A DNA stretch of 60,884 bases from assembly GCA_902780865.1 (NCBI GenBank), contig CACZHC010000008.1, positions 1-60,884 on the forward strand, in the 5' to 3' direction. The position numbers and the translations under genes are program-made. Source of the stretch: an uncultured bacterium. Its GTDB lineage: Bacteria; Verrucomicrobiota; Kiritimatiellia; RFP12; UBA1067. This document shows, one piece after another, positions 1 to 60,884 of the stretch. The notes beneath the pieces were generated by a model that did no database searches, was not told the DNA's origin, and saw only the letters and a program-made list of their open reading frames with translations. How positions within the stretch are numbered: position 1 is the first letter of the stretch; each line of letters starts with the position of its first letter.

Positions 1-1824
1 GACTACTACGACTGCCTGATCAACACGATGGCCGATTTCCTCCTCGAGATGGCGGACGCGGCGAAGCAGGCGTTCCCGGGACGCCTTGTCGGCGCCTACT
101 ACGGCTATCTCTACGACGACCATCCGCCGGAGGGCGCGACGTCGCTTCTCGACAAGGTCCTCTCGAGCCCGAACGTCGACATCCTTTCCTGCCCCGCGTA
201 CTACAGCAAGGACGGGCGCCGCGCGGGCGGCAGCTATGTGACGCGGACGATTCCGTCGCTCTTCCGCCGCTACGGCAAGCTTGCGCTCCTCGAGGACGAC
301 AGCCGCTTCCACCACATCCGTGACTGGCTGCAGAGCCAGAACGACGGGCAGGGCATGTGCACGGAGACACCGCGCGAGACGGAGATGTGCATGCGCCGCA
401 ACATGCTCAACCCGTTCTTCGACGGCGGCGGCATCCAGCTCAACGATCCGATCACGCAGTCCGGCTCGCGTCCGCACGCCTTCGACGATCCTGCCGTGTT
501 CCGGGCGATAACGGACACGCGTGCCGCGCTCGTGAAGGCGGGGAACGCGCCGGCCGAATCAGGCAACGAGGTTGCGGTCATCTTCAGTACGCGCGAGGCC
601 ATCCGCCGCGACGGCGGCAAGGCGTCGTACTTCACCTGGAACCTCTACCAGACCTCGCTTCTCTACTTGAACCGCTCGGGCATTCCGTTCGACCTTCTTT
701 CCCTCGAGGACTACATCGACAACCCCCGCGACTACAAGGTCGTCATGTTCCTTAACGCATTTTATCTCACGCCCGACGAACGCAGAGCGCTTGTTCAGAG
801 GACACGCAGGCCTGGCATGACGGCGATCTGGATCGGTCCCGCGGGCGGCGTGACGGACAACGGTTTCGACGACGCGGCGATGTCGGCGCTCACTGGCGTT
901 ACCGCGACCGGCGTCGCGCGCCGTTCGACCATCGTCTGTTCAGATTCCGCGGCGAGTCGGTACTACACGGCTCACGGCCTTTACTACGTGAAGACTCTCG
1001 ACGGCGGGGCGCGCAGCATCATCGTGCCCGAGATGCCGGCGGGTTCCGACGGTTCCGGTCCCGGAGAGTACGCGAAGATCCTGAAGGCGGCAGGCGCCCA
1101 CCAGTACACGCCGGAGGGGAACTATATCCGCCGTCACGGCGACGTATATATGTACCACACGGGAACGAACGGAACGCACACGATCACGCTGCCTGACAAC
1201 GTCGTGAAGGTCCGCGAGCTCTTCACCGGTACGGAATACAACTCAAACGTGATCACGTTGCAATCCGACGGGCCGAACACATGGCTCTTCCGCGCGGCGA
1301 CAGCGGGCATCTGGCCGGTTGGCGACGACGTCATAGCGGCGCTGAATGCAGACGGAACACTTTCCATTGACGGAACGGGAGCAATGGATGATTTCGCCAC
1401 TGCGGCGGATCTGCCGTGGGATCCCTCGACGGTCAAGAGCGTAACGATTGGCGACGGCGTGGTTATCGGAGAGAATGCGCTGGCGGGGCTTCCCGACTCG
1501 GCGACGGTGAATGGCATGAACGTCGGGCAGTACAGAAAGCTCTTCGGCGGACTCGGGATGTCCGGTGTTCCCGAAGGATCGGTTGTCGTCTCGCGCACCG
1601 AGCTCGAGGCCGCGCAGGCGGCGACGCTTGAAATCGCCGACGGAACGGCGCTTCTCGGCATCAGCGTCTGCACCAATTCCGACCTCACTGCGCCAACTGC
1701 CACATGGGCTCCTGTTTCGTTCAGGAAGTCCGATCTCGAAGTCAGCGCAGACGGAACGAAGATACTTGCGCCGGTTCCAGCGAATGCGGAGAAGGGCTTC
1801 ATGGTCCTGCGTTCTGGCAACTGA
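1..1824 (+). CDS. 5'-truncated putative glycoside-hydrolase-like protein with LRR-like C-terminus (function uncertain)
   Basis: Frame 1 is open from nt 1 (DYYDCLINT precedes the first Met at 28), so the 5' end lies outside the window. The middle region (VAVIFS..GIPFDLLSLEDY..YKVVMF) resembles the GH42-type trimerisation/GATase-like domain. The C-terminal part has a BspA-like LRR signature (VKSVTIGDGVVIGENALAGL). Recognised by eye only. Confidence 0.45.
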   Translation, partial: DYYDCLINTMADFLLEMADAAKQAFPGRLVGAYYGYLYDDHPPEGATSLLDKVLSSPNVDILSCPAYYSKDGRRAGGSYVTRTIPSLFRRYGKLALLEDDSRFHHIRDWLQSQNDGQGMCTETPRETEMCMRRNMLNPFFDGGGIQLNDPITQSGSRPHAFDDPAVFRAITDTRAALVKAGNAPAESGNEVAVIFSTREAIRRDGGKASYFTWNLYQTSLLYLNRSGIPFDLLSLEDYIDNPRDYKVVMFLNAFYLTPDERRALVQRTRRPGMTAIWIGPAGGVTDNGFDDAAMSALTGVTATGVARRSTIVCSDSAASRYYTAHGLYYVKTLDGGARSIIVPEMPAGSDGSGPGEYAKILKAAGAHQYTPEGNYIRRHGDVYMYHTGTNGTHTITLPDNVVKVRELFTGTEYNSNVITLQSDGPNTWLFRAATAGIWPVGDDVIAALNADGTLSIDGTGAMDDFATAADLPWDPSTVKSVTIGDGVVIGENALAGLPDSATVNGMNVGQYRKLFGGLGMSGVPEGSVVVSRTELEAAQAATLEIADGTALLGISVCTNSDLTAPTATWAPVSFRKSDLEVSADGTKILAPVPANAEKGFMVLRSGN

Positions 1825-1953
1825 ATCTTGGGCATTATGCGTAATAATTTTTCCCAAGTATGTCGAGGTGCACTTGTAAGCTCAGCGGATATGTGTTAAA
1901 ATCTCTCCATCCACTAATTAAAGGAGTCATTCCTCGCGGAATGTAGTCGCCAT

Positions 1954-3411
1954 ATGAAAGCAAACATGAATCGTCGTGATTTCCTCAAGGGAACTGCCTG
2001 GATGGGCGCTGCGGCCATGGCCGCCGGCTGCCAGATGAACCGCTTCGGCTTCGGCCAGGGCGGACAGATGCAGGACTACGCATACCAGAAACTCAAGGGC
2101 AGAAACGTCCGCGTCGGCTTTATCGGCGTGGGGCAGCGCGGCACTGCTGCCGTCCATCGCGTTTCGATGATTCCCGGCGTCGAGATCGTCGCGCTCTGCG
2201 ACAAGAACCCTGCCGCGGTAGAGCGCAATCTCAAGTGGCTCGCCGACAGCAAGTACAAGATCGTTCCGAAGAAGTATGTCGGCGACGAGGCGTACAAGGA
2301 GCTCTGCGACTTCGGCGAGTGCGACGTCGTGTACTGCGCGACGCCCTGGGCGCTCCACCAGCCGGTCGCCTTGCGCGGACTTCTCGGCGGCAAGGTCGCT
2401 CTCGTCGAGGTCACGAGCGCGCTTACGGTCGACGAGTGCTGGGAGCTCGTCGAGGCCTCGGAGAAGTGGCAGATCCCCTGCATGCAGCTCGAAAACTGCG
2501 TGTACGGCGAGATCGAACTCCTCGAGCTCAACCTCGCGCGCCTCGGGATGTTCGGTCAGATCAACCACGTTGAGGGCGCGTACATCCACGACCTCCGCGA
2601 GATCATACCGTCGGTCAACAACAACATGAACCTCGAGTACCAGTGGCGCTACGACGAGAACATGGCCCACAAGGGCGACCGCTACCCGACGCACGGGCTC
2701 GTGCCGCTCTGCCAGACCCTCGGCGTCAACCGCGGCGACCGCCTCGACTACCTCGTCTCGCTTGGCAGCAACGACTACTCGGTGAACTACGAGTACTTCA
2801 AGAAGGAGTACCTGCCTGACTCCGATCCGCGCAAGAAGGACCCGCCCGCGGCGATGAACGACATGACGACGACGCTCTTCAAGACGGTGAACGGCGTCTC
2901 CATCATGCTGCAGCACGACGTCAGCTCGCCTCGCCCGTACAACCGCCGCGCGCTCATCTCCGGCACGAAGGGCATAATGGCGGACTATCCGTTCCGCTGC
3001 GCGTTCGAGGACAAGTGCTTCGACCGCAAGGCGCACAGCTGGTACTCCGCCGCTGATGCCGACAAGGTGCGCACGAAGTACATGCACCCGATGTGGCGCG
3101 ACGTCTCGGACATGGCGAAGAAGGTCGGCGGCCACGGCGGTATGGACTTCATCATGGACCTCCGCTGGGCGTGGTGCCTGCAGAACGGCGAGCCGCTCGA
3201 CATGGACGTATACGACCTCGCTGCGACGAGCTGTGTCTGCGAGCTTACCGAAACTTCCATCCGGAAGGGCTCGAAGCCGGTGTCGATCCCCGACTTCACC
3301 CGCGGCAACTGGAGGAACGTCAAGCCCTGGGGAGTCGTGAATGTCGACCTCAAGAAAATGGGCCTCGATTCCGGCGGAGTCAAGAAGGATGACGCGGCGC
3401 TAAGCGTCTGA
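1954..3411 (+). CDS. Gfo/Idh/MocA-family NAD-dependent oxidoreductase/glycosidase (GH109-like) with Tat signal
   Basis: Twin-arginine signal (NRRDFLKGTAWMGAAAMAAGC), Rossmann motif VRVGFIGVGQRG, and a size (485 aa) and layout typical of GH109-type enzymes. An alternative start lies at 1966. Confidence 0.75.
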   Translation: MKANMNRRDFLKGTAWMGAAAMAAGCQMNRFGFGQGGQMQDYAYQKLKGRNVRVGFIGVGQRGTAAVHRVSMIPGVEIVALCDKNPAAVERNLKWLADSKYKIVPKKYVGDEAYKELCDFGECDVVYCATPWALHQPVALRGLLGGKVALVEVTSALTVDECWELVEASEKWQIPCMQLENCVYGEIELLELNLARLGMFGQINHVEGAYIHDLREIIPSVNNNMNLEYQWRYDENMAHKGDRYPTHGLVPLCQTLGVNRGDRLDYLVSLGSNDYSVNYEYFKKEYLPDSDPRKKDPPAAMNDMTTTLFKTVNGVSIMLQHDVSSPRPYNRRALISGTKGIMADYPFRCAFEDKCFDRKAHSWYSAADADKVRTKYMHPMWRDVSDMAKKVGGHGGMDFIMDLRWAWCLQNGEPLDMDVYDLAATSCVCELTETSIRKGSKPVSIPDFTRGNWRNVKPWGVVNVDLKKMGLDSGGVKKDDAALSV

Positions 3412-3437
3412 TTCCGGGAAGTCGAACGACAAATAGA

Positions 3438-3474
3438 ATGCAGCCCCAGCTTCGCGGCGGGGCTGCATTTTCTT
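3438..3474 (+). terminator. Intrinsic terminator after the GH109-like gene
   Basis: A 10-bp perfect stem, ATGCAGCCCC (3438-3447) paired with GGGGCTGCAT (3459-3468), is followed by TTTCTT. Confidence 0.7.
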
Positions 3475-3493
3475 GCTTCGCCACCTTGTCGTT

Positions 3494-3530
3494 TTCTGCT
3501 GCCCCGCAGGCACAGAAAATATGATATAAT
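3494..3530 (+). promoter_or_regulatory. Extended -10 promoter with an upstream inverted repeat (candidate operator)
   Basis: TGATATAAT lies at 3522-3530, 34 nt before the ATG at 3564. An imperfect inverted repeat, TTCTGCTGCC (3494-3503) and GGCACAGAA (3509-3517), sits where a -35 element would be. Confidence 0.45.
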
Positions 3531-3563
3531 ATACAAATTCTGTCAAAGTAGGGCAAAGAAGAG

Positions 3564-5846
3564 ATGAGCGAAGAGGCGGAGAAGAATCTGATCGAAATGG
3601 CCGCGCGCATACGCGAAATGCGCGAGATCATCGGGTATTCTGTTGAGCAGATGGCGGAGAAGACCGAAGTCTCCGTCGAGGACTACAAGGCGGTCGAGGC
3701 GGGGAAGCTCGACCCGACATTCAACTTTCTCCACCAGTGCGCGATTACCTTTGGTGTCGACATCAACGCGCTTTTGAAGGGCCATAGCGCCCACCTTTCC
3801 GGCTACGAAGTGACGCGCGCGGGGCAGGGGCCTCTTACGGCGCACGAGACGCACATGGACATCCGCAACCAGGCAGCGATGTTTCAGAACCGTCTCGGCA
3901 CTCCCTACTGGGTCACCTATAAGTACGACCCCGCGCTCATGGACAAGCCCATCTCCACGACGACCCATGCGGGGCAGGAGTTCGACATTGTCCTCAAGGG
4001 CTCGATGAAGATTCGCGTCGGCGAGCATATTGAGGAGCTTCACGAGGGCGACTCGATCTACTACCGCTCGTCCACGCCGCACGGCATGCTCGCGACCGAC
4101 CCAAACGGCGTCACGTTCCTCGCGATGGTGATGGCGGGAGAAGGCGGCGACACGCACCTCGGCCTCGAGACTGTGCGTCCGCGCCACGAGAAGGTGCCGC
4201 TTGTCGTCGACAAGTTCGTCGAGTGCGAAGAGAACGCGTCGGGCCATCTTGAGCACGTCAAGTTCAAGAATACCGAGTGCTTCAACTTCGCGTTCGACAT
4301 AATCGACGAAATCGCCAACCGCTATCCCGAAAAGCTTGCGCTCCTGCACGTTAGTGACCATTTTACCGAGCGCCGATTCACTTTCCGCGAGATAAGCGAC
4401 ATCTCGAACCAGATGGCGAACTACTTTAGGTCGGTCGGCATCGGGAAGGGCGACAAGGTTCTCTTCATCCTGAAGCGCCACTGGCAGTACTGGCCGGCGG
4501 TTCTCGCGCTCCACAAGGTCGGCGCGATAGTGATTCCCGCAGTGAGCCAGCTCAAGGACCACGATCTCGTCTACCGCTTCAAGGCGGCCGATGTGAAGGC
4601 ACTCGTCTGCACCGCCGACGGCGATGTTGCGCACGAGGCCGAGCTCGCGGAGGCCGAGATCGCGAAGGAGAAGCCCGGATACTCCCTCATCAAGATGATC
4701 GTCAACGGCGACCGCGAGGGTTGGAAGAGCTTCGACCGCGAATACGTCGGCTTCTCGCGCGTCTTTGGACGCGGGCCAGACGCTCCAGGCGGCAAAGACC
4801 CGATGCTCATGTTCTTCACGTCTGGCACGACCGGCTACCCCAAGATGGCGCTCCACAGCCACCTCTACGGCCTCGGCCACTTCGTGACCGCGAAGTACTG
4901 GCACCAGGTCGAGCGCGACGGGCTGCACCTAACGATTTCCGAGACGGGCTGGGCCAAGGCGAGCTGGGGCAAGCTCTACGGCCAGTGGATGTGCGAAGGG
5001 GCTCTTTTCGTCTACGACTTCGCCCGCTTCCACGCCGAGCAGATTCTCCCGATGTTCGCGAAGTACGGAATTACGACTTTCTGCGCTCCGCCGACGATGT
5101 ACCGCATGCTTATTAAAGAGGACATCTCGAAGTACGACTTCTCGTCGGTGCATCACGCGACTACGGCGGGTGAGGCGCTGAACCCCGAGGTGTTCACGCA
5201 GTTCAAGCGCGCGACTGGTCTTTCGATCTACGAGGGCTTCGGCCAGACGGAGACGACTTGTGCGCTCGGCACGCTCTTCGGCGACGAGATCAAGCCGGGC
5301 GCGATGGGTAAGCCGATTCCAGACTACGGCATCGACCTCGTCGACCCCGAGGGGCACTCCGTTCCAGCCGGCGAACACGGCGAGATCGTCGTCAGGACTC
5401 CGCGCTCGAACCCTCACCCCGGTATCTTCGTCGGCTACTACAAAGACGAGGAGAAGACGGCCGAGGCGTGGCGCCACGGATGCTACCACACTGGCGACCT
5501 CGCGTGGAAGGACGAGGACGGATATTACCACTATGTTGGCCGTGCGGACGACGTAATCAAGTCGTCGGGCTACCGCATCGGGCCGTTTGAGATCGAGAAC
5601 GTAATCATGGAACTCCCCTACGTCGTCGAGTGCGGCGTATCTGCCGCGCCCGATCCCGTGCGCGGACAGGTCGTAAAGGCGACGATCAAGCTCGTGAAGG
5701 GCAAGGAGGGGACCGAGGAGCTCAAGAAGGAGATTCAGGAGTACGTGAAGACCCACACGGCTCCCTACAAGTATCCTCGCATCGTCGTCTTCCGCGACGA
5801 GCTTCCGAAGACCGTCTCTGGCAAGATCCAGCGCAACAAGCTGTAA
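3564..5846 (+). CDS. Fusion protein: XRE-type HTH plus cupin (PuuR-like) N-terminus and AMP-forming acyl-CoA synthetase C-terminus
   Basis: The N-terminal ~190 aa has an HTH_3-like segment (IREMREIIGYSVEQMAEKTEVSVEDYKAVEAG) and a cupin-like segment (HAGQEFDIVLKGSMKIRVGEHIEELHEGDSIYY). The rest carries AMP-binding core motifs: FFTSGTTGYPKMALHSH, EGFGQTETT, YHTGDLAWKDEDGYYHYVGRADDVIKSSGYRIGPFEIE and TVSGKIQRNKL. Confidence 0.8.
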   Translation: MSEEAEKNLIEMAARIREMREIIGYSVEQMAEKTEVSVEDYKAVEAGKLDPTFNFLHQCAITFGVDINALLKGHSAHLSGYEVTRAGQGPLTAHETHMDIRNQAAMFQNRLGTPYWVTYKYDPALMDKPISTTTHAGQEFDIVLKGSMKIRVGEHIEELHEGDSIYYRSSTPHGMLATDPNGVTFLAMVMAGEGGDTHLGLETVRPRHEKVPLVVDKFVECEENASGHLEHVKFKNTECFNFAFDIIDEIANRYPEKLALLHVSDHFTERRFTFREISDISNQMANYFRSVGIGKGDKVLFILKRHWQYWPAVLALHKVGAIVIPAVSQLKDHDLVYRFKAADVKALVCTADGDVAHEAELAEAEIAKEKPGYSLIKMIVNGDREGWKSFDREYVGFSRVFGRGPDAPGGKDPMLMFFTSGTTGYPKMALHSHLYGLGHFVTAKYWHQVERDGLHLTISETGWAKASWGKLYGQWMCEGALFVYDFARFHAEQILPMFAKYGITTFCAPPTMYRMLIKEDISKYDFSSVHHATTAGEALNPEVFTQFKRATGLSIYEGFGQTETTCALGTLFGDEIKPGAMGKPIPDYGIDLVDPEGHSVPAGEHGEIVVRTPRSNPHPGIFVGYYKDEEKTAEAWRHGCYHTGDLAWKDEDGYYHYVGRADDVIKSSGYRIGPFEIENVIMELPYVVECGVSAAPDPVRGQVVKATIKLVKGKEGTEELKKEIQEYVKTHTAPYKYPRIVVFRDELPKTVSGKIQRNKL

Positions 5847-5850
5847 GACA

Positions 5851-7941
5851 ATGGAAAAGAAACGCTACCTCGGCATCGACATCGGCTCGACGACTTTCAA
5901 GGCCGTCCTCCTCGGCGAAGACGGCAAGGTGGAGCGCACTGTCTACAAGCGCACCCAGCCCATCGACTCGGGCAAAGTCGCCTGCACAGGCCATTGCTCG
6001 GGGTGCGGCGCTTGCGGCGGCGGCGCCTCGAAGCGCCTTGCGCTCGAGTTCTTGAAGGTTGCGGGAATAACTTCCTTCAAAGATGTCGCGGCGATTGTCG
6101 TGACGGGCAGCCAGATCGTCGAGGACACGCGCAAGTTCATTCCGTTCGACTTCCAGGTCAGCGAAGTGACGGCGCACGTTGCGGGCGCGAAGTTCCTCCA
6201 TCCCGACGTCGACGCCATCATCGACTGCGGCGGTCAGGACTCGAAGTGCATGGTGTACAACCCGACGATGAAGCTCTGGACGAGCATGATGTCGGGCGTT
6301 TGCGCCGCCGGAACGGGCAGCTTTCTCGACTCAGTCGCGGCAAAGCTCGGCGTCAAGATCGAGGACGTCGCGGACAAGGTCAACTACGATTCCGACACCG
6401 AGTTCAGCTCGGTCTGCGCCGTTCTTTCCGCGACGTCGATCAACAAGTTCAAGAACCGCGTTCCTATCGGCGACCTGCTCGCGGGTGCATGCAAGGCCCA
6501 GGCGCGCACGATCCTCAACTCCGTCGGCCAGCTCCTCCTTAACGCGCCTGGCCGCAAGATCCTTTTCCAAGGCGGCGTCGCGTTCAACAGCGCCGTTGCG
6601 TTCTTCCTCAAGAAGCTCACCGGCAGCGAGATCGTCATCCCGCAGTACCACGAGGTGATGGGGGCGCTCGGTGCCGCGGTCATCGCGCGCCAGCTCCACG
6701 ACCTCCGCGACGCCGGCAAGCTCGATCTCGCGAAGGTCGAGTACGAGCCGACGCGCGGCAAGTCAGTCCTGCTCAGAATCAAGTCGACGAAGCGCGATTT
6801 CTTCTCTACGGACAAGTCGAAGCCGCTCGTCTGGCGCAACCTCTTCTTCCCGACCGAGATCCTGAACGCGATGGACTGCCGTGTCCGCACGCTCGAGACG
6901 TACGCCGCGCTCTTCGGGCGCAAGGCCGACAAGGTCAAGGAAGCGCTTGGCAAGGCCGCGCAGAAGGGCTTTGACGGCCAGACTTGCTCGTTCCTCCGCA
7001 TGCTCGAGGGCATGGATCTCGAGAAGCCCGACTACATCGTCTCGACGATGCAGCCCTGCCAGCAGGCCGAGCGTGTGTTCGCCGACCTTGCGCGCGAATA
7101 CAAGATTCCTGATCGCCTCTACTCTCTCCAGACGCCGATCAACGGCCAGAGCCGCGCCGCGATCGAGACGATTGCCGACGGCCTTGCCGAGTCCGTCTCG
7201 CTTATGGAGAAGGCGTTTGGCCGCAAGCTCGACCAAGGCCGTCTCGAAGAGGCGTGTGTCCTCTCGAACGAGGCCGCAGAGCTCGCGCGTCAGTGCACGC
7301 ACCTCAGGTTTACGTCGCCGCCTCTCGTCCGCGGCAGCGAAGCGATCTACAACGCAATAGTGTTTTCGCAGCTCTGGGGTACACAAGATCTTGTGGATAT
7401 CCAGACGGCTTACCGCGACGAGCTCATACAGAAGAAGCTTTGGGCCGAGAAGCGCTACTCTATTGACGACACGCACCGTCTTCTCTGGCTTCATCTGCCG
7501 CCTTTCTACGACACGAAACACCTCACGTTCCTCGAGACGACGTGCAACGCTCCGATAGTATTTGAAGAGACGAATTTCGTCGGTTGGGAGCCGCTTGACC
7601 CGAAGGATCCCTACCGCTCGCTTGCCCGCAAGCTTCTTCAGTCGGGCTTCCTCGATCCAGCGCAGCGCGTTGAATACGTGAAGAAGGCGATTCCCGAAGG
7701 CAAGTTCAACGGCGTAGTTCTCTATACTCACGGCTTCGGGCGCTGCTCGCTCGCGGACCGCGCGTTTTCGAAACTCCTCCGCGAGACGCTTGATTCGATC
7801 GGATGTCCGCTCCTTGCGCTCGAGGGCGATTGCATGGACGCGTCCATCGATCCGTGCTCGACGGTTACGAAGATATCGTCGTTTGTCGAGGCGCTGAACC
7901 TCAGCCGCTACGGTAATATCTTCGGCAAAACCGCGCCATAA
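5851..7941 (+). CDS. Fusion protein: BadF/BadG/BcrA/BcrD-type ATPase (acyl-CoA dehydratase activase) plus 2-hydroxyacyl-CoA dehydratase D-component-like domain
   Basis: The N-terminus has YLGIDIGSTTFKAVLLGEDGKV, DCGGQDSKCMVY, VCAAGTGSFLD and FQGGVAFNSAV (activase/ASKHA fold), plus a Cys-rich insert CTGHCSGCGACGGG. The C-terminal ~380 aa shows the HGD-D pattern (FPTEILNAMDC.., TCSFLRM, LWLHLPPFYD, VLYTHGFGRCSLADR, LLALEGDCMDASIDPCS). The gene starts 5 nt after the upstream stop. Confidence 0.8.
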   Translation: MEKKRYLGIDIGSTTFKAVLLGEDGKVERTVYKRTQPIDSGKVACTGHCSGCGACGGGASKRLALEFLKVAGITSFKDVAAIVVTGSQIVEDTRKFIPFDFQVSEVTAHVAGAKFLHPDVDAIIDCGGQDSKCMVYNPTMKLWTSMMSGVCAAGTGSFLDSVAAKLGVKIEDVADKVNYDSDTEFSSVCAVLSATSINKFKNRVPIGDLLAGACKAQARTILNSVGQLLLNAPGRKILFQGGVAFNSAVAFFLKKLTGSEIVIPQYHEVMGALGAAVIARQLHDLRDAGKLDLAKVEYEPTRGKSVLLRIKSTKRDFFSTDKSKPLVWRNLFFPTEILNAMDCRVRTLETYAALFGRKADKVKEALGKAAQKGFDGQTCSFLRMLEGMDLEKPDYIVSTMQPCQQAERVFADLAREYKIPDRLYSLQTPINGQSRAAIETIADGLAESVSLMEKAFGRKLDQGRLEEACVLSNEAAELARQCTHLRFTSPPLVRGSEAIYNAIVFSQLWGTQDLVDIQTAYRDELIQKKLWAEKRYSIDDTHRLLWLHLPPFYDTKHLTFLETTCNAPIVFEETNFVGWEPLDPKDPYRSLARKLLQSGFLDPAQRVEYVKKAIPEGKFNGVVLYTHGFGRCSLADRAFSKLLRETLDSIGCPLLALEGDCMDASIDPCSTVTKISSFVEALNLSRYGNIFGKTAP

Positions 7942-8001
7942 CGTGTTTCATCGGCGCGTCGGAACTATTGCAAAAAAAATTAATTTTTTTCAAATACCCC
8001 C

Positions 8002-8031
8002 TTGACGCCTTCCCCCATATGGGGGTATAAT
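8002..8031 (+). promoter_or_regulatory. Near-consensus sigma70 promoter with a 14-bp perfect palindrome in the spacer
   Basis: TTGACG (8002-8007), an 18-nt spacer and TATAAT (8026-8031). The spacer contains CCCCCATATGGGGG (8012-8025), a perfect palindrome. A strong SD (AAGGAGG) precedes the ATG at 8062. Confidence 0.65.
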
Positions 8032-8061
8032 ATGTGCGAAAATCTTTTTAAGGAGGATTAG

Positions 8062-9096
8062 ATGAAAGCAAAGAAACTTATGGGGGTGATTGCGTGCGCG
8101 GGCGCGTGCGTGTCTCTTTCCGCTCTTGCTAACACTACTAATGGCTGGTTCGGCGTGTCGGTCAATGACACTGCGGTCAATGCTGGGTCTTGCTCGGTGA
8201 CGACAAACAGTGTCGCAGTCACTTCGACCGAAACTGCGGGCAAGATTGTGCTCGATAATGATATTGAGTCAGCGCTGACGATTGCTCCAGTCGCGGGAAC
8301 TGCCGCGCTGAGCGACGGTCTCGTTACCATAACTTCTACGGCCGTCCTCACGCCGAGCGATGCTTCTGAGCTGGGTGCTGTAACTGGCGGCGCTCAAGCG
8401 GGTTTCGCCGTGGCGGTTGACGGCAATGAAACCAACTTCTACGGCTATGCGTCGGCTGGCGGCGAGGGCGGCGCGCCTGACTGGATCCAGTTCACCACCG
8501 GGCCTGCCAATCCAGAGGAGGCTACGACGTTCACCATCGCCATCAACTACAGGGACAAGAAGGTCAGTTTCTATAACGGCACAACTCTTCTTGTTGATGA
8601 CGAGTCGCATTCGGAGTTCTCTATTTCCAACGAGTTCGCGAATCTGTCCAACGTTGCGGCATACGGCTCTGGCTCGATCAGCTCCGTCACGAGCCAGTAC
8701 GAAGTCGCGGTTGCGGCGTATGGAGACAATAAGTATGGTTCCGGTGCTGAAGCTGTCAAGGCGAAAGGCAGTGGCGCCGGTGAAATTAAGGATATCGCCT
8801 CGGATGGGTCTATCGCGGAAAATCCGCTGGCAGCAAATGGACTTTACGCGTGGGAGTGCGATGTTCTTGGTGTCGCGAAAGATGCCAAGGTTCCGTTCAA
8901 GCCTGCGGCGACGGTCAATGGGAGCATAACGCTTCAGATCGCCTCTGAAATCGAGGAGGGAATTGCCGCGACATTCAAGGTTTCGGGAGATAATGGCGAG
9001 ACGTGGAGTGAATCGTATCCATCAGGTGCCATTCAGATTCCTCAAGCGCAGGGGAAGTACCTGATCAAGCCCGATCAGATCACGGTCGCTCAGTAA
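8062..9096 (+). CDS. Secreted protein of unknown family (P1)
   Basis: Strong SD (AAGGAGG) and a signal peptide (MKAKKLMGVIACAGACVSLSALA). The protein is Thr/Ser/Ala/Gly-rich and beta-rich. I recognise no enzymatic motif. Confidence 0.75.
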   Translation: MKAKKLMGVIACAGACVSLSALANTTNGWFGVSVNDTAVNAGSCSVTTNSVAVTSTETAGKIVLDNDIESALTIAPVAGTAALSDGLVTITSTAVLTPSDASELGAVTGGAQAGFAVAVDGNETNFYGYASAGGEGGAPDWIQFTTGPANPEEATTFTIAINYRDKKVSFYNGTTLLVDDESHSEFSISNEFANLSNVAAYGSGSISSVTSQYEVAVAAYGDNKYGSGAEAVKAKGSGAGEIKDIASDGSIAENPLAANGLYAWECDVLGVAKDAKVPFKPAATVNGSITLQIASEIEEGIAATFKVSGDNGETWSESYPSGAIQIPQAQGKYLIKPDQITVAQ

Positions 9097-9118
9097 CCTC
9101 TTAACAAGGAAGCAGAAA

Positions 9119-9832
9119 ATGAAAAAGACAATTGCAGTTCTCTTCGCGATTGCGTCGGCGGTCGTGTTCGCCGGCATGAACGATGTGCTGGTCTCCTTTA
9201 ATTCTCTCTACACGCCAGACACTGATAAATATGCTGACGGCACCACTGTCCTTGACGGCGAGTGGTATGCGCTTGTTTGCATAAAGGACGGCAAGGCGGA
9301 TATTGTGGATGCCGCGTCTCTTGCCAAGGATGGCCGTTGCCCTCGTTACGTCTTTACGATTGATGAATCCAAGCTTGATGCATGTGCGGGGGGTGTGCTT
9401 GGGGTCTATCTCCTTGACACTCGCGATTTTTCCGCCGATCCTTCTGGTAAGAAGCGGACCGAGAACCTTGGTGAGAACGGATATCCGGTGTATAATGCGA
9501 TGGCGGCCACGAAGGGCGAAATGAAAAGGACTGGCAATTTTGCCTCTGCCACAGCAGGAACCTCGGTGTCGGCAGGTTCGTATGATCTTGCATCCGCGGG
9601 AGTTAAGTCACCCAAGGTGACAAGCATTGATGTCAGTGGCGACGAGGTTGTCGTGACGGTCAGTGATACGGTTCCTTTTGTTGGATACACGCTCGAGTCT
9701 GGAGACGGTGCGTTTAACTTCATGGTTCTTCCAGGCGCTGATACTTCTAACGGGAACGCTACAGGCGTGATTACGCTTAAGGCGCCCAAGAAGGATGGCG
9801 CACAGTTCTTCAAGGTTTCCTCTATCAAGTAA
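9119..9832 (+). CDS. Secreted protein of unknown family (P2)
   Basis: SD AAGGAAG and signal peptide MKKTIAVLFAIASAVVFAG. The C-terminal module ends ..GVITLKAPKKDGAQFFKVSSIK. The gene lies 22 nt after P1. Confidence 0.75.
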   Translation: MKKTIAVLFAIASAVVFAGMNDVLVSFNSLYTPDTDKYADGTTVLDGEWYALVCIKDGKADIVDAASLAKDGRCPRYVFTIDESKLDACAGGVLGVYLLDTRDFSADPSGKKRTENLGENGYPVYNAMAATKGEMKRTGNFASATAGTSVSAGSYDLASAGVKSPKVTSIDVSGDEVVVTVSDTVPFVGYTLESGDGAFNFMVLPGADTSNGNATGVITLKAPKKDGAQFFKVSSIK

Positions 9833-9849
9833 TTTTAGGAGTCGTCAAA

Positions 9850-10557
9850 ATGAAAAAACTTCTCTTGATTGCAGGCGTGGCAGTTGCCCTCGCAGCTTCG
9901 GCTGAGTATACCAGCCAGACGATAGGCGTCACAAAGATTACGACGACGAATCGCAACACGATTGTCGCTGTCCCGTTTGCGTCCCTTACAAATGGAACGG
10001 CGGCTATTTCTGCGAACGATCTTGTTTGCACAAATGGTTTGCCTATTGGGACGACGACGGCAACGACACAGCTTCTCGTGTTCAAGAATGATGGATATCT
10101 TACATGGGAGCTGGCTCCGGAGGGCTGGGTGCCTGTTCCAAATGGGTCTCATACGGCGGACTATGTCAGCGCGAACAGCACCATAGCAAGTGGCGGGGCG
10201 ATTTGGGTTGTCCTTCCGAGTGCGCCGAATCCTTCTCAGGACATTTATATCTATGGTGATTTCACCACAGAGCCGACTCAGTCGAGCATTGCGCCTGGTG
10301 TTGCCAATCTTATAGCAAACCCGTTGCAGTCTGATGCCACAGTTGCATTGTCGGGGACGCCTGCCAAGGGTGATGTAATCATCATCCCCACTGATGGCGC
10401 CGCTGAAAGCTACTCTTACGGCAGAGGCGGTTGGGTAAATAACGGTGTTTCCTTTGATCTTGCATCCATTACTGTCAAGGTTGGGCAGGGTTTCTGGTAT
10501 GTGAGCAAGTCCACTACCGGTGTTACTAAGGTTACTTGGAGTGCCAAGTCCAACTAA
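9850..10557 (+). CDS. Secreted protein of unknown family (P3)
   Basis: SD TAGGAG and signal peptide MKKLLLIAGVAVALAASA. The gene lies 17 nt after P2. The C-terminus reads ..ITVKVGQGFWYVSKSTTGVTKVTWSAKSN. Confidence 0.75.
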   Translation: MKKLLLIAGVAVALAASAEYTSQTIGVTKITTTNRNTIVAVPFASLTNGTAAISANDLVCTNGLPIGTTTATTQLLVFKNDGYLTWELAPEGWVPVPNGSHTADYVSANSTIASGGAIWVVLPSAPNPSQDIYIYGDFTTEPTQSSIAPGVANLIANPLQSDATVALSGTPAKGDVIIIPTDGAAESYSYGRGGWVNNGVSFDLASITVKVGQGFWYVSKSTTGVTKVTWSAKSN

Positions 10558-10592
10558 GTGTAATGCTATATCTTAAAAGAAAGAGAATGCTT

Positions 10593-11105
10593 ATGAAAAA
10601 ATCAATTGTAGCGGCACTTGTGTTTTCGGTGGCTCTTGCTGCCTCTGCCGATGTCCTCTACTGGATGGTAGGCGATAGCATTGCAAACACGGCAACGCAG
10701 AGCGATTCAAGCAGTTTCGCAGCGCTTTATGTGTCTGGCGGTGGCGTGGATCCAGATCCAACGGCGTTAATGACCGTTACTGGAGGACAAGTTTACAATA
10801 TGTATGACCCGGACGGCGGAACGGTTGCATTTTCGTATTCTGGGATAGATGCTTTTAGTTCGGGAGATTATAAATTCTACGTTGAGATCTTGGCAGATGG
10901 TGACTATAAAGGCAGTCAGACCTCCAAGATGTCATACACTGATCTCGCGCCATATATTTATGCTGGCACGGGTCAGCCAACGAGCACAATGCTGGCTGGT
11001 TTTGGTGGCGCAAATACCTCCTACAACGTTCCGGAACCGACGAGCGGGTTGCTGTTCCTCATTGGCGGGATGCTGCTCGGTCTGAAGCGCCGTCGCCAGG
11101 CTTGA
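10593..11105 (+). CDS. PEP-CTERM sorting-domain protein (P4)
   Basis: Signal peptide MKKSIVAALVFSVALAASA (start at 10593, or at 10587 adding ML). The C-terminus VPEPTSGLLFLIGGMLLGLKRRRQA has the PEP motif, a TM helix and a basic tail typical of exosortase substrates. The upstream part of the tracked ORF (10536) overlaps P3 and is unlikely to be translated. Confidence 0.8.
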   Translation: MKKSIVAALVFSVALAASADVLYWMVGDSIANTATQSDSSSFAALYVSGGGVDPDPTALMTVTGGQVYNMYDPDGGTVAFSYSGIDAFSSGDYKFYVEILADGDYKGSQTSKMSYTDLAPYIYAGTGQPTSTMLAGFGGANTSYNVPEPTSGLLFLIGGMLLGLKRRRQA

Positions 11106-11129
11106 GCATAGTCTGCTGACGCAATGCGA

Positions 11130-11168
11130 AGTGCAAGAAGCCGACAAGGTTTCTTGCACTTTTCATTT
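11130..11168 (+). terminator. Intrinsic terminator ending the P1-P4 operon
   Basis: A 10-bp perfect stem, AGTGCAAGAA (11130-11139) paired with TTCTTGCACT (11151-11160), is followed by TTTCATTT. Confidence 0.75.
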
Positions 11169-11216
11169 CCCCATCTGCCTTCTTCGGTGTAGTCGTGACC
11201 CCTACTTCGGTGGGGG

Positions 11217-11246
11217 TTGCTGGAAGATGAAGGCGTTTGGTATAAT
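11217..11246 (+). promoter_or_regulatory. Promoter of the giant glycine-rich gene (extended -10)
   Basis: TTGCTG (11217-11222), an 18-nt spacer and TGGTATAAT (11238-11246). SD AAAGGA precedes the ATG at 11274. A UUCG-tetraloop hairpin, CCCCTAC-TTCG-GTGGGGG (11199-11216), abuts the -35 element. Confidence 0.55.
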
Positions 11247-11273
11247 GCAACAAGACAGCGAAAGGATCCTGCG

Positions 11274-14200
11274 ATGAAAGTCACAACCCCGTATCGCCTT
11301 TTGATGCTCGTGTTTGCATTTGCGTTGCTTTGCGTCGGTTCCGCCCAGGCGTCATTCCTAGTCGATCTCGCGACGAATGCGAACAAGGTCGCCTCGTCGC
11401 CCTACGCGACTGGCGGCGATGTAATCCTGCACCTGCAGGGCGTCGGCTATGACGACTACGTCCATGTCTTCACGAACACGGCGTCCGCCGGTGCCTTCAC
11501 TCCGTCTCAGGCTCTGACCGCCCGCCTCCTTCTCGTTGCAGGAGGAGGTGGCGGCGGAAACAAGTCCAACAAGCCGGGCGGCGGCGGTGCGGGCGGCATG
11601 ATTGAAGTGGCGCGTGAGGCGCTGTCTGCCGATACGGTCTATGCGGTCACGGTCGGATCCGGTAGTGTGGGCACGTCGCAGAACAAAGGCACGACGGCCG
11701 GGGATTCATCGTTCGTGGGCGGGTCGGTTTCGTACGTGGCCGTAGGCGGCGGACGAGGCTCGGATTATGCCACGGCCGGATTCATGTCCGGCGGCAGCGG
11801 CGGCGGCGCGGGATCGAACAACAGCCCGTGGTCTGGCGGCTCCGGAACGCCAGGCCAGGGACATGACGGCGGTTCCGTCGCGCAGTTCTCATCGGGCAAC
11901 GGCGGTGCCGGCGGCGGAGGCGGCGCGGGTGCGCCGGGCGGGGCGCTGTGTTCGTATGTCGGCTCGTCGCCTCTCGGTCTTCATGCCGGAATCGGCGGCG
12001 ACGGCCTGCCGTCCGATATCCTCGGCTTCTCGCAGTATTTTGCGGGCGGCGGCGGTGGCTATGCGAACTTGTCGTCGGCTAATGGTTATGTTCGCGCACC
12101 TGGTGGACTCGGCGGCGGCGGCAGCGGCGGCATTGGCGGCGATCCCGTCGGAGAAGACGGCGAAGACGGACTCGGCGGCGGTGGTGGTGGCGGACTCGGG
12201 GACTACCCCACCGGTCGGGGCGGCAGCGGCATCGTCGCTGTTCGCTATCTGGTCTGGACATCTAACGCGCCGCTCCTGCGGCCTTCGTCGGCCGTCACGG
12301 AGGGCGGGACGTTCGTGGCCGTGACCGGCGCGGTTGGCGCATTTGGCGCAGGCGAATCGTCCGCCTTGGTGAAGATGCGCTACTGGAAGACCTCCACGCC
12401 AGCCGATACGACGACCATCGACTTGGTCGAAATCGTCGGCGAGGGCAATCTCGATGTCGCATTCAGCAAGACAGTCGGCGGCTTCGACGCCAAGACCGAA
12501 TACGGCTATGCCATCTACGCGGCAGGCGCGAACGGCGCTTCGGCCGAGCAGACCGGAACGTTCACGACTTTCGCCGCGACGCTCGGTGGATCGGGTGGAG
12601 CAATCCTGACCAATGGCTTCTACCGTATCCATGTCTTTGACGACCCCCGTGCGCCCGCGACCTTCACGACTGTTGATGACGGCTATGTTGACATCCTCGT
12701 GGTCGGCGGCGGCGGCGCGGGCGGCTATGGCGCCGCATCCGGCGGTGGCGGCGGTGGCGGCGTCGTCTACTCGAACCATGTCTATCTCGCGGCCGGTGCC
12801 TACGCCGTTACGGTAGGCACAAACGGGACGATGCTTTCGGGCGGGACGAGCGCCAAACATCCCGGCGGCAACTCGTCATTCGCCGACATCATCGCCTATG
12901 GCGGCGGATGCGGCGTCGGCTGGGACGACAACAAGGCCACTGGATCAAGCGGCGGTTCTGGCGGCGGCGGCTCGCGCAATGTAAACGGAAGCCAAGCGGG
13001 TTGCGTCTACGGCCAGGGGCATCAGGGAGGCAATGTCCTGGGCTATCCCAACTACAAGGCTGGCGGCGGCGGCGGCGCAGGGGGCCGTGGCGCCGATGGC
13101 TCAACAGAAGGTCCAGGCGCGGGCGGACCTGGATATGCATGCTCCATCACTGGCGAGACGGTCGTCTACGGTTCGGGCGGAGGCGGCGGCGCAAGAATCG
13201 CCACCGACGCGATGGCACCGGGCGGGGAGAACGGCGGCCATGGCGCCTGCTGGACCATCGCCGCGACTTCGGGCGTTGACGGTACGGGCGGCGGCGGCGG
13301 AGGTGGCTGCGGCGTTTTCAAGCAGAGCGGAAATGGCGGTTGCGGCACCGTCATAGTCCGCTACATCGACTGCACGCTCTTGGGCGACGATCCGGCCATC
13401 GCGGTCGAAGTCGCGGAAACGACACCTGTCTCCGCCGTTGTCGAGGTCTCGGTTCCCCATGCGGGGGCGTCTGCGACCGTCACGCTTTCGGTCGCGGTCT
13501 CCTACGAGGAGGGAGGCGCGGCGATCGCCGCGCTTTCGCGGACGGTTCCGGACTTCATCGGCCCGCTGACGATTCCCCTCGCCGGGCTTTCGCCGGGACG
13601 CACCTACTTCGTGGCCGCGACGGCGGACAACGGAACGAAGACGGCGACCGCAACGACTTCGTTCACCACGGATCCGATGTTCACCAAGGCGCTTTCCCTC
13701 TCAACGGCTGGCGGCGTCCTCTCCTACACCATGGACGGCGCTTCGGACGGGACGCAGACTCTCGAGCTGTGGGTTGGGCCTGACGAGGCGTTGATGACGA
13801 ATCTCGCGACGTATGCGGATGCGTCCCTTATGACGGCAGGATCACATACGATCACGCCGTTCACGGTAGATTTTCTCGACGAGACGATGGCCATCATGCT
13901 CCGCCATGTCGCCGTGGCGAAGGGTCATTCGTTCACGAACGACTCGGCCGTGCTGACCGCGACGCTCCGGGACGGCGCCACCTACACGTGGAATAGCGAA
14001 GTCTCCGAGGGCGACTGGTGCGACGCCGCGAACTGGATCGCCTCCGACGGCATGCGCGGCTGGCCGGCGGCAGGATCGACGGCGAAGTTCCCGGCCATGA
14101 CTGCGACTGCACGCGTCGACCGCGCCGTTTCGTTTTCGACAGCGAAATTCACTTCCGGAGGCGCGTGGTCTTTTGCAGGAACGACGTCCAGTGCCTCGCT

Positions 14201-14969
14201 CTCATTCGCCGGATCGGGCGACGCGGCGCTTGACGATGGATCCTATGTCTTCGACGCGCTCGCGGTGCACGTCTCGGCCGGACAGAACGGCTGGCTCGGC
14301 AACAATCAGAGGATTGTCCTCGAAAACGGCGCGGAACTCGTCTCCTCGAAGAACCTCTGCCTGCGTGCGTCGGGCGGTTCGCTCCTCGTCGGCGCGGGCT
14401 GCTCCTTCTCGGGGACGGGCCTTGGCGGCAGCAAGGGCGCGTCGCTTGTCGTGAGCAACGGCACGGCGACCGTCTCGGGCGCGGTCAATCTCTCCGAACG
14501 CGGGAGCGCGACGGACCTCCCCGCGTCGCTTTCGATCTGCGGCGCCGACGCCCGCATTTTCTGTAGCGGCTTCTACTCGCAGTACACCAATGCGACCGTG
14601 ACGATCAAGCTGGAAGGGACGTATTCTCAGGCGGAGGCGCTTATCCGCGAGACGGGGACGACCGCGATGGCGGCGTCGGGCGGCACTCTGACTTTCGATG
14701 TTCCGAGGACGCGCGCTTCGAAGAGCGTTGCAAAATGCGACATCCTCGTCGCGGACTGGTCGAAGAAGAGCATCAACACGGCGCTTGTCGCCTTTGGCGA
14801 ACATGAAGAAGACGACTACTCATACTTCTTCTTCACGGAATCGGCCGACCTCTCGTCGGCGACACGGCGCTACACAAGCGCGGAGGAGGTCGCCGACGCA
14901 GGCGCGACCGTGAAGTGTCTCTGGTACCACCACAAAGGTCCAGGAGGTTTCCATCTGTCTGTCAGATGA
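11274..14969 (+). CDS. Large secreted protein with two tandem glycine-rich domains and a beta-helix-like C-terminal region
   Basis: Signal peptide MKVTTPYRLLMLVFAFALLCVGSAQA. Domain 1 (about 11440-12255) runs from YVHVFTNTASAGAFTP..ARLLLVAGGGGGG to ..GSGIVAVRYLV. Domain 2 (about 12610-13375) runs from FYRIHVFDDPRAPATFTT..VDILVVGGGGAGG to ..GCGTVIVRYIDC. The C-terminal ~530 aa is Ala/Ser/Gly/Thr-rich with passenger-like strands (ASLVVSNGTATVSGAVNL). The 19 codons from 11217 overlap the promoter and are unlikely to be translated. Confidence 0.85.
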   Translation: MKVTTPYRLLMLVFAFALLCVGSAQASFLVDLATNANKVASSPYATGGDVILHLQGVGYDDYVHVFTNTASAGAFTPSQALTARLLLVAGGGGGGNKSNKPGGGGAGGMIEVAREALSADTVYAVTVGSGSVGTSQNKGTTAGDSSFVGGSVSYVAVGGGRGSDYATAGFMSGGSGGGAGSNNSPWSGGSGTPGQGHDGGSVAQFSSGNGGAGGGGGAGAPGGALCSYVGSSPLGLHAGIGGDGLPSDILGFSQYFAGGGGGYANLSSANGYVRAPGGLGGGGSGGIGGDPVGEDGEDGLGGGGGGGLGDYPTGRGGSGIVAVRYLVWTSNAPLLRPSSAVTEGGTFVAVTGAVGAFGAGESSALVKMRYWKTSTPADTTTIDLVEIVGEGNLDVAFSKTVGGFDAKTEYGYAIYAAGANGASAEQTGTFTTFAATLGGSGGAILTNGFYRIHVFDDPRAPATFTTVDDGYVDILVVGGGGAGGYGAASGGGGGGGVVYSNHVYLAAGAYAVTVGTNGTMLSGGTSAKHPGGNSSFADIIAYGGGCGVGWDDNKATGSSGGSGGGGSRNVNGSQAGCVYGQGHQGGNVLGYPNYKAGGGGGAGGRGADGSTEGPGAGGPGYACSITGETVVYGSGGGGGARIATDAMAPGGENGGHGACWTIAATSGVDGTGGGGGGGCGVFKQSGNGGCGTVIVRYIDCTLLGDDPAIAVEVAETTPVSAVVEVSVPHAGASATVTLSVAVSYEEGGAAIAALSRTVPDFIGPLTIPLAGLSPGRTYFVAATADNGTKTATATTSFTTDPMFTKALSLSTAGGVLSYTMDGASDGTQTLELWVGPDEALMTNLATYADASLMTAGSHTITPFTVDFLDETMAIMLRHVAVAKGHSFTNDSAVLTATLRDGATYTWNSEVSEGDWCDAANWIASDGMRGWPAAGSTAKFPAMTATARVDRAVSFSTAKFTSGGAWSFAGTTSSASLSFAGSGDAALDDGSYVFDALAVHVSAGQNGWLGNNQRIVLENGAELVSSKNLCLRASGGSLLVGAGCSFSGTGLGGSKGASLVVSNGTATVSGAVNLSERGSATDLPASLSICGADARIFCSGFYSQYTNATVTIKLEGTYSQAEALIRETGTTAMAASGGTLTFDVPRTRASKSVAKCDILVADWSKKSINTALVAFGEHEEDDYSYFFFTESADLSSATRRYTSAEEVADAGATVKCLWYHHKGPGGFHLSVR

Positions 14970-15036
14970 AAAGGGGCGTTATTGACGAGATTGACCAAAT
15001 ATGGGATAATACTCTGCAAAGGTAAGATTGACATCT

Positions 15037-17346
15037 ATGGACAACAAATCTTTTGCGGGTGATCGCCTGAGAAAGCGGGACTTTGGCCTCGCGCTGATTT
15101 CTGGCATTGCCTTTTTCTTTGTCTATTTCATTTTCGCCCCTCGCGGGCTCGATCCGTCGCTTTGGGACGAAATGACTGTTGCCGCTGGCATGAGGCCGCC
15201 GCAGACTGTTTTTGCTGGTGTCTGGCGGCTTTTTACGGCATGGATGCTTTCGCTTTTTGGGCATGCGTACATCGTTCAGGCGCTGAGGCTCGTCGGCGCA
15301 GTCGTCGGTGGAATTTCGGCTGTCTGTGTGTACTTGGTATTGCGGCAGATACTTGCCTGCCTCTCTCGGGTCAAGAGCTTCGAGCGTTGGGAATGGATTG
15401 CCCCGCTGTTCACGACGATTGCGACGGTGTGCTTCTGCGCCGGCGACGCGATGTTCCGCATAACGGCCCCGGTCGCCCCTGGCGCGTTCCGATTCCTCGC
15501 GCTCATACTGTCTCTTCATCTATTCCTTCGGTTTTTGAAGAATGGCGGGCTTTTGCGCATTCTTCTTTCGATGGCCTTTGCCGGCATGCTCGCGGCGGAG
15601 ACTCTGGTGGGATTTATCCTCCCCGCCGTCTACTATGTCGCGCATCGGCTCGCGCTCGCCGAGGCGCTGAACGAGAAGCAGCAGGTCGACTCCGATCCCG
15701 GGCATCTTGCCTTTATGCCGCGCTGGAGGATGTTCTTCTCGTTCGTGTTCGGCCTTGTCCTGCTTGTCGGGGTGAACATTGCGACCTTCGTGTCGTTCGG
15801 CGGGCTTGAGGCGAACGGCTGGAGCGGCTTTGACGTCGCTTTTCACTATGTCGTGAGATACTACGGTTTTCTTGTGTCTGCGGCCTCTCCGATCGGCTGG
15901 TTGCTTGCCATAACATTCTCTCTCCTTCCCTTGGTGGTGACGCTTGTCCTTTTCCCGATGCTTTGCCGCGATACCGAGCCCCTGCGATTCAGGCTCGGGC
16001 TGATTGTCCTTTTCGCAGGCGTGCTCGCGCTTGTCCAGTGCGGCATACTCCCATATACGCGTCTATGGTCTTTCTCCTCCGGTGCCGTCGAGATAAACTC
16101 CGACTTCCTCGAATGCGTATTCATGCTGATGACGGCTGTCACGCTCGCGCTTGCCGCCTCGTGCTTCACGCTTGGCTGCCAGGAGATATTCTTCTTCGAC
16201 GAGGACGACGGCTCGTTCAAGGTCGCAGAGCCGCGTGGCCCGGTTATGCGCAATCTTGTCCAGGCGATTGTCATTGTATGCGTTCTGCCGACTGTGTTCC
16301 GCGTATACCGTCCCGTCGAGACGGAGCTGAGGTCCATCGTCCATGACGCGATTGTCGAGACCGTGCGCGAGTGCGGCGACGCCAAGTTCGTATTTACAGA
16401 CGGACGGCTCGATTCCGGTATCGAGCTGATCGCCTCCATGATGGGCTCGCAGGTGAAGCCGCTGAACATGATGAGCGGGCCTTCGCCATGGGAGAAGTAC
16501 ATTCGCACGAGGAACTTCGAGGAGGGCTCGCCCGACCACGCCTCCGCCGAAGTAGGCGTTCCCGTCCTTCTGCGAGTCTGGGCCGGCGAGATGACGAACG
16601 GCATGGACAATGCCGCGGTCCAGCTCGGCTTCGAGTTCTGGAAAAGGGCGAGGAAGCCGCTCCCGAGGAGCTCCGGCTTCGTTGCGCGCGAGAAGGGCCT
16701 TTCCGACGCCGAGGTCGAGCGCGGCATATCTGCCGCGAATGCCATAGCCGCGAGGATCATCAGGATCGCAAAGGAGAATCCCCACATGGCCGTCTCGCCT
16801 GCTTTGCGAAGCGCCGTCTCGTCGGTCTCCTGGCGCATCTCTCGTTTCGCCCGCATGAGAGACGACGAGCAGCTAGCGAACGAGCTTGACGAGTGGAACG
16901 ACGCCGTCAAGCACCTGATGCGGCTCATCGACTACGAGCGCATGCGCACGTTCATGCAGATGACGCCCTACGAGGGACTTCGGCTCTCCCTCCGGCGCGC
17001 AGACTTCGTCGAGGCACGCAAGTACGGCGCGACTGTCCTGCAGATCGACCCGGAGGATCCCGAGGCGAACTTCGGCACAGGCATGGCGTTTCTCATGGAG
17101 GAGAAGTACAAGGAGGCCGAGTTCTATCTCGCGCGCACTCTCGTGAAGCGCCCCGACGAACCGGCGGTCCTCAACAACCTCTCGATAATCTTCCGAAAGA
17201 CGAACCGCCTCGAAAAGGCGCTTGAGTACGTCAAGAAGGCGCATGAGCTCGCTCCCGAGAACGAGGAGATAGCTCGCACCTTGAAGGACACCGAGCGTGC
17301 CATAACGAAGCGCAACGAGACGCTCAAGTCGGCGTTTTCGAGGTAG
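15037..17346 (+). CDS. Polytopic membrane protein with C-terminal TPR repeats (possibly a DUF2723/PMT-like glycosyltransferase)
   Basis: About 10 predicted TM helices in the N-terminal 400 aa. The C-terminus has TPR-like repeats (EANFGTGMAFLMEEKYKEAEFYLARTLVKRPDEPAVLNNLSIIFRKTNRLEKALEYVKKAHELAPEN). The start could be TTG at 15028 or ATG at 15037. A TGGGATAAT -10 element lies at 15002-15010. Confidence 0.65.
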   Translation: MDNKSFAGDRLRKRDFGLALISGIAFFFVYFIFAPRGLDPSLWDEMTVAAGMRPPQTVFAGVWRLFTAWMLSLFGHAYIVQALRLVGAVVGGISAVCVYLVLRQILACLSRVKSFERWEWIAPLFTTIATVCFCAGDAMFRITAPVAPGAFRFLALILSLHLFLRFLKNGGLLRILLSMAFAGMLAAETLVGFILPAVYYVAHRLALAEALNEKQQVDSDPGHLAFMPRWRMFFSFVFGLVLLVGVNIATFVSFGGLEANGWSGFDVAFHYVVRYYGFLVSAASPIGWLLAITFSLLPLVVTLVLFPMLCRDTEPLRFRLGLIVLFAGVLALVQCGILPYTRLWSFSSGAVEINSDFLECVFMLMTAVTLALAASCFTLGCQEIFFFDEDDGSFKVAEPRGPVMRNLVQAIVIVCVLPTVFRVYRPVETELRSIVHDAIVETVRECGDAKFVFTDGRLDSGIELIASMMGSQVKPLNMMSGPSPWEKYIRTRNFEEGSPDHASAEVGVPVLLRVWAGEMTNGMDNAAVQLGFEFWKRARKPLPRSSGFVAREKGLSDAEVERGISAANAIAARIIRIAKENPHMAVSPALRSAVSSVSWRISRFARMRDDEQLANELDEWNDAVKHLMRLIDYERMRTFMQMTPYEGLRLSLRRADFVEARKYGATVLQIDPEDPEANFGTGMAFLMEEKYKEAEFYLARTLVKRPDEPAVLNNLSIIFRKTNRLEKALEYVKKAHELAPENEEIARTLKDTERAITKRNETLKSAFSR

Positions 17347-17367
17347 TGGCTCCAAGGGGAGGGGGAT

Positions 17368-20300
17368 ATGAAGAGATTGCGCTTTGTTTTGCCTGTCGCC
17401 GTGCTGGTGTCGGCATTTGCATGGAAGGGGCTTTCGGCCGAGACCGTACGTGTCGTCGACTGCGTTCGGGATGCGTCGCTCGACGTCTGGGCCGCGCCCG
17501 ACGTGCGATACGCGCACGAGGTTATGGAGGAGGTCTTCAAGACCGCCGGCCTCGAACCGTCGTGGGGTGTCCCTGGAAATGACGCCTCGCTTCCAGACGA
17601 CGAGGCTGACGTGATTTGCTCCGCCTTCAGAACGCCCGAGCTCCTCGAGAAGTACGACTTCCCGCTCCAGCCGATGAGCCGCATGCACTTCGCGCTCTAC
17701 GCCGCGCCGGAGCGCGCCAAGGAAATGCTTTCCACGAAGATAACCGATTGGCCTAATATGCGTGTCGGGTATTCGCCTGTTTCTCAGGGTCATAATGACG
17801 ACAGGATCAAGTACTTCGAGCACGTGAGGCTCTCGCCGGAATACGTGGAGTTCCCGCGCAGCGCCGACGCGGTGCGGGCGCTCCACAAGGGCAACGTGGA
17901 CGTGCTCTTTCTCTACACGCCCTACAGCCGTCGTCCGAAGGACGTCGTGGAGGTCGTCCCGATTGGCGCGCGAAACGCGTACTTTGCCGTCAAGAAGGGA
18001 AAGCCCGAACTCCTCGCCAAGCTTACCAAGGCGTACCGCGACTTCTACATCGACCGCATCGACAGGGTGGACGAGCTGCGTGAGCGGCATTTCGGCATGC
18101 AGAAGCCCGCGAACCGCGTCCGCATCGCGGCATACAGCCGCGGCGACATCTTCAGCGTATCGCCGGACGGCGATCATTCTGGCGACCTGGAGACCTGGCT
18201 CAAGGCCATCTGCTCGACAGCGCAGTGGGAGCTCGACTATGTCTACGGCGGATACGAGGAGAGCATCGCGGACGTCAAGAAAGGGCGTCTCGACATCATC
18301 GGCGGGCTCAGTTTCGACGTTACGCGGCGCGGGAGCTTCCTCTATCCGCACACGCCCATCGGCATGCTTCGCGTCTATCTCTGGACGCACAAGAGCCTTC
18401 CGTACGAGCCGGGCAACCCGCAGACATGGCGGGGGATGAAGGTCGGTCTCTTGACGGGAACAGTGAGCTCCCAGCGCGTGAAGCGGAATCTCGAGTCGGA
18501 GTCGATTGGGGTGACCTTCAGGGAATACTCGTCGGACCGCGAGATGCTGCGCGCCTACTTTGATGGCGAAATCGACGCATGCGTCGACGTCGAGATGCCC
18601 GAGCTCGCGCACGAGACGGCCCTGCACCTTTGCATCGCGCATCCAATGTACATCTGTGCGGCTTTGGACAGGACGGAGATATTCGCGGCCCTTGAAAATG
18701 CGCTTGACGAGTTGTGCGACGACTTGCCCAAGTACATGCGGATGATCCGCGACCACCACTACGGCTCGCGGAGCGAGGTGGCGACGCTCACGCTCAAGGA
18801 GTCGGAGTGGCTCAACGCCAGGGTCAAGACGGGGGAGCCGGTGTATGTCGACTTCTCCCCGTGGCCATTCAGCATAAGGGACAAGTCTGGGCGCGCGCTG
18901 GGCCTCGCGCTTCTCCTCCAGTCCGAGGTCAAGCGCCGCACGGGGCTTGAGATACGCCCGCAGGTGCAGACCGGCATCTACACCGCGCAGGCGAAGTTCA
19001 TGCGCGGGGAGACGATGTTCTGGATTCCCTATCCGGAGAAGGCCGGAGACGCCGCGTTCGAGGCGAAGTCGGTGTTCTCCATTCCGGTTCCGACGATGGT
19101 CGCGGAATTTTACGGTGCGGAGGACGACATGCTCGAATTCGAGATGCTCGCGAATCCGTCCGCTCCGCCCGAACTCGTCTCGATCCTGAGGAAGACGGTA
19201 ACGAGCATTGACGCCGTGCGCCTCCAGGAGATGTTCATGAGCGCGGCGGCGGAGCGCAAGGTCGTGCACAAGGTGTTCGGACTCACCGGCGACCAGTTGC
19301 TCAAGGTAATCGTCGCCGTGGTGCTTCTCGTGCTGCTTGCGATCGTGATCTACAGCGCGTACATGGTGAGGCTCCTCAAGCGCGAGGCGGTGAAGGCCAA
19401 CACCGCGGCAGCCGCAGCCGAGGAGCACGCCAAGGCGAAGACTCGCTTCCTCGCGATGATGTCGCACGAGCTCCGGACGCCCCTCAACGCCGTCATTGGT
19501 TTTGCCGAGTTCCTCACTCGCAAGGACGTCGACAGCGACAGGCGCCAGGAGTACACGGACGGCATACTCATGAGCGCGAACGCGCTTCTCGACCTCATCA
19601 ACGACATCCTCGACCTCTCCAAGCTCGAGGCCGGCGCGACTGACATGCGCGCAGGCGAGTGCGACATCAAGAAGCTTCTCGACGAACTCCCCGCCATATT
19701 CGGCTACCGCATCAGGCGGCACGGGGTCAAGCTCCTGGTCTCGATAGAGGGCGACAGGATTCCCGTGGTCGGGCTTTCGCAGCAGGGCATGCGCCAGATA
19801 CTGATCAACCTCGTCGGCAACGCGGCGAAGTTCACAAAGTCGGGGTCGATAACGGTCAAGGCCGCGTGGCGCTCCGAGACGAATGCGCTGCACATCGAGG
19901 TTGCGGACACGGGATGCGGCATGTCGGACGAGAAGATGGCGAAGCTGTTCGACCCCTTCGTGCAGGACATCGCGAGCCGCATGGAAAGGACCGCGAACGA
20001 CGCGAAGGGCACCGGGCTCGGGCTTCCGATCGTGAAGCGCATGGTGGACAACGCGCGCGGCACCGTGACGGCAAGGAGCTGTCTCGGGAAGGGAACCGTG
20101 TTCTGCATCGACATACCGGAGCTCGAGGTGGTGAGGCACTCAGAGACCCTCTCCAAGCCGGCGGAGCCCGTGCTTCCCGCCTTGCCCGCAAGAGTGCTTG
20201 TGGTGGATGACATGGAGACCAACCGCAGGATACTCAGGATACACCTGAAGAACCTCGATGTTGCCGAGGTGCGCACGGCCGAGAACGGCGAGGACGCGCT

Positions 20301-20538
20301 GGCGATCATGGCAGACTGGACTCCCGACGTCGTGCTTACCGACATGTGGATGCCGAAGATGGACGGCGCCCAGCTTGCCGAGGCGATGAGAAACGACAGT
20401 CGTTTCGCCGACGTCCCGATCGTCGCCGTCACCGCCGACGTGGACGTGGGGTCGACCTTCGACATCAGTCTTTTCGCGAAGGTGCTCGCCAAGCCCGTTA
20501 CGACGGAAAAGCTCCAGAGCCTTTTCGGCGAGATCTAG
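17368..20538 (+). CDS. Hybrid sensor histidine kinase, BvgS-like (signal peptide, two periplasmic solute-binding-type domains, TM, HisKA, HATPase, receiver)
   Basis: H-box FLAMMSHELRTPLNAVIGFAEFL, N/G boxes (LINLVGNAAKFT, DTGCGMS, GTGLGLPIVKRMV) and a receiver domain (VLVVDDMETNRRIL..VLTDMWMPKMDG). The ~600-aa periplasmic part has PBPb-like repeats before the TM segment LLKVIVAVVLLVLLAIVIYSAY. Confidence 0.9.
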   Translation: MKRLRFVLPVAVLVSAFAWKGLSAETVRVVDCVRDASLDVWAAPDVRYAHEVMEEVFKTAGLEPSWGVPGNDASLPDDEADVICSAFRTPELLEKYDFPLQPMSRMHFALYAAPERAKEMLSTKITDWPNMRVGYSPVSQGHNDDRIKYFEHVRLSPEYVEFPRSADAVRALHKGNVDVLFLYTPYSRRPKDVVEVVPIGARNAYFAVKKGKPELLAKLTKAYRDFYIDRIDRVDELRERHFGMQKPANRVRIAAYSRGDIFSVSPDGDHSGDLETWLKAICSTAQWELDYVYGGYEESIADVKKGRLDIIGGLSFDVTRRGSFLYPHTPIGMLRVYLWTHKSLPYEPGNPQTWRGMKVGLLTGTVSSQRVKRNLESESIGVTFREYSSDREMLRAYFDGEIDACVDVEMPELAHETALHLCIAHPMYICAALDRTEIFAALENALDELCDDLPKYMRMIRDHHYGSRSEVATLTLKESEWLNARVKTGEPVYVDFSPWPFSIRDKSGRALGLALLLQSEVKRRTGLEIRPQVQTGIYTAQAKFMRGETMFWIPYPEKAGDAAFEAKSVFSIPVPTMVAEFYGAEDDMLEFEMLANPSAPPELVSILRKTVTSIDAVRLQEMFMSAAAERKVVHKVFGLTGDQLLKVIVAVVLLVLLAIVIYSAYMVRLLKREAVKANTAAAAAEEHAKAKTRFLAMMSHELRTPLNAVIGFAEFLTRKDVDSDRRQEYTDGILMSANALLDLINDILDLSKLEAGATDMRAGECDIKKLLDELPAIFGYRIRRHGVKLLVSIEGDRIPVVGLSQQGMRQILINLVGNAAKFTKSGSITVKAAWRSETNALHIEVADTGCGMSDEKMAKLFDPFVQDIASRMERTANDAKGTGLGLPIVKRMVDNARGTVTARSCLGKGTVFCIDIPELEVVRHSETLSKPAEPVLPALPARVLVVDDMETNRRILRIHLKNLDVAEVRTAENGEDALAIMADWTPDVVLTDMWMPKMDGAQLAEAMRNDSRFADVPIVAVTADVDVGSTFDISLFAKVLAKPVTTEKLQSLFGEI

Positions 20539-20552
20539 CGAGAGCCGCCGCT

Positions 20553-21587
20553 TTATTTCTTCGGGCCGAAGAGCCGCGAGAAAATGGACGGCTTCTGCTC
20601 TTCCTTTTGCTCTGGCGGCGGTGGCTGCTGGCCGCCGGCGCCTGGCAGGATAAGCCCGTCGACGTTTGCGCGCGAAAGCAAGTCGGCGACGACGCTTGTC
20701 GACATTGGGCGGTCCTCCGGCTTCGGCGCGCACATGAGCGAGAGGACGTACGCCACTGAAGTCGACACTTCCGGGCGCATCTTGCGCACGTCGGGCAGCG
20801 GTTCTCCCTTTATGGCCTTGGTGAGGAGTCCCATCAAGGTGCTGCCGGCGTTTGGCTTCCTGCCGGTCAGCATCTCGTAGAGAACGACGCCGAGCGAGTA
20901 TATGTCGGCGCGAGCGTCGATGTGATGGGAGTCCATCATCTGCTCGGGCGCCATGTAGGCTGGCGTGCCGAGGATGTGGCCTTTCATGGTGAGAGTGGAG
21001 TTCTGGGTGTCGCTGAGGAACTTGGCTATTCCGAGGTCGGCCAGCTTTGGGACGCCGTCCGCGGTGAACAGGATGTTGTCCGGCTTGATGTCGCGGTGTA
21101 TCACGCCGTTGCGGTGCGCGAGCGCGAGAGCGTATGCGATCTGGGATACGTAGGAAATCGCCTGCTCTATCGGAAGCGCGCCTACTTTCTCGATCATGTC
21201 CTTTAGGCTTCCGCCGGGCATGTATTCCATCAGGATGTAGCAGAGGCCTTTTTCCGGCTCTTCGCCCGCGTCGCGCACCTCGACGAGGTTGCGGTGGCGT
21301 ATCGTCATCGCGAACTCGGCTTCGTTCAGGAAGCGGCGCTTCATGCCCGTGTTGTGCCGCGCAAATTCGGGATGCAGGATCTTGAGCGCGTATTGCCTCC
21401 CGTTGGGGGCCTGCGCGAGGTAGACCTGGCCCATCGCGCCAGACCCGAGCAGGCTCACGATCGTGCAGTCGCCGAATCTGTCGCCAATTCCAAGCACCAG
21501 TTCCCCATGGCGTTGAGGTTCGTTTTCCCCGGGCTCCTCGTTGCCCGGCTGGTTGTTCTCTTGATCCTGTTTCATCTGATACAACAA
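20553..21587 (-). CDS. Ser/Thr protein kinase (Hanks type), soluble, Pro/Gln-rich tail
   Basis: GSGAMGQVYLA, YALK, HRDIKPDNILF, DLGIAKF and GTPAYMAPE. Convergent with the upstream hybrid kinase across a 14-nt gap. Confidence 0.9.
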   Translation of the reverse strand: MLYQMKQDQENNQPGNEEPGENEPQRHGELVLGIGDRFGDCTIVSLLGSGAMGQVYLAQAPNGRQYALKILHPEFARHNTGMKRRFLNEAEFAMTIRHRNLVEVRDAGEEPEKGLCYILMEYMPGGSLKDMIEKVGALPIEQAISYVSQIAYALALAHRNGVIHRDIKPDNILFTADGVPKLADLGIAKFLSDTQNSTLTMKGHILGTPAYMAPEQMMDSHHIDARADIYSLGVVLYEMLTGRKPNAGSTLMGLLTKAIKGEPLPDVRKMRPEVSTSVAYVLSLMCAPKPEDRPMSTSVVADLLSRANVDGLILPGAGGQQPPPPEQKEEQKPSIFSRLFGPKK

Positions 21588-21708
21588 CGTTGCTTATCTG
21601 ATGTTAAAAATATAATACCACATTCCCCATTCGAGCGCAAGAGGTACGCTGGCACGACTTTCGCTGCGCGGTTGACCGGCGGTGAAGTGTATGGTAAAAT
21701 TTTTTTCC

Positions 21709-24700
21709 ATGAACAAATCAGCCGTGTTGGGATTGGCCGCCGTGATGGCGACGGCTTTTGCATGGAAGGGCCCTTGTGCCGAGACTGTTCGCGTCGTCGA
21801 TTGCGTGAGGGATCCCTCGCTTGACGTCTGGACCGCTAGCGACGTGCGATACGCCCACTCCGTAATGACGGAGGTCTTCAAGAGGGCGGGGATTGTTCCC
21901 GAATGGACCACTCCCGGCACCAGGGCGTCGACGCCCGAGAACGACGCAGACGTGATATGCTCCGCCTTCAGGACGCCAGAGCTCCTCGAAAAGTACGACT
22001 TCCCGCTTCAGCCGATGAACAAGATGCGCTTCGCGCTGTACGCTGACCCCAAGCGCGCGAAGGACATGATCGCGACGAAGCTGACGGACTGGGACTGGCC
22101 GAACATGAAGGTCGGCTACTCGCCGGTGGCGCAGGGCCAGAGCGACGACCGGACGCGATACTTCGAGCGTGCGCGGCTGTCGCCGGGCGGCTACGTCGAG
22201 TTTCCGACGAGCGCAGGCGCGGTGCAGGCGCTTCTCGGCGGGGACATCGACGCGATCTTCCTGTACACGACCGGGACCTGCATCCCGGACCGGCTCGCGC
22301 AGATCGTCCCGATCGGCACGCGCAATGCCTACTTCGCTGTCAAGAAGGGCAAGCCCGAGCTGCTTGCCGCGCTCGTCAAGGCGTATCGCGACTTCTACAT
22401 AGACGACATCGAGAAGATCGACGCGCTTCGCGAGAAGCACCTCATGCTGCCGAAGCCCGCGAAACGCGTGCGCGTCGCCGCGTACAGCCGCGGCGACATC
22501 TTCAGGGTGTCGCCCGACGGAGTCCATTCGGGCTCGCTTGAAAAGTGGCTGAACGCCGTGTCCTCCTTGACGCGCTGGGACCTCGACTACGTGTATGGCG
22601 GTTTTGACGAGAGCATCGAGGACGTCAAGCGCGGGCGCCTCGATATCGTCGGCGGTCTCAAGTTCGACGACTCGAGGCGCGAGCGCATGCTTTTCCCGCG
22701 CACGCCCATCGGGATGCTGCGACTATACCTCTGGACGCACAAGGGCAATGCTTACAAGCCAGGCGACCCCGGTTCTTGGCGCGGCATGAAGGTCGGGCTT
22801 CTTGCGGGTTCGCTGGGCGGCGCGGGCATGAAGCGCAAGCACGACGCCGAGACTCTCGGCATAGAGTATCGCGAGTATGCGTCGGACAAGGAGATGCTGA
22901 GCGCGTATTTCCGGGGCGAGGTTGACGCCTGTGTCGACGTCGAGATGCCGGAGTTCGCCGGCGAGGTTGCCTTGCATCTCTACTCGTCGCACCCCATGTT
23001 CATCTGCGTCGCGAAGGACAGGCAGGACTTGTTCGACGGGCTTGAGAAGGCCCTCCACGAGACTAGCGACGACCTTGCCAAGTACGTGCGCCTCATAAGC
23101 GAACACCACTACGGCACGAGAAGCGAGATGGCGGCCCTGACGCTCAAGGAGACCGAGTGGCTTAACAAGTGGCGCGAGTCCGGGAAGCCCGTGTACGTCG
23201 ACTTCTCGCCGTGGCCATTCAAGATAAGGGACAAGTCGGGGAAGGCGCTCGAGCTCGCGCTTATGCTGCAGGCCGAGGTGAAACGCCGCACGGGGCTCGT
23301 GCTGCAGCCGCAGGAGCAGACGGAACTCCAGACCGCCGAGGCGAAGTTCATGCGCGGCGAGACGATGTTCTGGATCCCCTATCCCGCGAAGCCATCGGCC
23401 GATGCGACCTTTGGCGCGACGTCAGTCTTCTCGATACCGGTGCCGGCTACCGTGGCCGAGTTCTACGGGGTGAAGAACGGCATCCTCGAGTTCGAGATGT
23501 TCGCGAATCCGTCGGCGCCGCCGGAACTCGTGTCGATCATCGCAAAGGCGGTGACGGGCATCGACGCCGCGCGACTGCAGGAAATGTTCATGAGCGCGGC
23601 TGCGGAGCGCAAGGTCGTGCACAAGGTGTTCGGCCTTACCGGCGGACAGCTTCTGAAGGTGCTCGCGGGAATCTTCGTCGCGATACTTCTCGTGGTGGCG
23701 GTCTACAGCGCGTACATGGCGCGTCTCCTCAGACGCGAGGCGGCAGTGGCGGAGGAGCACGCGATGGCAAAGACGCGCTTCCTCGCGATGATGTCGCACG
23801 AGCTGAGGACGCCGCTCAACGCCGTCATCGGCTTTGCGGAGTTCCTCGCCCGCCCCGACGTCGACAACGACAGGCGCGGCGAGTACACGGCGGGCATCCT
23901 GACTAGCGCCAACGCGCTCCTCGGCCTCATCAACGACATCCTCGACCTCTCCAAGCTCGAGGCCGGCGCGACTGACATGCGCTCCGGCGAGTGCGACGTC
24001 AAGAAGCTACTCGACGAGCTCCCCGCCATATTCGGCTACCGCGTGCGCCGCCATGGCGTCGGGCTTTCCGTCTCGATCGAGGGCGGCGCGAACGCGATCC
24101 CCGTCGTCTCCCTTTCGCAGCAGGGCATGAGGCAGATACTGATCAACCTCGTCGGCAACGCGGCGAAGTTCACCAAGGCGGGAACGATATCCATCAAGGC
24201 CGCGTGGCGTCCCGAGTCCAACACGCTGCACATCGAGGTCGCGGACACTGGATGCGGGATCTCGGACGAAAAGCTGTCGAAGCTGTTCGATCCCTTCGTC
24301 CAGGACATCGCGAGCCGCATGGAGCGGACAGAGAAGGACGCGAAGGGCACGGGGCTCGGGCTTCCGATAGTGAAGCGCATGGTCGACAACGCGCGCGGCA
24401 CCGTCACCGCGCGCAGCAAGCTCGGCGCGGGCACGGTGTTCGTCATCGACATTCCGAATCTCGACGTGGTGAGACGAACGGCCGTGTCCGCGAAGAGCGC
24501 CGCCGCCGTTTCGACCTCCACGCCGCGCCGCGTGCTAATCGTCGACGACATAGAGACGAACCGCAGGATACTCGGCATACACCTCAGGAACCTCGGCGTA
24601 GCGGAGACGCGCGGCGCGGAGAACGGGGAAGAGGCTCTTGCCGTCATGGACGACTGGATGCCGGACCTCGTGCTGACAGACATGTGGATGCCGAAGATGG

Positions 24701-24876
24701 ACGGCGCGCAGCTTGTCGCCGCCATGCGCGGGAACAGCCGCCTGTCGCGGATACCAGTCGTGGCGGTAACGGCGGATGTCGACGTTGGGTCAACTTTCGA
24801 CATAAGGCTTTTCGCGAAAGTGATCGCGAAGCCGGTGACGACAATGAAGCTTCAGCGCCTGTTCGGCGAAATCTAG
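21709..24876 (+). CDS. Hybrid sensor histidine kinase, paralogue of 17368-20538
   Basis: Collinear with the first kinase over its full length, with the same H-box, N/G boxes and receiver. The N-terminus MNKSAVLGLAAVMATAFAWKGPCAETVRVVDCVRD matches MKRLRFVLPVAVLVSAFAWKGLSAETVRVVDCVRD, which supports a start at 21709 rather than the GTG at 21682. Confidence 0.9.
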   Translation: MNKSAVLGLAAVMATAFAWKGPCAETVRVVDCVRDPSLDVWTASDVRYAHSVMTEVFKRAGIVPEWTTPGTRASTPENDADVICSAFRTPELLEKYDFPLQPMNKMRFALYADPKRAKDMIATKLTDWDWPNMKVGYSPVAQGQSDDRTRYFERARLSPGGYVEFPTSAGAVQALLGGDIDAIFLYTTGTCIPDRLAQIVPIGTRNAYFAVKKGKPELLAALVKAYRDFYIDDIEKIDALREKHLMLPKPAKRVRVAAYSRGDIFRVSPDGVHSGSLEKWLNAVSSLTRWDLDYVYGGFDESIEDVKRGRLDIVGGLKFDDSRRERMLFPRTPIGMLRLYLWTHKGNAYKPGDPGSWRGMKVGLLAGSLGGAGMKRKHDAETLGIEYREYASDKEMLSAYFRGEVDACVDVEMPEFAGEVALHLYSSHPMFICVAKDRQDLFDGLEKALHETSDDLAKYVRLISEHHYGTRSEMAALTLKETEWLNKWRESGKPVYVDFSPWPFKIRDKSGKALELALMLQAEVKRRTGLVLQPQEQTELQTAEAKFMRGETMFWIPYPAKPSADATFGATSVFSIPVPATVAEFYGVKNGILEFEMFANPSAPPELVSIIAKAVTGIDAARLQEMFMSAAAERKVVHKVFGLTGGQLLKVLAGIFVAILLVVAVYSAYMARLLRREAAVAEEHAMAKTRFLAMMSHELRTPLNAVIGFAEFLARPDVDNDRRGEYTAGILTSANALLGLINDILDLSKLEAGATDMRSGECDVKKLLDELPAIFGYRVRRHGVGLSVSIEGGANAIPVVSLSQQGMRQILINLVGNAAKFTKAGTISIKAAWRPESNTLHIEVADTGCGISDEKLSKLFDPFVQDIASRMERTEKDAKGTGLGLPIVKRMVDNARGTVTARSKLGAGTVFVIDIPNLDVVRRTAVSAKSAAAVSTSTPRRVLIVDDIETNRRILGIHLRNLGVAETRGAENGEEALAVMDDWMPDLVLTDMWMPKMDGAQLVAAMRGNSRLSRIPVVAVTADVDVGSTFDIRLFAKVIAKPVTTMKLQRLFGEI

Positions 24877-25937
24877 GGCATCACGAGCAGGAAGAGCAGG
24901 GCGAAGGCGACGACTGCGCCAATTGCCACGGCAATCGCTATTGCGAGCCACGGAAATTTGGATCGGCGTGCGGGAGCTGGGCCGTCGTCTTCTGCGGGGA
25001 TGTTCCCGTATTTCGCGAGAAGGGCGTCCATCGACTCCTCGTTCTCCTCTGCGGCCGCCTTCCTGCCGCTGTTGATTTTCGCCGTGTGCCCGACTTTCGC
25101 GAATTCCTCGATCACGGCGTCGGCCGACTGCAGCCGATCCGCGGCCTTCTTTGTGCACATGCGGCGCAAAATGTCGGCAGTCTCGGCGGAAACGGAAGGG
25201 GCCAGGGTGCGGATGTCGGGAATCTCCGCCGGGTCCATGACCTCCATCATTATCTCGACAGGCGATTTCCCTGTCCACGGCGTACGCCCTGCAAGCATCT
25301 CGAACAGCATGATGCCGAGACTGTACACGTCGGCGCTCGGGCTGACTGCGCTCGAGTCGGCCGCTTGCTCGGGGGCTATGTAGCTGGGCGTGCCGAACAC
25401 GGTGTTTGCCATCGTGACAAGCGAGTCGAGGCGTTCCGTGGCCTTTGCGATTCCGAAGTCAAGCAGCATCGCCGAGCCATCTCGCGTGATAATGACGTTC
25501 TCCGGCTTGAGGTCGCGGTGCACCATGCCGAAGCGCCCGGCGAGGGCGAGAACGTCGCAGACCTGTAGTATGATGTCCACTGCGTGGCTTTCCTCCATGG
25601 GGCCGCCGAGCGCGATTGCCGTGCGCAGTGTGTCGCCCTCCACGTAGTCCATCACGAGGTAGTAGAGCCCGCGTTCGGGGTCGTAGCCCGCGTCATGCAC
25701 TTCCGCGAGGTTTGGGTGCTTTATGCGGCTTGCGAGCTTCGCCTCGCGCACAAAGCGTTTTGCGCGCTCGTTCCTTCCTTCCCCAGGGCCGGCGTCCATC
25801 GTCTTCAGGGCGAAGAGGGTGTCGAGAAACTCGTGGCGGACGAGCCACACCGTTCCCGATGCGCCGCTGCCAAGGACTTTTTCCACTACATAGCCCTTGA
25901 AGACATCGCCTGGATTGAATAGCGGAACTTGCGTCAT
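24873..25937 (-). CDS. Ser/Thr protein kinase with C-terminal TM anchor
   Basis: [32 protein letters not shown] and GTPSYIAPE. The C-terminal helix is [27 protein letters not shown]. Its stop codon shares the palindrome CTAG (24873-24876) with the stop of the convergent kinase. Confidence 0.9.
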
Positions 25938-26938
25938 GTTGCTCCTTTCCCCCGTCCGAAGAGTCTCGAGAAGAATGACGGCTTAGCGTCCTTTTGCGGT
26001 TTGTCGCTGCCGTCCGGAAGGATCAGCCCGCCGACCTCCGCGCGCGAAAGCAGGTCTACGACGACGCTCGGGGATTCGGGGCGGTCGTCCGGCTTCGGCG
26101 CGCACATAAGCGAGAGGACGTATGCGACCGACATTGAGACTTCGGGACGCAGCGTCCGCACGTCTGGCAGCGGCTCGCCCTTGATGGCCTTCGCCAGGAG
26201 ACCCATCACCGTGCTGCCCTCGTTGGGCCTGTTGCCGGTAAGCATCTCGTAGAGCACGACGCCGAGCGAGTAAATGTCGGCGCGTGCGTCGATGTGGTGG
26301 GAGTCCATCATCTGCTCGGGCGCCATGTAGGCGGGCGTGCCGAGCAAGTGTCCGTCCATCGTAAGCTTTGCGTCTGCGGAATCGTCGAAGAACTTGGCTA
26401 CGCCGAGGTCGGTGAGCTTAGGGACGCCATCTGCCGTGAAGAGGATGTTGTCCGGCTTGATGTCGCGGTGTATGACGCCCTGCTTGTGCGCCACGGAGAG
26501 CGCGTCGGCCGTCTGGGAAACGTAGGAAATCGCCGTGTCGACTGGCAGCCGTCCGTTTTTCGCGATCATGTCGCCTAGACTGCCGCCGGGCAGGTATTCC
26601 ATGAGGATGTAGCAGAGGCCTATTTCCTTGTCCTCGCCCGCGTCGAAGACCTCGACGAGGTTGCGGTGGCGGATCGTCATCAGGAACTCGGCTTCGTGTA
26701 GAAACCGGCGTTTCACGTCGTCGCTGCGGTGCCCGAGTTCAGGATGAAGCAGCTTGAGCGCATACTGCATGCCGTCTGGCGCGGAAGCGAGGTAGACCTG
26801 TCCCATTCCGCCGGACCCGAGCGGGCGCACAATCGTGCAGTCGCCAAACCTGTCGCCCTCCGCGAGCGCCAGTTTCCCGCGTTTTCGTGCTTCGTCCCCG
26901 TGCGTATCGCCGGGATGATCTGATTCTGAAGGGACCAT
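25934..26938 (-). CDS. Ser/Thr protein kinase, paralogue of 20553-21587
   Basis: GDRFGDCTIVRPLGSGGMGQVYLA, YALK, HRDIKPDNILF, DLGVAKF and GTPAYMAPE. The tail ..[16 protein letters not shown] compares with ..KPSIFSRLFGPKK in the paralogue. ATGA overlap with the downstream kinase gene (25934-25937). Confidence 0.9.
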   Translation of the reverse strand: MVPSESDHPGDTHGDEARKRGKLALAEGDRFGDCTIVRPLGSGGMGQVYLASAPDGMQYALKLLHPELGHRSDDVKRRFLHEAEFLMTIRHRNLVEVFDAGEDKEIGLCYILMEYLPGGSLGDMIAKNGRLPVDTAISYVSQTADALSVAHKQGVIHRDIKPDNILFTADGVPKLTDLGVAKFFDDSADAKLTMDGHLLGTPAYMAPEQMMDSHHIDARADIYSLGVVLYEMLTGNRPNEGSTVMGLLAKAIKGEPLPDVRTLRPEVSMSVAYVLSLMCAPKPDDRPESPSVVVDLLSRAEVGGLILPDGSDKPQKDAKPSFFSRLFGRGKGAT

Positions 26939-27062
26939 TAGGACAATATGTTATTAAGAAATATAATATCATAATCCATGCCCAGCGTGCAATAGGCGAG
27001 GTGCCGTGTTTATGGTATAATGTGCCGCATGATGTCCAAGGTCCTCAAATGCGGTCGATAAT

Positions 27063-27524
27063 ATGAAGGCACTTGTCCAGCGCGTTGCCGAGGCGAGCGT
27101 GACGATTGACGGCGAAGTCGTAGCCGAGATCGGCAAGGGCTATCTCGTCCTTTTCGGCGTGACCCACGGCGACACCGAGGCGATGGCCGACAAGCTCGCC
27201 TCGCGCATCGTCAAGCTGAGGATTTTCGAAGACAACAGCGGCAAGACGAACAAGTCCATCGAGGATGTCGCCGGTTCCATCATCGTCGTTTCGCAGTTCA
27301 CTCTCTACGCCGACACCGACCACGGCAACCGTCCCGGCTTTTCCAATGCCGCGCGGCCCGATCTCGCGATTCCGCTCTACGAGCGCTTTGTGGCCGACCT
27401 TCGCGCGGCGCTTGGCCCCGAGCGCGTCGGCACAGGACGTTTCGGCGCCGACATGAAAGTCCGTCTCCTCAACGACGGCCCGTTTACCGTCGAGCTCTCC
27501 GAGCAGGCGCGGAAAATGGTATAA
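27063..27524 (+). CDS. dtd: D-aminoacyl-tRNA deacylase
   Basis: MKALVQRV..A.V.IDGEVV..IGKGYLVLFGV, IVVSQFTLYADT, GNRPGFSNAA and GRFGADMKVRLLNDGPFT are the canonical Dtd pattern in a 153-aa protein. Confidence 0.9.
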   Translation: MKALVQRVAEASVTIDGEVVAEIGKGYLVLFGVTHGDTEAMADKLASRIVKLRIFEDNSGKTNKSIEDVAGSIIVVSQFTLYADTDHGNRPGFSNAARPDLAIPLYERFVADLRAALGPERVGTGRFGADMKVRLLNDGPFTVELSEQARKMV

Positions 27525-27549
27525 TACTGGAAAATTTCAAGGAGGTAAC

Positions 27550-28230
27550 ATGGCTCTAAACATAGTAACTGAAATCGACGGCAGGGTGCAGGTAAAGAAC
27601 GTCCTCATGAGCGTGAGCGACAAGACGGGGCTTGAGACCTTCGTCCCCGCACTCGTCAAGGCATGCCCCGGCGTAAAGATCTACTCCACTGGCGGCACCT
27701 ACACCAAGGTGAAGGAAATCCTCGGCGACAAGGCGGGCGATACTCTCGTCGCCGTTTCCGACTACACCGGCCAGCCCGAGATGCAGGGCGGTCTCGTTAA
27801 GACGCTCGACTTCAAGATCTACCTCGGCCTCCTTTCCGAGACCTACAACGACGCCCACCAGGCGGACTTGAAGCGCCTCTCCGCGCTCCCGATCGACATG
27901 GTGGTCGTCAACCTCTATCCTTTCCAGCAGACTGTCGCCAAGGCGGGCGTCACTCCCGAAATGGCGAGGACGAACATTGACATCGGCGGCCCCTGCATGG
28001 TCCGCGCGTCGGCGAAGAACTACCTGCGTGTCGCGTCCGTGACCGATCCGCTCGACTACCCTAACATCGTTCAGGAGCTCGAGTCGCACGGCGGTTCGCT
28101 TGGCCTCGACACGCGCTTCAAGCTCATGAAGAAGGCGTTCACGCACACCGCCGAGTACGACACGGCGATTTCCAAGTTCTTCACTACGCGCACGTGGGAA
28201 GAGGTCGAGAAGACCTACAACCTCCACTGA
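27550..28230 (+). CDS. Stand-alone IMP cyclohydrolase-like protein (PurH N-terminal MGS-like domain only)
   Basis: VLMSVSDKTGLETF, STGGTYTKV, VSDYTGQPEMQGGLVKTLDFKIYLGLL and VVVNLYPFQQTV match the IMPCH half of PurH. The ORF ends at 226 aa and no AICAR transformylase half follows. Confidence 0.65.
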   Translation: MALNIVTEIDGRVQVKNVLMSVSDKTGLETFVPALVKACPGVKIYSTGGTYTKVKEILGDKAGDTLVAVSDYTGQPEMQGGLVKTLDFKIYLGLLSETYNDAHQADLKRLSALPIDMVVVNLYPFQQTVAKAGVTPEMARTNIDIGGPCMVRASAKNYLRVASVTDPLDYPNIVQELESHGGSLGLDTRFKLMKKAFTHTAEYDTAISKFFTTRTWEEVEKTYNLH

Positions 28231-28235
28231 TCTGC

Positions 28236-29006
28236 ATGAAGTTCCTCAAGAGCTGGTTTTCGGGCCCCGCGCTCTGGTTCGCCGGAGTCGCGGCGCTTCT
28301 CGTCACTTGGGTCGTCATGGAGCCCGCGGCGCTCGTTCATGCCTTCGATCAGGACGGCTACTCCCCGTTCGAGCTCGCGACGCTGCCGTTCTTCGCGGCA
28401 ATCGTTCCGCTCGTGTGGTGGAAATGTCCGTTCACCGGCTCGAAGCGCCGCCGCGTAATCCTCTGCCTCGCCGTCTCGCTCGTCGCGCTGATGGCGATCG
28501 TGAAGGAGATGGATCTCCACAACATGGCGCTCCACGCGCTCTGCCCCGACTATGTAGGCGAGGACGGGAAGATCATACCGGGCGTCCTTTTCAAGCCGAA
28601 CGGACAGCCGCTCACAGGAACGCCGTTCAAGGCGCGGTTCCTCACAAACGGCGCGGTGCCGTTTGGCGCAAAGGCGTTCGTCGTCCTCTACTTCGCGGCG
28701 TTCTTCGGCGTGTTCGCGGCGGGGATGCTCTATTTTGCGGTGCCGTTCGTAAAGGGAGTGTTCTCGCTCAATCCCGTCGCGTGGTCGTTTGGATGCTTCG
28801 GCGGTTCCGGCGTTCTCGTGCAGGTTGCTGACCGACTCCCCTCGTGGCTCGGCCACGCTCATGGGCTCGAGAAGTCAGAAGGCGCGGTGACAGCCGCCCA
28901 GTCGCTGTGCACGGCGCTTGAGGAGGGCGGCGAGATGATGATCGCCGTCTTCGCGCTTCTCGCAATATACCAGTCCTGGCTCATCCACAACAAAGAGAAT
29001 GCCTAA
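28236..29006 (+). CDS. Integral membrane protein, unknown function
   Basis: The start MKFLKSWFSGPALWFAG lies 6 nt after the upstream stop, and the protein has about 6 hydrophobic helices. The tracked ORF start (28194) overlaps the upstream gene. Confidence 0.6.
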   Translation: MKFLKSWFSGPALWFAGVAALLVTWVVMEPAALVHAFDQDGYSPFELATLPFFAAIVPLVWWKCPFTGSKRRRVILCLAVSLVALMAIVKEMDLHNMALHALCPDYVGEDGKIIPGVLFKPNGQPLTGTPFKARFLTNGAVPFGAKAFVVLYFAAFFGVFAAGMLYFAVPFVKGVFSLNPVAWSFGCFGGSGVLVQVADRLPSWLGHAHGLEKSEGAVTAAQSLCTALEEGGEMMIAVFALLAIYQSWLIHNKENA

Positions 29007-30087
29007 GCGAGTCCTTTTCTGGGGTCGGTTCGACCACGGCTATTCCAAGACGCGCGTAAACGCCGCGGCGTTTCGCGCGCTTGGCTGGGAGGTCGACTAC
29101 TTCGACGTGAAGTGGTGCTGCCGTTTTGGCGACGTCGAGGCGTTCTTCCGCGGGCTTGACCGCCGGCCGAGGCCCGACCTCGTGCTCGTTCCCGTCTGCC
29201 GCCAGCGCGACATAGCGGCTGCGTGCCGCTGGGCGCACAAGCGCGGCATCAAGGTTCTCTTCGACCCGATGATCTCGGCGTGGGACAAGAAAGTTCTCGA
29301 GCAGAAGAAGTGGAAGGCCGAGGAGCGCCGCGCGAAGCGGCTTCTCGCCTGGGAGAAGAAGCTCATGGCGATGCCCGACTTCATCACGTGGGACACTTCC
29401 TGCCATGTCGATTTTGCCGCGGAATATCTCGACGTGCCGCGCGAGAAGATGACGCCGCTTTTCACTGGCACGGACGAGGAAGTCTTCAAGCCGGTTGCTG
29501 AAGATGTTGGCCGTGTAGAACGTGTAGATCGTGCAGATGGGGTATTCAAGGTGCTCTACCATGGCGCGTATTTGCCGCTTCATGGAACCGAGGTCATTGT
29601 CGAGGCGGCTCGCATGACGCAGGATTTGCCGATACAGTGGGATTTCCTTGGCTGGGGCGCGTACAAGGCCTCCACCGAGGCGAAGGCGGCTGGGCTAAAG
29701 AACGTCCGCTTCCTCGAGAAGGTTCCATACGTCAAGGTGCCCGAGGTGATCTGCGCCCACGACATAGTTCTCGGCGTGTTCGGCACTACTGCGAAGGCGG
29801 CGCGCGTCATCGGCAACAAGGTCTACGAGTGCATGGCGTGCGCAAGGCCCACGATCAACGAGTTCTGCACTGGCTATCCGCCGAGCGCGAAGGACTGCAA
29901 GGCGATAAAGTTCATCCCGCCGGGCGACCCTGCCGCGCTCGTCAAGGCCGTAGAGGAGTATCGCGCCGACTGGGCGAACAAGGAGATGTATTTCCGCGAG
30001 GCGCGTGCGTTCTTCGAACGCGAGCTATCGATGAAGGTCGTTACGGCCCAGCTCGCTGACATCCTCAAGCGAATGGGGCTAGGTTGA
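28999..30087 (+). CDS. GT-B fold glycosyltransferase (GT1/GT4-like)
   Basis: The C-terminal half (VLYHGAYLPLHG.., LGVFGTTAKAARVIGNKVYECMACARPTI) resembles the GT4 nucleotide-sugar-binding domain. An 8-nt overlap with the upstream gene suggests translational coupling. Confidence 0.65.
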   Translation: MPKRVLFWGRFDHGYSKTRVNAAAFRALGWEVDYFDVKWCCRFGDVEAFFRGLDRRPRPDLVLVPVCRQRDIAAACRWAHKRGIKVLFDPMISAWDKKVLEQKKWKAEERRAKRLLAWEKKLMAMPDFITWDTSCHVDFAAEYLDVPREKMTPLFTGTDEEVFKPVAEDVGRVERVDRADGVFKVLYHGAYLPLHGTEVIVEAARMTQDLPIQWDFLGWGAYKASTEAKAAGLKNVRFLEKVPYVKVPEVICAHDIVLGVFGTTAKAARVIGNKVYECMACARPTINEFCTGYPPSAKDCKAIKFIPPGDPAALVKAVEEYRADWANKEMYFREARAFFERELSMKVVTAQLADILKRMGLG

Positions 30088-30100
30088 GGAGGTTTAGAAG

Positions 30101-30796
30101 ATGTCCAAGAAGAGAGATCAGCTTAGGCCAATCAAGTTCGTCAGGAATTTCACGAAGCACGCCGCGGGTAGCGTTCTTGTCAAGTGGGGCGACACGTGGG
30201 TCCTTTGCACCGCGAGCGTCGAAGAGAAGGTGCCTCCGTTTCTCAAGGGGACCGGCAAGGGCTGGGTCACGGCGGAGTACTCTATGCTTCCCTCTTCGAC
30301 CGGCGGCGGTCGCAAGGACCGCGACATCAAGAAGCTTAAGCAAGACGCGCGCTCGACCGAGATCCAGCGCCTTATCGGACGTTCTCTTCGCGCGGCAGTC
30401 GACATGTCGAAGCTCGGCGAGCGCCAAATAACGATCGACTGCGACGTCCTGCAGGCAGACGGCGGCACGAGGTGTGCGTCGATCACGGGCGGCATGGTCG
30501 CGCTCGAAGACGCCGTGCGCAAGCTTCTCGCGGCGGGCGTCATTACCGAGAATCCCATAGTCCACCGCATCGCGGCGGTGTCGGTCGGCGTGTGCGACGG
30601 AAAGCCGACGCTCGACCTCGACTATGCCCATGACTCGACCGCCGAGGTCGATCTAAACGTCGTGATGACCGACGACGGACGCTATGTCGAGCTTCAGGGA
30701 ACGGCAGAGCACAAGCCGTTTACAGAAGAGTCGCTTGACGCCCTTCGCGCACTCGCGAGGAAGGGGCTCAAGCGCATTTTCGCGCTAACGCGCTGA
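30101..30796 (+). CDS. rph: Ribonuclease PH
   Basis: [60 protein letters not shown] and [18 protein letters not shown] are the canonical RNase PH pattern. Confidence 0.9.
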
Positions 30797-30807
30797 AAGG
30801 GGATGCC

Positions 30808-31779
30808 ATGAAGGGAAGCGTAATAACTCGCAGGGGTTTCCTTGGAGCGTCTGCCGCGTTTGCGGCGCTTGCGGAGAGGTCGGTTTCGGCGGAAGACGCG
30901 CCGGTGGCATCGGAAGGGGGAATCCGAGTCCTCTTCCTCGGCACGGGCGCCTCTGGGTGGGATCCGAAGTGGGCCGAGGAAAATGAGAACGCGCGCCGCC
31001 AGTCGAGTGTGCTTCTCGAAGGCAAGGTGCTTATCGACTTCACGCAGTGCTCGTTCGACAAGCTTCCAAAGGATTGCCATCCCGAAGTCCTTTTCCAGAC
31101 ACACTCACACGGCGACCACTACAGCCCGAGGGCGGCCGTCAAGTCGGGTGTCAAGCGCATGTACGTGAACGAAACGTGGGCGGCGGCCGCGAAACGCGGC
31201 GTCGAAAAGGCGGCTGAGGCGCTGTCGCTGCCTGCGCCCGAGGTCATTGCGCTGCCGTTCGGCAAGGCGGTCGAGGAGTGCGGGCTCAAGATAACGGGCG
31301 TTCCCGCGAACCACAGCACATCACGAGTGACCGACGGCGTGCTTGAGCGCACTTCCCTCTATCTCGTCGAGAAGGGCCCTGCGCGGCTTCTCTACGCGAC
31401 CGACACCGCCGGGATTCCTGGCGATGCGGCGAGGATGATCGGCATAGACCCGCACATCTACCCCGACAACTACAAGTACTACCGCGACTCGGCGCCGTTC
31501 GTGCACGAGCCCGCGCCGCTCACGGCGATCATCATGGAGGCGACGAACGGTGATCTCGACGAGGACTTCCGCATGTTCGTCCATTCGGGCGTCCAGCTTG
31601 TCTCGCGCACCGTCAATATGCTGAAGAAGACCGGCCGCTACAAGCCGCCGGCCGGTCAAAAGGCGTATCTGACCCATCTTGCAATCAAGTACCGCGATTG
31701 GCCTGCGGAGAAGATCAACGCCGAACTTCCCGAATCCCTTGCGGCCGCCTACGACGGACTTGAGTTGACGCTTGGCTGA
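30808..31779 (+). CDS. MBL-fold metallo-hydrolase with Tat-like signal
   Basis: RRGFLGASAAFAALA signal and an HSHGDHY metal-binding motif. The size is typical of MBL-fold hydrolases. Confidence 0.7.
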   Translation: MKGSVITRRGFLGASAAFAALAERSVSAEDAPVASEGGIRVLFLGTGASGWDPKWAEENENARRQSSVLLEGKVLIDFTQCSFDKLPKDCHPEVLFQTHSHGDHYSPRAAVKSGVKRMYVNETWAAAAKRGVEKAAEALSLPAPEVIALPFGKAVEECGLKITGVPANHSTSRVTDGVLERTSLYLVEKGPARLLYATDTAGIPGDAARMIGIDPHIYPDNYKYYRDSAPFVHEPAPLTAIIMEATNGDLDEDFRMFVHSGVQLVSRTVNMLKKTGRYKPPAGQKAYLTHLAIKYRDWPAEKINAELPESLAAAYDGLELTLG

Positions 31780-31790
31780 GGCGACAGCGT

Positions 31791-32237
31791 CTATTTTGTC
31801 GTTTTCGTTCCCTGAAGCCGACCCTGCGCGTCGCGGTAGGTAGTTTTGCCGTTCTTGTCGGTAGTCGCCGTGCCCTGGAGGCGCCCCATCGAGTCGCGCC
31901 AAGTCGTCTTGCCGCTGCTGTCGGTCGTAGTCGTGCCCTGGAGCCGCCCCATTGAGTCGCGGTAGGTGGTCTTCCCGCTCTTGTCGGTGGTCGCAGTACC
32001 CTGAAGGCGTCCCATCGAGTCGCGCCAGGTCGTCTTGCCGCTGCTGTCGGTCGTAGTCGTGCCCTGGAGCCGCCCCATCGAGTCGCGGTAGGTGGTCTTC
32101 CCGCTCGTGGTAGTCGTTTTCGTGCCCTGAAGCCGTCCTTGCGCGTCGCGGTAGGTCGTCTTGGTGTCGGCAAGGCATGTTCCTGCGAGCGCGAGGCACG
32201 CGATTGCCGTAGCGAGAATTTTCGTGGTCTTGTTCAT
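31791..32237 (-). CDS. Small secreted protein built of six 21-aa YD-like repeats
   Basis: The likely start is MNKTTKILATAIACLALAGTCLA (signal peptide) at 32237. It is followed by six repeats of TT[YW]RD[AS][QM]GRLQGTxTT(D)xxGK. The tracked 334-aa ORF extends upstream through an Arg/His-rich segment that does not look protein-like. Confidence 0.75.
   Translation of the reverse strand: MNKTTKILATAIACLALAGTCLADTKTTYRDAQGRLQGTKTTTTSGKTTYRDSMGRLQGTTTTDSSGKTTWRDSMGRLQGTATTDKSGKTTYRDSMGRLQGTTTTDSSGKTTWRDSMGRLQGTATTDKNGKTTYRDAQGRLQGTKTTK
31794..32159 (-). repeat. Coding tandem repeat, 63-bp unit with 126-bp higher-order periodicity
   Basis: The DNA shows near-identical blocks such as gtcgtcttgccgctgctgtcggtcgtagtcgtgccctggagccgccccat twice. 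The protein repeats alternate Y/W types and are flanked by AQ-type units. Confidence 0.85.
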
Positions 32238-32426
32238 GCCGCACCTTGCCTTTCTGCGTTGTCGCATGTGTATTTTTTGTGCTTGTGCCAAGTAAGGAAG
32301 GCGAAAAGTGTGTTTCTGACAGAATTTTTTTTCATGGACTAAAAGAAACATGTCGGGTTGCATGTGGTATAATGTTGCCGATGAGAAACGGACGGATCGC
32401 AGTGGAACCATCCAAGGGAGGCGAGA

Positions 32427-33179
32427 ATGCTTGATGACATGATAAAGGCGGTGCGAGGCGCGAAGTGCGTTGCGGCGATGACAGGCGCAGGCGTTAGCAC
32501 GCTTTGCGGAATACCGGACTTTCGCGGTCCGAAGGGTCTCTACAAGAACCCGGACGCGGAACGTATCTTCGACATCGACTGGTTCGACCGCGATCCGTCT
32601 GTCTACTATCGCGGGTGCAGCGAGCTCGTCTACGGACTTGGCGCGTTTGAGCCGGGGCCGGTCCATCGCGCGCTTAAGCGCCTCGAGGACGCCGGGCATC
32701 TCGACGGAATCATCACGCAGAACATCGACATGCTCCACCAGAAGGCGGGCTCGTCGAACGTCTACGAGGTGCATGGTTCGCCAATCGTCCACCATTGCCG
32801 CCTCTGCGGGGACGAGAAGAGTTTTGGCGAGATCATGGCGATGGTCAATGCGAACGGCGGAGCCGAGAAGCTTGGCGCGCCGTATGTGCCGCGCTGCAAG
32901 TGCGGCGGTGCGTACAAGCCGGACATCACGTTCTTCGGCGAGCAGCTGCCGGAGGTCGCGTTCATGAAGTCGCAGGAGCTGGCGATGCGGGCGGATGTGA
33001 TGCTTGTTCTTGGCACTTCGCTCACCGTGTTTCCCGCGGCGGGGATTCCTCGGCTTACGCTCCAGAAGGGCGGCAAGGTCTTTATCGTGAACGCGCAGCC
33101 GACTTCGCTCGACAAGTACGTCGCGGGGTGCTTCCCCGACCTCGCGGAATTCTCCGCCGCCATCGAGGCGGCCACATAA
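32427..33179 (+). CDS. cobB: NAD-dependent protein deacylase (Sir2 family)
   Basis: MTGAGVSTLCGIPDFRGPKGLY, ITQNIDMLHQKAGS, a Zn-ribbon with CRLCG..CKCGG, and VLGTSLTVFPAAG. Confidence 0.8.
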   Translation: MLDDMIKAVRGAKCVAAMTGAGVSTLCGIPDFRGPKGLYKNPDAERIFDIDWFDRDPSVYYRGCSELVYGLGAFEPGPVHRALKRLEDAGHLDGIITQNIDMLHQKAGSSNVYEVHGSPIVHHCRLCGDEKSFGEIMAMVNANGGAEKLGAPYVPRCKCGGAYKPDITFFGEQLPEVAFMKSQELAMRADVMLVLGTSLTVFPAAGIPRLTLQKGGKVFIVNAQPTSLDKYVAGCFPDLAEFSAAIEAAT

Positions 33180-33266
33180 CTCCTTTTCTTACGACCCTAC
33201 TTGACAAACGCCCTGCGCCTTTTGTAATATGGATAATGTAAAGTGTGAAAGGAAAATGTAGGCGCA

Positions 33267-35834
33267 ATGGGCAAGAAGCTGTTGATAGTCGAGTCTCCCG
33301 CGAAGGCGAAGACGATAGGCAAGTATCTCGGGCCGGAATTCACGGTCAAGAGTTCCGTCGGCCACATACGCGATCTCCCGAAGGAGAACGGCGCGATAAG
33401 GATCGACAAGACGGGCGACGAACGCTGGACGTTCACTCCGAAGTACGAAATCTCCGAAGGCAAGGAGAAGGTCGTCTCGGAACTCAAGTCCGCCGTCAAG
33501 TCGTCGAGCGAAGTCTATCTCGCAAGCGATCCCGACCGCGAAGGAGAGGCGATCGCGTGGCATCTCAGGGAAGTGCTGGAGCCCGTCGCCGGCAAGAAGC
33601 CGTTCCTCCGCGTCACCTACAACGAGATCACGAAGAACGCCGTTCTCAAGGCCGTCGCAGAGCCGCGCGACATCAACATGCCGCTCGTCGACGCGCAGCA
33701 GGCGCGCAGGATTCTCGACCGCATCGTCGGCTACAAGGTGTCGCCGCTCCTCTGGAAGAACATCGCGTGCGCCAACAACCGCTCGCTCTCCGCAGGGCGC
33801 GTCCAGTCTGTCGCGCTGCGGCTCCTCGTCGAGCGCCAGCGCGAGATAGAGGCATTCAAGCCCGAGACCTACTTCCTCATGGGCGTCGAGGCGAAGAAGC
33901 GCGGCACCGCGAACGGCAAGTTCGTCGCCAAGCTCGCTCGCATCGACGGCGAGAAGCCGAACGTGCGCGACCGCCAGACTGCCGACACCACGCTTCTCGA
34001 CCTCGCCGATGCGGAGCTCGAAGTCGTCGACCTGAAGGCCCAGCCGAAGATGCGCCACGCGCTGCCGCCGTTCACCACGTCGACGATGCAGCAGGCGGCG
34101 TCGAGCGTCCTCTCCTTCTCTCCCGGCAAGACTATGAAGCTCGCGCAGTCGCTCTACGAACAGGGGCGCATCACCTACATGCGAACCGACTCGGTGAACG
34201 TCTCCGAGCAGGCGCGTGCGGCGGCGAAGGAATACGTGACCGCGACCTTCGGCGCGGAGTTCTACCCGGAAAGCCCCAACTTCTTCAAGTCCAAGGCCGA
34301 CGCGCAGGGCGCGCACGAGGCGATACGCCCGACCGACGTCATGCTGACGCCCGAGCGCGCTGCCGAGAACGGCATGGACGCGGCGGAGCTCAAGCTCTAC
34401 GGACTCGTGTGGAAGCGCTTCGTGGCGAGCCAGATGGCCGATGCGAAGACGACGGTCCGCACCGTCTCGCTTGCCGCGAGAAAGCCCGCGCTCGCGCACG
34501 ACTACCTCTTTACCGCAAGCGCGACGGAAGTCGACTTCGAGGGCTTCCTCAAGGTGATGAACCTCTCGCTCAAGAAGAAGCGCGCGGACGGCGAGGAAGA
34601 CGACGATACCGACGAGGTCGCGGCGCTTCCGCCGCTTTCCAGGGGCGAGACTCTCGACGCCGTCCGCTGGCTTGCCGACGAGAAGCAGACCAAGGGCCCG
34701 TCTCACTATTCCGAGGCGTCGCTCATCAAGGCGCTTGAGGAGAACGGCGTCGGCCGTCCGTCGACATACGCGGCGACGATAGAGACCTTGAAGGCGCGCG
34801 AATACGCGAAGACGGAGAAGAAGAAACTTGTGCCGCTTGAGCGCGGCATCCTCGTCTGCGACTGGCTCGTGAAGAAGCTCGACTCGCTATTCAGCGTCGG
34901 GTACACCGCGAAGATGGAAGCCGAGCTCGACAAGGTGGAGTCGGACGGCGAGCCGATGGACGCGATGCTCAGCGAGTTCTACGCGAAGTTCCTCAAGGCC
35001 GTAGAGTCCTGCAAGGAGCCGGCTCCCGACAAGGAGAAGTTCGAGATCGTCTTTTCGCTTCTCGACCAGGTGAAGGAGTGGAAGGAACCGAAGACCGTCG
35101 GCAAGAGGACTTACGACGACAAGGCGTTCGTCGAGTCGGTGCGCACGCAGTTCGACACCGGCAAGCCCCTCTCCTCGCGTCAGCTCGAGTATCTCGTTCG
35201 CATGGCTCTCATGTATTCGTCGCAGATCCCGAACTGCGAGGCGACGTTGAAGGAGCACGGCATTGCGGGTTCCCAGGCGCAGAAGCAGGAGACGGTGGAC
35301 CCCGAACTCGTGAAGTGGTGCTTCGAAACGGCAGACAGGATCGTCGGCCTCATGCGCAACCCGTTCCTCAAAAGCCTCAGGGACCAGACCGAGCGCGGGC
35401 GCGGACTCTCGCAGAAGCAGTTCGCCATACTCGTGAAGTCCGTCGGCGAGAATGCCGCGGGGCTCGAAGACTGCGATGCGATACGCGCGAAGCTTTCTGA
35501 ATATGTCTCCGGCGGCTTTTCGCCGATACAGCGCGAAGGGGAATCGGTCGTGCCGCGTCTCATCGCGCTCATCGGAAAGGTGACGGAGTGGCGGCCTTCC
35601 TCCAAGAAGGGGCGCAAGACCTACGACGACAAGGCGTTCGTCCAGTCGCTTGTAGACCAGTACGAGCGCCGCAGGTCGCTTTCGCCGCGGCAGGTCATGG
35701 CCCTCAGGCGCGTCATCGTCGCCTACAAGGACAAGATCCCCGGCTATGCCGAAGTCGCGGGGCCGCTTGGCCTCGACGACATTCCGTCGAGCCGCGACAA
35801 GAAGGCCAAGGTGATAGATGGTCCCGGCGACTAA
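33267..35834 (+). CDS. topA: DNA topoisomerase I
   Basis: Toprim N-terminus KKLLIVESPAKAKTIGKYLG and DPDREGEAIAWH, plus the active-site region ITYMRTDS. The 855-aa protein has a C-terminal region without Cys4 zinc ribbons but with internal repeats. Confidence 0.95.
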   Translation: MGKKLLIVESPAKAKTIGKYLGPEFTVKSSVGHIRDLPKENGAIRIDKTGDERWTFTPKYEISEGKEKVVSELKSAVKSSSEVYLASDPDREGEAIAWHLREVLEPVAGKKPFLRVTYNEITKNAVLKAVAEPRDINMPLVDAQQARRILDRIVGYKVSPLLWKNIACANNRSLSAGRVQSVALRLLVERQREIEAFKPETYFLMGVEAKKRGTANGKFVAKLARIDGEKPNVRDRQTADTTLLDLADAELEVVDLKAQPKMRHALPPFTTSTMQQAASSVLSFSPGKTMKLAQSLYEQGRITYMRTDSVNVSEQARAAAKEYVTATFGAEFYPESPNFFKSKADAQGAHEAIRPTDVMLTPERAAENGMDAAELKLYGLVWKRFVASQMADAKTTVRTVSLAARKPALAHDYLFTASATEVDFEGFLKVMNLSLKKKRADGEEDDDTDEVAALPPLSRGETLDAVRWLADEKQTKGPSHYSEASLIKALEENGVGRPSTYAATIETLKAREYAKTEKKKLVPLERGILVCDWLVKKLDSLFSVGYTAKMEAELDKVESDGEPMDAMLSEFYAKFLKAVESCKEPAPDKEKFEIVFSLLDQVKEWKEPKTVGKRTYDDKAFVESVRTQFDTGKPLSSRQLEYLVRMALMYSSQIPNCEATLKEHGIAGSQAQKQETVDPELVKWCFETADRIVGLMRNPFLKSLRDQTERGRGLSQKQFAILVKSVGENAAGLEDCDAIRAKLSEYVSGGFSPIQREGESVVPRLIALIGKVTEWRPSSKKGRKTYDDKAFVQSLVDQYERRRSLSPRQVMALRRVIVAYKDKIPGYAEVAGPLGLDDIPSSRDKKAKVIDGPGD

Positions 35835-36750
35835 TCCGCGCACGGCGGAAGACCCCCGGGTGCGGCGCTTCGAGACGAACCTCCTTGCGGAGCGCGGCGT
35901 TTCGCCAAACACATGGGAGGGCTATTCCGCCGACATCGCTCAGTTCGCCGCGTTCGTGTGGGGGCGCGACGCGGCGCCGCCGTTTCCGTGGAGTGAGGTG
36001 AGCGATGCGGCTGCCAGGGCCTTCCTCTCCGCTTTCGGGTCGGCGGGCGCGCAGGCCACGACCGTTCGCCGCAAGCTCGCGGCGCTCCGCGCGTTCTACA
36101 GGCATCTCCAGCGCGAAGGCGCAGTGACCGACAATCCTTTTTCCTCGCTTCGCGGACCGCGCAAGGCGAAGACCTTGCCGAAAGTGCTTTCGGTCGGCGA
36201 CGTCGAGGCGTTTCTCGCGCGGCCGGGCAAGGACTTTTCCGAGGGGCGACTTTCCGAACGCGAGTTTCTGCGCGACTCGGCGCTCTTCGAGACGCTGTAC
36301 TCGACCGGTTGCCGAATCGGCGAGATCACGCCGCTCAGGTGGCGCGACATCGACTTCGCGCGCGGCACGGCGATAGTGACTGGCAAGGGCTCGAAGGACC
36401 GTCTCGTCATCCTCGGGTCTAAGGCGCTCGACGCCCTCGGTCGGCTGCGCGGCGCATCTGCCGCGGACGACGGCGACGCGGTGTTCCAGTCTGTCGGCGG
36501 GAAGGCGGTCTCGTCGCGCTTCATAGAGAGGCGCATGAAGAAGTACCTCGCGGAGGCTGGTCTCTCGCCCGACCTTACGCCCCACAAGCTGCGCCACAGC
36601 TTTGCGACGCACCTTTTGGACGCGGGCGCGGATTTGAGGAGCGTCCAGGAAATGCTCGGCCACTCGTCTCTTTCCACGACCCAGGTCTACACGCATGTTT
36701 CCGTGGAGAGATTGAAAGACGCATATTTTTCATCACACCCGCGCGCCTAA
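35818..36750 (+). CDS. Tyrosine recombinase, XerC/XerD family
   Basis: N-terminal SAM-like domain (LLAERGVSPNTWEGYSADIAQF) and catalytic motifs: TGCRIGEI, TGKGSKDRLV, HKLRHSFATHLLDAGADLRSVQEMLGHSSLSTTQVYTHV. Overlaps the topA end by 17 nt. Confidence 0.85.
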   Translation: MVPATNPRTAEDPRVRRFETNLLAERGVSPNTWEGYSADIAQFAAFVWGRDAAPPFPWSEVSDAAARAFLSAFGSAGAQATTVRRKLAALRAFYRHLQREGAVTDNPFSSLRGPRKAKTLPKVLSVGDVEAFLARPGKDFSEGRLSEREFLRDSALFETLYSTGCRIGEITPLRWRDIDFARGTAIVTGKGSKDRLVILGSKALDALGRLRGASAADDGDAVFQSVGGKAVSSRFIERRMKKYLAEAGLSPDLTPHKLRHSFATHLLDAGADLRSVQEMLGHSSLSTTQVYTHVSVERLKDAYFSSHPRA

Positions 36751-36794
36751 TTGTGGTATAATACAACATCATAAACCAAAAAAAGAGGTGAGTT

Positions 36795-37376
36795 ATCGCA
36801 CAGTTCACTCGTGTCAACTTCAAGATTCGCGTTCCGCAGGTTCGCGTTCTTGATGCCCAGGGAAACATGCTCGGCGTAATGCCGACACGCGACGCACAGC
36901 GTCTCGCGGACCAGAGGGGGCTCGATCTCGTCGAGATCACGCCCAATGCACAGCCGCCCGTCTGCAAGATCATGGACTACGGAAAGTTCAAGTACGAAGA
37001 GTCCATAAGGGAGAAGCAGGCGCGGAAAGCCCAGAAGGTGCAGAAGGTGAAGGAAATCAAGTTCCATCCCGGCACCGACACGAACGACTTCAACTACAAG
37101 CTCAACCAGATCCGGGGATTCCTCGAGAGCGGCTGCAAGGTGAAGCTCACGCTTCAGTACCGCGGGCGCGAGAACGCGCACCGCGAGCTTGGCGAGGACG
37201 TGATCAACCGGGTTCTCGAGGAGCTCAAGGACGAGTGCTTCGTCGAACAGGCCCCCAAGACGCTTGGACGCGTCCTCGGCGCGCTTATCGGCCCGCCGCG
37301 CAAGAACGGCCCGAAGCCGCAGCCGCGTCCGGCGGCTCCTGCACAGCCGGGCGAGATTCGCATATCCGTCAGCTGA
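36795..37376 (+). CDS. infC: Translation initiation factor IF-3 with a non-canonical (ATC/ATT-class) start
   Basis: PPVCKIMDYGKFKYEESIREKQARK, IKFHPGTDTNDFNYK and LQYRGRENAH. The conserved N-terminal strand VNFKIRVPQVRVLDAQGNMLGV lies upstream of the first ATG (36867) in the same frame, after an in-frame TGA at 36789. No ATG/GTG/TTG lies between them. ATC at 36795 follows the SD GAGGTGA. Confidence 0.8.
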   Translation: MAQFTRVNFKIRVPQVRVLDAQGNMLGVMPTRDAQRLADQRGLDLVEITPNAQPPVCKIMDYGKFKYEESIREKQARKAQKVQKVKEIKFHPGTDTNDFNYKLNQIRGFLESGCKVKLTLQYRGRENAHRELGEDVINRVLEELKDECFVEQAPKTLGRVLGALIGPPRKNGPKPQPRPAAPAQPGEIRISVS

Positions 37377-37386
37377 GAAAATCGCG

Positions 37387-38244
37387 ATGGGAAGGTTCCG
37401 GTTGAGAGGCAGAAGGCGTCGTGACCGTGCGCACAAGATGCGCGCGGACATGATACCGCTGCGCATCATCGTTCCCAACCTCGTCACTTCTATGGCCGCC
37501 TGCGCCGGCATCACGTCCATCTCGCTTTCGAGCGAGGGGCGGTTTCTCCATGCGCTTATCGCGCTTCTCGTAGCCTGCGTATGCGACGGCATGGACGGGC
37601 GCATCGCGCGGCTCCTGAAGGCGAGCTCCAAGCTCGGCGCCGAACTCGACTCGCTCGCGGACTTCGTGAACTTCGGCGTCGCCCCGGCGATGTTCATGTT
37701 TTTCTGGCTCACTGGCGGTCCGGCGCACGAGGGCTACTCGCCGCAGATGGTTCGGCTCGTCCTCGGGTGCTCGCTCTTCTACGCGCTCTGCGACTGCTTC
37801 CGCCTCGCCCGGTTCAACACGATGCTCGAGCAGCCGACGCTCCCCTACTGGAAGCACTTCTTCACCGGGGTCCCCGCGCCAGGTGGATGCTGGATGGTGC
37901 TCACGCCCGCAGTCCTCGCGCTTGCGCTTGACGCGAAGGATAAGTATCCCGCGCTTCAGGGCGCGCTTCATAACCCGTACTTCGGCATGTTCATGCTCCT
38001 TTTCGTAGGCGCGCTGATGGCCTCGCGGCTTCCGACGATTTCGCTCAAGTCCGTCCATATCAGCAGGAAGTACCAGCTCCCGGTGATGGCGGCGCTGCTG
38101 CTTGTCGTCGCTCTCTTGATATCGAATTTCTGGATGACCGTCGGCGTGATGGGCGTTCTATACGTTCTCACGGTGCCTGTCACCGGTCTTGTTTTTCTGC
38201 GCGTCCGTGCCCGTGCACTTGACGAGACGGCCGCGAAAGTGTAA
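37387..38244 (+). CDS. pssA: CDP-diacylglycerol--serine O-phosphatidyltransferase (CDP-alcohol phosphatidyltransferase family)
   Basis: The motif DGMDGRIARLLKASSKLGAELDSLADFVNFGVAP fits D-G-x2-A-R-x8-G-x3-D-x3-D, and the protein has multiple TM helices. The start at 37387 lies 11 nt after the infC stop. Confidence 0.8.
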   Translation: MGRFRLRGRRRRDRAHKMRADMIPLRIIVPNLVTSMAACAGITSISLSSEGRFLHALIALLVACVCDGMDGRIARLLKASSKLGAELDSLADFVNFGVAPAMFMFFWLTGGPAHEGYSPQMVRLVLGCSLFYALCDCFRLARFNTMLEQPTLPYWKHFFTGVPAPGGCWMVLTPAVLALALDAKDKYPALQGALHNPYFGMFMLLFVGALMASRLPTISLKSVHISRKYQLPVMAALLLVVALLISNFWMTVGVMGVLYVLTVPVTGLVFLRVRARALDETAAKV

Positions 38245-38284
38245 AATTCACCCATTCTTTCCACAACAAAGGAGAAGTCAAAAA

Positions 38285-39019
38285 ATGAAGAACATGAAGC
38301 TTGCACTTGCGACCGCTGCAATCGCGGCCACAGTAACCGTCTTTGCCGCCGAGAGCGCGGCCGACAATGGCACCGAGGGACAGGGCGTAGGGGCAGTTGG
38401 CTGGACTCCCGTCCAGGTGGGCATTTTCGCGCCCGTGTCGATTCCCTGGGGTTTTGACTGGGACGTCAAGGGCTTCGACCTCGATCTCTTCTACATTGAG
38501 ACTGTCAAGCTCCAGGGCCTTGGCATCTCGGGCATTGCATCGCGTACCCGCGACAACCAGGACGGGCTCCTCATTTCCGGTGCCTGCAACTGGAACGACG
38601 CAGACGTCCACGGCCTCGGCATCACGCTCGGCGCGAACCTTGGCTTCGGCGACGTCTACGGCGTCGATATCGCGACGTTCGGCATGCGCAACCTCATGAA
38701 GGGCATGGACGTCAACCTGCTCGCCTCCTATCAAAAGGATTTCGTCGGCTGGCAGACTTCGGGCGTCTGCAACTTCACCGAGGGCACCTGCGTCGGCGCC
38801 AGCTTTGCGCTTGCTCTCAACATGGCGAAGATCGAGAAGGGCCTGCAGGTCGCGACGATCAACAGCGCGGAAGAGCTCCATGGCGTGCAGATCGGCGCGA
38901 TCAACGTCGCGCACGAGTGCCCCTGGGGTCTCCAGATTGGTGTCATCAACATCATCCTCGACAACAAGGTCAAGATCCTTCCGATTGTCAACGGTTACTT
39001 TGGCGGCAGCGAAGAGTGA
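38285..39019 (+). CDS. Secreted repeat protein with G-x-Q-I-G-x-I-N motifs (surface repeat family, function unknown)
   Basis: SD AAAGGAGAAG and signal peptide MKNMKLALATAAIAATVTVFAAES. Repeated motifs include GVQIGAINVA and GLQIGVINII. It resembles surface-repeat proteins seen in spirochaete and Bacteroidota annotations (from memory). Confidence 0.6.
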   Translation: MKNMKLALATAAIAATVTVFAAESAADNGTEGQGVGAVGWTPVQVGIFAPVSIPWGFDWDVKGFDLDLFYIETVKLQGLGISGIASRTRDNQDGLLISGACNWNDADVHGLGITLGANLGFGDVYGVDIATFGMRNLMKGMDVNLLASYQKDFVGWQTSGVCNFTEGTCVGASFALALNMAKIEKGLQVATINSAEELHGVQIGAINVAHECPWGLQIGVINIILDNKVKILPIVNGYFGGSEE

Positions 39020-39095
39020 GCAAGCCGGGTAATCCATTTCGTCTTCGTCGCTTCCTCCGCCGGCCGTAGCCCCCGTCAGGGTCGAGTCAAGGCCG

Positions 39096-39920
39096 GTGGC
39101 GCAGCAGGGTGCGCCGCTCGAGCTGAACATCCTCGACATCGAGCGCAGCCCCTACCAGCCGCGCCGCGATTTTAAGGAGGAGGAGCTGAAGGAGCTTGCC
39201 GAGTCGCTGAAGAACAGCGGCCTCGTGCAGCCTCCGACCGTGCGCAAGAACGCCGCCGGTCGATACGAGCTGATTTCCGGCGAGCGCCGCCTCCGTGCCG
39301 CGCAGCTCGCAGGGTGGAAGAAGATTCGCGTCACGCTCGTCGAGGCAGACGACCTCACGGCTGCCGCGATGACGACTTCCGAGAACCTCCAGCGCGAGGA
39401 TCTCAACCCGATCGAGGAGGCCGTAAGCTACAAGACGCTGCAGGACAAGTTCCACCTGACGCAGGCCGATGTTGCCGAAAAGGTCGGCAAGGGCCGTGCT
39501 ACCGTTGCAAACTCGGTCAGGCTTCTGGAGCTTCCCGACGAGGTGAAGGAGCTTGTGCAGTCGCGGCTCCTTTCCGTCGGCCACGCGAAAGTTTTGCTTT
39601 CCGTCGATTCCGAAAAGGACCGCATCCTTCTCGCCCGCGACAGCGTGAACGACCAGCTCACGGTGCGTGCGCTCGAGAAGAAGGTCGCGCGCCTCCACGC
39701 GCCGGTTCCCGCGCGTTCCACCGGCGTGCCCGATCTCCCCGACGCTTACGTCCGCAACCTTTCCGACAAGCTTAAGCGCCATCTCGGGTGTGCCGTGCGC
39801 GTGACGAGCGGAGTCACTCACGCCAACGGCAAGCACACGAAGGGCGTCCTCGAGATCGACTTCTTCGACAACGACGACCTCGACCGCGTCATCCGCATGA
39901 TCGGCGTGGAGATCGACTGA
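39096..39920 (+). CDS. parB: ParB/Spo0J-family partition protein
   Basis: PYQPRRDFKEEELKELAESLKNSGLVQPPTV, LISGERRLRAAQLAG, ENLQREDLNPIEEA and the HTH LTQADVAEKVGKGRATVANSVRLLELP. GTG start. No parA gene is adjacent. Confidence 0.85.
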   Translation: MAQQGAPLELNILDIERSPYQPRRDFKEEELKELAESLKNSGLVQPPTVRKNAAGRYELISGERRLRAAQLAGWKKIRVTLVEADDLTAAAMTTSENLQREDLNPIEEAVSYKTLQDKFHLTQADVAEKVGKGRATVANSVRLLELPDEVKELVQSRLLSVGHAKVLLSVDSEKDRILLARDSVNDQLTVRALEKKVARLHAPVPARSTGVPDLPDAYVRNLSDKLKRHLGCAVRVTSGVTHANGKHTKGVLEIDFFDNDDLDRVIRMIGVEID

Positions 39921-39922
39921 CG

Positions 39923-40777
39923 ATGGTCTCTGCGCTGCTCGCGGCGTCTCTTGTTTTTTCTCCGGCGGACGCAAGTCTCGCCTGTACCACTGCAGTACAG
40001 CTCGTCGAAAGGCACACCCCGCGCGATTCCGGCACGACGCGCAGCATGCTTGCCGCCAACTTTCTCCTTGACGCGGCGAGCGCTGCCGGCGCAGACGTCA
40101 GGCGCGACATGTTCGTCGCGAAGACGCCGAAGGGCGAACGCAGGTTCACGAATCTCGTCGCCACGTTCAAGGTCTCTCCAGGCGCGCCATGGGTCGTCCT
40201 CGTCTCCCACTACGACACGAAGCCAGGCGTTGACTGTCCTGGCGCGAACGACGGTGCTTCCACTTCGGGGCTTCTTGTCGCGCTCGCCGGCATACTGCGT
40301 TCGCAGCGGTCGCTGCGCGACAACGTGATGCTGATATGGACCGACGGCGAGGAGTGCATGACCGCATACATGGAGGACGACGGGCTATGGGGCTCGCGGC
40401 ACGCGGCGAAGGCGCTCAAGGAGAGCGGCGCGAACGTCAAGGCCGTGATATGCGTCGACATGCTCGGAGACAGGGACCTGCACATATCGATTCCAAGGAA
40501 CTCAAGTCCCGCGCTTTCGAAGATTGCGCTTCTCGCGGCGAAGAGGGCGGGTATCGCGGGCAAGGTCTCGCGCCTTGATCTGCTCGTCAAGGACGACCAT
40601 GTGCCGTTCATCGATGAGGGCTTCAAGTCGATCGACCTCATAGACTTCGAGTACGGCAGCGCACCCGGACTCAACGACTACTGGCACACTGCGAAGGACA
40701 CGCCCGACAAGATATCGGAAGATTCGCTTCTTATAGCTGGGAAACTTGTCGTGGAAATGCTAAATATCCTTCTTTGA
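39923..40777 (+). CDS. M28-family metallopeptidase / glutaminyl-cyclase-like protein
   Basis: Signal-like N-terminus, then HYDTKPG, GANDGASTSGLLVALA, WTDGEE, DMLGD and YWHTAKDTPDKIS (M28 zinc-ligand pattern). The start lies 3 nt after the parB stop. Confidence 0.7.
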   Translation: MVSALLAASLVFSPADASLACTTAVQLVERHTPRDSGTTRSMLAANFLLDAASAAGADVRRDMFVAKTPKGERRFTNLVATFKVSPGAPWVVLVSHYDTKPGVDCPGANDGASTSGLLVALAGILRSQRSLRDNVMLIWTDGEECMTAYMEDDGLWGSRHAAKALKESGANVKAVICVDMLGDRDLHISIPRNSSPALSKIALLAAKRAGIAGKVSRLDLLVKDDHVPFIDEGFKSIDLIDFEYGSAPGLNDYWHTAKDTPDKISEDSLLIAGKLVVEMLNILL

Positions 40778-40916
40778 GAGCAGCCCCGCTTTTCTTGGCT
40801 GAAGGGGTTTTCGCGTTTTTCGCCAAGCCAACTGCAATTTTTGTAAGCGGCGCAGTAGTGCCATTTATGATATAATATACGCATAAAATGATATCACAAC
40901 GGACTACACCCGCCGC

Positions 40917-42062
40917 ATGAAGATTCTACAGGTTCTTCCGGCGCTCGAACAGGGCGGCGTCGAACGCGGCACGCTTGAAATCGCCGCCGCGCTGACGGCT
41001 GCCGGCATCCCCAATGCCGTCGCAAGCGCGGGCGGACGGCTCGTCCACGCGCTCGACGAATTGGGCGTGGAGCATCTTCCGCTGCCTTTGGACAGGAAAA
41101 ACCCCATTACCTTGCGTTGTTGCGCTGCTGCCCTCGCCGAATACTGCAGGGAAGAGGGCGTGACCCTGATGCACGTCAGGAGCCGTGCGCCGGCGTGGGC
41201 CGTAAAGTGGGCGTCGAAGAGGTGCGGCGTCAAGTGGATGGCGACTTTCCACGGCGTATACGGCACAAGCCCGAAGTTTCTTAAAGTCCCCTACAACCGC
41301 GTGATGCTCAAGGGCGAGCGGACTATTGCCGTTTCAAACTACGTGCGTCAGCACATCCTCGCCACCTACAAGGGCGTCGATCCCGAAAAGGTCGTGCTTG
41401 TCCACCGTGGCGCGGATACAAAAGTCTTTCGTCCAGATGCGGTGCCCCCGGACGTCGCAGAGGCGAAGAAGACGAAGCAGTACGGCTTTGAGAAGGACTA
41501 TCCCGTAATCACGCTCCCGGGACGCCTCACCCGCTGGAAAGGACAGGAGATATTCATCGAGGCTCTTGGTATGATGCGCAATCATCGCTATGGGGTCTTG
41601 ATCCTCGGCTCCGACCAAGGGCGCACGGACTATTCCGACCATCTTCGCACAATTGCAGGGAGGCTCCCCGACGAAACGCGCGTCGTCTTCCGTTCGCATA
41701 CTTCGGAGATCCCGGTCGTATACGCGATGAGCGACATCGTCGTGAACGCATCATCCGCTCAGCCCGAGGCGTTTGGGCGCACGATTCCCGAGGCGCAGGC
41801 TTCTGGCTGTCTTGTCCTCGCGACCGCACACGGCGGCGCGTGCGAGACCATCAAGGACGGCGAGACGGGTTTTCTCGTTCCGCCGGGCGACGCAAAGGCG
41901 ATGGCCGCAAAGCTCGACGAGATGCTCGAGATGTCGGCCGAGGCCAAGTCTAAAATGCGCGTCGCGGCGGTAGAGTCCGTCCGCGCCGACTTCTCGACGG
42001 CGAAGATGTGCGAAAAGACCCTTGCAATATATCGCGAACTTCATGGAGAAATGCCGAAATGA
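40917..42062 (+). CDS. GT4-family glycosyltransferase
   Basis: MKILQVLPALEQGGVERGTLEIA and EAFGRTIPEAQASGCLVLATAHGGACETIKDGETGFLV (E-x7-E region). An extended -10 element, TGATATAAT, lies at 40868-40876. Confidence 0.8.
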   Translation: MKILQVLPALEQGGVERGTLEIAAALTAAGIPNAVASAGGRLVHALDELGVEHLPLPLDRKNPITLRCCAAALAEYCREEGVTLMHVRSRAPAWAVKWASKRCGVKWMATFHGVYGTSPKFLKVPYNRVMLKGERTIAVSNYVRQHILATYKGVDPEKVVLVHRGADTKVFRPDAVPPDVAEAKKTKQYGFEKDYPVITLPGRLTRWKGQEIFIEALGMMRNHRYGVLILGSDQGRTDYSDHLRTIAGRLPDETRVVFRSHTSEIPVVYAMSDIVVNASSAQPEAFGRTIPEAQASGCLVLATAHGGACETIKDGETGFLVPPGDAKAMAAKLDEMLEMSAEAKSKMRVAAVESVRADFSTAKMCEKTLAIYRELHGEMPK

Positions 42063-43096
42063 AGAAATCGCCTCGAATCCTTTTCGTCGGGAACTTCCTG
42101 ATTCGCCACTGGGGAAACGGGCGGAGCGGAATCGACATGCGCTTGGCGGCGGGGGCGATCAGGAACGGTTGGCAGGTCCTAACCTTTTCAGAGCGCGACA
42201 TTGCGCGCTTCCTCGCGCCGCTTGGATTTATGCGCAGCGTCGGCGCGAAGATGATGAACGACCGGCTTCTAAAGACGGTGCGCAACTGGCGGCCCGACTT
42301 CGTCTTCGTCGCGCACTGCGACTACATTGCGAACGAGACGCTTTTCGCCATGCGCGAGGCGGCGCCAGGCGTCAGGATCGTACACATCAACTGCGACCCT
42401 GTCGAGACCGAACACTGCTGCGCGCAGATTCGACGGCGCATGGACTCGTGCGACGCGATCTTCGTCACTACGGCCGGCGACAAGCTAAGGGAGTGGACGA
42501 CGGGGAAGAACGTCGTAGGATTCTACCCCAATCCGAGCGATCCTTCTTTCGAGGTCGAAGACAATTCCGCCAAGACGGATTTCGAGTACGACCTTTTCTT
42601 CGCGGGGCGGCCAGCAGACGCGGACCAGCGCAAGGCGCTTCTTGGAGACCTTCTCCCCAAGATCGACCCGAAGGTGCGTCTCGGCTTCTTCGGCATGGGC
42701 CGCCCGCTTGTCGTGGGCCGCGCGTACGAGGAGGCGCTCGCCGCGTCGAAGATGGGCCTTTCCATCAACCGCTTCGAGGGCTGGAAGTGGTATGCGTCCG
42801 ATCGCATTACGCACCTCATGGCGAACGGCATCCTGACCTTCCAGTATGACGGCAATTCGATGCAGGACTTCTTCACTAAGGACGAGACCGTGTTTTTCCA
42901 CGCGCCTGACGATCTTGCGGAGAGGATATCCTGGTACAACGTCCACGATGAGACGCGGCGCGTTGTTGCGGCGGCAGGGATGCGGAAGTACCGCCGGCTC
43001 TTCGACGCAAAGCGCGTCGTCAAGTACCTCGTCGAGACGTCGGCGGGCGAATCCCATCCCGAGAAATACGAGTGGGCTAAGGAGGTCTACTCGTGA
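42059..43096 (+). CDS. CgeB-like glycosyltransferase (Glyco_trans_1_2-type)
   Basis: ATGA overlap with the upstream gene. DLFFAGRP..RKALLGDL and the C-terminal VFFHAPDDLAERISWYNVHDETRRVVAAAGMRKYRRLF resemble the CgeB/DUF3880 family. Confidence 0.6.
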   Translation: MKKSPRILFVGNFLIRHWGNGRSGIDMRLAAGAIRNGWQVLTFSERDIARFLAPLGFMRSVGAKMMNDRLLKTVRNWRPDFVFVAHCDYIANETLFAMREAAPGVRIVHINCDPVETEHCCAQIRRRMDSCDAIFVTTAGDKLREWTTGKNVVGFYPNPSDPSFEVEDNSAKTDFEYDLFFAGRPADADQRKALLGDLLPKIDPKVRLGFFGMGRPLVVGRAYEEALAASKMGLSINRFEGWKWYASDRITHLMANGILTFQYDGNSMQDFFTKDETVFFHAPDDLAERISWYNVHDETRRVVAAAGMRKYRRLFDAKRVVKYLVETSAGESHPEKYEWAKEVYS

Positions 43097-44706
43097 TCTT
43101 CGAGGCGTTTAGGAAGTTTCGCTTAGAGCGGCCAAACGCCCCGGCGTTTCTTGTCGCGTCTGGCGACAGGTCGGTGCCGATTTCGTGGAAGCAGTTCACC
43201 GACGACATCGCGGCCGTCGTGTGGGCGATCGGGAAGTACTGCCCCCGCGCGAAGATCGGGATTCTCGGCGAAAACTCCTACCAGTGGATTGTCGCCCATG
43301 CCGCGTGCATTCTCTCTGGCTCGTGCGCCGTTCCGCTTGACGTGAACCTTTCGGCTGACGAGATATGCGAGCGGCTCGCTTTCGTCGACGCGAAGACGCT
43401 TGCCCATTCGTCGCTTCACGGCGACAAGGCGCTCGAGGCCTCGCGCCGGATGCCTAACATCTTGCGCGTCGGGTTCAGCTCGCTTGCCGCCGACAGCTTC
43501 ATGGAGGGCGGTCATACCGACGAGGCGTTTGCGCTTTGGGACGGTTCCGGCCCGCAGCGGACCGAGGAGGACGGCTCCCCGACTGTCGCGACGATGGTCT
43601 TTACGAGCGGGACGACGACCGTTCCGCGCGGCGCTGAGCTTACGCTTGCGGCGATAGAGTCGTTCGCGGAGTCCGGCAGCAAGGTGTTCCAGATGGGCAT
43701 GACCGACCGTTCGCTCATGCTCCTGCCGCTCCACCACATCTTCGGTATCGCTTCGACTTACTTGATGCTTGTGAACGGCGTCGCGCTTGGCGTCTGCCCC
43801 GACTTCAGGCGCATATACGACGCGGTGAACCGATTCCGCGTGGACTTTGCGTTTCTTGTTCCCGCGCTTGCAGACATCCTCGCGACGAAGTGCGAGCAGC
43901 ATGGCGTCAGGGGGCTGAAGTGGGTGCTTGTCGGCGGTGCGCCGATTTCGCCGCGCACGGACGACCGGCTTGCTGCACTCGGCATTCGCGTGCTGACGGG
44001 ATACGGCCTCACCGAGACATCTGCGTTATTTTCGCTTGCGCCGTACGGCGAGCCCTCTCGCCGCGGAAGCGCGGGAAAGGTTTCGCCTCTCCCGAGCGTC
44101 GAGACGAAGGTGTCGGAGAAGGGCGAGCTGATGGTGCGCGGGCCGAATGTAATGCTGCGCTACCATCGTGCGCCCGATGAGACTGTCGCCGTCCTGTCGC
44201 CGGACGGCTGGTTCAAGACGGGCGATCTCGGTCGCATAGACGCTGACGGCTATGTCTGGATCACTGGCCGTGCAAAGCGCACGATCGTCCTCTCGTCTGG
44301 CAAGAAGATCGCGCCAGAGGAGCTTGAGGGACTTCTGCTGTCATGCCCCGGGATACTTGAGGCCGTAGTGACTGGCGAGTCGGAGAGCCGCACGATAACG
44401 GCCGAGATATTCGCGGACATCCCGGAAGTCGAGGTCCGCGGCGTAGTTGCCGCGGTAAACCGGACGCTTCCCCTATATAAGCGCATCAAGCGCGTTGTCG
44501 TGCGCGGCGCGCCTTTCCCGCGCACGTCGTCCGGAAAGATACGGCTTCCCGTCGCGCCACTGCCGAAATCGCGGCAGAAGGGCCGCCATGCGCTGCCTGT
44601 CCCGCGCGGTTGGTGGCTTGCGCTTGCGCTTCTTGCCGTCGTTGCGCTTGCGCTTGTCGTAATCGCCGTATGCTTTATCGTCCATCTTTCGGCGGGGATC
44701 GACTGA
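43093..44706 (+). CDS. AMP-dependent acyl-AMP/acyl-CoA ligase with C-terminal TM anchor
   Basis: GTGA overlap with the upstream stop. Motifs MVFTSGTTTVPRGAELT, TGYGLTETS, FKTGDLGRIDADGYVWITGRAKRTIVLSSGKKIAPEELE and RTSSGKIR. The C-terminal helix is WWLALALLAVVALALVVIAVCFIV. Confidence 0.8.
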   Translation: MIFEAFRKFRLERPNAPAFLVASGDRSVPISWKQFTDDIAAVVWAIGKYCPRAKIGILGENSYQWIVAHAACILSGSCAVPLDVNLSADEICERLAFVDAKTLAHSSLHGDKALEASRRMPNILRVGFSSLAADSFMEGGHTDEAFALWDGSGPQRTEEDGSPTVATMVFTSGTTTVPRGAELTLAAIESFAESGSKVFQMGMTDRSLMLLPLHHIFGIASTYLMLVNGVALGVCPDFRRIYDAVNRFRVDFAFLVPALADILATKCEQHGVRGLKWVLVGGAPISPRTDDRLAALGIRVLTGYGLTETSALFSLAPYGEPSRRGSAGKVSPLPSVETKVSEKGELMVRGPNVMLRYHRAPDETVAVLSPDGWFKTGDLGRIDADGYVWITGRAKRTIVLSSGKKIAPEELEGLLLSCPGILEAVVTGESESRTITAEIFADIPEVEVRGVVAAVNRTLPLYKRIKRVVVRGAPFPRTSSGKIRLPVAPLPKSRQKGRHALPVPRGWWLALALLAVVALALVVIAVCFIVHLSAGID

Positions 44707-45653
44707 TGCATCGCAGAGAGAAGAGGATTTTTAGGGCCTTGCGCCGCCCGTTCGAGTGGGCGGGCGTCTTTATCGGCTACATCGTCCTCTCGAACCTGCC
44801 TCGCCGCGCAATGCTTGCCGTGTGCGACTTCGCCGCCGGTGTGATGTATTTCTTCGACAGGCGTGGCCGCGCGCTTGCGCTAACCAACCTGCGCGTCATC
44901 TATGGTCGCGACATCCCGGGAGCCGAGAAAATCGTGCGTCGTTCCTACCGCAGCATGGCGAGGACCGTCGGGCACGCGTTCTGGACATGTCGCAACGCGA
45001 AGGCGCGTGCGGCCGCCGCTGGCGAGATGAGCGACGAGGGGAAGGCATTTCTCGCGGCAAATCGCCCCGCCGTCACCGTGTCGGCGCATCTTGGCTGCTG
45101 GGAGATACTTTCGCAGCTTGCGTTTCTCGAGGGCCACCGGATGATGTCGGTCGCAAAGGACATCGGCACAAGCGGCATGACGCGGCTTCTCATGAAGGCG
45201 CGGCGTTCGATCGGGCAGGAGATCGTCCACGCAGACGGCGCGTTTCGCCCGCTGATGCAGGGGCTGAAGGACGGAAAATCCCTCGGTCTTCTCGTGGACC
45301 AGGTGGTGAAGCCGAGGAACGGCGGCGTGTGGGTTAGGTTCTTCGGCCGTCCTGTTCCCGTCTCCGCCGCGCCTGCGTTCTTCGCGGCGAAGGGCAAGGC
45401 GCCTGTGGTCATCGCGTGGAGCCGTCCGCTGAAGGACGGGCGCTGGCGTTGCGAAATTGTCAGTTCCTATCGTCCGGAAGACGCACGCGACATCTGGGGT
45501 TTCACTCAAGGGTGCATACGCGACTTGGAGCGCGTGATACGCCGCCATCCGTCGTGCTGGGTGCTCAACTATCGGTACTTCCGCAAGACGCCCACAGCCG
45601 ACGAGCTCGCGCAGCTCGAGGCCCGAGAGTCAAAGGCGAAGGAGTCGTCGTGA
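44706..45653 (+). CDS. LpxL/HtrB-type lysophospholipid (lipid A biosynthesis) acyltransferase
   Basis: ATGA-type overlap with the upstream gene. N-terminal TM segment and the motif SAHLGCWE (H-x4-E of the LPLAT/LpxL family). Length about 315 aa. Confidence 0.75.
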   Translation: MHRREKRIFRALRRPFEWAGVFIGYIVLSNLPRRAMLAVCDFAAGVMYFFDRRGRALALTNLRVIYGRDIPGAEKIVRRSYRSMARTVGHAFWTCRNAKARAAAAGEMSDEGKAFLAANRPAVTVSAHLGCWEILSQLAFLEGHRMMSVAKDIGTSGMTRLLMKARRSIGQEIVHADGAFRPLMQGLKDGKSLGLLVDQVVKPRNGGVWVRFFGRPVPVSAAPAFFAAKGKAPVVIAWSRPLKDGRWRCEIVSSYRPEDARDIWGFTQGCIRDLERVIRRHPSCWVLNYRYFRKTPTADELAQLEARESKAKESS

Positions 45654-46744
45654 CGGATAGCCGCAACGTATTCCTTTTCGTCATCTGGTCAAAGGCGTGC
45701 GCGCACGAGGCGAAGATTGCCGAGGAGATCGCCGACAGGTTCCATGTGCTGCGTGATTTCAGGGTTTCGTGGCCGAAGCGGCATTTCGCCGAAAACCTTG
45801 CGGCGTTCTACGGTTGGCGAAGCTGGCACATCTGGCGCAACAAGGCAAGAAAATGCGGGACTGGGCCGTTTCGGGTCATAGTTGTCGAGGATCCGTCGCC
45901 TGTGTGGAAGCGCGAGCGCGACACGTACGGGCACGAGCTTGTGGTAGATGCGAACGTATATGCGCTCAAGCAGTCGTTTCGCGCTCTCACAGGCCGCTCC
46001 AACGTGGTTCATTCGTCGGTGACTCCGGAAGAGACGGAGCACCAGCTTGCGGCACTGGACTCTCCGAGCGTAGATCCGATACCGTTTCGTCCCATGCGAT
46101 ATGGCGACGATTCGCGTGTTCGCGCAGCCCGCCGCCGAGTGTGGCTCGGCATTGCCCTTGACGTCTTCATCCCGCTCCTCGCAGCGGTCTTGTCTGGCGC
46201 CGCAGTCTGGGCGGACATCTTCGTGTTTGGCACGGCGTGCGCGGAAAACGGCCTTGTCGAATGCGCGGGACTTGTGCTCGCTGTTGTGTGCGGTGCGCTC
46301 ATGACTGTTTGCGCAATTAGATTGAAGCCGGGGCGCGGCGCACACGCGCTCGCGGCGGCATTCTTCCTGGACATGGCCATCCGCGAGGCAGACTTTATAC
46401 TTGACAGAGCGTTTGGCGCGTGCGTATGGCCTTGGGCGCTTACAGGCGTAACTGTCACGTTCGTGGCAGTGACAGTGCGATACGCGAAGACTGTCTATCC
46501 CGGCTTAAGGACCATGCGGCGCTCGCGGCGTTTCCCGCTCTTTGCCTGTGGCGTGGCGCTGCTGCTCTTTGTCTCGCAGTCGCTTGGACGAGCCGCCGTA
46601 TGGCAGACGCTTGGCGTAGCAGACGCCATCGGTTTTGGCCATTTCATTGAGGAAAGTGTGGAGCTCTTTGGCTATTTGCTTATGTTCGTATGGGCTGCCC
46701 CCCATGCTTTTCGAGCATTACGTAGGCGTAACTATTTGGTATAA
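45650..46744 (+). CDS. Two-domain protein: N-terminal soluble domain (possibly NDK-like fold) plus a C-terminal polytopic membrane domain
   Basis: GTG start overlapping the upstream stop (GTGA). The N-terminus has VFLFVIWSKA.., GPFRVIVVEDPS and TGRSNVVHSSVTPEETEHQL. The C-terminal ~200 aa has about 6 TM helices. Confidence 0.55.
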   Translation: MTDSRNVFLFVIWSKACAHEAKIAEEIADRFHVLRDFRVSWPKRHFAENLAAFYGWRSWHIWRNKARKCGTGPFRVIVVEDPSPVWKRERDTYGHELVVDANVYALKQSFRALTGRSNVVHSSVTPEETEHQLAALDSPSVDPIPFRPMRYGDDSRVRAARRRVWLGIALDVFIPLLAAVLSGAAVWADIFVFGTACAENGLVECAGLVLAVVCGALMTVCAIRLKPGRGAHALAAAFFLDMAIREADFILDRAFGACVWPWALTGVTVTFVAVTVRYAKTVYPGLRTMRRSRRFPLFACGVALLLFVSQSLGRAAVWQTLGVADAIGFGHFIEESVELFGYLLMFVWAAPHAFRALRRRNYLV

Positions 46745-46753
46745 TATTCGGCA

Positions 46754-47422
46754 ATGGACATGAAAACTGAGGAAACGACCTATGATTTTGTCGTCAGTCT
46801 CGGCTATGACTGCCATTGTGCGACGATGCTCAGGAAGTGCGGCTTAAGGTCGTGCTCGTCGCCTCTCGATTGGCTTACCGCAGCTCCGCTCGAGACGCGC
46901 CTCAAGCTCGTCGAGACCCGCTTCGCCGGCTTTCTCGAGAAGGGCAACATGAAGAAGCTCGAGAAGGAGCCTGGCGCCCCCGGAAAGGGCAACGACCACT
47001 ACGAAGACACGGCGACGGGGCTGAGGTTCTTCCATGACTTCCGCGAGACGCTTCCCTTTGACGAGTCGTATTCGCAGGTGAAGGCGAAATATGACCGTCG
47101 CATCGCTCGTCTGTACGACAATGTCGGGAAGTCGAAAAAGACTCTTTTCGTCTGGTGCGACCCTATGCGCCCGCTTTCCGAGGATGACCGTGCCGTTGCC
47201 GAATCGCGTCTTCGCGCGGCGTTTCCCGGCAAGGACGTCGGGCTCCTCTCTGTTTCCTCGGACGAGGATTTCAGCCACATCAAAAGCCCGCTTGCGGAGG
47301 CGATGCACCGCCGCACGGAGCGCCTGCGCCTCCTGATACGCTGTCTCACCTGGCCGCACCTTACGCGCGCAGGCCGCAGCGCGGCGCGTCGTCGGCTCGA
47401 AAAGAAATGGGGGCTCGAATGA
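46754..47422 (+). CDS. DUF1796-like (putative papain-fold) protein
   Basis: YDFVVSLGYDCHCATMLRKCGLRSCSSPLDWL matches the N-terminal signature that I associate with DUF1796. TGGTATAAT at 46737-46745 ends only 8 nt before the ATG, so the transcript may be leaderless. Confidence 0.6.
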   Translation: MDMKTEETTYDFVVSLGYDCHCATMLRKCGLRSCSSPLDWLTAAPLETRLKLVETRFAGFLEKGNMKKLEKEPGAPGKGNDHYEDTATGLRFFHDFRETLPFDESYSQVKAKYDRRIARLYDNVGKSKKTLFVWCDPMRPLSEDDRAVAESRLRAAFPGKDVGLLSVSSDEDFSHIKSPLAEAMHRRTERLRLLIRCLTWPHLTRAGRSAARRRLEKKWGLE

Positions 47423-48819
47423 CCGAGATCGGCAAGGGCTCCCGCCGCGTCTGCCTTCGGCTGCCTGATGCGCCGCTGTGTGTAAAGCGCTATCGCGACG
47501 ATGGCGAAGTGGGCGAGACTGTGCGCAAGGAGATAGAGCGCTGCAAGTTCGATCGCAGGCGCAACACGTGTGCCCAGGAATACGACTACATTCGCTCCAT
47601 TTCCGCAAGAATTCCGCCCGAGGTCTTCGCCGTGTTCCCCGAGACGATGGAACTCAAGGAGGATCCCGTCCACGGCTGGCATCTCGTAGAGAGCCTCGTC
47701 CTCAACGGCGACGGTTCGACGCCGGAGAGGTTTTCGCGCACGTGCCGTGCGGCGGACGCGAACATGCGCAGGCGGCTTCTTGCCGCGTTCCGCAATTTAG
47801 CTCATGCTTTTGAGGCCGCGGCCGTCAGGTTCTACGATCCGCAGAACGTCCTCGTCCAGTGGTCGGGAAAGCCGTTCGAAAGCGATTTCCGGCTCAGAAT
47901 CGTGGACTTTGAGCCGGCGTCGAGGGCGTTTCTCCCGATAGATCTCGCATGCCCTGCGCTCCGCCGCATGAAGCTGCGCCGCCGCGTGAAGCGCTATCTC
48001 TGGCAGCATGTGGCCGCAAAGTACAACCCGCTTCCTTGGCGCAAGCGCGCCGCATGGGATGCGCTCGTCAAAGAAGAGGGCGCGAAGATCGGTCTTTCCC
48101 GCTGCTGCGCCTTTCTTGAGAACAAGCTTGTCAACGACATCTTCTACGAGGGCGATTTCAAGGGGCGGCCCTGCGTCGTAAAGTGCTCCTCACGCGCGCC
48201 GGAGTCGATAGAAAACGAATACAAGCTCGCCTCGCGCCTCCACGCGCTCGATCCTGTGCATTTCCCCGAGGTCTACGCTTTCTCGCCGGGGCCGATGGCC
48301 TTTGTCGTGACCGAGAGGATTGAAGGCGGCAAGACGCTTGCCGACGAGCCAGACGACAAGTACGCTGACGAGGTGCTCGCGATCATTGACTCTCTCTACG
48401 AGGCGAAGGTCGTCTACCGCGACATCCTGCCTGCCAACTTTCTTGTCGCGCCCGACGGTCATCTCAAGCTCATAGACTTCCAGTTTGCCGTCGATTGGAA
48501 CGACAGGCGCATCGACCCGTGGCTCGCCCGCCACCCTGCCTACCATTACACGGTGTTCGCCGGTGTCCTTCAAAAAGGCGTCGCGTGGTGGGACGACGCA
48601 GATTTTTCTACGTTGCTTTTGCCGTCCTTGGACAAGAGCGCGAGATCGCGAATCGGCCGTCTTAGGCTTGAGATCCCGCTTTCGGCAGGCGTTCGCGCGA
48701 GACTCGCGCTTATTGCGTTCGGGATGCGGCTTCAGCGTATTTTCACTCGCCGTGGCTCGCGCAAACGGCAGTCCATCGACCGCAGATTGGAAAGGTTCTC
48801 ATGGTTAAGTTCTTCGTAA
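47419..48819 (+). CDS. Double kinase-like protein (YrbL-like N-domain plus Kdo/WaaP-type lipopolysaccharide kinase-like C-domain)
   Basis: The N-half has GKGSRRVCLRLPDAPLCVKRY.. and ..LRIVDFEP. The C-half has RPCVVKCSS.., IENEYKLASRL and VVYRDILPANFLVAPDGHLKLIDFQFA (HRD-like YRD plus DFQ). ATGA overlap with the upstream gene at 47419; an alternative ATG lies at 47407. Confidence 0.65.
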   Translation: MTEIGKGSRRVCLRLPDAPLCVKRYRDDGEVGETVRKEIERCKFDRRRNTCAQEYDYIRSISARIPPEVFAVFPETMELKEDPVHGWHLVESLVLNGDGSTPERFSRTCRAADANMRRRLLAAFRNLAHAFEAAAVRFYDPQNVLVQWSGKPFESDFRLRIVDFEPASRAFLPIDLACPALRRMKLRRRVKRYLWQHVAAKYNPLPWRKRAAWDALVKEEGAKIGLSRCCAFLENKLVNDIFYEGDFKGRPCVVKCSSRAPESIENEYKLASRLHALDPVHFPEVYAFSPGPMAFVVTERIEGGKTLADEPDDKYADEVLAIIDSLYEAKVVYRDILPANFLVAPDGHLKLIDFQFAVDWNDRRIDPWLARHPAYHYTVFAGVLQKGVAWWDDADFSTLLLPSLDKSARSRIGRLRLEIPLSAGVRARLALIAFGMRLQRIFTRRGSRKRQSIDRRLERFSWLSSS

Positions 48820-50915
48820 AAATCGTAGTGCAGTTCTTCTTCTGGAAGCCCAGCAACTGGCGCAAGGGCTTCAAGGCGAAGCTTACCTCGCAGCTCTACT
48901 CCTTGGCGATTCGTCGCCGCGCAAAGTCGTGCGGAAGGAATCTTCTCGTCCTCGGTCCCGGTGTCAGCGTCACCGGCAACACGACGATAGGCGACGGCGC
49001 GGGATTCGGCAAGCGGGTCAAGATATTCGGCGACGGCCCTGTGTCGATCGGTCGCCGCGCCGTGCTCGCCGAGGACAGCGTGGTGTACACGCAGGTGCAC
49101 GACTACGACCATTCGGACGTCCTGCCGTTTGGCTGGGGGTTCACGTATCCGGAGACGAGCATCGGCGACTACGCGTGGATTGGGATAAAGTGCATAGTGC
49201 TTCCTGGCGCCCGCATAGGCGAAGGCGCGATTGTCCAGGCGGGAAGCGTCGTAATGGGCGTCGTGCCGCCTTGCGCGATTGTCGCCGGCAACCCGGCGAA
49301 GGTGATCGGCTGGCGCGACATCGAACATTACAACAAGCTCAAGGTGGCGGCTGGGGAGACGCCCGTTGCGGTGCCTGGGACCGGTGACGACAAGGGGGCA
49401 GGAGTCAGTGACGCGAGACTTGACGACATCTTCTGCAGCGTGTTTTCCGTGACTCCCGAAGAGGCTCGCACCATGACCTACAAGGGGCATCCCGCATGGG
49501 ATTCCGCAGGGCAGATGGCGCTTGCCTCCGCGATTGAGCGCGAATTTGGCCGTGCGCTCTCGCCTGCGGAAATCTACCGCCTCAGGTCCTATGCCGATGC
49601 GGTTGCTCTTTTAACGCAGAGGCGCAGAGGCGCAGAGAATGGCGATGCCGGCCTTGTATTCAACCTCGATCGCGATGGAATCGCTGTGATAGACGAAGGG
49701 CGGGAAGTCTCGTACCGCGAACTCGCCTCGCTTGCGTCTCGTGCGGCGGATGGCCTTGCCCCTCATACCGTCAAGATCGTGCGTAACAAGCAGGACATGG
49801 ACACGGTCGCGCTTTTCGTCGGTTGCGTCAACCGTGGCGTTGTTCCGCTGATGCTTCCAGACACGATGGACAGCGGGCTTTTCGAGCGGCTCCGCTCCAC
49901 CTACGAAGGAAAGCCAACCGACCCGGCCCTCGGGCTCTTGCTCACCACGAGCGGCTCGACGGGAAGTCCCAAGCTCGTCCGCATAAGCCGCGCCAACCTC
50001 GTGGCTGACAACAAGATGAGCGAAGTGCTTTTCGGCTTTGACACCTCGACGCGGATGACGATGATCCTCCCGATATGCTACGCGTGGGGGCTTTCTGTCG
50101 CCTGCTCCGTTCTCGAGGCCGGGGGAACGCTCGTCATGACGCGCAAGACGGTAATGGACCCGGAACTCGCGGATGTCATGCGCTCTGCTTGCGCAACGCA
50201 TGTCGCGGGCGTTCCGTACATGTACGAGGCGCTCGACAGGTTCCGCTTCTTCGAGGGGGATTTCCCGTCGCTAAAGGGGTTGCTCGTCTCCGGCGGCGCT
50301 CTTGCCCCCGCCCTAAGGCGCAAGTACGCGGAGTTCGCGAAGGGGCGCGGCATCGCGTTCTGCGAGGGATACGGGCAGACCGAGACGACCGGAGTGATGA
50401 CGACTATCAGGACGGACGTGCATCTCGACCTGATCGGCTCTATAGGAAAGTCCGAAAACGGCGGCATGTTCCGCGTAGAGGACGGCGAACTCGTCTACGA
50501 GGGGCCGATCGTCGCGATGGGGTACGCCGTATGCGCGGAGGATCTCATGAAGGGCGACGAGTGGAAGGGCGTCAGGCGGACTGGCGACATGGCGAAGATC
50601 GATGCCGACGGCTATGTCACGCTCACTGGGCGTGCGTCGCGGTTTCTCAAGATCTTCGGCAACCGCGTCTCGCTTGAGGAGGTGGAGAACCTGGTGAAGG
50701 ACGGCTTCGCTGGCTCAGGATGCGCGGCGACAGGCGCAGACAACGACTTGCATGTCTTCGTCTGCGGCGTTTCTGCCGCGGACGTCGAGAAGTTCATAGT
50801 CGCGAAACTCCACTTCAACGCGACGGTGGTGAAGGTTCATGTCTTGGATTCCATCCCGCTCAACGCGAACGGGAAGACCGACTATCCGAAATTGAAGGGG
50901 ATGTGTGGCAAATGA
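48801..50915 (+). CDS. Tri-domain protein: left-handed beta-helix acetyl/acyltransferase, carrier (ACP/PCP-like) domain, and adenylation domain
   Basis: Hexapeptide-repeat region (IGDGAGFGKRVKIFGDGPVSIGRRAVLAEDSVV..IGDYAWIGIKCIVLPGARIGEGAIVQAGSVV). Carrier motif HPAWDSAGQMALASAIEREFG. A-domain cores LLTTSGSTGSPKLVRIS, EGYGQTETT, RRTGDMAKIDADGYVTLTGRASRFLKIFGNRVSLEEVE and NANGKTDY. Confidence 0.8.
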   Translation: MVKFFVKIVVQFFFWKPSNWRKGFKAKLTSQLYSLAIRRRAKSCGRNLLVLGPGVSVTGNTTIGDGAGFGKRVKIFGDGPVSIGRRAVLAEDSVVYTQVHDYDHSDVLPFGWGFTYPETSIGDYAWIGIKCIVLPGARIGEGAIVQAGSVVMGVVPPCAIVAGNPAKVIGWRDIEHYNKLKVAAGETPVAVPGTGDDKGAGVSDARLDDIFCSVFSVTPEEARTMTYKGHPAWDSAGQMALASAIEREFGRALSPAEIYRLRSYADAVALLTQRRRGAENGDAGLVFNLDRDGIAVIDEGREVSYRELASLASRAADGLAPHTVKIVRNKQDMDTVALFVGCVNRGVVPLMLPDTMDSGLFERLRSTYEGKPTDPALGLLLTTSGSTGSPKLVRISRANLVADNKMSEVLFGFDTSTRMTMILPICYAWGLSVACSVLEAGGTLVMTRKTVMDPELADVMRSACATHVAGVPYMYEALDRFRFFEGDFPSLKGLLVSGGALAPALRRKYAEFAKGRGIAFCEGYGQTETTGVMTTIRTDVHLDLIGSIGKSENGGMFRVEDGELVYEGPIVAMGYAVCAEDLMKGDEWKGVRRTGDMAKIDADGYVTLTGRASRFLKIFGNRVSLEEVENLVKDGFAGSGCAATGADNDLHVFVCGVSAADVEKFIVAKLHFNATVVKVHVLDSIPLNANGKTDYPKLKGMCGK

Positions 50916-51241
50916 GCAGCGAGCTGACAGACGAGGAGCGTCGCAGCATCGAGACGCGCGAATGGGAGAAGGTCGTTGCCGGCGGCGGCTGCCACCGCAA
51001 GGGCAACGTGCGGCTTTTCGGAGACGTCAGGCTTCTCAGGTTCAAGCTTTCCAAGGGCCCGAAGAGGTTTCTTACCTTCCATCCGAAGGAGACTCCGCTT
51101 GCGACGTTCAAGCTTGGCCGTACGGCGTGGGCCGTCGTGAGGCAGGACGGCGAACTTGAGGAAAGGCAGGTCCCGATCGCGAGCGAAGCCAATGCCCTCG
51201 TCCGCGTGAAGCTCGCCGTTTCGCGCGTCCTGCAACTGTGA
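50912..51241 (+). CDS. Small hypothetical protein (109 aa), possibly the N-terminal part of a frameshifted gene
   Basis: ATGA overlap with the upstream gene. The protein runs MSSELTDEERRSIETREWEK.. to ..ALVRVKLAVSRVLQL. See the finding on the apparent +1 frameshift. Confidence 0.45.
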   Translation: MSSELTDEERRSIETREWEKVVAGGGCHRKGNVRLFGDVRLLRFKLSKGPKRFLTFHPKETPLATFKLGRTAWAVVRQDGELEERQVPIASEANALVRVKLAVSRVLQL

Positions 51242-51326
51242 GCTCGCCTACCGCTTCGTCAGGGCCAACGGATTCCTCGACTCCACTTTTTTCGCGTGGG
51301 CGAGCGCAGGCGACTGCAAGGATCTC

Positions 51327-51887
51327 GTGGCGGCTCTCCGCCGCTTCGACGACATTTTCGCCGGGGAGATGACCTTCGACCCGACTGCGAACGACATATT
51401 CATGTGCTCCAATACCGGCACCGTCGCGCATTCGCGCTACTCGCCGAAGGGCGGCGGCGCGAAGCCCGAGAGGAAGGCGTCGGACATCGAGTCTGAGAAG
51501 GCCGAGTTGCGTTCGCGCATGAACCACCTCCGCGAGAAGTTCCGCCGCCAGCTCAGGGACGACGAGTCGACCCTCGTCGTCGTCAAGCTGCGCCCGGAGG
51601 AATGTCCCGAGGGCGACGCCCGCATCAAGGCGCTTGACGCGCAGCTTCGCGAGATGGGCGGGCGCAACTACTCGATCCTCGCCGTCTGCCGCAAGGCCGA
51701 CGCCGTGCATTTTCCGAAGGAGCATCCCGGCTATTACCTGCGCACCGTCTCCAGCTACAATCCCGAGTGGAAGGCCGCGACGGAACAGCTCGGCGACAGG
51801 GCGGGATGGACCGTCATCTGGCGCGAGTTCGCGCCGATGAAGAAACTCGTCCAGCACAAGACGTACAAGTTCGAGGAAGGGCATTGA
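51327..51887 (+). CDS. DUF1796-like protein, C-terminal portion as called (start uncertain)
   Basis: Collinear by eye with 46754-47422: FDDIFAGEM with FAGFLEKGN, NTGTVAHSRY with ATGLRFFHDF, and STLVVVK with KTLFVWC. The same frame is open from 51210 and encodes SCNCELAYRFVRANGFLDSTFFAW, the missing N-terminal signature, with no start codon before the GTG at 51327. Confidence 0.55.
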   Translation: MAALRRFDDIFAGEMTFDPTANDIFMCSNTGTVAHSRYSPKGGGAKPERKASDIESEKAELRSRMNHLREKFRRQLRDDESTLVVVKLRPEECPEGDARIKALDAQLREMGGRNYSILAVCRKADAVHFPKEHPGYYLRTVSSYNPEWKAATEQLGDRAGWTVIWREFAPMKKLVQHKTYKFEEGH

Positions 51888-52684
51888 TGATACCGAAGAC
51901 GATACACTACGTCTGGGTGGGCGATGCGCCGAAGCCGCGGCAGGTCCTCGACTGCATCGAGAGCTGGCGCCGCTTCTGCCCCGGCTGGGAGATACGCGAA
52001 TGGGGAAACGACTTCGCCTCGACGGTCGGCAACCGGTATGTTCGCGAGGCCCTTGCCCATCGCAAGTGGGCCTTTGTCGCAGACTGGGTGCGGCTCTACG
52101 CACTTGTGCATCACGGCGGGTTCTATCTCGACACCGACATGGAGATGGAGAAGCCGTTCGACGATTTCCTCGGCGAGAAGTTCGTCATCAGCTGGGAGAG
52201 GATGAACGGCCGCACGAACTTCAACTGCGGCGTGATCGGCTGCGAGCCGGAGAACGAAGTCGCCAAGGGGCTTCTCGCCCTCTACGACGACCTGCCGTTC
52301 GTCAAGCCCGACGGAGAGCTCGACCAGACGCCGAACACCGTCCGGTTCCTTGCGCATTTCGAGTCGGTGTGGAAGGTGCATCCGTCGGCCGACGGAATGG
52401 ACACCGTCCGCTTCGGCGACGGCGGAGTCGTCTATCCGTGGACGTACTTCCTCCCTGGCGGCGGCTACACTCGCCATCTCTACGAGGCGTCATGGCTCGA
52501 CCCGTGGCTTCGCAAGGTGTGGCTGAAGGCGGGGAAGTACAAGCTTGTTCGCTTCAAGCGCCGCAAGGAAGTCTCGGCGTCTGCGCCAGTCGCGCTGATG
52601 GACGGGGAACGTCGTGTCGCGTCGCTCCCGATTGGAAGCCGCAAGCGCGTCGTGCTTGTAAGGACGGAGGTGCCGCATGGCTGA
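51887..52684 (+). CDS. DXD-motif glycosyltransferase (Gly_transf_sug / OCH1-like)
   Basis: MIPKTIHYVWVGDAPKP..CIESWRRFCPGWEIREW and GGFYLDTDMEM (DXD motif). The start overlaps the upstream stop by 1 nt. Confidence 0.75.
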   Translation: MIPKTIHYVWVGDAPKPRQVLDCIESWRRFCPGWEIREWGNDFASTVGNRYVREALAHRKWAFVADWVRLYALVHHGGFYLDTDMEMEKPFDDFLGEKFVISWERMNGRTNFNCGVIGCEPENEVAKGLLALYDDLPFVKPDGELDQTPNTVRFLAHFESVWKVHPSADGMDTVRFGDGGVVYPWTYFLPGGGYTRHLYEASWLDPWLRKVWLKAGKYKLVRFKRRKEVSASAPVALMDGERRVASLPIGSRKRVVLVRTEVPHG

Positions 52685-53369
52685 TGGAAGCGACTGCTCC
52701 GGCTGCGTCTTCGTCGCAGTTGTGCGCGACCACGACATGTATGCGCGGCTCGTGAAGGACAACCCAAACAACGCTGGCGGCGAGTTCGTCGCGTTCGACA
52801 ACCTCGTTGAAAACCTTTCGGTCACGGCGCGGTACAACTCTTTTCTCGAATCGTGGGACTATTCGCGCGAGGCGTGGTTTGTCTTCGTCCATGAGGACTA
52901 CGAGTTCCTCGAGCCGGTCGGGCCGCTTCTCGCAAAAGCGGACCGCAAAAGCATATACGGCACCTGCGGAGCGCGCTCGACGCATCCGGGCGACGACATC
53001 GTGTGGGCGCTCAACTCCAATCGCGACGGGACTAACCTCGGCGTCTACGGTCGTCCGTTCCGCGGACAGCCGACTGTCCTGACGTCCGACTGCAACTGCC
53101 TCATGGTCCATTCGTCGCTTGTCCGCGAGTACTCGCTCAGGTTCGACGAGAAGCTGACGTTCGACCTCTATGCAGAAGACTTCGAGATCGCGGCGTTCGA
53201 GCGTTTCGGGATCCCGACTAAGATACTCGGAGTAGCAAACCACCACTATTCGTTCGGTAGCATCGCGCCGCGCTTTTTCGTCCAGAGGCGGTATTTGATG
53301 GACAAGTACAGGGATGCGAGCCGCGTCTACGCTCGTTCTTGCGGCGAAGAGGGCGAACCGCCGGCTTAA
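52677..53369 (+). CDS. Putative GT-A-like glycosyltransferase (weak assignment)
   Basis: An 8-nt overlap with the upstream gene. CVFVAVVRDHDMYARL.., FVFVHEDYEF and FDLYAEDFEIA resemble small capsule/LPS-locus transferases. No firm motif. Confidence 0.5.
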   Translation: MADGSDCSGCVFVAVVRDHDMYARLVKDNPNNAGGEFVAFDNLVENLSVTARYNSFLESWDYSREAWFVFVHEDYEFLEPVGPLLAKADRKSIYGTCGARSTHPGDDIVWALNSNRDGTNLGVYGRPFRGQPTVLTSDCNCLMVHSSLVREYSLRFDEKLTFDLYAEDFEIAAFERFGIPTKILGVANHHYSFGSIAPRFFVQRRYLMDKYRDASRVYARSCGEEGEPPA

Positions 53370-53515
53370 GCGCCTTGGCTGGCTGCGTCGCGTCGGCCGG
53401 TTCTTCTGGTACCGCAAGTACTCTCGCGACGGGTATATGCGTCTGCGCGTCCTGGGCCTTCCTCTTAAGTTCGCCGCCGCCGGCAAGTATTCGGCCTTTC
53501 TTGTAAAGTGACGGC

Positions 53516-54277
53516 TCAGAAGCGCGTTAGCCGCGGCGAGAGACGTGTCGCTCTTGCCGCGAAAACGCTTTTAAGCCCCGCGACGGAGAAATCTCCTTCC
53601 GCCTCGGTCCACACACGGGCGACATCTTCTGCGTTGTGCGCGTCCGACGAGCGCGTGACGGCGTAGTCGCCGATTTTGGGAAGCCAAATCGCTTCGTCCG
53701 CAGTGCGCGAGAGTTCCACTGCGTCATAGAACCGTCCGCCGTCTGGCTGCCGCTCCGAGTCGACCATTGGCTCTGGTATCGCCCCGAGGGCGCCTATGAC
53801 GGAGTGGTTTGCGCGGTCTACGTGCGCAGCTATGAAAAGGCCGCCGAGCTCGTGGACCTTCGTCGCCGTTTCTGGAATTGTGCGGCGGCAGCCCATGGCG
53901 AGGATTCGCCACTCCATCTCTACAATGTCGTCGTCCCATGTCACGACAGGCTGGTCGCCGAACGTCTCTGGGTCGTTCACGCGCTTTGGCATTGCGGCAT
54001 AGACCCACTCCGTCATTTCAAGTGCCTGTTCCACGGTGTCGAAGATGGCAAGCGAGTGGACTTCCTCGGCGGTCTGCACCTCCATGCCGAAAAGGCACTT
54101 GATTCCAGCGCGCCGCGCGCATTCGGCTATTGCCGGCGTGTTTCTCGCCGACTGGTGGTCGGTGAGCGCGATGCCGTCCATCCCCGCGGAAAGGGCGCGC
54201 GCGACAATTTCGGACGGCGCCATTTCGAGGTTCGCGCAGGGCGAAAGGCAGCTGTGGATGTGCAGGTCGAATTTCAC
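53516..54277 (-). CDS. PHP-domain metal-dependent phosphoesterase
   Basis: MKFDLHIHSCLSPCA.., GMDGIALTDHQS, a GMEVQT..EVH pattern, and AAHVDR. Confidence 0.8.
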   Translation of the reverse strand: MKFDLHIHSCLSPCANLEMAPSEIVARALSAGMDGIALTDHQSARNTPAIAECARRAGIKCLFGMEVQTAEEVHSLAIFDTVEQALEMTEWVYAAMPKRVNDPETFGDQPVVTWDDDIVEMEWRILAMGCRRTIPETATKVHELGGLFIAAHVDRANHSVIGALGAIPEPMVDSERQPDGGRFYDAVELSRTADEAIWLPKIGDYAVTRSSDAHNAEDVARVWTEAEGDFSVAGLKSVFAARATRLSPRLTRF

Positions 54278-54397
54278 GATGCTCGTATTATAGCAAATTG
54301 GCGGATGGTTTTTGCAGATAAACAGGCTACCCCCCTTGCGCGGTTGGTAAGAATAATGTATAATATCCGCTCAATTTCGCAAAGGGAAAGAAAAGAC

Positions 54398-54604
54398 ATG
54401 AAGAAAGACATCCACCCGAACTACGGCGAGGCCACGATCACCTGCGCTTGCGGCAACGTCATCAAGACCCGTTCCACCAAGAAGGAGATGACGGTCAACA
54501 CCTGCTCCGCTTGCCACCCCTACTTCACCGGGCAGAAGACGATGGTCGATACCGAGGGCCGCGTCGACTCCTTCAAGAAGCGCTACGCGAAGTTCGCGAA
54601 GTAA
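54398..54604 (+). CDS. rpmE: 50S ribosomal protein L31
   Basis: [63 protein letters not shown] is the canonical L31 type A sequence. The ORF is embedded at the end of a spurious 322-aa tracked ORF. Confidence 0.95.
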
Positions 54605-54608
54605 GCTT

Positions 54609-55592
54609 TTGGTCGACAAAGAACAGATCGAGAGCGTACTGGGTCGCCTGCCGTCCGTCGAGGCGGAAATGGGCGACCCCGCTGTTTTATCGGACAGAAA
54701 GCGCTACCGCGCTGTCCTGGACGAATACTCTTTCCTCAAGAAACTCGACTACGCATGGACCGCGTATCAGCTTGAGGAGGCGACCGAGCAGGAAGTGCTC
54801 GCGGCGCTTTTGCCGCCAGACCCGCTCGAGCGCCGCAACGCCGTGATGGAAATCCGTGCCGGAACTGGCGGCGAGGAGGCGGCGCTTTTCGCGGGAGATC
54901 TCTTCCGCATGTATTCCCGCTACTGCGAGACGCAGGGCTGGAAGGTCGTCGTGATGAGCTCCAACGCGACTTCGCTCGACGGCTACAAGGAAATCGTCTT
55001 CACGGTCAAGGGCGAGGACGCATACGGGCGGTTCCGGTTTGAGTCAGGCGCGCATCGCGTCCAGCGCGTTCCCGAGACCGAAGCGCAGGGCCGCATCCAC
55101 ACTTCCGCCGCGACAGTAGTCGTGTTCCCTGAGGCCGAAGAGGAAGACGAGATCGAGATTCCAGAGAAGGACTTAAGGATCGACCTTTTCTGCGCGGGCG
55201 GCGCAGGCGGGCAGCATGTCAACAAGACCGAGTCCGCCGTCCGCATGACGCACATCCCGACCGGGCTTGTAGCCGTATGCCAGGACGAGCGCTCGCAGAT
55301 TCGCAACCGCGAGAAGTGCCTTGCGACGCTGAAGGCGCGCATTCTCGACTTCCGCCGCCGCGAGGAAGAGGCGAAGATCGGCGCCGACCGTCTTACGCTG
55401 CGCGGCTCTGGCGACAGGTCCGACAAGATTCGCACTTACAATTTTCCGCAGAACCGCCTTACCGACCACCGCATTGGGCTTACGATTTACTCGCTCGACA
55501 GGATCATCGACGGCGATCTTGGGGCTGTTCTCGACGCTCTTCACGCACACGACGTTGAAGAGCGCATAAAGGCGGCGCTGGAGAGCAGGTGA
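54609..55592 (+). CDS. prfA: Peptide chain release factor 1
   Basis: [45 protein letters not shown] (P-x-T tripeptide region), [15 protein letters not shown] (GGQ) and [14 protein letters not shown] start 4 nt after rpmE. Confidence 0.9.
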
Positions 55593-55597
55593 CCACC

Positions 55598-56428
55598 ATG
55601 AACAAGATCATCGTCATAGCTGCAGGCGGGGAATATCCGCGGCTTCTCGTCGAGGGAGCAAAGCGCGCGGGCGTCGCGACAGTCGACGTCATGGCCGTGA
55701 AGGGGTCTTGCGAGCGCGCCACGATGCGCGCCGCCGACCACGTCTTTCCGTTTGCCGTGAGCGAGAGCGACAAGGCGATACGCTGGACGGCCGAGCAGGG
55801 CTACGACGGCGCGGTGCTTGCGGGGCAGGTGAGCCCCATGTCGCTTTTCCGCGGCAAGTTCGGGCCTGTCGTCCTCGGCTGGCTCAAGGAAATGCCTGTC
55901 AAGAACGCGCACACGATTTTTGGGAAGCTCGTCTCCGAGTTCGAGAAGGCGGGCGTCAGGATGATTCCCGCGAGCTCCTACATGGACGGGAATCTCCCGG
56001 GCGTCGGAGTCCTTACGAAGCGCGGGTTTACCGAACTTGAAAAGACAGACGCTGAGCGCGGCTTCCAGGTTGCTGCCGACGTTGGCCGCCACGATGTCGG
56101 CCAGACGGTGCTCGTCAAGTCAGGCATGGTTCTCGCGGTCGAGGCGTTCGAGGGCACTAACGCCGCCATAAAGCGCGCGGGGAAGCTCGGCAAGGGCTCG
56201 GTTCTCTGCAAGGCGGCGAGGGAAGGGCACGACTGGCGGTTCGACATTCCGGTCGTGGGCTTGAAGACGCTCAAGAACATGAAGAAGGCCGGTGTCACTG
56301 CGCTTGCGTTTCAGGCGGGTCGGCTTCTCCTTCTCGACCGCAAGAAGGTTGTGGATTTCGCCGACCGCAACAACATCGCAATCGTCGGCATTGATTCCGG
56401 GCTTCCGCCCGCGCCGACGCGCCCATGA
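55598..56428 (+). CDS. lpxI: UDP-2,3-diacylglucosamine pyrophosphatase LpxI (DUF1009 family)
   Basis: MNKIIVIAAGGEYPRLL, VLAGQV, DVGQTVLVKSGMVLAVEAFEGTNAAIKRAG, WRFDIPVVGLKTL and LAFQAGRLLLLD. ATG at 55598 (SD AGGTGA); an alternative GTG lies at 55589. Confidence 0.8.
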   Translation: MNKIIVIAAGGEYPRLLVEGAKRAGVATVDVMAVKGSCERATMRAADHVFPFAVSESDKAIRWTAEQGYDGAVLAGQVSPMSLFRGKFGPVVLGWLKEMPVKNAHTIFGKLVSEFEKAGVRMIPASSYMDGNLPGVGVLTKRGFTELEKTDAERGFQVAADVGRHDVGQTVLVKSGMVLAVEAFEGTNAAIKRAGKLGKGSVLCKAAREGHDWRFDIPVVGLKTLKNMKKAGVTALAFQAGRLLLLDRKKVVDFADRNNIAIVGIDSGLPPAPTRP

Positions 56429-56514
56429 CATTTTCAATCGATATGTCGGCGATTGCCATTCCAGCGTTTTTTTGATAAAATACCAAAACTTAAAGGCAAA
56501 CAAGGAACTGCTGA

Positions 56515-56742
56515 ATGGCGAAAGAAGAAGACCAGGCGATTGAAGTCACCGGGACGGTGACCAAGGTCCTGCCTGCAACAATGTACAAGGTGAAGCTCGA
56601 AAACGGGCACGAAGTGCTCGCGCACATCTCGGGGAAGATGCGCAAGTTTTTCATCAAGATCGCGATTGGCGACAAGGTCACCGTCGAGATCTCGCCCTAC
56701 GACCTCGGCAAGGGGCGCATCACCTACCGCCACAAGGCATGA
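56515..56742 (+). CDS. infA: Translation initiation factor IF-1
   Basis: [66 protein letters not shown] is the canonical IF-1 S1-fold sequence. Confidence 0.95.
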
Positions 56743-56795
56743 TTTTGGGCGTACGACGCTGTTTCAAACTAACACTCAAAAAATAAGGACAAACC

Positions 56796-57530
56796 ATGTC
56801 AGGTCACAGCCACTGGGCGACAATCAAGCGCGCGAAAGGCGCGGCAGACGCGAAGAAGGGCAAAATCTTCTCGAAACTCGGCAAGGAAATCACCGACAAC
56901 AACCCGACGCTCCGCACTCTCATCGCCAAGGCGAAGGCGGCGCAGATGCCGAACGACAACATCGAGCGCGCGATCAAGAAGGGCACCGGAGAACTCGAGT
57001 CGGCCGAAATGGTCGACGCCCAGTACGAGGGCATCAAGGGCGGCACCGCCGTCGTCGTGCGCGTCCTTACCGACAACAAGAACCGCGCCGCGGCGGAAGT
57101 CTCGAACGTCTTCAAGAAGAACGGTCTCGAGCTCGCGAAGCCCGGGAGCGCCTCGCGCCTCTTCGACCGCATGGGCCAGATCATGATTCCCGCAGCCGAC
57201 GGCGTCACCGAGGACAAGGTGATGGAAGTCGCGCTCGAGGCGGGCGCGGAAGACGTCCTTTCCGAGGACGGCGGCTTCACCGTCAAGTGCCAGCCGAACG
57301 ATTTCACGACCGTCATCGAGGCGATCAAGGCCGGCGGAATCAATGTCGACGAGGAGAGCTCGAGTGTCGGGCTCGTCCCCAACATGACGAATCCCGTCTC
57401 CGACGTGAACGTCGCCAAGGCGATCAACAAGTTCGTCGAAATGCTCGAGGATCTCGAGGACGTCCAGGACGTCTACACGAACATGGAGACGACCGACGAG
57501 GTCGACGCCGCCCTTGAGGCGGAGGGCTGA
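56796..57530 (+). CDS. yebC: YebC/PmpR-family DNA-binding regulator
   Basis: MSGHSHWATIKRAKGAADAKKGKIFSKLGKEI, with length and domain order typical of the family. Confidence 0.9.
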   Translation: MSGHSHWATIKRAKGAADAKKGKIFSKLGKEITDNNPTLRTLIAKAKAAQMPNDNIERAIKKGTGELESAEMVDAQYEGIKGGTAVVVRVLTDNKNRAAAEVSNVFKKNGLELAKPGSASRLFDRMGQIMIPAADGVTEDKVMEVALEAGAEDVLSEDGGFTVKCQPNDFTTVIEAIKAGGINVDEESSSVGLVPNMTNPVSDVNVAKAINKFVEMLEDLEDVQDVYTNMETTDEVDAALEAEG

Positions 57531-57539
57531 GAAGCCCCC

Positions 57540-57569
57540 TTGACTTCGCGGCGCGTAGAATGATATACT
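57540..57569 (+). promoter_or_regulatory. Sigma70-type promoter upstream of the tRNA-Tyr-like gene
   Basis: TTGACT (57540-57545), an 18-nt spacer and TATACT (57564-57569), about 18 nt before the tRNA-like 5' end. Confidence 0.55.
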
Positions 57570-57586
57570 ATGCGCCGTTTTCCGAT

Positions 57587-57656
57587 TGTGGGATACTCAA
57601 GCGGTCAACGAGGGCAGACTGTAAATCTGCTGGCTAACGCCTTCAGTGGTTCGAAT
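57587..57656 (+). tRNA. tRNA-Tyr(GUA)-like gene lacking the 3' T-stem and acceptor strand (truncated or non-canonical)
   Basis: Acceptor 5' strand TGTGGGA, then TA. D arm CTCA/AGCGGTCAAC/GAG. Anticodon arm GCAGA-CTGTAAA-TCTGC (GTA at 57621-57623). Long variable arm TGGCTAACGCCTTC. T stem 5' strand AGTGG and T loop TTCGAAT. The expected CCACT plus TCCCACA is replaced by GCTTGCCGCTGAGC. Confidence 0.5.
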
Positions 57657-57676
57657 GCTTGCCGCTGAGCACGAGT

Positions 57677-57705
57677 AGGACGCATCATCTGCGTCCTTGA
57701 CTTTT
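57677..57705 (+). terminator. Hairpin terminator after the tRNA-like gene
   Basis: An 8-bp perfect stem, AGGACGCA (57677-57684) paired with TGCGTCCT (57690-57697), is followed by TGACTTTTA. Confidence 0.6.
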
Positions 57706-57725
57706 ATCGGGATTTTTAGGATAAT
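57697..57725 (+). promoter_or_regulatory. Sigma70-type promoter of fucO
   Basis: TTGACT (57697-57702), a 17-nt spacer and GATAAT (57720-57725). SD AAAGGA precedes the ATG at 57755. Confidence 0.55.
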
Positions 57726-57754
57726 TCTCGTTAACCAAGAAAGGATTACGACCA

Positions 57755-58903
57755 ATGGTCACACGTATCATCTTGAACGAAACGTCATATCACGGCGCTG
57801 GCGCCGTGAAGTCAATCGTCGCCGAGCTCGCCGCGCGCGGGCTCAAGAACCCGATAGTGTTCTCCGACCCCGACCTCGTGAAGTTCGGCGTCACGAAGAA
57901 GGTCACCGACATTCTCGCAAAGGCGAAGGTCAGGTACACCCTCTACTCCGACATCAAGCCGAATCCCACGGTCGAGAACGTCAAGAACGGCGTGAAGGCC
58001 GCGAAGAAGGCGAAGGCCGACTGCATCGTCGCCATCGGCGGCGGCAGCTCCATGGACACCGCAAAGGCCGTCGGCATCATCATCACCAACCCGAAGTTCG
58101 CCGACGTCCGCTCGCTCGAGGGCTTCGCGCCGACGAAGAAGCCGTGCCTGCCGATTCTCGCCGTTCCGACGACCGCCGGCACCGCGGCGGAAGTGACGAT
58201 CAACTACGTCATCACCGACGTCCAGAAGAAGCGCAAGTTCGTGTGCTGTGACCCCCACGACATCCCCGTCGTCGCGTTCGTTGATCCCGAGATGATGTCG
58301 ACGATGCCAAAGAGTCTTACGGCGTTTACCGGCATGGACGCGCTCACTCACGCGATCGAGGGCTACATCACGAAGGGCGCGTGCCCGATGACGGACATGA
58401 TGCACCTCGAGGCGATTCGCCTCATCTCCGCGAACCTCCGCGACGCCGTCGCCAACAAGCCGTCGGGACGCGCGGGCATGGCGCTCGGCCAGTACATCGC
58501 CGGCATGGGCTTCTCGAACGTCGGCCTTGGCGTCGACCACTCGATGGCGCACGGTCTCTCCGCGCTCTACAACACGCCGCACGGCATGGCCTGCGCGATT
58601 CTCCTTCCGACCGCGATGAAGTTCAACGCGCCGAAGACCGGCAAGCGCTACATCGAGATCGCGAAGGCAATGGGCGTGAAGGGCGTCGACAAGCTCACGC
58701 TCCAGGCGGCGCGCAAGGCCGCGATTGCCGCCGTTGAAAAGCTTTCGAAGGACGTCGGCATTCCGGCGAACCTGAAGGGCATCCTCAAGAAAGAGGACAT
58801 CCCGTTCCTCGCGAAGAGCGCATACGCCGATGCGTGTCGGCCGGGTAACCCGCGCGACTGCACGGTGAAGGATATCGAGCGCCTCTACAAGTCGCTTGTC
58901 TGA
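57755..58903 (+). CDS. fucO: Iron-containing alcohol dehydrogenase, lactaldehyde reductase-like
   Basis: Collinear with my recollection of E. coli FucO over the whole length: ILNETSYHGAGAV, IAIGGGSSMDTAKA, FADVRSLEG, ILAVPTTAGTAAEVTINYVITD, KRKFVCCDPHDIPVVAFVDPEMM, DALTHAIEGYIT, GMGFSNVGLGVDHSMAH and YNTPHGMACAILLP. Confidence 0.9.
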   Translation: MVTRIILNETSYHGAGAVKSIVAELAARGLKNPIVFSDPDLVKFGVTKKVTDILAKAKVRYTLYSDIKPNPTVENVKNGVKAAKKAKADCIVAIGGGSSMDTAKAVGIIITNPKFADVRSLEGFAPTKKPCLPILAVPTTAGTAAEVTINYVITDVQKKRKFVCCDPHDIPVVAFVDPEMMSTMPKSLTAFTGMDALTHAIEGYITKGACPMTDMMHLEAIRLISANLRDAVANKPSGRAGMALGQYIAGMGFSNVGLGVDHSMAHGLSALYNTPHGMACAILLPTAMKFNAPKTGKRYIEIAKAMGVKGVDKLTLQAARKAAIAAVEKLSKDVGIPANLKGILKKEDIPFLAKSAYADACRPGNPRDCTVKDIERLYKSLV

Positions 58904-58910
58904 AGCAGAG

Positions 58911-58938
58911 AGGGGAGAGGCCGAGCCTCTCCCCTTTT
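58911..58938 (+). terminator. Intrinsic terminator after fucO
   Basis: An 11-bp perfect stem, AGGGGAGAGGC (58911-58921) paired with GCCTCTCCCCT (58925-58935), is followed by TTT. Confidence 0.8.
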
Positions 58939-59010
58939 CCGTAACCAACGGCAACGTGACATTGGCTGGTTTTTTGGTATACTGCAAGGCAACCAAGGGA
59001 GAATGTCGCA

Positions 59011-59190
59011 ATGACAGCAAAAAAAGGAATCTCTTATCGCGAGTACGCGCTTCTCGTTAGTATCGTTGCCGTCTTCGTCGCGGTTGCCGCGATTTTCTTC
59101 GGTGACGACCTCAAGGGACTCTTCGGCCCGAATGACACGCCTTTAGAAAATCTCGCACAAGCCCCCTTGCACGAAGGGAGCCAGTTTTGA
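59011..59190 (+). CDS. Flp/Fap-family type IVb prepilin (59 aa; below the ORF-track length cutoff)
   Basis: My own translation is MTAKKGISYREYALLVSIVAVFVAVAAIFFGDDLKGLFGPNDTPLENLAQAPLHEGSQF. It has the G/xxxxEY processing motif (KKG-ISYREY) followed by a hydrophobic helix, as in Flp pilins. A TGGTATACT -10 element lies at 58975-58983. Confidence 0.6.
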   Translation: MTAKKGISYREYALLVSIVAVFVAVAAIFFGDDLKGLFGPNDTPLENLAQAPLHEGSQF

Positions 59191-59213
59191 TATAATATTA
59201 ACCACTTGACCAT

Positions 59214-59288
59214 TCGGGCGTGGCGCAGTGGTAGCGCAGTTGACTGTTAATCAATTGGTCGCTGGTTCGAATCCAGCCGCCCGAGCCA
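59214..59288 (+). tRNA. tRNA-Asn (GTT)
   Basis: The cloverleaf folds cleanly. Acceptor TCGGGCG/CGCCCGA, D stem GCGC/GCGC, anticodon arm GTTGA-CTGTTAA-TCAAT, T arm GCTGG-TTCGAAT-CCAGC, discriminator G and an encoded CCA. Confidence 0.9.
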
Positions 59289-59308
59289 AGTTTATGGTTC
59301 CCCATGAT

Positions 59309-59615
59309 GGGGGTGATCCGGTTTCGACGGGACATGTTGAGGTCAGATCGCGCGTCGTGGATCCTCGTTGGCCACGTAAAAAACGAGGAAAAAAAGTAAT
59401 TGCGAACAACGATTACGCTCTCGCCGCCTAATTAACGGCCGCGATGTCCGCTTGAGGGGGCTCCGCTCGCTCGCTTAAGGGTGCCGAACCGAGCGGGTGG
59501 TTGCGGATAAGCCCGGACGTCGGCGTACCGCTTCCGAGATCAAAGGCGCCATACACGCGTAGAAGTTTGGTTGATTCTGTTTCGGACAGGGGTTCGACTC
59601 CCCTCACCTCCACCA
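59309..59615 (+). ncRNA. ssrA: tmRNA (SsrA), tag peptide ANNDYALAA
   Basis: The 5' GGGGGTGATCCGGTTTCGACGGGA pairs with the 3' CACCTCC-A-CCA, including the G3:U pair. T arm AGGGG-TTCGACT-CCCCT. The tag reading frame GCG AAC AAC GAT TAC GCT CTC GCC GCC TAA lies at 59402-59431. Confidence 0.9.
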
Positions 59616-59708
59616 ACCTTCGCTCGGCAAAGCTGAGCTTCGGCTCGGCGAGCCATCCTCCAAGCGGAGCGCTTACCAATGGCCGATGTAATTTGATATA
59701 ATATTGCA

Positions 59709-59790
59709 CGTACGGGGTGCTGCTGCGCATGGTGCGCGGCGGCTGAGATGAGACCCGCAGAACCTGATCCGGGTAATGCCGGCGGAGGAA
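59709..59790 (+). promoter_or_regulatory. TPP (THI-box) riboswitch
   Basis: ACGGGGTGC..CTGAGA..ACCC..GAACCTGATCCGGGTAATGCCGGCGGAGGAAG matches the THI element core. It is preceded by TGATATAAT (59694-59702), and the SD GGAGGAAG of thiS lies at its 3' edge. Confidence 0.85.
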
Positions 59791-59794
59791 GATA

Positions 59795-59995
59795 ATGAAG
59801 ATCAAGTACCAAGGCGAAGCCGTCGATACGACGGCGAAGACGGTTGCCGAGTTTCTCTCGGCACGAGGCGTAGATTCAGCGAAGGCGATTGTCGAATACG
59901 ACGGCGAAGTGTATGCGCCAGGCGCGGACCTTGCGTCGCTTGCGCTAAAGGCAGAAGCGCCTCTCGACGTGTTTAAGCTGACGGCGGGAGGCTGA
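59795..59995 (+). CDS. thiS: Sulfur carrier protein ThiS
   Basis: A 66-aa ubiquitin-like protein ending in ..LTAGG (C-terminal Gly-Gly), immediately downstream of the TPP riboswitch. Confidence 0.85.
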   Translation: MKIKYQGEAVDTTAKTVAEFLSARGVDSAKAIVEYDGEVYAPGADLASLALKAEAPLDVFKLTAGG

Positions 59996-59996
59996 G

Positions 59997-60596
59997 ATGG
60001 CGGCAAACACGTATCTCACTTCCGAGGAGCGGACGTTGCTCGAATCGGCGCGCGTCGGGATTGCGGGCGCAGGCGGGCTTGGCTCCAACTGCGCGATGCA
60101 TCTCGTTCGTGCGGGAGTAAAACATCTCACCGTAGTGGATTTCGACGTCGTGAACGAGTCGAATCTCAACAGGCAGTTCTTCTTCCGCGACCAGATCGGG
60201 CAGAAGAAGGTCGAGGCGCTGAAGGAGAATCTTCTCAGGATCGAGCCGGATGTCGACATCAAGGCCGTCGACCTTAGGCTCGACACGGCTTCGACGCGTT
60301 CTGTCTTCGCAGACTGTGCGATCGTCGTGGAGGCGTTCGATGTCGTTGACGCGAAGGCGATGATCCTCGCCGCGCTCGTCGGCAGCGGAAAGAAGCTCGT
60401 CACGGCGAGCGGCCTTGCAGGATGGGGGCGGTCGAACGCGATACGCCTGCGCCGGATGGGGCCTGACATCGTCGCCATTGGCGACGGGGAAACGTCCGTC
60501 GGCAAGGGCGTCGCTCCGGTCTCTCCCCGTGTCGGAATCGCCGCGGCGATGCAGGCGAACGCGGTGGTCTCGCTCCTCCTGGGCTGCGAACCTTAG
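59997..60596 (+). CDS. thiF: ThiF-family adenylyltransferase (ThiS adenylyltransferase)
   Basis: VGIAGAGGLGSNCAMHLVRAGVKHLTVVDFDVVNESNLNRQ (nucleotide-binding E1-like motif). The start lies 1 nt after the thiS stop. The protein is short, at 199 aa. Confidence 0.8.
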   Translation: MAANTYLTSEERTLLESARVGIAGAGGLGSNCAMHLVRAGVKHLTVVDFDVVNESNLNRQFFFRDQIGQKKVEALKENLLRIEPDVDIKAVDLRLDTASTRSVFADCAIVVEAFDVVDAKAMILAALVGSGKKLVTASGLAGWGRSNAIRLRRMGPDIVAIGDGETSVGKGVAPVSPRVGIAAAMQANAVVSLLLGCEP

Positions 60597-60698
60597 CCGC
60601 AACGCGGCGGTGTGTCGCATTGCCGTCCTTGCTCATTACCAAATGGTCATCTTTCGGTAATGAGTCCGTAATCCTCATTCTGTATACTGTATGCGGAT

Positions 60699-60884
60699 AT
60701 GAGGGAAGTATTGTCTATTCTTGTGGTGGTCGGCGGTGGACTCGGCACGTTCCTGCTGGGGATGAAGCATCTGTCCGAGGGACTCCAGTCCGTCAGCGGA
60801 TCGGGCCTTCGCAGGTTCATGTCGCTCGCGACCACGCACCGCCTGGCCGGAATCGGCACGGGCGTCGTCTCGACGATGATCGTC
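60699..60884 (+). CDS. Na/Pi cotransporter family protein (3'-truncated by the window end)
   Basis: MREVLSILVVVGGGLGTFLLGMKHLSEGLQSVSGSGLRRFMSLATTHRLAGIGTGVVSTMIV matches the conserved N-terminus of NptA-type Na/Pi cotransporters. The frame is open to the window end. Confidence 0.75.
   Translation, partial: MREVLSILVVVGGGLGTFLLGMKHLSEGLQSVSGSGLRRFMSLATTHRLAGIGTGVVSTMIV

Follow-up and report, generated by a model that had tools for sequence, protein, structure and literature searches.

A predicted co-transcribed pair in a Kiritimatiellia genome: an HTH-cupin acyl-CoA synthetase fusion and a one-chain archerase and HGD-D fusion

The 60.9-kb window (the whole stretch of DNA analysed in this work) comes from a rumen bacterium and carries two neighbouring genes whose prediction as a co-transcribed, lineage-specific pair is supported. 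Gene 1 joins an XRE-type helix-turn-helix (HTH) and a cupin to an AMP-forming acyl-CoA synthetase, and gene 2 joins an archerase-type ATPase to one HGD-D catalytic domain. That the ligase makes an acyl-CoA on which the radical enzyme encoded by gene 2 acts is the reading we prefer, and we give it an even chance. Both ORFs and every domain named in a preliminary description of this DNA were recovered from the ORF list and by Pfam search; together with the surrounding signals they are as follows.

3447..3475, + strand: terminator-like hairpin and T-run (stem 3447-3465, tail CATTTTCTTG), closing the upstream GH109-like gene
3512..3543, + strand: putative gene 1 promoter region, with an extended -10 box TGATATAAT at 3522-3530
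3512-3517 and 3538-3543: inverted repeat ACAGAA / TTCTGT flanking the gene 1 -10 box, spacing N20
3564..5846, + strand: gene 1 ORF, 760 aa, ATG start; XRE-HTH, cupin and MacS-type AMP-forming acyl-CoA synthetase
3603..3782, + strand: XRE-type HTH, aa 14-73 (Pfam HTH_19, 34.4 bits, cut-off 30.2)
3960..4124, + strand: Cupin_2 barrel, aa 133-187 (Pfam, 36.8 bits, cut-off 27.2)
4305..5825, + strand: ANL-superfamily ligase (AMP-binding aa 248-626, AMP-binding_C aa 676-754)
5844..5853, + strand: gene 1/gene 2 junction, with TAA ending at 5846, the 4-nt spacer GACA and ATG at 5851
5851..7941, + strand: gene 2 ORF, 696 aa, ATG start; archerase-type ATPase and one HadB-like HGD-D catalytic domain
5869..6687, + strand: BcrAD_BadFG / HgdC-HadI-type ASKHA ATPase, aa 7-279 (Pfam, 90.4 bits, cut-off 31.5, E 2e-25)
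5983..6024, + strand: clade-specific insert CTGHCSGCGACGGG, aa 45-58, with C45, C49, C52 and C55 as CX3CX2CX2C
6841..7896, + strand: HGD-D domain, aa 331-682 (Pfam, 141.7 bits, cut-off 28.4, E 5e-41)
8002..8031, + strand: sigma-70-like promoter TTGACG-18-TATAAT, serving the next, unrelated PEP-CTERM gene cluster

Boundaries of the pair and spread of the fusions

Neither a promoter nor a terminator was found in the junction sequence between gene 1 and gene 2, and the arrangement is therefore probably translationally coupled. With only 4 nt between the genes, the co-transcribed two-gene unit proposed at first is upheld as a prediction for this genome. The hairpin at 3447..3475 marks its 5' boundary and the promoter at 8002..8031 its 3' boundary; GC content falls to 0.53 at the downstream cluster, whose last ORF (10536-11105) has a PEP-CTERM domain. 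A TGnTATAAT box is seen again in front of gene 1 homologues and of gene 2 homologues that stand alone. A 12-mer (TTCTGTCAAAGT) present both in the leader of gene 1 in the window and in that of gene 2 at locus L047 was rejected as a shared element, being found in those two places only, and a control gave at least one chance match in 16 of 100 shuffles.

Hundreds of full-length homologues of both proteins exclude an origin of the fusions in assembly frameshifts. All of the gene 1 homologue clusters listed (at least 120) cover 89-100% of gene 1 at 69-95% identity, and every one listed for gene 2 (at least 120) is 82-94% identical and has both domains. At the 90% level, the exact proteins fall in clusters of 562 members (gene 1) and 379 (gene 2), and the two homologue sets together come from hundreds of independent contigs. 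The one exception is a related MAG (L001, RUG14632) in which gene 1 is broken by a 20-bp deletion. The 220-aa entries in the 90% cluster of gene 1, considered as split HTH-cupin proteins, have no resemblance to gene 1 and are database noise; we take them to resemble ribulose-phosphate 3-epimerase.

Homologues of gene 1 are found mainly in gut and rumen Kiritimatiellia and those of gene 2 in the same group and in Lentisphaeria. Among the 80 species-level genomes that match best, gene 2 is 61-100% identical. In gut and rumen, Kiritimatiellia and Lentisphaeria are abundant degraders of fibre and mucin, and most of them are uncultured. The fusions, described as unusual, are thus real but common among gut bacteria of the PVC group: both are standard in gut Kiritimatiellia, and gene 2 in Lentisphaeria too (at least 120 homologue clusters each). 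Nor is the gene 2 type an oddity, since a review treats as a class the proteins in which an archerase ATPase is fused to a dehydratase/reductase-type subunit (PMC7317905) and the plasmalogen synthase PlsA is a characterised activase fusion (PMC12838417). The gene 1 and gene 2 fusions are themselves uncharacterised, and their pairing is limited to some lineages.

Gene 1, an acyl-CoA synthetase with an HTH-cupin module

The gene 1 ligase is an acyl-CoA synthetase of the MacS type, with short or branched acids as its predicted substrates. Pfam scores are 219.9 bits for AMP-binding (cut-off 29.9, E 6e-65) and 70.8 bits for AMP-binding_C (cut-off 24.5, E 2e-19). The core motifs TSGTTGYPK, GFGQTE, YHTGD, GRADDVIKSSGYRIGPFEIE and PKTVSGKIQR are present in the sequence and align to PDB 3etc, the Macs protein of M. 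acetivorans; motifs A3, A5, A7 and A8 and the A10 catalytic Lys are all there. On Pfam and core motifs, gene 1 is the HTH, cupin and complete AMP-forming synthetase that it had been taken for. The match to 3etc extends over 529 residues (595 bits, E 1e-177) and includes the acyl-pocket determinants, namely the Gly at the Acs Trp416 position (EGFGQTE) and the equivalent of Macs Trp259 (AKYW), the alternative pocket Trp; the pocket roles of these positions and the preference of Macs for 2-methylbutyrate have been described (PMC10455477). The best NCBIfam model is MbcS (NF047394), whose equivalog score of 426 bits against a cut-off of 850 indicates that gene 1 is not an MbcS orthologue; the benzoate-CoA ligase model TIGR02262 gives 217 against 375. 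The HTH-cupin module of gene 1 has no counterpart in Macs (580 aa in the 3etc chain) or in the MbcS model (525 positions).

In that module the HTH and Cupin_2 domains, each over its Pfam threshold, stand in the order of XRE-HTH and cupin regulators such as PuuR and V. cholerae 1y9q, with the HTH N-terminal and the cupin barrel following. HTH_31 and HTH_3 score slightly under their Pfam cut-offs, and PDB matches to the HTH domains of SinR, DdrO and 434 repressor are weak. The top PDB match of the cupin, presumed to be a ligand-sensing or dimerisation module, is the HTH_3-cupin regulator 1y9q (E 2.4e-4). The label PuuR-like therefore holds for the architecture but not for the sequence, to which the PuuR equivalog model aligns in the cupin part only, at a marginal 18.9 bits against a cut-off of 211.

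The HTH-cupin module would most likely make gene 1 a 'trigger enzyme', binding DNA or sensing a ligand. It is possible, though we hold it the less probable case, that the module is no transcription factor at all but an appendage with a structural or dimerising role, or a sensor that acts allosterically on the ligase only. This is consistent with HTH scores barely over or under the Pfam cut-offs and with the presence of HTH-cupin in every close ligase homologue listed, whatever its genomic context. It also agrees with the promoters: no conserved operator-like repeat was found among those of orthologous gene 1 copies, and an operator role of the inverted repeat ACAGAA-N20-TTCTGT is unsupported because the repeat is not kept in the orthologous promoters L002, L022 and L025. 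The suggestion that gene 1 regulates itself accordingly finds no support. What speaks for DNA binding is that the N-terminal 225 aa are well conserved (53-98% identity among orthologues and paralogues) and that the match to SinR, DdrO and 434 repressor lies in the XRE recognition-helix region.

A functional analogue of an enzyme-repressor is BirA, an adenylating enzyme which doubles as repressor and has its own acyl-adenylate as co-repressor; its catalytic fold is unrelated to gene 1. In a reading that we hold a long shot, gene 1 would bind DNA under the control of its own acyl-adenylate or acyl-CoA. A literature search found no paper on an HTH-cupin fused to an ANL ligase, and the combination would add a new case of an enzyme that senses or regulates its own pathway. 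Gene 1 may also bear on the use of rumen branched short-chain acids by Kiritimatiellia and Lentisphaeria.

Gene 2, an ATPase and an HGD-D domain in one chain

Pfam confirms gene 2 as a BcrAD/BadFG-type ATPase and a single HGD-D domain in one polypeptide. The ATPase matches HadI (E 7e-26), HgdC (E 9e-20) and 7yyl_E (E 5e-25), and it has the ASKHA phosphate and adenosine motifs GIDIGSTT, DCGGQDSK and GGVAFN. C151 (CAAGTG) and C189 (SSVC) align with the inter-subunit [4Fe-4S] ligands of HgdC/HadI; CAAGTG and SS(T/V)C are conserved in the alignments to 4eht, 1hux and 7yyl_E, and both cysteines are invariant across the gene 2 family. TIGR00241 scores a borderline 125.6 bits against a cut-off of 125.4 because of the insert at aa 45-58. 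This insert is the cysteine cluster already noticed in the ATPase, and the HMMER alignments bear it out as extra with respect to HgdC (1hux) and HadI (4eht), from which it is absent. Its four cysteines are kept in 80-81 of 82 family sequences, as are the cluster ligands of gene 2, and among the best 150 50%-cluster representatives CX3CX2CX2C is found only in the gene 2 clade, its fragments, P0242 and P0254. The insert may form an additional Fe-S or metal site.

In the HGD-D domain C379, C403 and C632 align with the three conserved cysteines of HadB alpha, while C661 (GDCxD) and C669 are additional conserved ones, giving the spacing C379-x23-C403-x228-C632-x28-C661-x7-C669; GDCxD is common to gene 2 and to unfused relatives of about 420 aa. 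A profile search of the PDB has HadB alpha (3o3m_A) as best match, over the full length (E 1.8e-21), followed for the same domain by BzdO (6e-15) and the double-cubane protein DCCP (6eno, 2.5e-6, C-terminal half only). Foldseek gave a TM(target) of 0.70 for the HGD-D model against HadB and of 0.83-0.86 for the ATPase model against HadI and HgdC. The structure model comes from a shallow alignment (pLDDT 67.7) with unresolved Cys loops and served for fold matching only, its confidence being low exactly at the Cys sites, including the insert.

Of the name dehydratase-type, the fold and the three cluster cysteines stand, but no curated family model reaches its cut-off on the HGD-D domain (HadB 58.8 against 750, double-cubane NF040772 40.6 against 350, BzdO 34.2 against 448.6), and the dehydratase label is for that reason not established. 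The nearest unfused HGD-D relatives, which are uncharacterised, get similar scores from the HadB, double-cubane and BzdO models. No second, beta-type HGD-D sequence was found by tblastn within the window, and none adjoins gene 2 in 81 loci. The broader proposal, an ATP-driven Fe-S radical enzyme that is sensitive to oxygen and takes an activated acid as substrate, is supported as a prediction.

An ATPase fused covalently in a 1:1 ratio is no less compatible with a reductase than with a dehydratase, and one alternative is that gene 2 is an ATP-stoichiometric reductase, comparable to class I benzoyl-CoA reductase, the double-cubane protein and plasmalogen synthase. Its attached ATPase and extra four-Cys site would then feed electrons continuously into a thioester-bound substrate. 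Dehydratase activators are separate and act only catalytically, stable or fused ATPases being found in reductases (PMC7317905) and in PlsA (PMC12838417); gene 2 has conserved cysteines beyond the HadB set (C45/49/52/55, C661, C669); and the even scores of the unfused relatives point the same way. So does the Rex redox repressor gene directly upstream of gene 2 in three Victivallales genomes; a simple pattern found no Rex boxes upstream of gene 2. Against a reductase stand the best full-length match, which is HadB alpha, and the absence from gene 2 of the 7-Cys motif of DCCP and of the DUF2229 and second ATPase domain of PlsA-type proteins. We regard it as an unlikely alternative.

Pairing, proposed mechanism and known systems

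The neighbourhood of gene 2 was surveyed by clustering the ORFs of 81 loci (species-level genomes) anchored on gene 2; several of the ORF 'families' are long antisense shadow ORFs in GC-rich DNA. Only about 10 of the 81 genomes have gene 1 immediately before gene 2, which contradicts the idea of the two-gene module as a conserved unit. In about 70 of them gene 2 is solo, with its own promoter and unrelated neighbours, and beyond closely related genomes no neighbour other than gene 1 recurs in the 81 loci. Where the pair occurs it stays together though the flanks differ, and orthologous pairs have a TAATG overlap, a TAA-ATG abutment or, in L090, a gap of 0 nt. In the solo relatives L019, L024 and L028 the 16 nt before gene 2 are identical to the 3' end of gene 1. 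At L088 and L089 both genes are on one strand about 4 kb apart; the 2-Hacid_dh gene between them in L088, considered as a missing 2-hydroxyacid dehydrogenase, is SerA-like, with best matches to PGDH models and structures, and is not counted as evidence.

Other adenylate-forming enzymes are also found with the gene 2 module. In L021 the gene immediately before gene 2 encodes a FadD-like ligase that lacks the HTH-cupin module. In four diverged proteins (54-60% identical to P0242), of which at least one is from Desulfobacterales, AMP-binding and PP-binding domains (FAAL-ACP) are fused to an activase-HGD-D module with 50% identity to gene 2. With the gene 1 and gene 2 pair these make three independent ties, which support a functional link via an acyl thioester.

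[quoted passage not shown] Two gene 2 chains would dimerise via their ATPase domains and share one [4Fe-4S] cluster (C151, C189), to be loaded by reduced ferredoxin or flavodoxin. ATP hydrolysis would push an electron to the HadB-like three-Cys [4Fe-4S] cluster (C379, C403, C632), possibly with the clade-specific four-Cys site as a relay. At the three-Cys cluster, the acyl-CoA produced by gene 1 would bind through its thioester carbonyl and give a ketyl radical, which may lose the 2-hydroxyl (dehydration to enoyl-CoA) or undergo further reduction. What the sequences show are the domains, the conserved cluster ligands, the predicted co-transcription in this genome and the repeated tie to adenylate-forming enzymes; homodimer, cluster content, electron path, thioester substrate and reaction type are what we infer.

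We count in favour of this link between the genes that the acyl-pocket determinants of Macs, which prefers 2-methylbutyrate, are kept in gene 1, that HadB, the best match of the gene 2 catalytic domain, takes branched 2-hydroxyacyl-CoA (PMC7317905), that the pair is tightly coupled and survives changing flanks, that L088 and L089 have both genes close by on one strand, that the solo loci keep the 16 nt of the gene 1 end, and that the L021 ligase and the AMP-binding/PP-binding fusions also join the module. We count against it the solo gene 2 of most genomes and the gene 1 paralogues elsewhere, the lack of a beta-type HGD-D in the window when characterised dehydratases need one, and the missing curated threshold, conserved operator and model confidence at the Cys sites.

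The adjacency may instead be incidental or merely regulatory, gene 1 being a scavenging ligase and gene 2 having an unrelated housekeeping role on another substrate. Gene 1 would then turn rumen isobutyrate, 2-methylbutyrate and isovalerate into primers for branched-chain fatty acids or amino acids, as does S. aureus MbcS (PMC10026030, PMC11167679). The best NCBIfam and PDB matches (MbcS and Macs) agree with this, as do the solo gene 2 of most genomes and the gene 1 paralogues, whose contexts are unrelated (after the ribosomal protein operon and near FabH/FabF/FabZ, beside LpxI, as a tandem duplicate); one homologue, 78% identical, sits a few kb upstream of FabH-FabF-FabZ within a run of genes on the same strand. 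Three different adenylate-forming partners beside or fused to the gene 2 module, abutting or overlapping stop and start codons and the persistence of the pair while flanks change argue for the functional link, and we consider mere adjacency rather unlikely.

It is a long shot that the gene 2 clade is a new class of self-sufficient ATP-driven thioester radical reductase and gene 1 the first ANL 'enzyme-repressor'. The chemistry of such a class could be new to the superfamily, on acyl-CoA or acyl-carrier-protein substrates, and the FAAL-ACP-fused Desulfobacterales relatives suggest a role in e.g. forming lipid or aldehyde/ether-lipid precursors. The high conservation of gene 2, which usually has a strong predicted promoter of its own, suggests an important unassigned anaerobic reaction. 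With archerase and catalytic domain in one chain, it would be the simplest system in which to study ATP-driven injection of electrons at ultra-low potential.

Among known systems of the superfamily, DCCP/DCCP-R of C. hydrogenoformans (6eno, 7yyl) has in common with gene 2 a single HGD-D-type subunit, which in DCCP forms a homodimer served by an archerase, and fused one-polypeptide 'class III' forms have been noted (PMC7317905). The DCCP motif CX19CX18-19CX29CX166-170CX32-34CX32C (PMC7317905) is absent from gene 2, which with the low NF040772 score and the partial match to 6eno rejects gene 2 as a DCCP. PlsA/PlsR has activase and reductase/dehydratase-type domains in one chain in many species (PMC12838417), and PlsA acts on a phospholipid ester, not a thioester; gene 2, with one BcrAD_BadFG domain and no DUF2229, is not of this type. 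Relatives of about 1400 aa match the gene 2 ATPase region at 31-39% identity, and P0257, the sole one scanned, has two ATPase domains, DUF2229 and a marginal HGD-D match. The class I benzoyl-CoA reductases BzdNOPQ and MbdONPQ have, as gene 2, the ATPase permanently joined to the catalytic subunits, and after HadB the gene 2 catalytic domain matches BzdO and MbdO best. They have four subunits, the low BzdO score does not place gene 2 among them, and the ligase in the window is MacS-type and not a benzoate-CoA ligase.

The likeness is closest to HadBC/HadI of C. difficile and HgdAB/HgdC of A. fermentans, whose ATPase is matched by gene 2 with both cluster cysteines conserved and whose HadB alpha subunit is matched over the full length of the catalytic domain with three cysteines aligned. 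These systems have three polypeptides where gene 2 has one, which is without a beta subunit and carries the extra CX3CX2CX2C, C661 and C669; and the substrate would be activated by the ATP-dependent ligase of gene 1 and not by a CoA-transferase.

Organisation and distribution of the two-gene unit

The unit is composed of two genes on the same strand: gene 1, in which an HTH-cupin module is fused to an acyl-CoA synthetase, and gene 2, in which an activase (archerase), an ATPase feeding electrons to radical enzymes, is fused to an HGD-D domain. Both ORFs lie where the preliminary description had placed them, and Pfam recovers the domain sets it named for the two fusions.

Features of the two-gene unit in the window and Pfam domains of its proteins

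3447-3465, terminator-like hairpin followed by a T-run, ends the preceding GH109-like gene
3522-3530, extended -10 box TGATATAAT, 5' of gene 1
3564-5846, + strand, gene 1, ORF of 760 aa
Gene 1 aa 14-73, HTH_19
Gene 1 aa 133-187, Cupin_2
Gene 1 aa 248-626, AMP-binding
Gene 1 aa 676-754, AMP-binding_C
5851-7941, + strand, gene 2, ORF of 696 aa
Gene 2 aa 7-279, BcrAD_BadFG
Gene 2 aa 331-682, HGD-D
8002-8031, strong sigma-70-like promoter, start of the next, unrelated PEP-CTERM cluster

The TAA stop of gene 1 is followed by four nucleotides (GACA) and the ATG start of gene 2, and no promoter- or terminator-like signals are seen in this junction. As the outer boundary signals are clear and the junction carries neither kind, the two genes are, as read from predicted signals, one bicistronic transcript in the genome of the window, and their translation is probably coupled.

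The fusions are not assembly artefacts, since each of the 120 homologue clusters listed for gene 1 covers 89-100% of it (69-95% identity) and both domains are present in each of the 120 gene 2 clusters listed (82-94% identity); the 90% clusters to which the exact proteins belong comprise 562 and 379 sequences, respectively. Neither fusion is rare within its own lineage and archerase fusions are a known class, so that the term unusual, first applied to them, holds only in part. The window itself matches a MAG of a rumen member of the Kiritimatiellia. Gene 2 is present in 106 stretches of GTDB species-representative genomes, the best 80 of which belong to gut, rumen and faecal Kiritimatiellia and Lentisphaeria/Victivallales (61-100% identity). 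Full-length proteins with an N-terminal activase and a C-terminal HGD-D domain form few 50%-identity clusters, namely P0241 (58%), P0254 (34%, including a Desulfobulbaceae fragment) and P0242. Farther relatives include fusions with the domains in reverse order, about 700 aa long, and many proteins resembling the plasmalogen synthase PlsA, with a length of about 1400 aa.

The pairing itself is real in the window and recurs, but it is only patchily conserved: of 81 loci, made up of the window and 80 species-level genomes, about 10 have gene 1 directly 5' of gene 2, with variable flanks and junctions of the type TAATG, TAA-ATG or a gap of 0-4 nt. The paired loci are from crown-group Kiritimatiellia throughout, and a further pair is found in the metagenomic locus L090. 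In most of the remaining genomes gene 2 is preceded by a TGnTATAAT promoter of its own, and its neighbours are unrelated housekeeping genes. L088 and L089 have both genes on one strand, separated by about 4 kb. About 20 nt 5' of gene 2, three loci without gene 1 upstream (L019, L024 and L028, alignment A5) carry 16 nt, CCAGAGGAACCTGCTG, that exactly match the final gene 1 codons of paired relatives and include an AGGA Shine-Dalgarno-like element. This fits either a relic of a gene 1 lost from an ancestral pair or a ribosome-binding and translation-initiation region that was kept.

A 12-mer, TTCTGTCAAAGT, is shared by the leader of gene 1 (window 3538-3549) and that of a solo gene 2 (L047:7970-7981), following a TGATATAAT box at a comparable distance in both; it is in no other place among 89 loci, and at least one chance match occurred in 16 of 100 shuffles. 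Elsewhere in the window there are two hybrid histidine kinases, paralogues of about 1060 aa (17368-20538 and 21682-24876), each combining SBP_bac_3 sensor domains with a receiver at the C terminus.

Gene 1: ligase and HTH-cupin module

The ligase of gene 1 is complete, as had been proposed, with both AMP-binding domains and the full set of ANL core motifs. In Macs, a ligase for short or branched acids which favours 2-methylbutyrate, the acyl pocket is set by two residues, a Gly replacing Trp416 of Acs and an alternative Trp259 (PMC10455477). Gene 1 keeps both. Among the NCBIfam models the top one is that of MbcS, a branched-chain ligase from S. aureus, at 426 against a cut-off of 850, and orthology with MbcS was rejected on this score. 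Because the Macs pocket is kept and the MbcS score is below cut-off, gene 1 is classified from its sequence as a MacS-type enzyme for short or branched acids and an orthologue of no named enzyme. Two more AMP-binding enzymes in the window (43093-44706 and 48801-50915) have 26-29% identity and are unrelated to gene 1; one is fused to hexapeptide-repeat transferase repeats, and a glycosyltransferase gene is in the same region.

The description of the N-terminal module as PuuR-like stands for the architecture but not for the sequence, where the PuuR model scores 18.9 against a cut-off of 211 and the match to 1y9q has an E value of 2.4e-4. The good conservation of its 225 aa (53-98% identity among orthologues and paralogues) shows that the module is functional. 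A literature search found no paper on an HTH-cupin module fused to an acyl-CoA synthetase, and the HTH-cupin-ANL architecture has apparently gone undescribed so far. An enzyme-repressor of the BirA kind would be an attractive analogy. An inverted repeat, ACAGAA-N20-TTCTGT, flanks the -10 box of gene 1 in the window; as it is not conserved in the orthologous promoters, it lends no support to self-regulation, which the preliminary description had suggested and which may still occur.

Gene 1 is a member of a multi-paralogue family. In L003 a second copy, about 70% identical, lies a few kb upstream (L003:1-1827 and 5714-7993), and in L092:5001-9541 two HTH-cupin-ligase copies stand side by side, which indicates that the fused architecture diversified within these genomes. 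A 78%-identical homologue in L081:6001-14117 follows a ribosomal protein operon a few kb upstream of FabH/FabF/FabZ, the run 3' of it being CTP_transf_like, ThiF, a GDSL/BD-FAE esterase, FabH, FabF and FabZ-like; this context would suit an enzyme that provides branched primers for fatty-acid synthesis. Further homologues have unrelated neighbours.

In the species-representative MAG nearest to the window (RUG14632, L001:6440-6550) gene 1 has a 20-bp deletion, equivalent to window 4305-4324, and the frame shift just past the cupin-ligase linker splits the fusion, which is intact in the window, L002 and L003. Three 220-aa proteins listed with gene 1 in its 90%-identity cluster (P0512, P0513 and P0515) bear no likeness to it; these were rejected as split gene 1, as by eye they look like ribulose-phosphate 3-epimerase, and their presence is a database clustering artefact.

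Gene 2 and its adenylate-forming partners

The ATPase domain of gene 2 matches the dehydratase activator HadI (E 7e-26), the reductase of the double-cubane cluster protein DCCP (E 5e-25) and the activator HgdC (E 9e-20), and its predicted fold superposes on HadI and HgdC with TM 0.83-0.86. The two Cys holding the inter-subunit [4Fe-4S] cluster have aligned counterparts in C151 and C189; both of these are invariant, which implies a gene 2 dimer predicted to form via these bridging-cluster Cys. The cysteine cluster CTGHCSGCGACGGG (aa 45-58), noted earlier as inserted in the ATPase, is truly inserted by comparison with HgdC and HadI. Of 82 family sequences, 80-81 keep the four Cys of this insert (CX3CX2CX2C), a motif which, within the best 150 of the 50%-cluster representatives, is confined to the gene 2 clade and two sister clades.

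The HGD-D domain is nearest to HadB, the alpha, substrate-binding subunit of 2-hydroxyisocaproyl-CoA dehydratase (profile E 1.8e-21 over the full length; TM 0.70 for the predicted fold), with C379, C403 and C632 lining up with HadB Cys, and BzdO and MbdO come next. The match to DCCP covers only the C-terminal half, and gene 2 lacks the DCCP 7-Cys motif. All scores are under the curated cut-offs (HadB 58.8/750, double-cubane 40.6/350, BzdO 34.2/448.6). Additional conserved Cys are C661, in a GDCxD motif common to gene 2 and uncharacterised unfused relatives of about 420 aa, and C669.

Three distinct adenylate-forming partners are associated with the gene 2 module: the HTH-cupin-MacS-type ligase in the window and about 10 species; a FadD-like ligase that has no HTH-cupin module and is the immediate 5' neighbour in L021; and, by covalent fusion in four proteins of 1317-1457 aa, a FAAL-like AMP-binding domain with a PP-binding carrier preceding activase and HGD-D. 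These are P0242 and, at 54-60% identity to it, P0391, P0392 and P0393; of the four, P0391 at least belongs to Desulfobacterales. Over its C-terminal 680 aa P0242 shows 50% identity to gene 2, and the four-Cys insert is retained there. The two fusions viewed in their contigs (P0392 in L086:9001-13236, P0242 in L087:9001-13127) are stand-alone genes, and from its domains such a protein looks like a self-contained acid-loading radical enzyme. The three adenylating partners and the proximity of the two genes in L088 and L089 argue that the gene 2 module works on an acyl thioester from an adenylating enzyme.

Proposed reaction and relation to known systems

Starting from the domains, the conserved ligands, the co-transcription and the recurrent ligase association, which we count as observed, we infer the steps from acyl-CoA formation to a ketyl radical. 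A short or branched acid would be converted to its acyl-CoA by gene 1. The ATPase domains of gene 2 would pair round a shared [4Fe-4S] cluster loaded by reduced ferredoxin or flavodoxin, and ATP hydrolysis would drive an electron, perhaps via the clade-specific four-Cys site, to the HadB-like three-Cys cluster, where the bound thioester carbonyl would become a ketyl radical. On this model each chain would account for half of the bridging cluster and a whole catalytic cluster, with perhaps one more cluster in the insert.

The ketyl radical may lead to dehydration, as HadB is the top match of the catalytic domain and branched C5-C6 substrates are common to HadB and Macs. It may also lead to reduction: dehydratases have a separate activator, needed in catalytic amounts only, while stable or fused ATPases are found in reductases (PMC7317905), gene 2 has extra conserved Cys, and the DCCP, BzdO and HadB models give equal scores for its nearest unfused relatives. 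Reduction is also favoured by a Rex-type redox repressor (Put_DNA-bind_N and CoA_binding) on the same strand directly 5' of gene 2 in three Victivallales genomes (L052, L053 and L056, e.g. L056:415-1053), which hints at NADH-responsive control; a search with a simple pattern found no Rex box.

No beta-type HGD-D partner was found within the 60.9-kb window, and a homodimer of the single catalytic domain, by analogy with DCCP, would therefore be the simplest model. Fusions of an archerase with a dehydratase/reductase-type subunit are a recognised class (PMC7317905), of which plasmalogen synthase PlsA is a member already characterised (PMC12838417). The general type of gene 2 is thus known, while its clade is uncharacterised and is marked by the single catalytic domain, the four-Cys insert, GDCxD with C669, and the FAAL-ACP-fused sisters.

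Follow-up and report, generated by a model that had tools for sequence, protein, structure and literature searches.

PEP-CTERM proteins are sorted by exosortases (EpsH/XrtA; Haft et al. 2006, PMC1569441); their presumed destination is the cell surface, and they may be glycosylated (PMC4960237, on the PEP-CTERM proteins of Akkermansia). The four-gene cassette described here (P1 to P4) lies in a window of 60,884 nt, the whole stretch of DNA analysed, from a gut or rumen Kiritimatiellia bacterium. As in the PEP-CTERM system, its last product, P4, carries a signal peptide and a tripartite tail (PEP motif, TM helix, and Arg cluster), and such a tail is kept by all 72 P4-family members (PEP in 71, PTP in one). 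Unlike in that system, the signal is found on just one of the four cassette proteins, its partners (P2, the P3 module, and MT, a polytopic membrane and TPR protein) belong to none of the described Xrt systems, and no exosortase or EPS locus adjoins the cassette.

A second comparison is offered by the Ruminococcus flavefaciens cellulosome, which is anchored through ScaE cohesin and XDoc (PMC5301203). P4 resembles ScaE as a small, putatively envelope-fixed anchor with a C-terminal sorting signal (LPXTG/sortase in ScaE, PEP-CTERM in P4), encoded beside large proteins with a C-terminal module, for which docking is proposed here, and one module type is common to several different passengers. However, neither sequence nor fold searches related the cassette proteins to cohesin or dockerin, the cassette comes from a diderm PVC bacterium, and the passengers are adhesin-like repeats rather than enzymes. 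In Clostridioides difficile, the S-layer cassette is highly recombinant (PMC7677006) and includes the glycosylated SLCT-11 (PMC6254364). The present locus is likewise a multi-gene, predicted surface cassette with conserved flanks, many divergent alleles, and exchange by homologous recombination, but the proteins are unrelated, C. difficile has a Gram-positive envelope, and its S-layer is established, whereas one built by the present cassette would be hypothetical.

In Pseudomonas aeruginosa, pilin allele groups place a variable surface-subunit gene at a fixed locus and have accessory genes (for example tfpO) linked to it, each allele being paired with a dedicated gene, immediately downstream, for a polytopic membrane protein that modifies the subunit. 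The same succession of variable, putative surface-subunit gene and polytopic membrane protein gene is seen here, although P4 is no type IV pilin, having no prepilin leader, and MT falls outside the Wzy_C/O-OTase family by HMM. GT-C protein O-mannosyltransferases with TPR domains (TMTC and TMEM260-like, Pfam PF11028) share with MT a gross layout in which TPRs come after an N-terminal half with multiple TM segments, and three of the MT homologues tested gave sub-threshold PF11028 matches (E 0.005-0.012; 15.8-16.5 bits, cut-off 24.2). In contrast to these enzymes, the TM domain of MT has no invariant acidic residue in its first loop, and a profile of its TM half gave no match in the PDB.

The cassette is encoded on the forward strand by P1 (8062-9096, 344 aa), P2 (9119-9832, 237 aa), P3 (9850-10557, 235 aa), and P4 (10593-11105, 170 aa), with successive gaps of 22, 17, and 35 nt. 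The same four products appear in independent gene calls on other assemblies, whose agreement supports the ATG at 10593 as the start of P4. SD sequences (AAGGAGG, AAGGAAG, TAGGAG) are present, and by sequence reading each N-terminus has a K-rich n-region, a hydrophobic core, and an A-x-A-type site. The mature proteins have a pI of 4.05-4.65, 0-5 Arg each, and 17-23% Ser+Thr.

Transcription is predicted to start from a sigma-70-type promoter at 8002-8031 (+) (TTGACG at 8002-8007, an 18-nt spacer, and TATAAT at 8026-8031) that matches the consensus at 11 of 12 positions and whose hexamers are invariant or nearly so across 10 cassette alleles. An A/T-rich tract upstream of the -35 (7972-7996, +), a possible UP element, holds the same position in the 10 aligned alleles. 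A pattern search listed 17 loci with the promoter motif, each having a single copy upstream of P1; all 17 are canonical cassette loci, and the remaining fetched loci lack the motif. Within the spacer lies a palindrome, CCCCC-ATAT-GGGGG (8012-8025, +), which is unique in the window (0 expected by chance) and has invariant arms around a variable 4-nt centre in the 10 alleles; it may act as an operator. The operon is closed by an intrinsic terminator at 11128-11169 (+) with a 15-bp stem, a 5-nt loop, and a T-run, conserved in L006, L014, and L015 (L-numbers label the compared loci, and a w-prefix marks window coordinates). Its hairpin (11128-11162; dG -29.9 kcal/mol, z -5.45) came from folding, a terminator scanner having given no call at 11128-11169. 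An earlier note on this DNA, made by reading the sequence, had described four forward-strand ORFs of this spacing with SD sequences and signal peptides, framed as a discrete transcription unit by a near-consensus promoter and a strong terminator and ending in a PEP-CTERM protein, and all of this is borne out. Given the conserved near-consensus promoter, strong SDs, and strong terminator, expression is likely to be high and the products may be abundant.

P4 consists of a signal peptide, an acidic domain of ~127 aa with an N-terminal LYWMV motif, and the PEP-CTERM tail (VPEPTSGLLFLIGGMLLGLKRRRQA; 11028-11102, +). It scores 28.7 bits against TIGR02595 (cut-off 16) and 18.7 bits against Pfam PF07589, just below the 20.7 cut-off. 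The 72 distinct family members have in common LyWmv...ysF.vEl...vPEPtSGlL...RRR, and the DNA encoding the PEP-CTERM signal is among the few stretches still similar between cassette alleles. Among the multi-TM candidates checked within the window, none is an exosortase, in agreement with the earlier note.

P3 comprises a signal peptide and two tandem cupin/jelly-roll-like beta domains (AF2 model: pLDDT 86, pTM 0.81), and its family contains 1,466 50%-identity representatives at E<=1e-3. While free-standing in this operon, the P3 module elsewhere makes up the last ~220 residues of adhesin-like proteins that are 500-2,400 aa long. In larger proteins its position is always C-terminal (residues 1890-2112 of 2112, 686-897 of 897, and 823-1047 of 1047), as in ~20 further proteins of 515-2414 aa, and the carriers contain adhesin-type repeats (Flg_new, BspA LRR_5, Fn3_assoc, CHB_HEX_C_1, and DUF2341).

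P1 is composed of a signal peptide, a ConA/galectin-like jelly-roll (~residues 25-215), and a small C-terminal beta domain (AF2 model: pLDDT 85, pTM 0.78). With this model, Foldseek found BoNT/TeNT Hc (E 1.7e-4) as well as galectin CRDs (TM 0.52-0.60 on target). Structural searches of the PDB and BFVD with P3 returned nothing significant (best E 0.012 and 0.0035). The likeness of P1 is at fold level only and falls short of confident family homology; the lectin-like fold is generic, and sugar binding is putative. At least 274 P1 homologues were found, all unnamed, and P1 is fused to the P3 module in L030, L042, L058, and L059, one 851-aa protein consisting of a P1-like N-terminal and a P3 C-terminal domain. 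P2 has a signal peptide, a conserved N-terminus, a variable middle, and a conserved, beta-rich C-terminal segment of ~75 aa ending in GAQFFKV. It has 423 homologues, and the majority of related loci carry it, whichever the gene order; P4 and P2 share one ORF in L033 and L034, in a topologically consistent order. The earlier note's statement that the proteins are of no recognisable family stands for P1-P3 in searches of Pfam, NCBIfam, and PDB sequences, with the amendment that P1 has a recognisable fold.

The PEP-CTERM signal of P4, the acidic, Arg-poor, and Ser/Thr-rich mature proteins, and the adhesin-type repeats in P3 carriers together point to the cell surface. On balance, we think it probable that this segment represents one allele of an operon that is hypervariable, strongly promoted, and devoted to a cell-surface protein assembly specific to Kiritimatiellia. 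The cassette belongs to a widespread, undescribed module whose probable role is to tie adhesin-like proteins to the cell surface. The arrangement looks like modular surface display. Sec would export all four products; P4, a small acidic protein, would become a cell-bound anchor after processing of its tail by an exosortase encoded elsewhere; and the double beta-barrel module of P3 would dock on it, as gene adjacency and domain architecture suggest, either alone, as here, or as the end of an adhesin-like protein, as in paralogous and orthologous loci. P1 would form the distal head, on a separate chain here and in fusion with P3 elsewhere, and P2 would be a conserved accessory subunit. The cassette is conserved as such in relatives, and an undescribed cell-surface system, as first suggested, is still the best reading, strengthened by the modular architectures in other loci.

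MT (15037-17346, +) is the conserved genomic partner of the cassette. It has ~10-11 TM segments (residues ~15-425, assigned by hydropathy), a conserved soluble domain with an FTDGxxD motif, and C-terminal TPRs, which account for its only Pfam matches; assignment to TIGR02917 (PrsT) was rejected, the match being TPR-only (53 bits against a cut-off of 312). In at least 16 independent loci, MT comes directly after the cassette, irrespective of gene order. With MT as bait, P4 (40 loci) or P4-P2 (5 loci) was found directly upstream in 45 of 66 testable loci, MT standing alone in the other 21, and of the 40 loci in which P4 is the gene next to MT, 37 have a P3-module gene directly before P4. P4-to-MT gaps, taken from ORF-caller starts, range from -62 to +237 nt, many being overlaps of a few nt. 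Even the most divergent locus, L046, has an MT homologue (hhalign probability 95.9%, E 6e-9), and cassettes with no adjoining MT are found in L010, L011, L018, L021, L026, and L033-36. Gene orders are cyclic permutations (P2-P3-P4 and P3-P4-P2, with a tandem (P3-P4-P2)x2 in L017). P1, P2, and MT are not universal, since Pontiella loci hold the P3-P4 pair and nothing else of the cassette. The giant glycine-rich gene downstream, for which the earlier note suggested a check of co-occurrence, is a strain-specific insertion of 3.8 kb and not a conserved partner; that partner is MT, which lies further downstream.

In the assembly that we favour, MT would mature or assemble the P4-P3 pair, with glycosylation a doubtful option. 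Alternatively, the P3 module could be a C-terminal export or sorting domain comparable to that of T9SS, recognised by MT, with P4 as a co-substrate or adaptor; MT would in that case represent a novel type of enzyme for sorting or modification, with one enzyme for each cargo. The strictly C-terminal position of P3 on many unrelated passengers, the tight and often overlapping P4 and MT genes, the multi-copy nature of MT (many copies having their own P3-P4 pair upstream), and its sub-threshold similarity to membrane glycosyltransferases (TMEM260-like and, in one of 15 members, an LA_3751-type putative glycosyltransferase at E 2.5e-4) give this pathway some weight. We nevertheless consider it unlikely, since a sorting signal of ~220 aa would be large and P3 also occurs with no passenger, as in the window. 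Moreover, MT meets no curated family threshold, no Cys, His, Ser, or acidic residue that would suggest catalysis is invariant in its transmembrane part, and here it follows a strong terminator with a promoter of its own (14982-15010, +; TTGACG, 17 nt, GATAAT). This promoter is conserved in L006, L014, and L015, where ~12 nt separate it from the preceding cassette terminator.

As a locus, the cassette is allelic and hypervariable, with internal mosaic exchange, and is swapped wholesale between near-identical gut Kiritimatiellia strains. Among the window, L006, and L014, the upstream HGD-D gene is 99% identical and P1-P4 only 38-56%; against the window's allele, P2 shows the highest identity of the four (49-56%). 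Nucleotide identity is ~91% up to w8151-8163, collapses across the cassette, and returns at w11014-11168 and from w14977 onward. Mosaics include L014 against L013 (P1 46%, P2 95%, P3 81%, and P4 78%) and the window against L002, with a breakpoint within P3 at w10419. Between the window and L001, dS is 0.012 in P2 and 0.44 in the flank. Most P1-P4 comparisons give a dN/dS of 0.2-0.4, versus 0.02-0.03 in the flanks. Allelic replacement would diversify the exposed protein parts, through recombination in the conserved ends (promoter and P1 signal peptide; PEP-CTERM and terminator) and in conserved inner junctions.

Such switching between conserved flanks, in parallel with the C. difficile cassette (PMC7677006), would also be expected of an S-layer or sheath in which P1-P3 self-assemble into a two-dimensional, cell-covering lattice held by P4 and vary under antigenic or phage-receptor selection. 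The acidic, Arg/Cys-poor, and Ser/Thr-rich composition, the strong promoter and terminator, and weak, non-significant Foldseek neighbours of P3 that include lattice and shell formers (STIV capsid protein and PyShell) are consistent with it. We rate such a lattice as improbable, however, as no known S-layer domain was matched in P1-P4 (Pfam, NCBIfam), several paralogous systems can share one genome, and a terminal P3 module on single giant adhesin-like proteins fits docking better. Among the open papers searched, none names both Kiritimatiellota and PEP-CTERM, and papers mentioning S-layers with Kiritimatiellota have titles or abstracts on other organisms or topics.

Capture of dietary or host glycans at the surface of a polysaccharide-degrading gut bacterium, by lectin-fold P1 and its partners in functional likeness to the accessory surface glycan-binding proteins of Bacteroidota, seems highly doubtful. 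The ConA/galectin/BoNT-Hc-type fold of the P1 N-terminal part, the gut or rumen host, CHB_HEX_C_1 and DUF2341/LamG-like modules on some P3 carriers, and a GH109-like enzyme 5 kb upstream would suit this role; against it, the compared loci show no conserved neighbour of the cassette that is a glycoside hydrolase, transporter, or regulator, the flanking genes are housekeeping-like and unrelated, and divergence among strains so nearly identical is expected more from antigenic or phage pressure than from substrate binding. That the cassette is a foreign island gained recently, or what is left of a phage, and plays no integrated part in the cell is largely refuted and scarcely credible, for although the lower GC and A/T3 codon shift would fit, the cassette keeps the same site between the HGD-D gene and MT in the window, L001, L006, and L014, all 17 canonical loci from the pattern search have kept its promoter, low GC3 is a stable trait of all canonical alleles, no flanking repeats or mobility genes were found at the cassette, and the P2 search gave no relatives in IMG/VR viral contigs.

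GC across 8-11 kb is 0.50-0.55, compared with 0.56-0.66 elsewhere in the window, and GC3 is 0.50-0.61 versus 0.75-0.89 in neighbouring genes. The distinct low-GC block reported earlier is therefore real, its spot estimate of 35-55% having been somewhat low, and the reported scarcity of long antisense ORFs also holds, with none of at least 200 aa between 7731 and 11889 (longest, 140 aa). Codon bias through high expression was rejected as the cause; the low GC reflects a shift towards A/T3 that is general across this allelic, exchangeable cassette.

The reading best supported by our data is that the four-gene cassette P1-P4 belongs to a modular surface-display system, with its products presumably located at the cell surface. 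P4 would act as an exosortase-processed anchor onto which the P3 module would dock, P1 would supply a lectin-fold head that is separate here and fused elsewhere, P2 would be a conserved accessory, and MT, the polytopic membrane and TPR protein encoded downstream, would serve as a maturation or assembly factor. The proposed anchoring of P3 by P4 is similar in logic to ScaE/XDoc anchoring in Ruminococcus flavefaciens (PMC5301203).

Much of what an earlier note had claimed about the cassette from sequence alone was reproduced exactly. The four plus-strand genes (P1, 8062-9096; P2, 9119-9832; P3, 9850-10557; P4, 10593-11105) encode products of 344, 237, 235, and 170 aa, are separated by gaps of 22, 17, and 35 nt, and carry the quoted Shine-Dalgarno sequences; the same four products appear in independent gene calls on other assemblies. 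The near-consensus promoter (TTGACG-18-TATAAT, 8002-8031) matches 11 of 12 consensus positions, and the strong terminator, missed by the pattern scanner and seen by folding, is a 15-bp hairpin (11128-11162; dG -29.9 kcal/mol, z -5.45) followed by a T-run. No RNA family was found in the cassette or nearby by an Rfam scan, and a GC-rich 'hairpin' at 8091-8112 was ruled out as a regulatory RNA because many of its pairs are G-U and two related loci (L011 and L012; L-numbers denote related loci from other assemblies and metagenomes) have lost the 3' arm. Alignment of 10 alleles revealed a common upstream A/T tract, both promoter hexamers, and a spacer palindrome of the form CCCCC-N4-GGGGG (CCCCCATATGGGGG, 8012-8025), the arms of which are invariant and the centre of which varies. 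Each of the 17 loci listed by a pattern search, all of canonical P1-P2-P3-P4 order, has a single copy of the composite motif, located upstream of P1, and no other occurrence was found in the fetched loci. Given its invariant arms and single occurrence upstream of P1 in canonical loci, the palindrome is a candidate repressor operator. The cassette proteins would probably be abundant.

Evidence for a sorted anchor comes from P4, for which the proposed PEP-CTERM signal was recovered with TIGR02595 (28.7 bits, cut-off 16), the match to Pfam PF07589 being borderline (18.7 bits, cut-off 20.7). Its C-terminal tail (VPEPTSGLLFLIGGMLLGLKRRRQA) consists of a PEP motif, a hydrophobic helix, and a basic cluster, and inspection of its N-terminus gives the signal peptide MKKSIVAALVFSVALAASA↓DV. 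A common LYWMV motif at the mature N-terminus and a PEP-type tail are found in 72 distinct P4-family proteins. In loci from two different MAGs (L033, 6326-7708; L034, 6323-7708), P4 and P2 form one ORF in which the PEP-CTERM helix and Arg cluster (RRRR) lead directly into the signal peptide of P2, a topologically consistent layout. No exosortase was found among the multi-TM ORFs scanned in the window, in keeping with the earlier note.

P1, P2, and P3 could not be placed in any recognisable family, as had been claimed: Pfam and NCBIfam scans were empty, and profile searches against PDB sequences gave nothing meaningful for any of the three. The AF2 model of P3 (pLDDT 86, pTM 0.81) contains two tandem beta domains, in agreement with an internal sequence repeat in a Pontiella homologue. 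Foldseek found no significant match for P3 in PDB (best E 0.012, TM 0.22) or BFVD (best E 0.0035); membership of the cupin or double jelly-roll proteins thus lacks a significant structural match in either database, alignments to cupins being local and confined to single domains (90-95 residues, E 0.15-0.3). By hhalign, the homology of P3 to P1 and to P2 is limited to the signal peptides.

The genomic distribution of P3 points to a modular system. A word-seeded search returned at least 274 homologues of P1, 423 of P2, and 140 of P3, all without a name, and an exhaustive profile search (E<=1e-3) extended the P3 family to 1,466 representatives at 50% clustering, mostly of 225-270 aa. Related DNA was found in gut and rumen Kiritimatiellia MAGs, which older records assign to Verrucomicrobia or Lentisphaerae, and distant P3-P4 pairs were found in marine Pontiella MAGs, with a search for cultured Pontiella carrying the pair returning MAGs only. 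Close relatives retain all four genes in this order, and so do loci with a P1 identity of ~45%, with the same genes on either side, which bears out the conservation check proposed earlier. A survey of 46 loci, performed using HMMs of P1-P3 and a P4 profile, revealed further architectures, including P2-P3-P4 (several loci), a large protein ending in the P3 module followed by P4 and P2 (several loci), a tandem duplicate of the latter (L017), and an 851-aa protein with a P1-like N-terminal domain and a P3 C-terminal domain (L030 and L042). In every large protein found in this survey the P3 module forms the extreme C-terminus, and the N-terminal parts of these proteins contain Listeria-Bacteroides repeats, BspA-type LRRs, Fn3-associated, CHB_HEX_C_1, or DUF2341 domains, a predicted content typical of adhesins and surface proteins. 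The most divergent locus (L046, 5726-12569), with a P1-like gene, P2, P3, P4, and MT, lies on a contig labelled 'uncultured Akkermansia sp.'; since its GC content of 0.65 exceeds the ~0.56 of Akkermansia muciniphila, the bin assignment may be wrong. In one metagenome sample (L127, 4058-4779), P2 of a cassette allele identical to that of the window is split into calls of 57 and 175 aa, reflecting either a frameshift or an assembly error.

An alternative to modular display is that the cassette products form an S-layer lattice. The composition of mature P1-P4 is compatible with S-layer proteins (pI 4.05-4.65, nearly Arg-free, low Cys, Ser+Thr 17-23%); S-layer or anchoring domains (SLH, CWB2, and similar) were found in none of the four by Pfam or NCBIfam, and nothing relevant was apparent in the accessible parts of the S-layer literature for Kiritimatiellota. 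Likewise, the same databases detected no chaperone-usher, type IV, type V, or sortase-type pilus domains in P1-P4, none of the four has a G↓F-x-x-x-E prepilin motif, and a sorting signal is present in P4 only.

A second alternative places MT at the centre of a new sorting pathway. MT (772 aa; 15028-17346, ATG at 15037) has approximately 10-11 hydrophobic segments, its hydropathy being compatible with 10 or 11 TM segments, followed by a conserved soluble region that bears an FTDGxxD motif and by TPRs at the C-terminus. In at least 16 independent loci, irrespective of gene order, it is the next gene 3' of the cassette, and the association was also recovered in reverse: when MT was used as bait (80 loci, 66 MT genes with enough upstream sequence), the gene directly upstream was P4 in 40 of 66 cases and P4-P2 in 5 of 66, and a P3-module gene immediately preceded P4 in 37 of the 40 loci where P4 adjoins MT. 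The spacing of P4 and MT, as measured from ORF-caller starts, is in many cases short or negative. Even the divergent L046 locus encodes an MT homologue (hhalign probability 95.9%, E 6e-9). In the window and in orthologous loci MT has its own promoter after the cassette terminator, the window carrying an insertion between the two.

A role of MT as a GT-C/TMEM260-like O-mannosyltransferase is retained as a lead and is otherwise rejected because all matches are sub-threshold: 3 of the homologues tested matched TMEM260-like PF11028 (16.5 and 15.8 bits, cut-off 24.2), MT of the window itself did not, and the match to a Leptospira putative glycosyltransferase family also fell below threshold. The first extracytoplasmic loop was examined for a conserved acidic motif; LDPSxWxE is frequent there, with none of the acidic residues invariant across a 15-sequence alignment. 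Profile searches gave no meaningful PDB match for the transmembrane half or the soluble domain. MT was also rejected as an exosortase, since it has no exosortase HMM match and its TM part lacks an invariant Cys or His. We consider it less likely than not, yet with a substantial chance, that the C-terminal P3 module, P4, and MT constitute an unrecognised, Kiritimatiellota-specific protein-anchoring or sorting machine. Were this so, MT would represent a novel membrane enzyme class, either a glycosyltransferase or a sorting factor, that serves the PEP-CTERM protein encoded beside it; the P3 module would be a novel surface docking or sorting domain of dozens of giant adhesins per genome, and the operon of the window would be a minimal, hypervariable, highly expressed form.

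The third alternative, a glycan-capture complex, turns on the fold of P1. Its AF2 model (pLDDT 85, pTM 0.78) comprises an N-terminal ConA-like jelly roll and a small C-terminal beta domain. The structural search suggested in the earlier note, which yielded nothing significant for P3, matched this jelly roll to BoNT/TeNT Hc (Foldseek probability 0.97-1.0, E 1.7e-4 to 1e-3) and to galectin CRDs (E ~1e-3 to 3e-3, TM 0.52-0.60 on target, ~140-164 residues). The modelled N-terminal domain therefore has a predicted concanavalin A-like lectin/glucanase fold, an assignment at the fold level without a sequence-family match. Within the P1 signal peptide (8062-8130, residues 1-23), Cys12 is invariant in 88 homologues despite synonymous changes in neighbouring codons, and Cys16 is nearly invariant. 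A lipoprotein was rejected, as the residues preceding Cys12 do not fit a lipobox in some alleles (FAVC in L016) and the hydrophobic core runs on to an AxA site.

At the population level, the cassette is hypervariable. Between the window, L006, and L014, HGD-D proteins encoded upstream are 99% identical (dS ~0.42), whereas P1-P4 are mutually only 38-56% identical. Nucleotide identity is ~91% in the flank, across the promoter, and over the initial ~100 nt of P1, then collapses, apart from short patches at the P1/P2 junction and P2 N-terminus, the P2 C-terminus and P3 N-terminus, and the PEP-CTERM and terminator region, and recovers from the MT promoter onward. Alleles are mosaic, as in L014 compared to L013 (P1 46%, P2 95%, P3 81%, P4 78%) and in the window compared to L002, where the breakpoint lies within P3. 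A P2 dS of 0.012 versus 0.44 in the flank (window and L001) indicates recent allele transfer, and dN/dS is 0.2-0.4 in most P1-P4 comparisons versus 0.02-0.03 in flanks. Such extreme divergence between near-identical strains makes selection by phage, predators, or host immunity probable at this locus, which also offers a ready strain-typing marker.

This hypervariability explains the composition of the cassette. The GC content is lower than in its surroundings, as claimed (0.50-0.55 at 8-11 kb versus 0.56-0.66 in the rest of the window), although the earlier estimate of 35-55% was a little low, and GC3 of the P1-P4 genes is 0.50-0.61 versus 0.75-0.89 in neighbouring genes. Low GC3 (0.40-0.67) is common to nearly all genes of canonical alleles, with the exception of P2 of L011 (0.78), whereas loci with a different architecture (e.g. 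L027, L040, L046) do not show it. Codon bias of the expression type was ruled out as the cause by the general nature of the shift toward A/T3, which extends to GAT, AAT, and TAT, and by the normal GC3 of the glycolytic gene GAPDH in a related genome. A foreign island or other mobile element is dismissed, since neither flanking repeats nor relatives of P2 in viral contigs were found, and the cassette is thus an exchangeable allelic one that keeps its chromosomal position, as O-antigen, pilin, and S-layer cassettes do; its population behaviour is similar to that of the Clostridioides difficile S-layer cassette (PMC7677006).

The glycine-rich giant gene between the cassette and MT (11217-14969, ATG at 11274) encodes a secreted protein of 1,231 aa with two Pfam Gly_rich_2 stretches. 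A link with the cassette, which the earlier note suggested checking, was not upheld by conservation: the 3.8-kb stretch that separates the MT promoter from the cassette terminator (11169-14980) is confined to the lineage of the window and absent from L002, L006, L014, L015, and L016, in which the MT promoter or gene lies within ~12-80 nt of the terminator. The insertion also occurs in other samples with an identical P1 allele, and the giant gene is a strain-lineage insertion. Distantly similar giants lie 3' of P2-like genes in L022 and L031, making a looser link possible.

Kiritimatiellia are common in rumen and gut communities and almost unstudied; to our knowledge nothing is known of their cell surface, and we are aware of little characterization of the biology of the PEP-CTERM sorting signal. 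The general kind, in which a surface system centres on a C-terminal sorting signal and has a hypervariable, antigen-like cassette, is already known. We found nothing covering P1, P2, P3, MT, or their neighbourhood in curated families, solved structures, or the searchable open literature, and no paper in the latter connecting Kiritimatiellota with PEP-CTERM. The locus defines four families (P1, P2, P3, and, TPRs aside, MT) without a Pfam, NCBIfam, or PDB sequence family, P3 alone having more than 1,400 representatives at 50% identity. Together these form a recurrent module that appears to fix very large adhesin-like proteins to the cell, and provide a concrete context for a PEP-CTERM protein.

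With respect to other genes of the window, no EPS locus adjoins the cassette. At 40.9-50.9 kb (40917-50915), 30 kb from the cassette, there is a cluster that includes glycosyltransferase, AMP-binding, and hexapeptide-transferase genes; within it, a multi-TM ORF without a Pfam match (45416-46744), the only other low-GC3 gene of the window (0.64), may encode an O-antigen or EPS polymerase. Upstream of the cassette are a TAT-signal GH109-like oxidoreductase (1954-3411) and an AMP-binding enzyme unusually fused to HTH and cupin domains (3564-5846). In L001 and L014 the latter keeps its synteny with the HGD-D/BcrAD gene that precedes the cassette. A pair of paralogous hybrid histidine kinases carrying SBP_bac_3 sensor domains (17368-20538 and 21682-24876) is adjoined by minus-strand ORFs (20553-21587, 24873-25937, and 25934-26938), and the first two of these, which were the ones scanned, contain eukaryote-type Ser/Thr kinase domains. 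Finally, tRNA-Asn, tmRNA (tag ANNDYALAA), and a TPP riboswitch occur in a row at 59214-59807.
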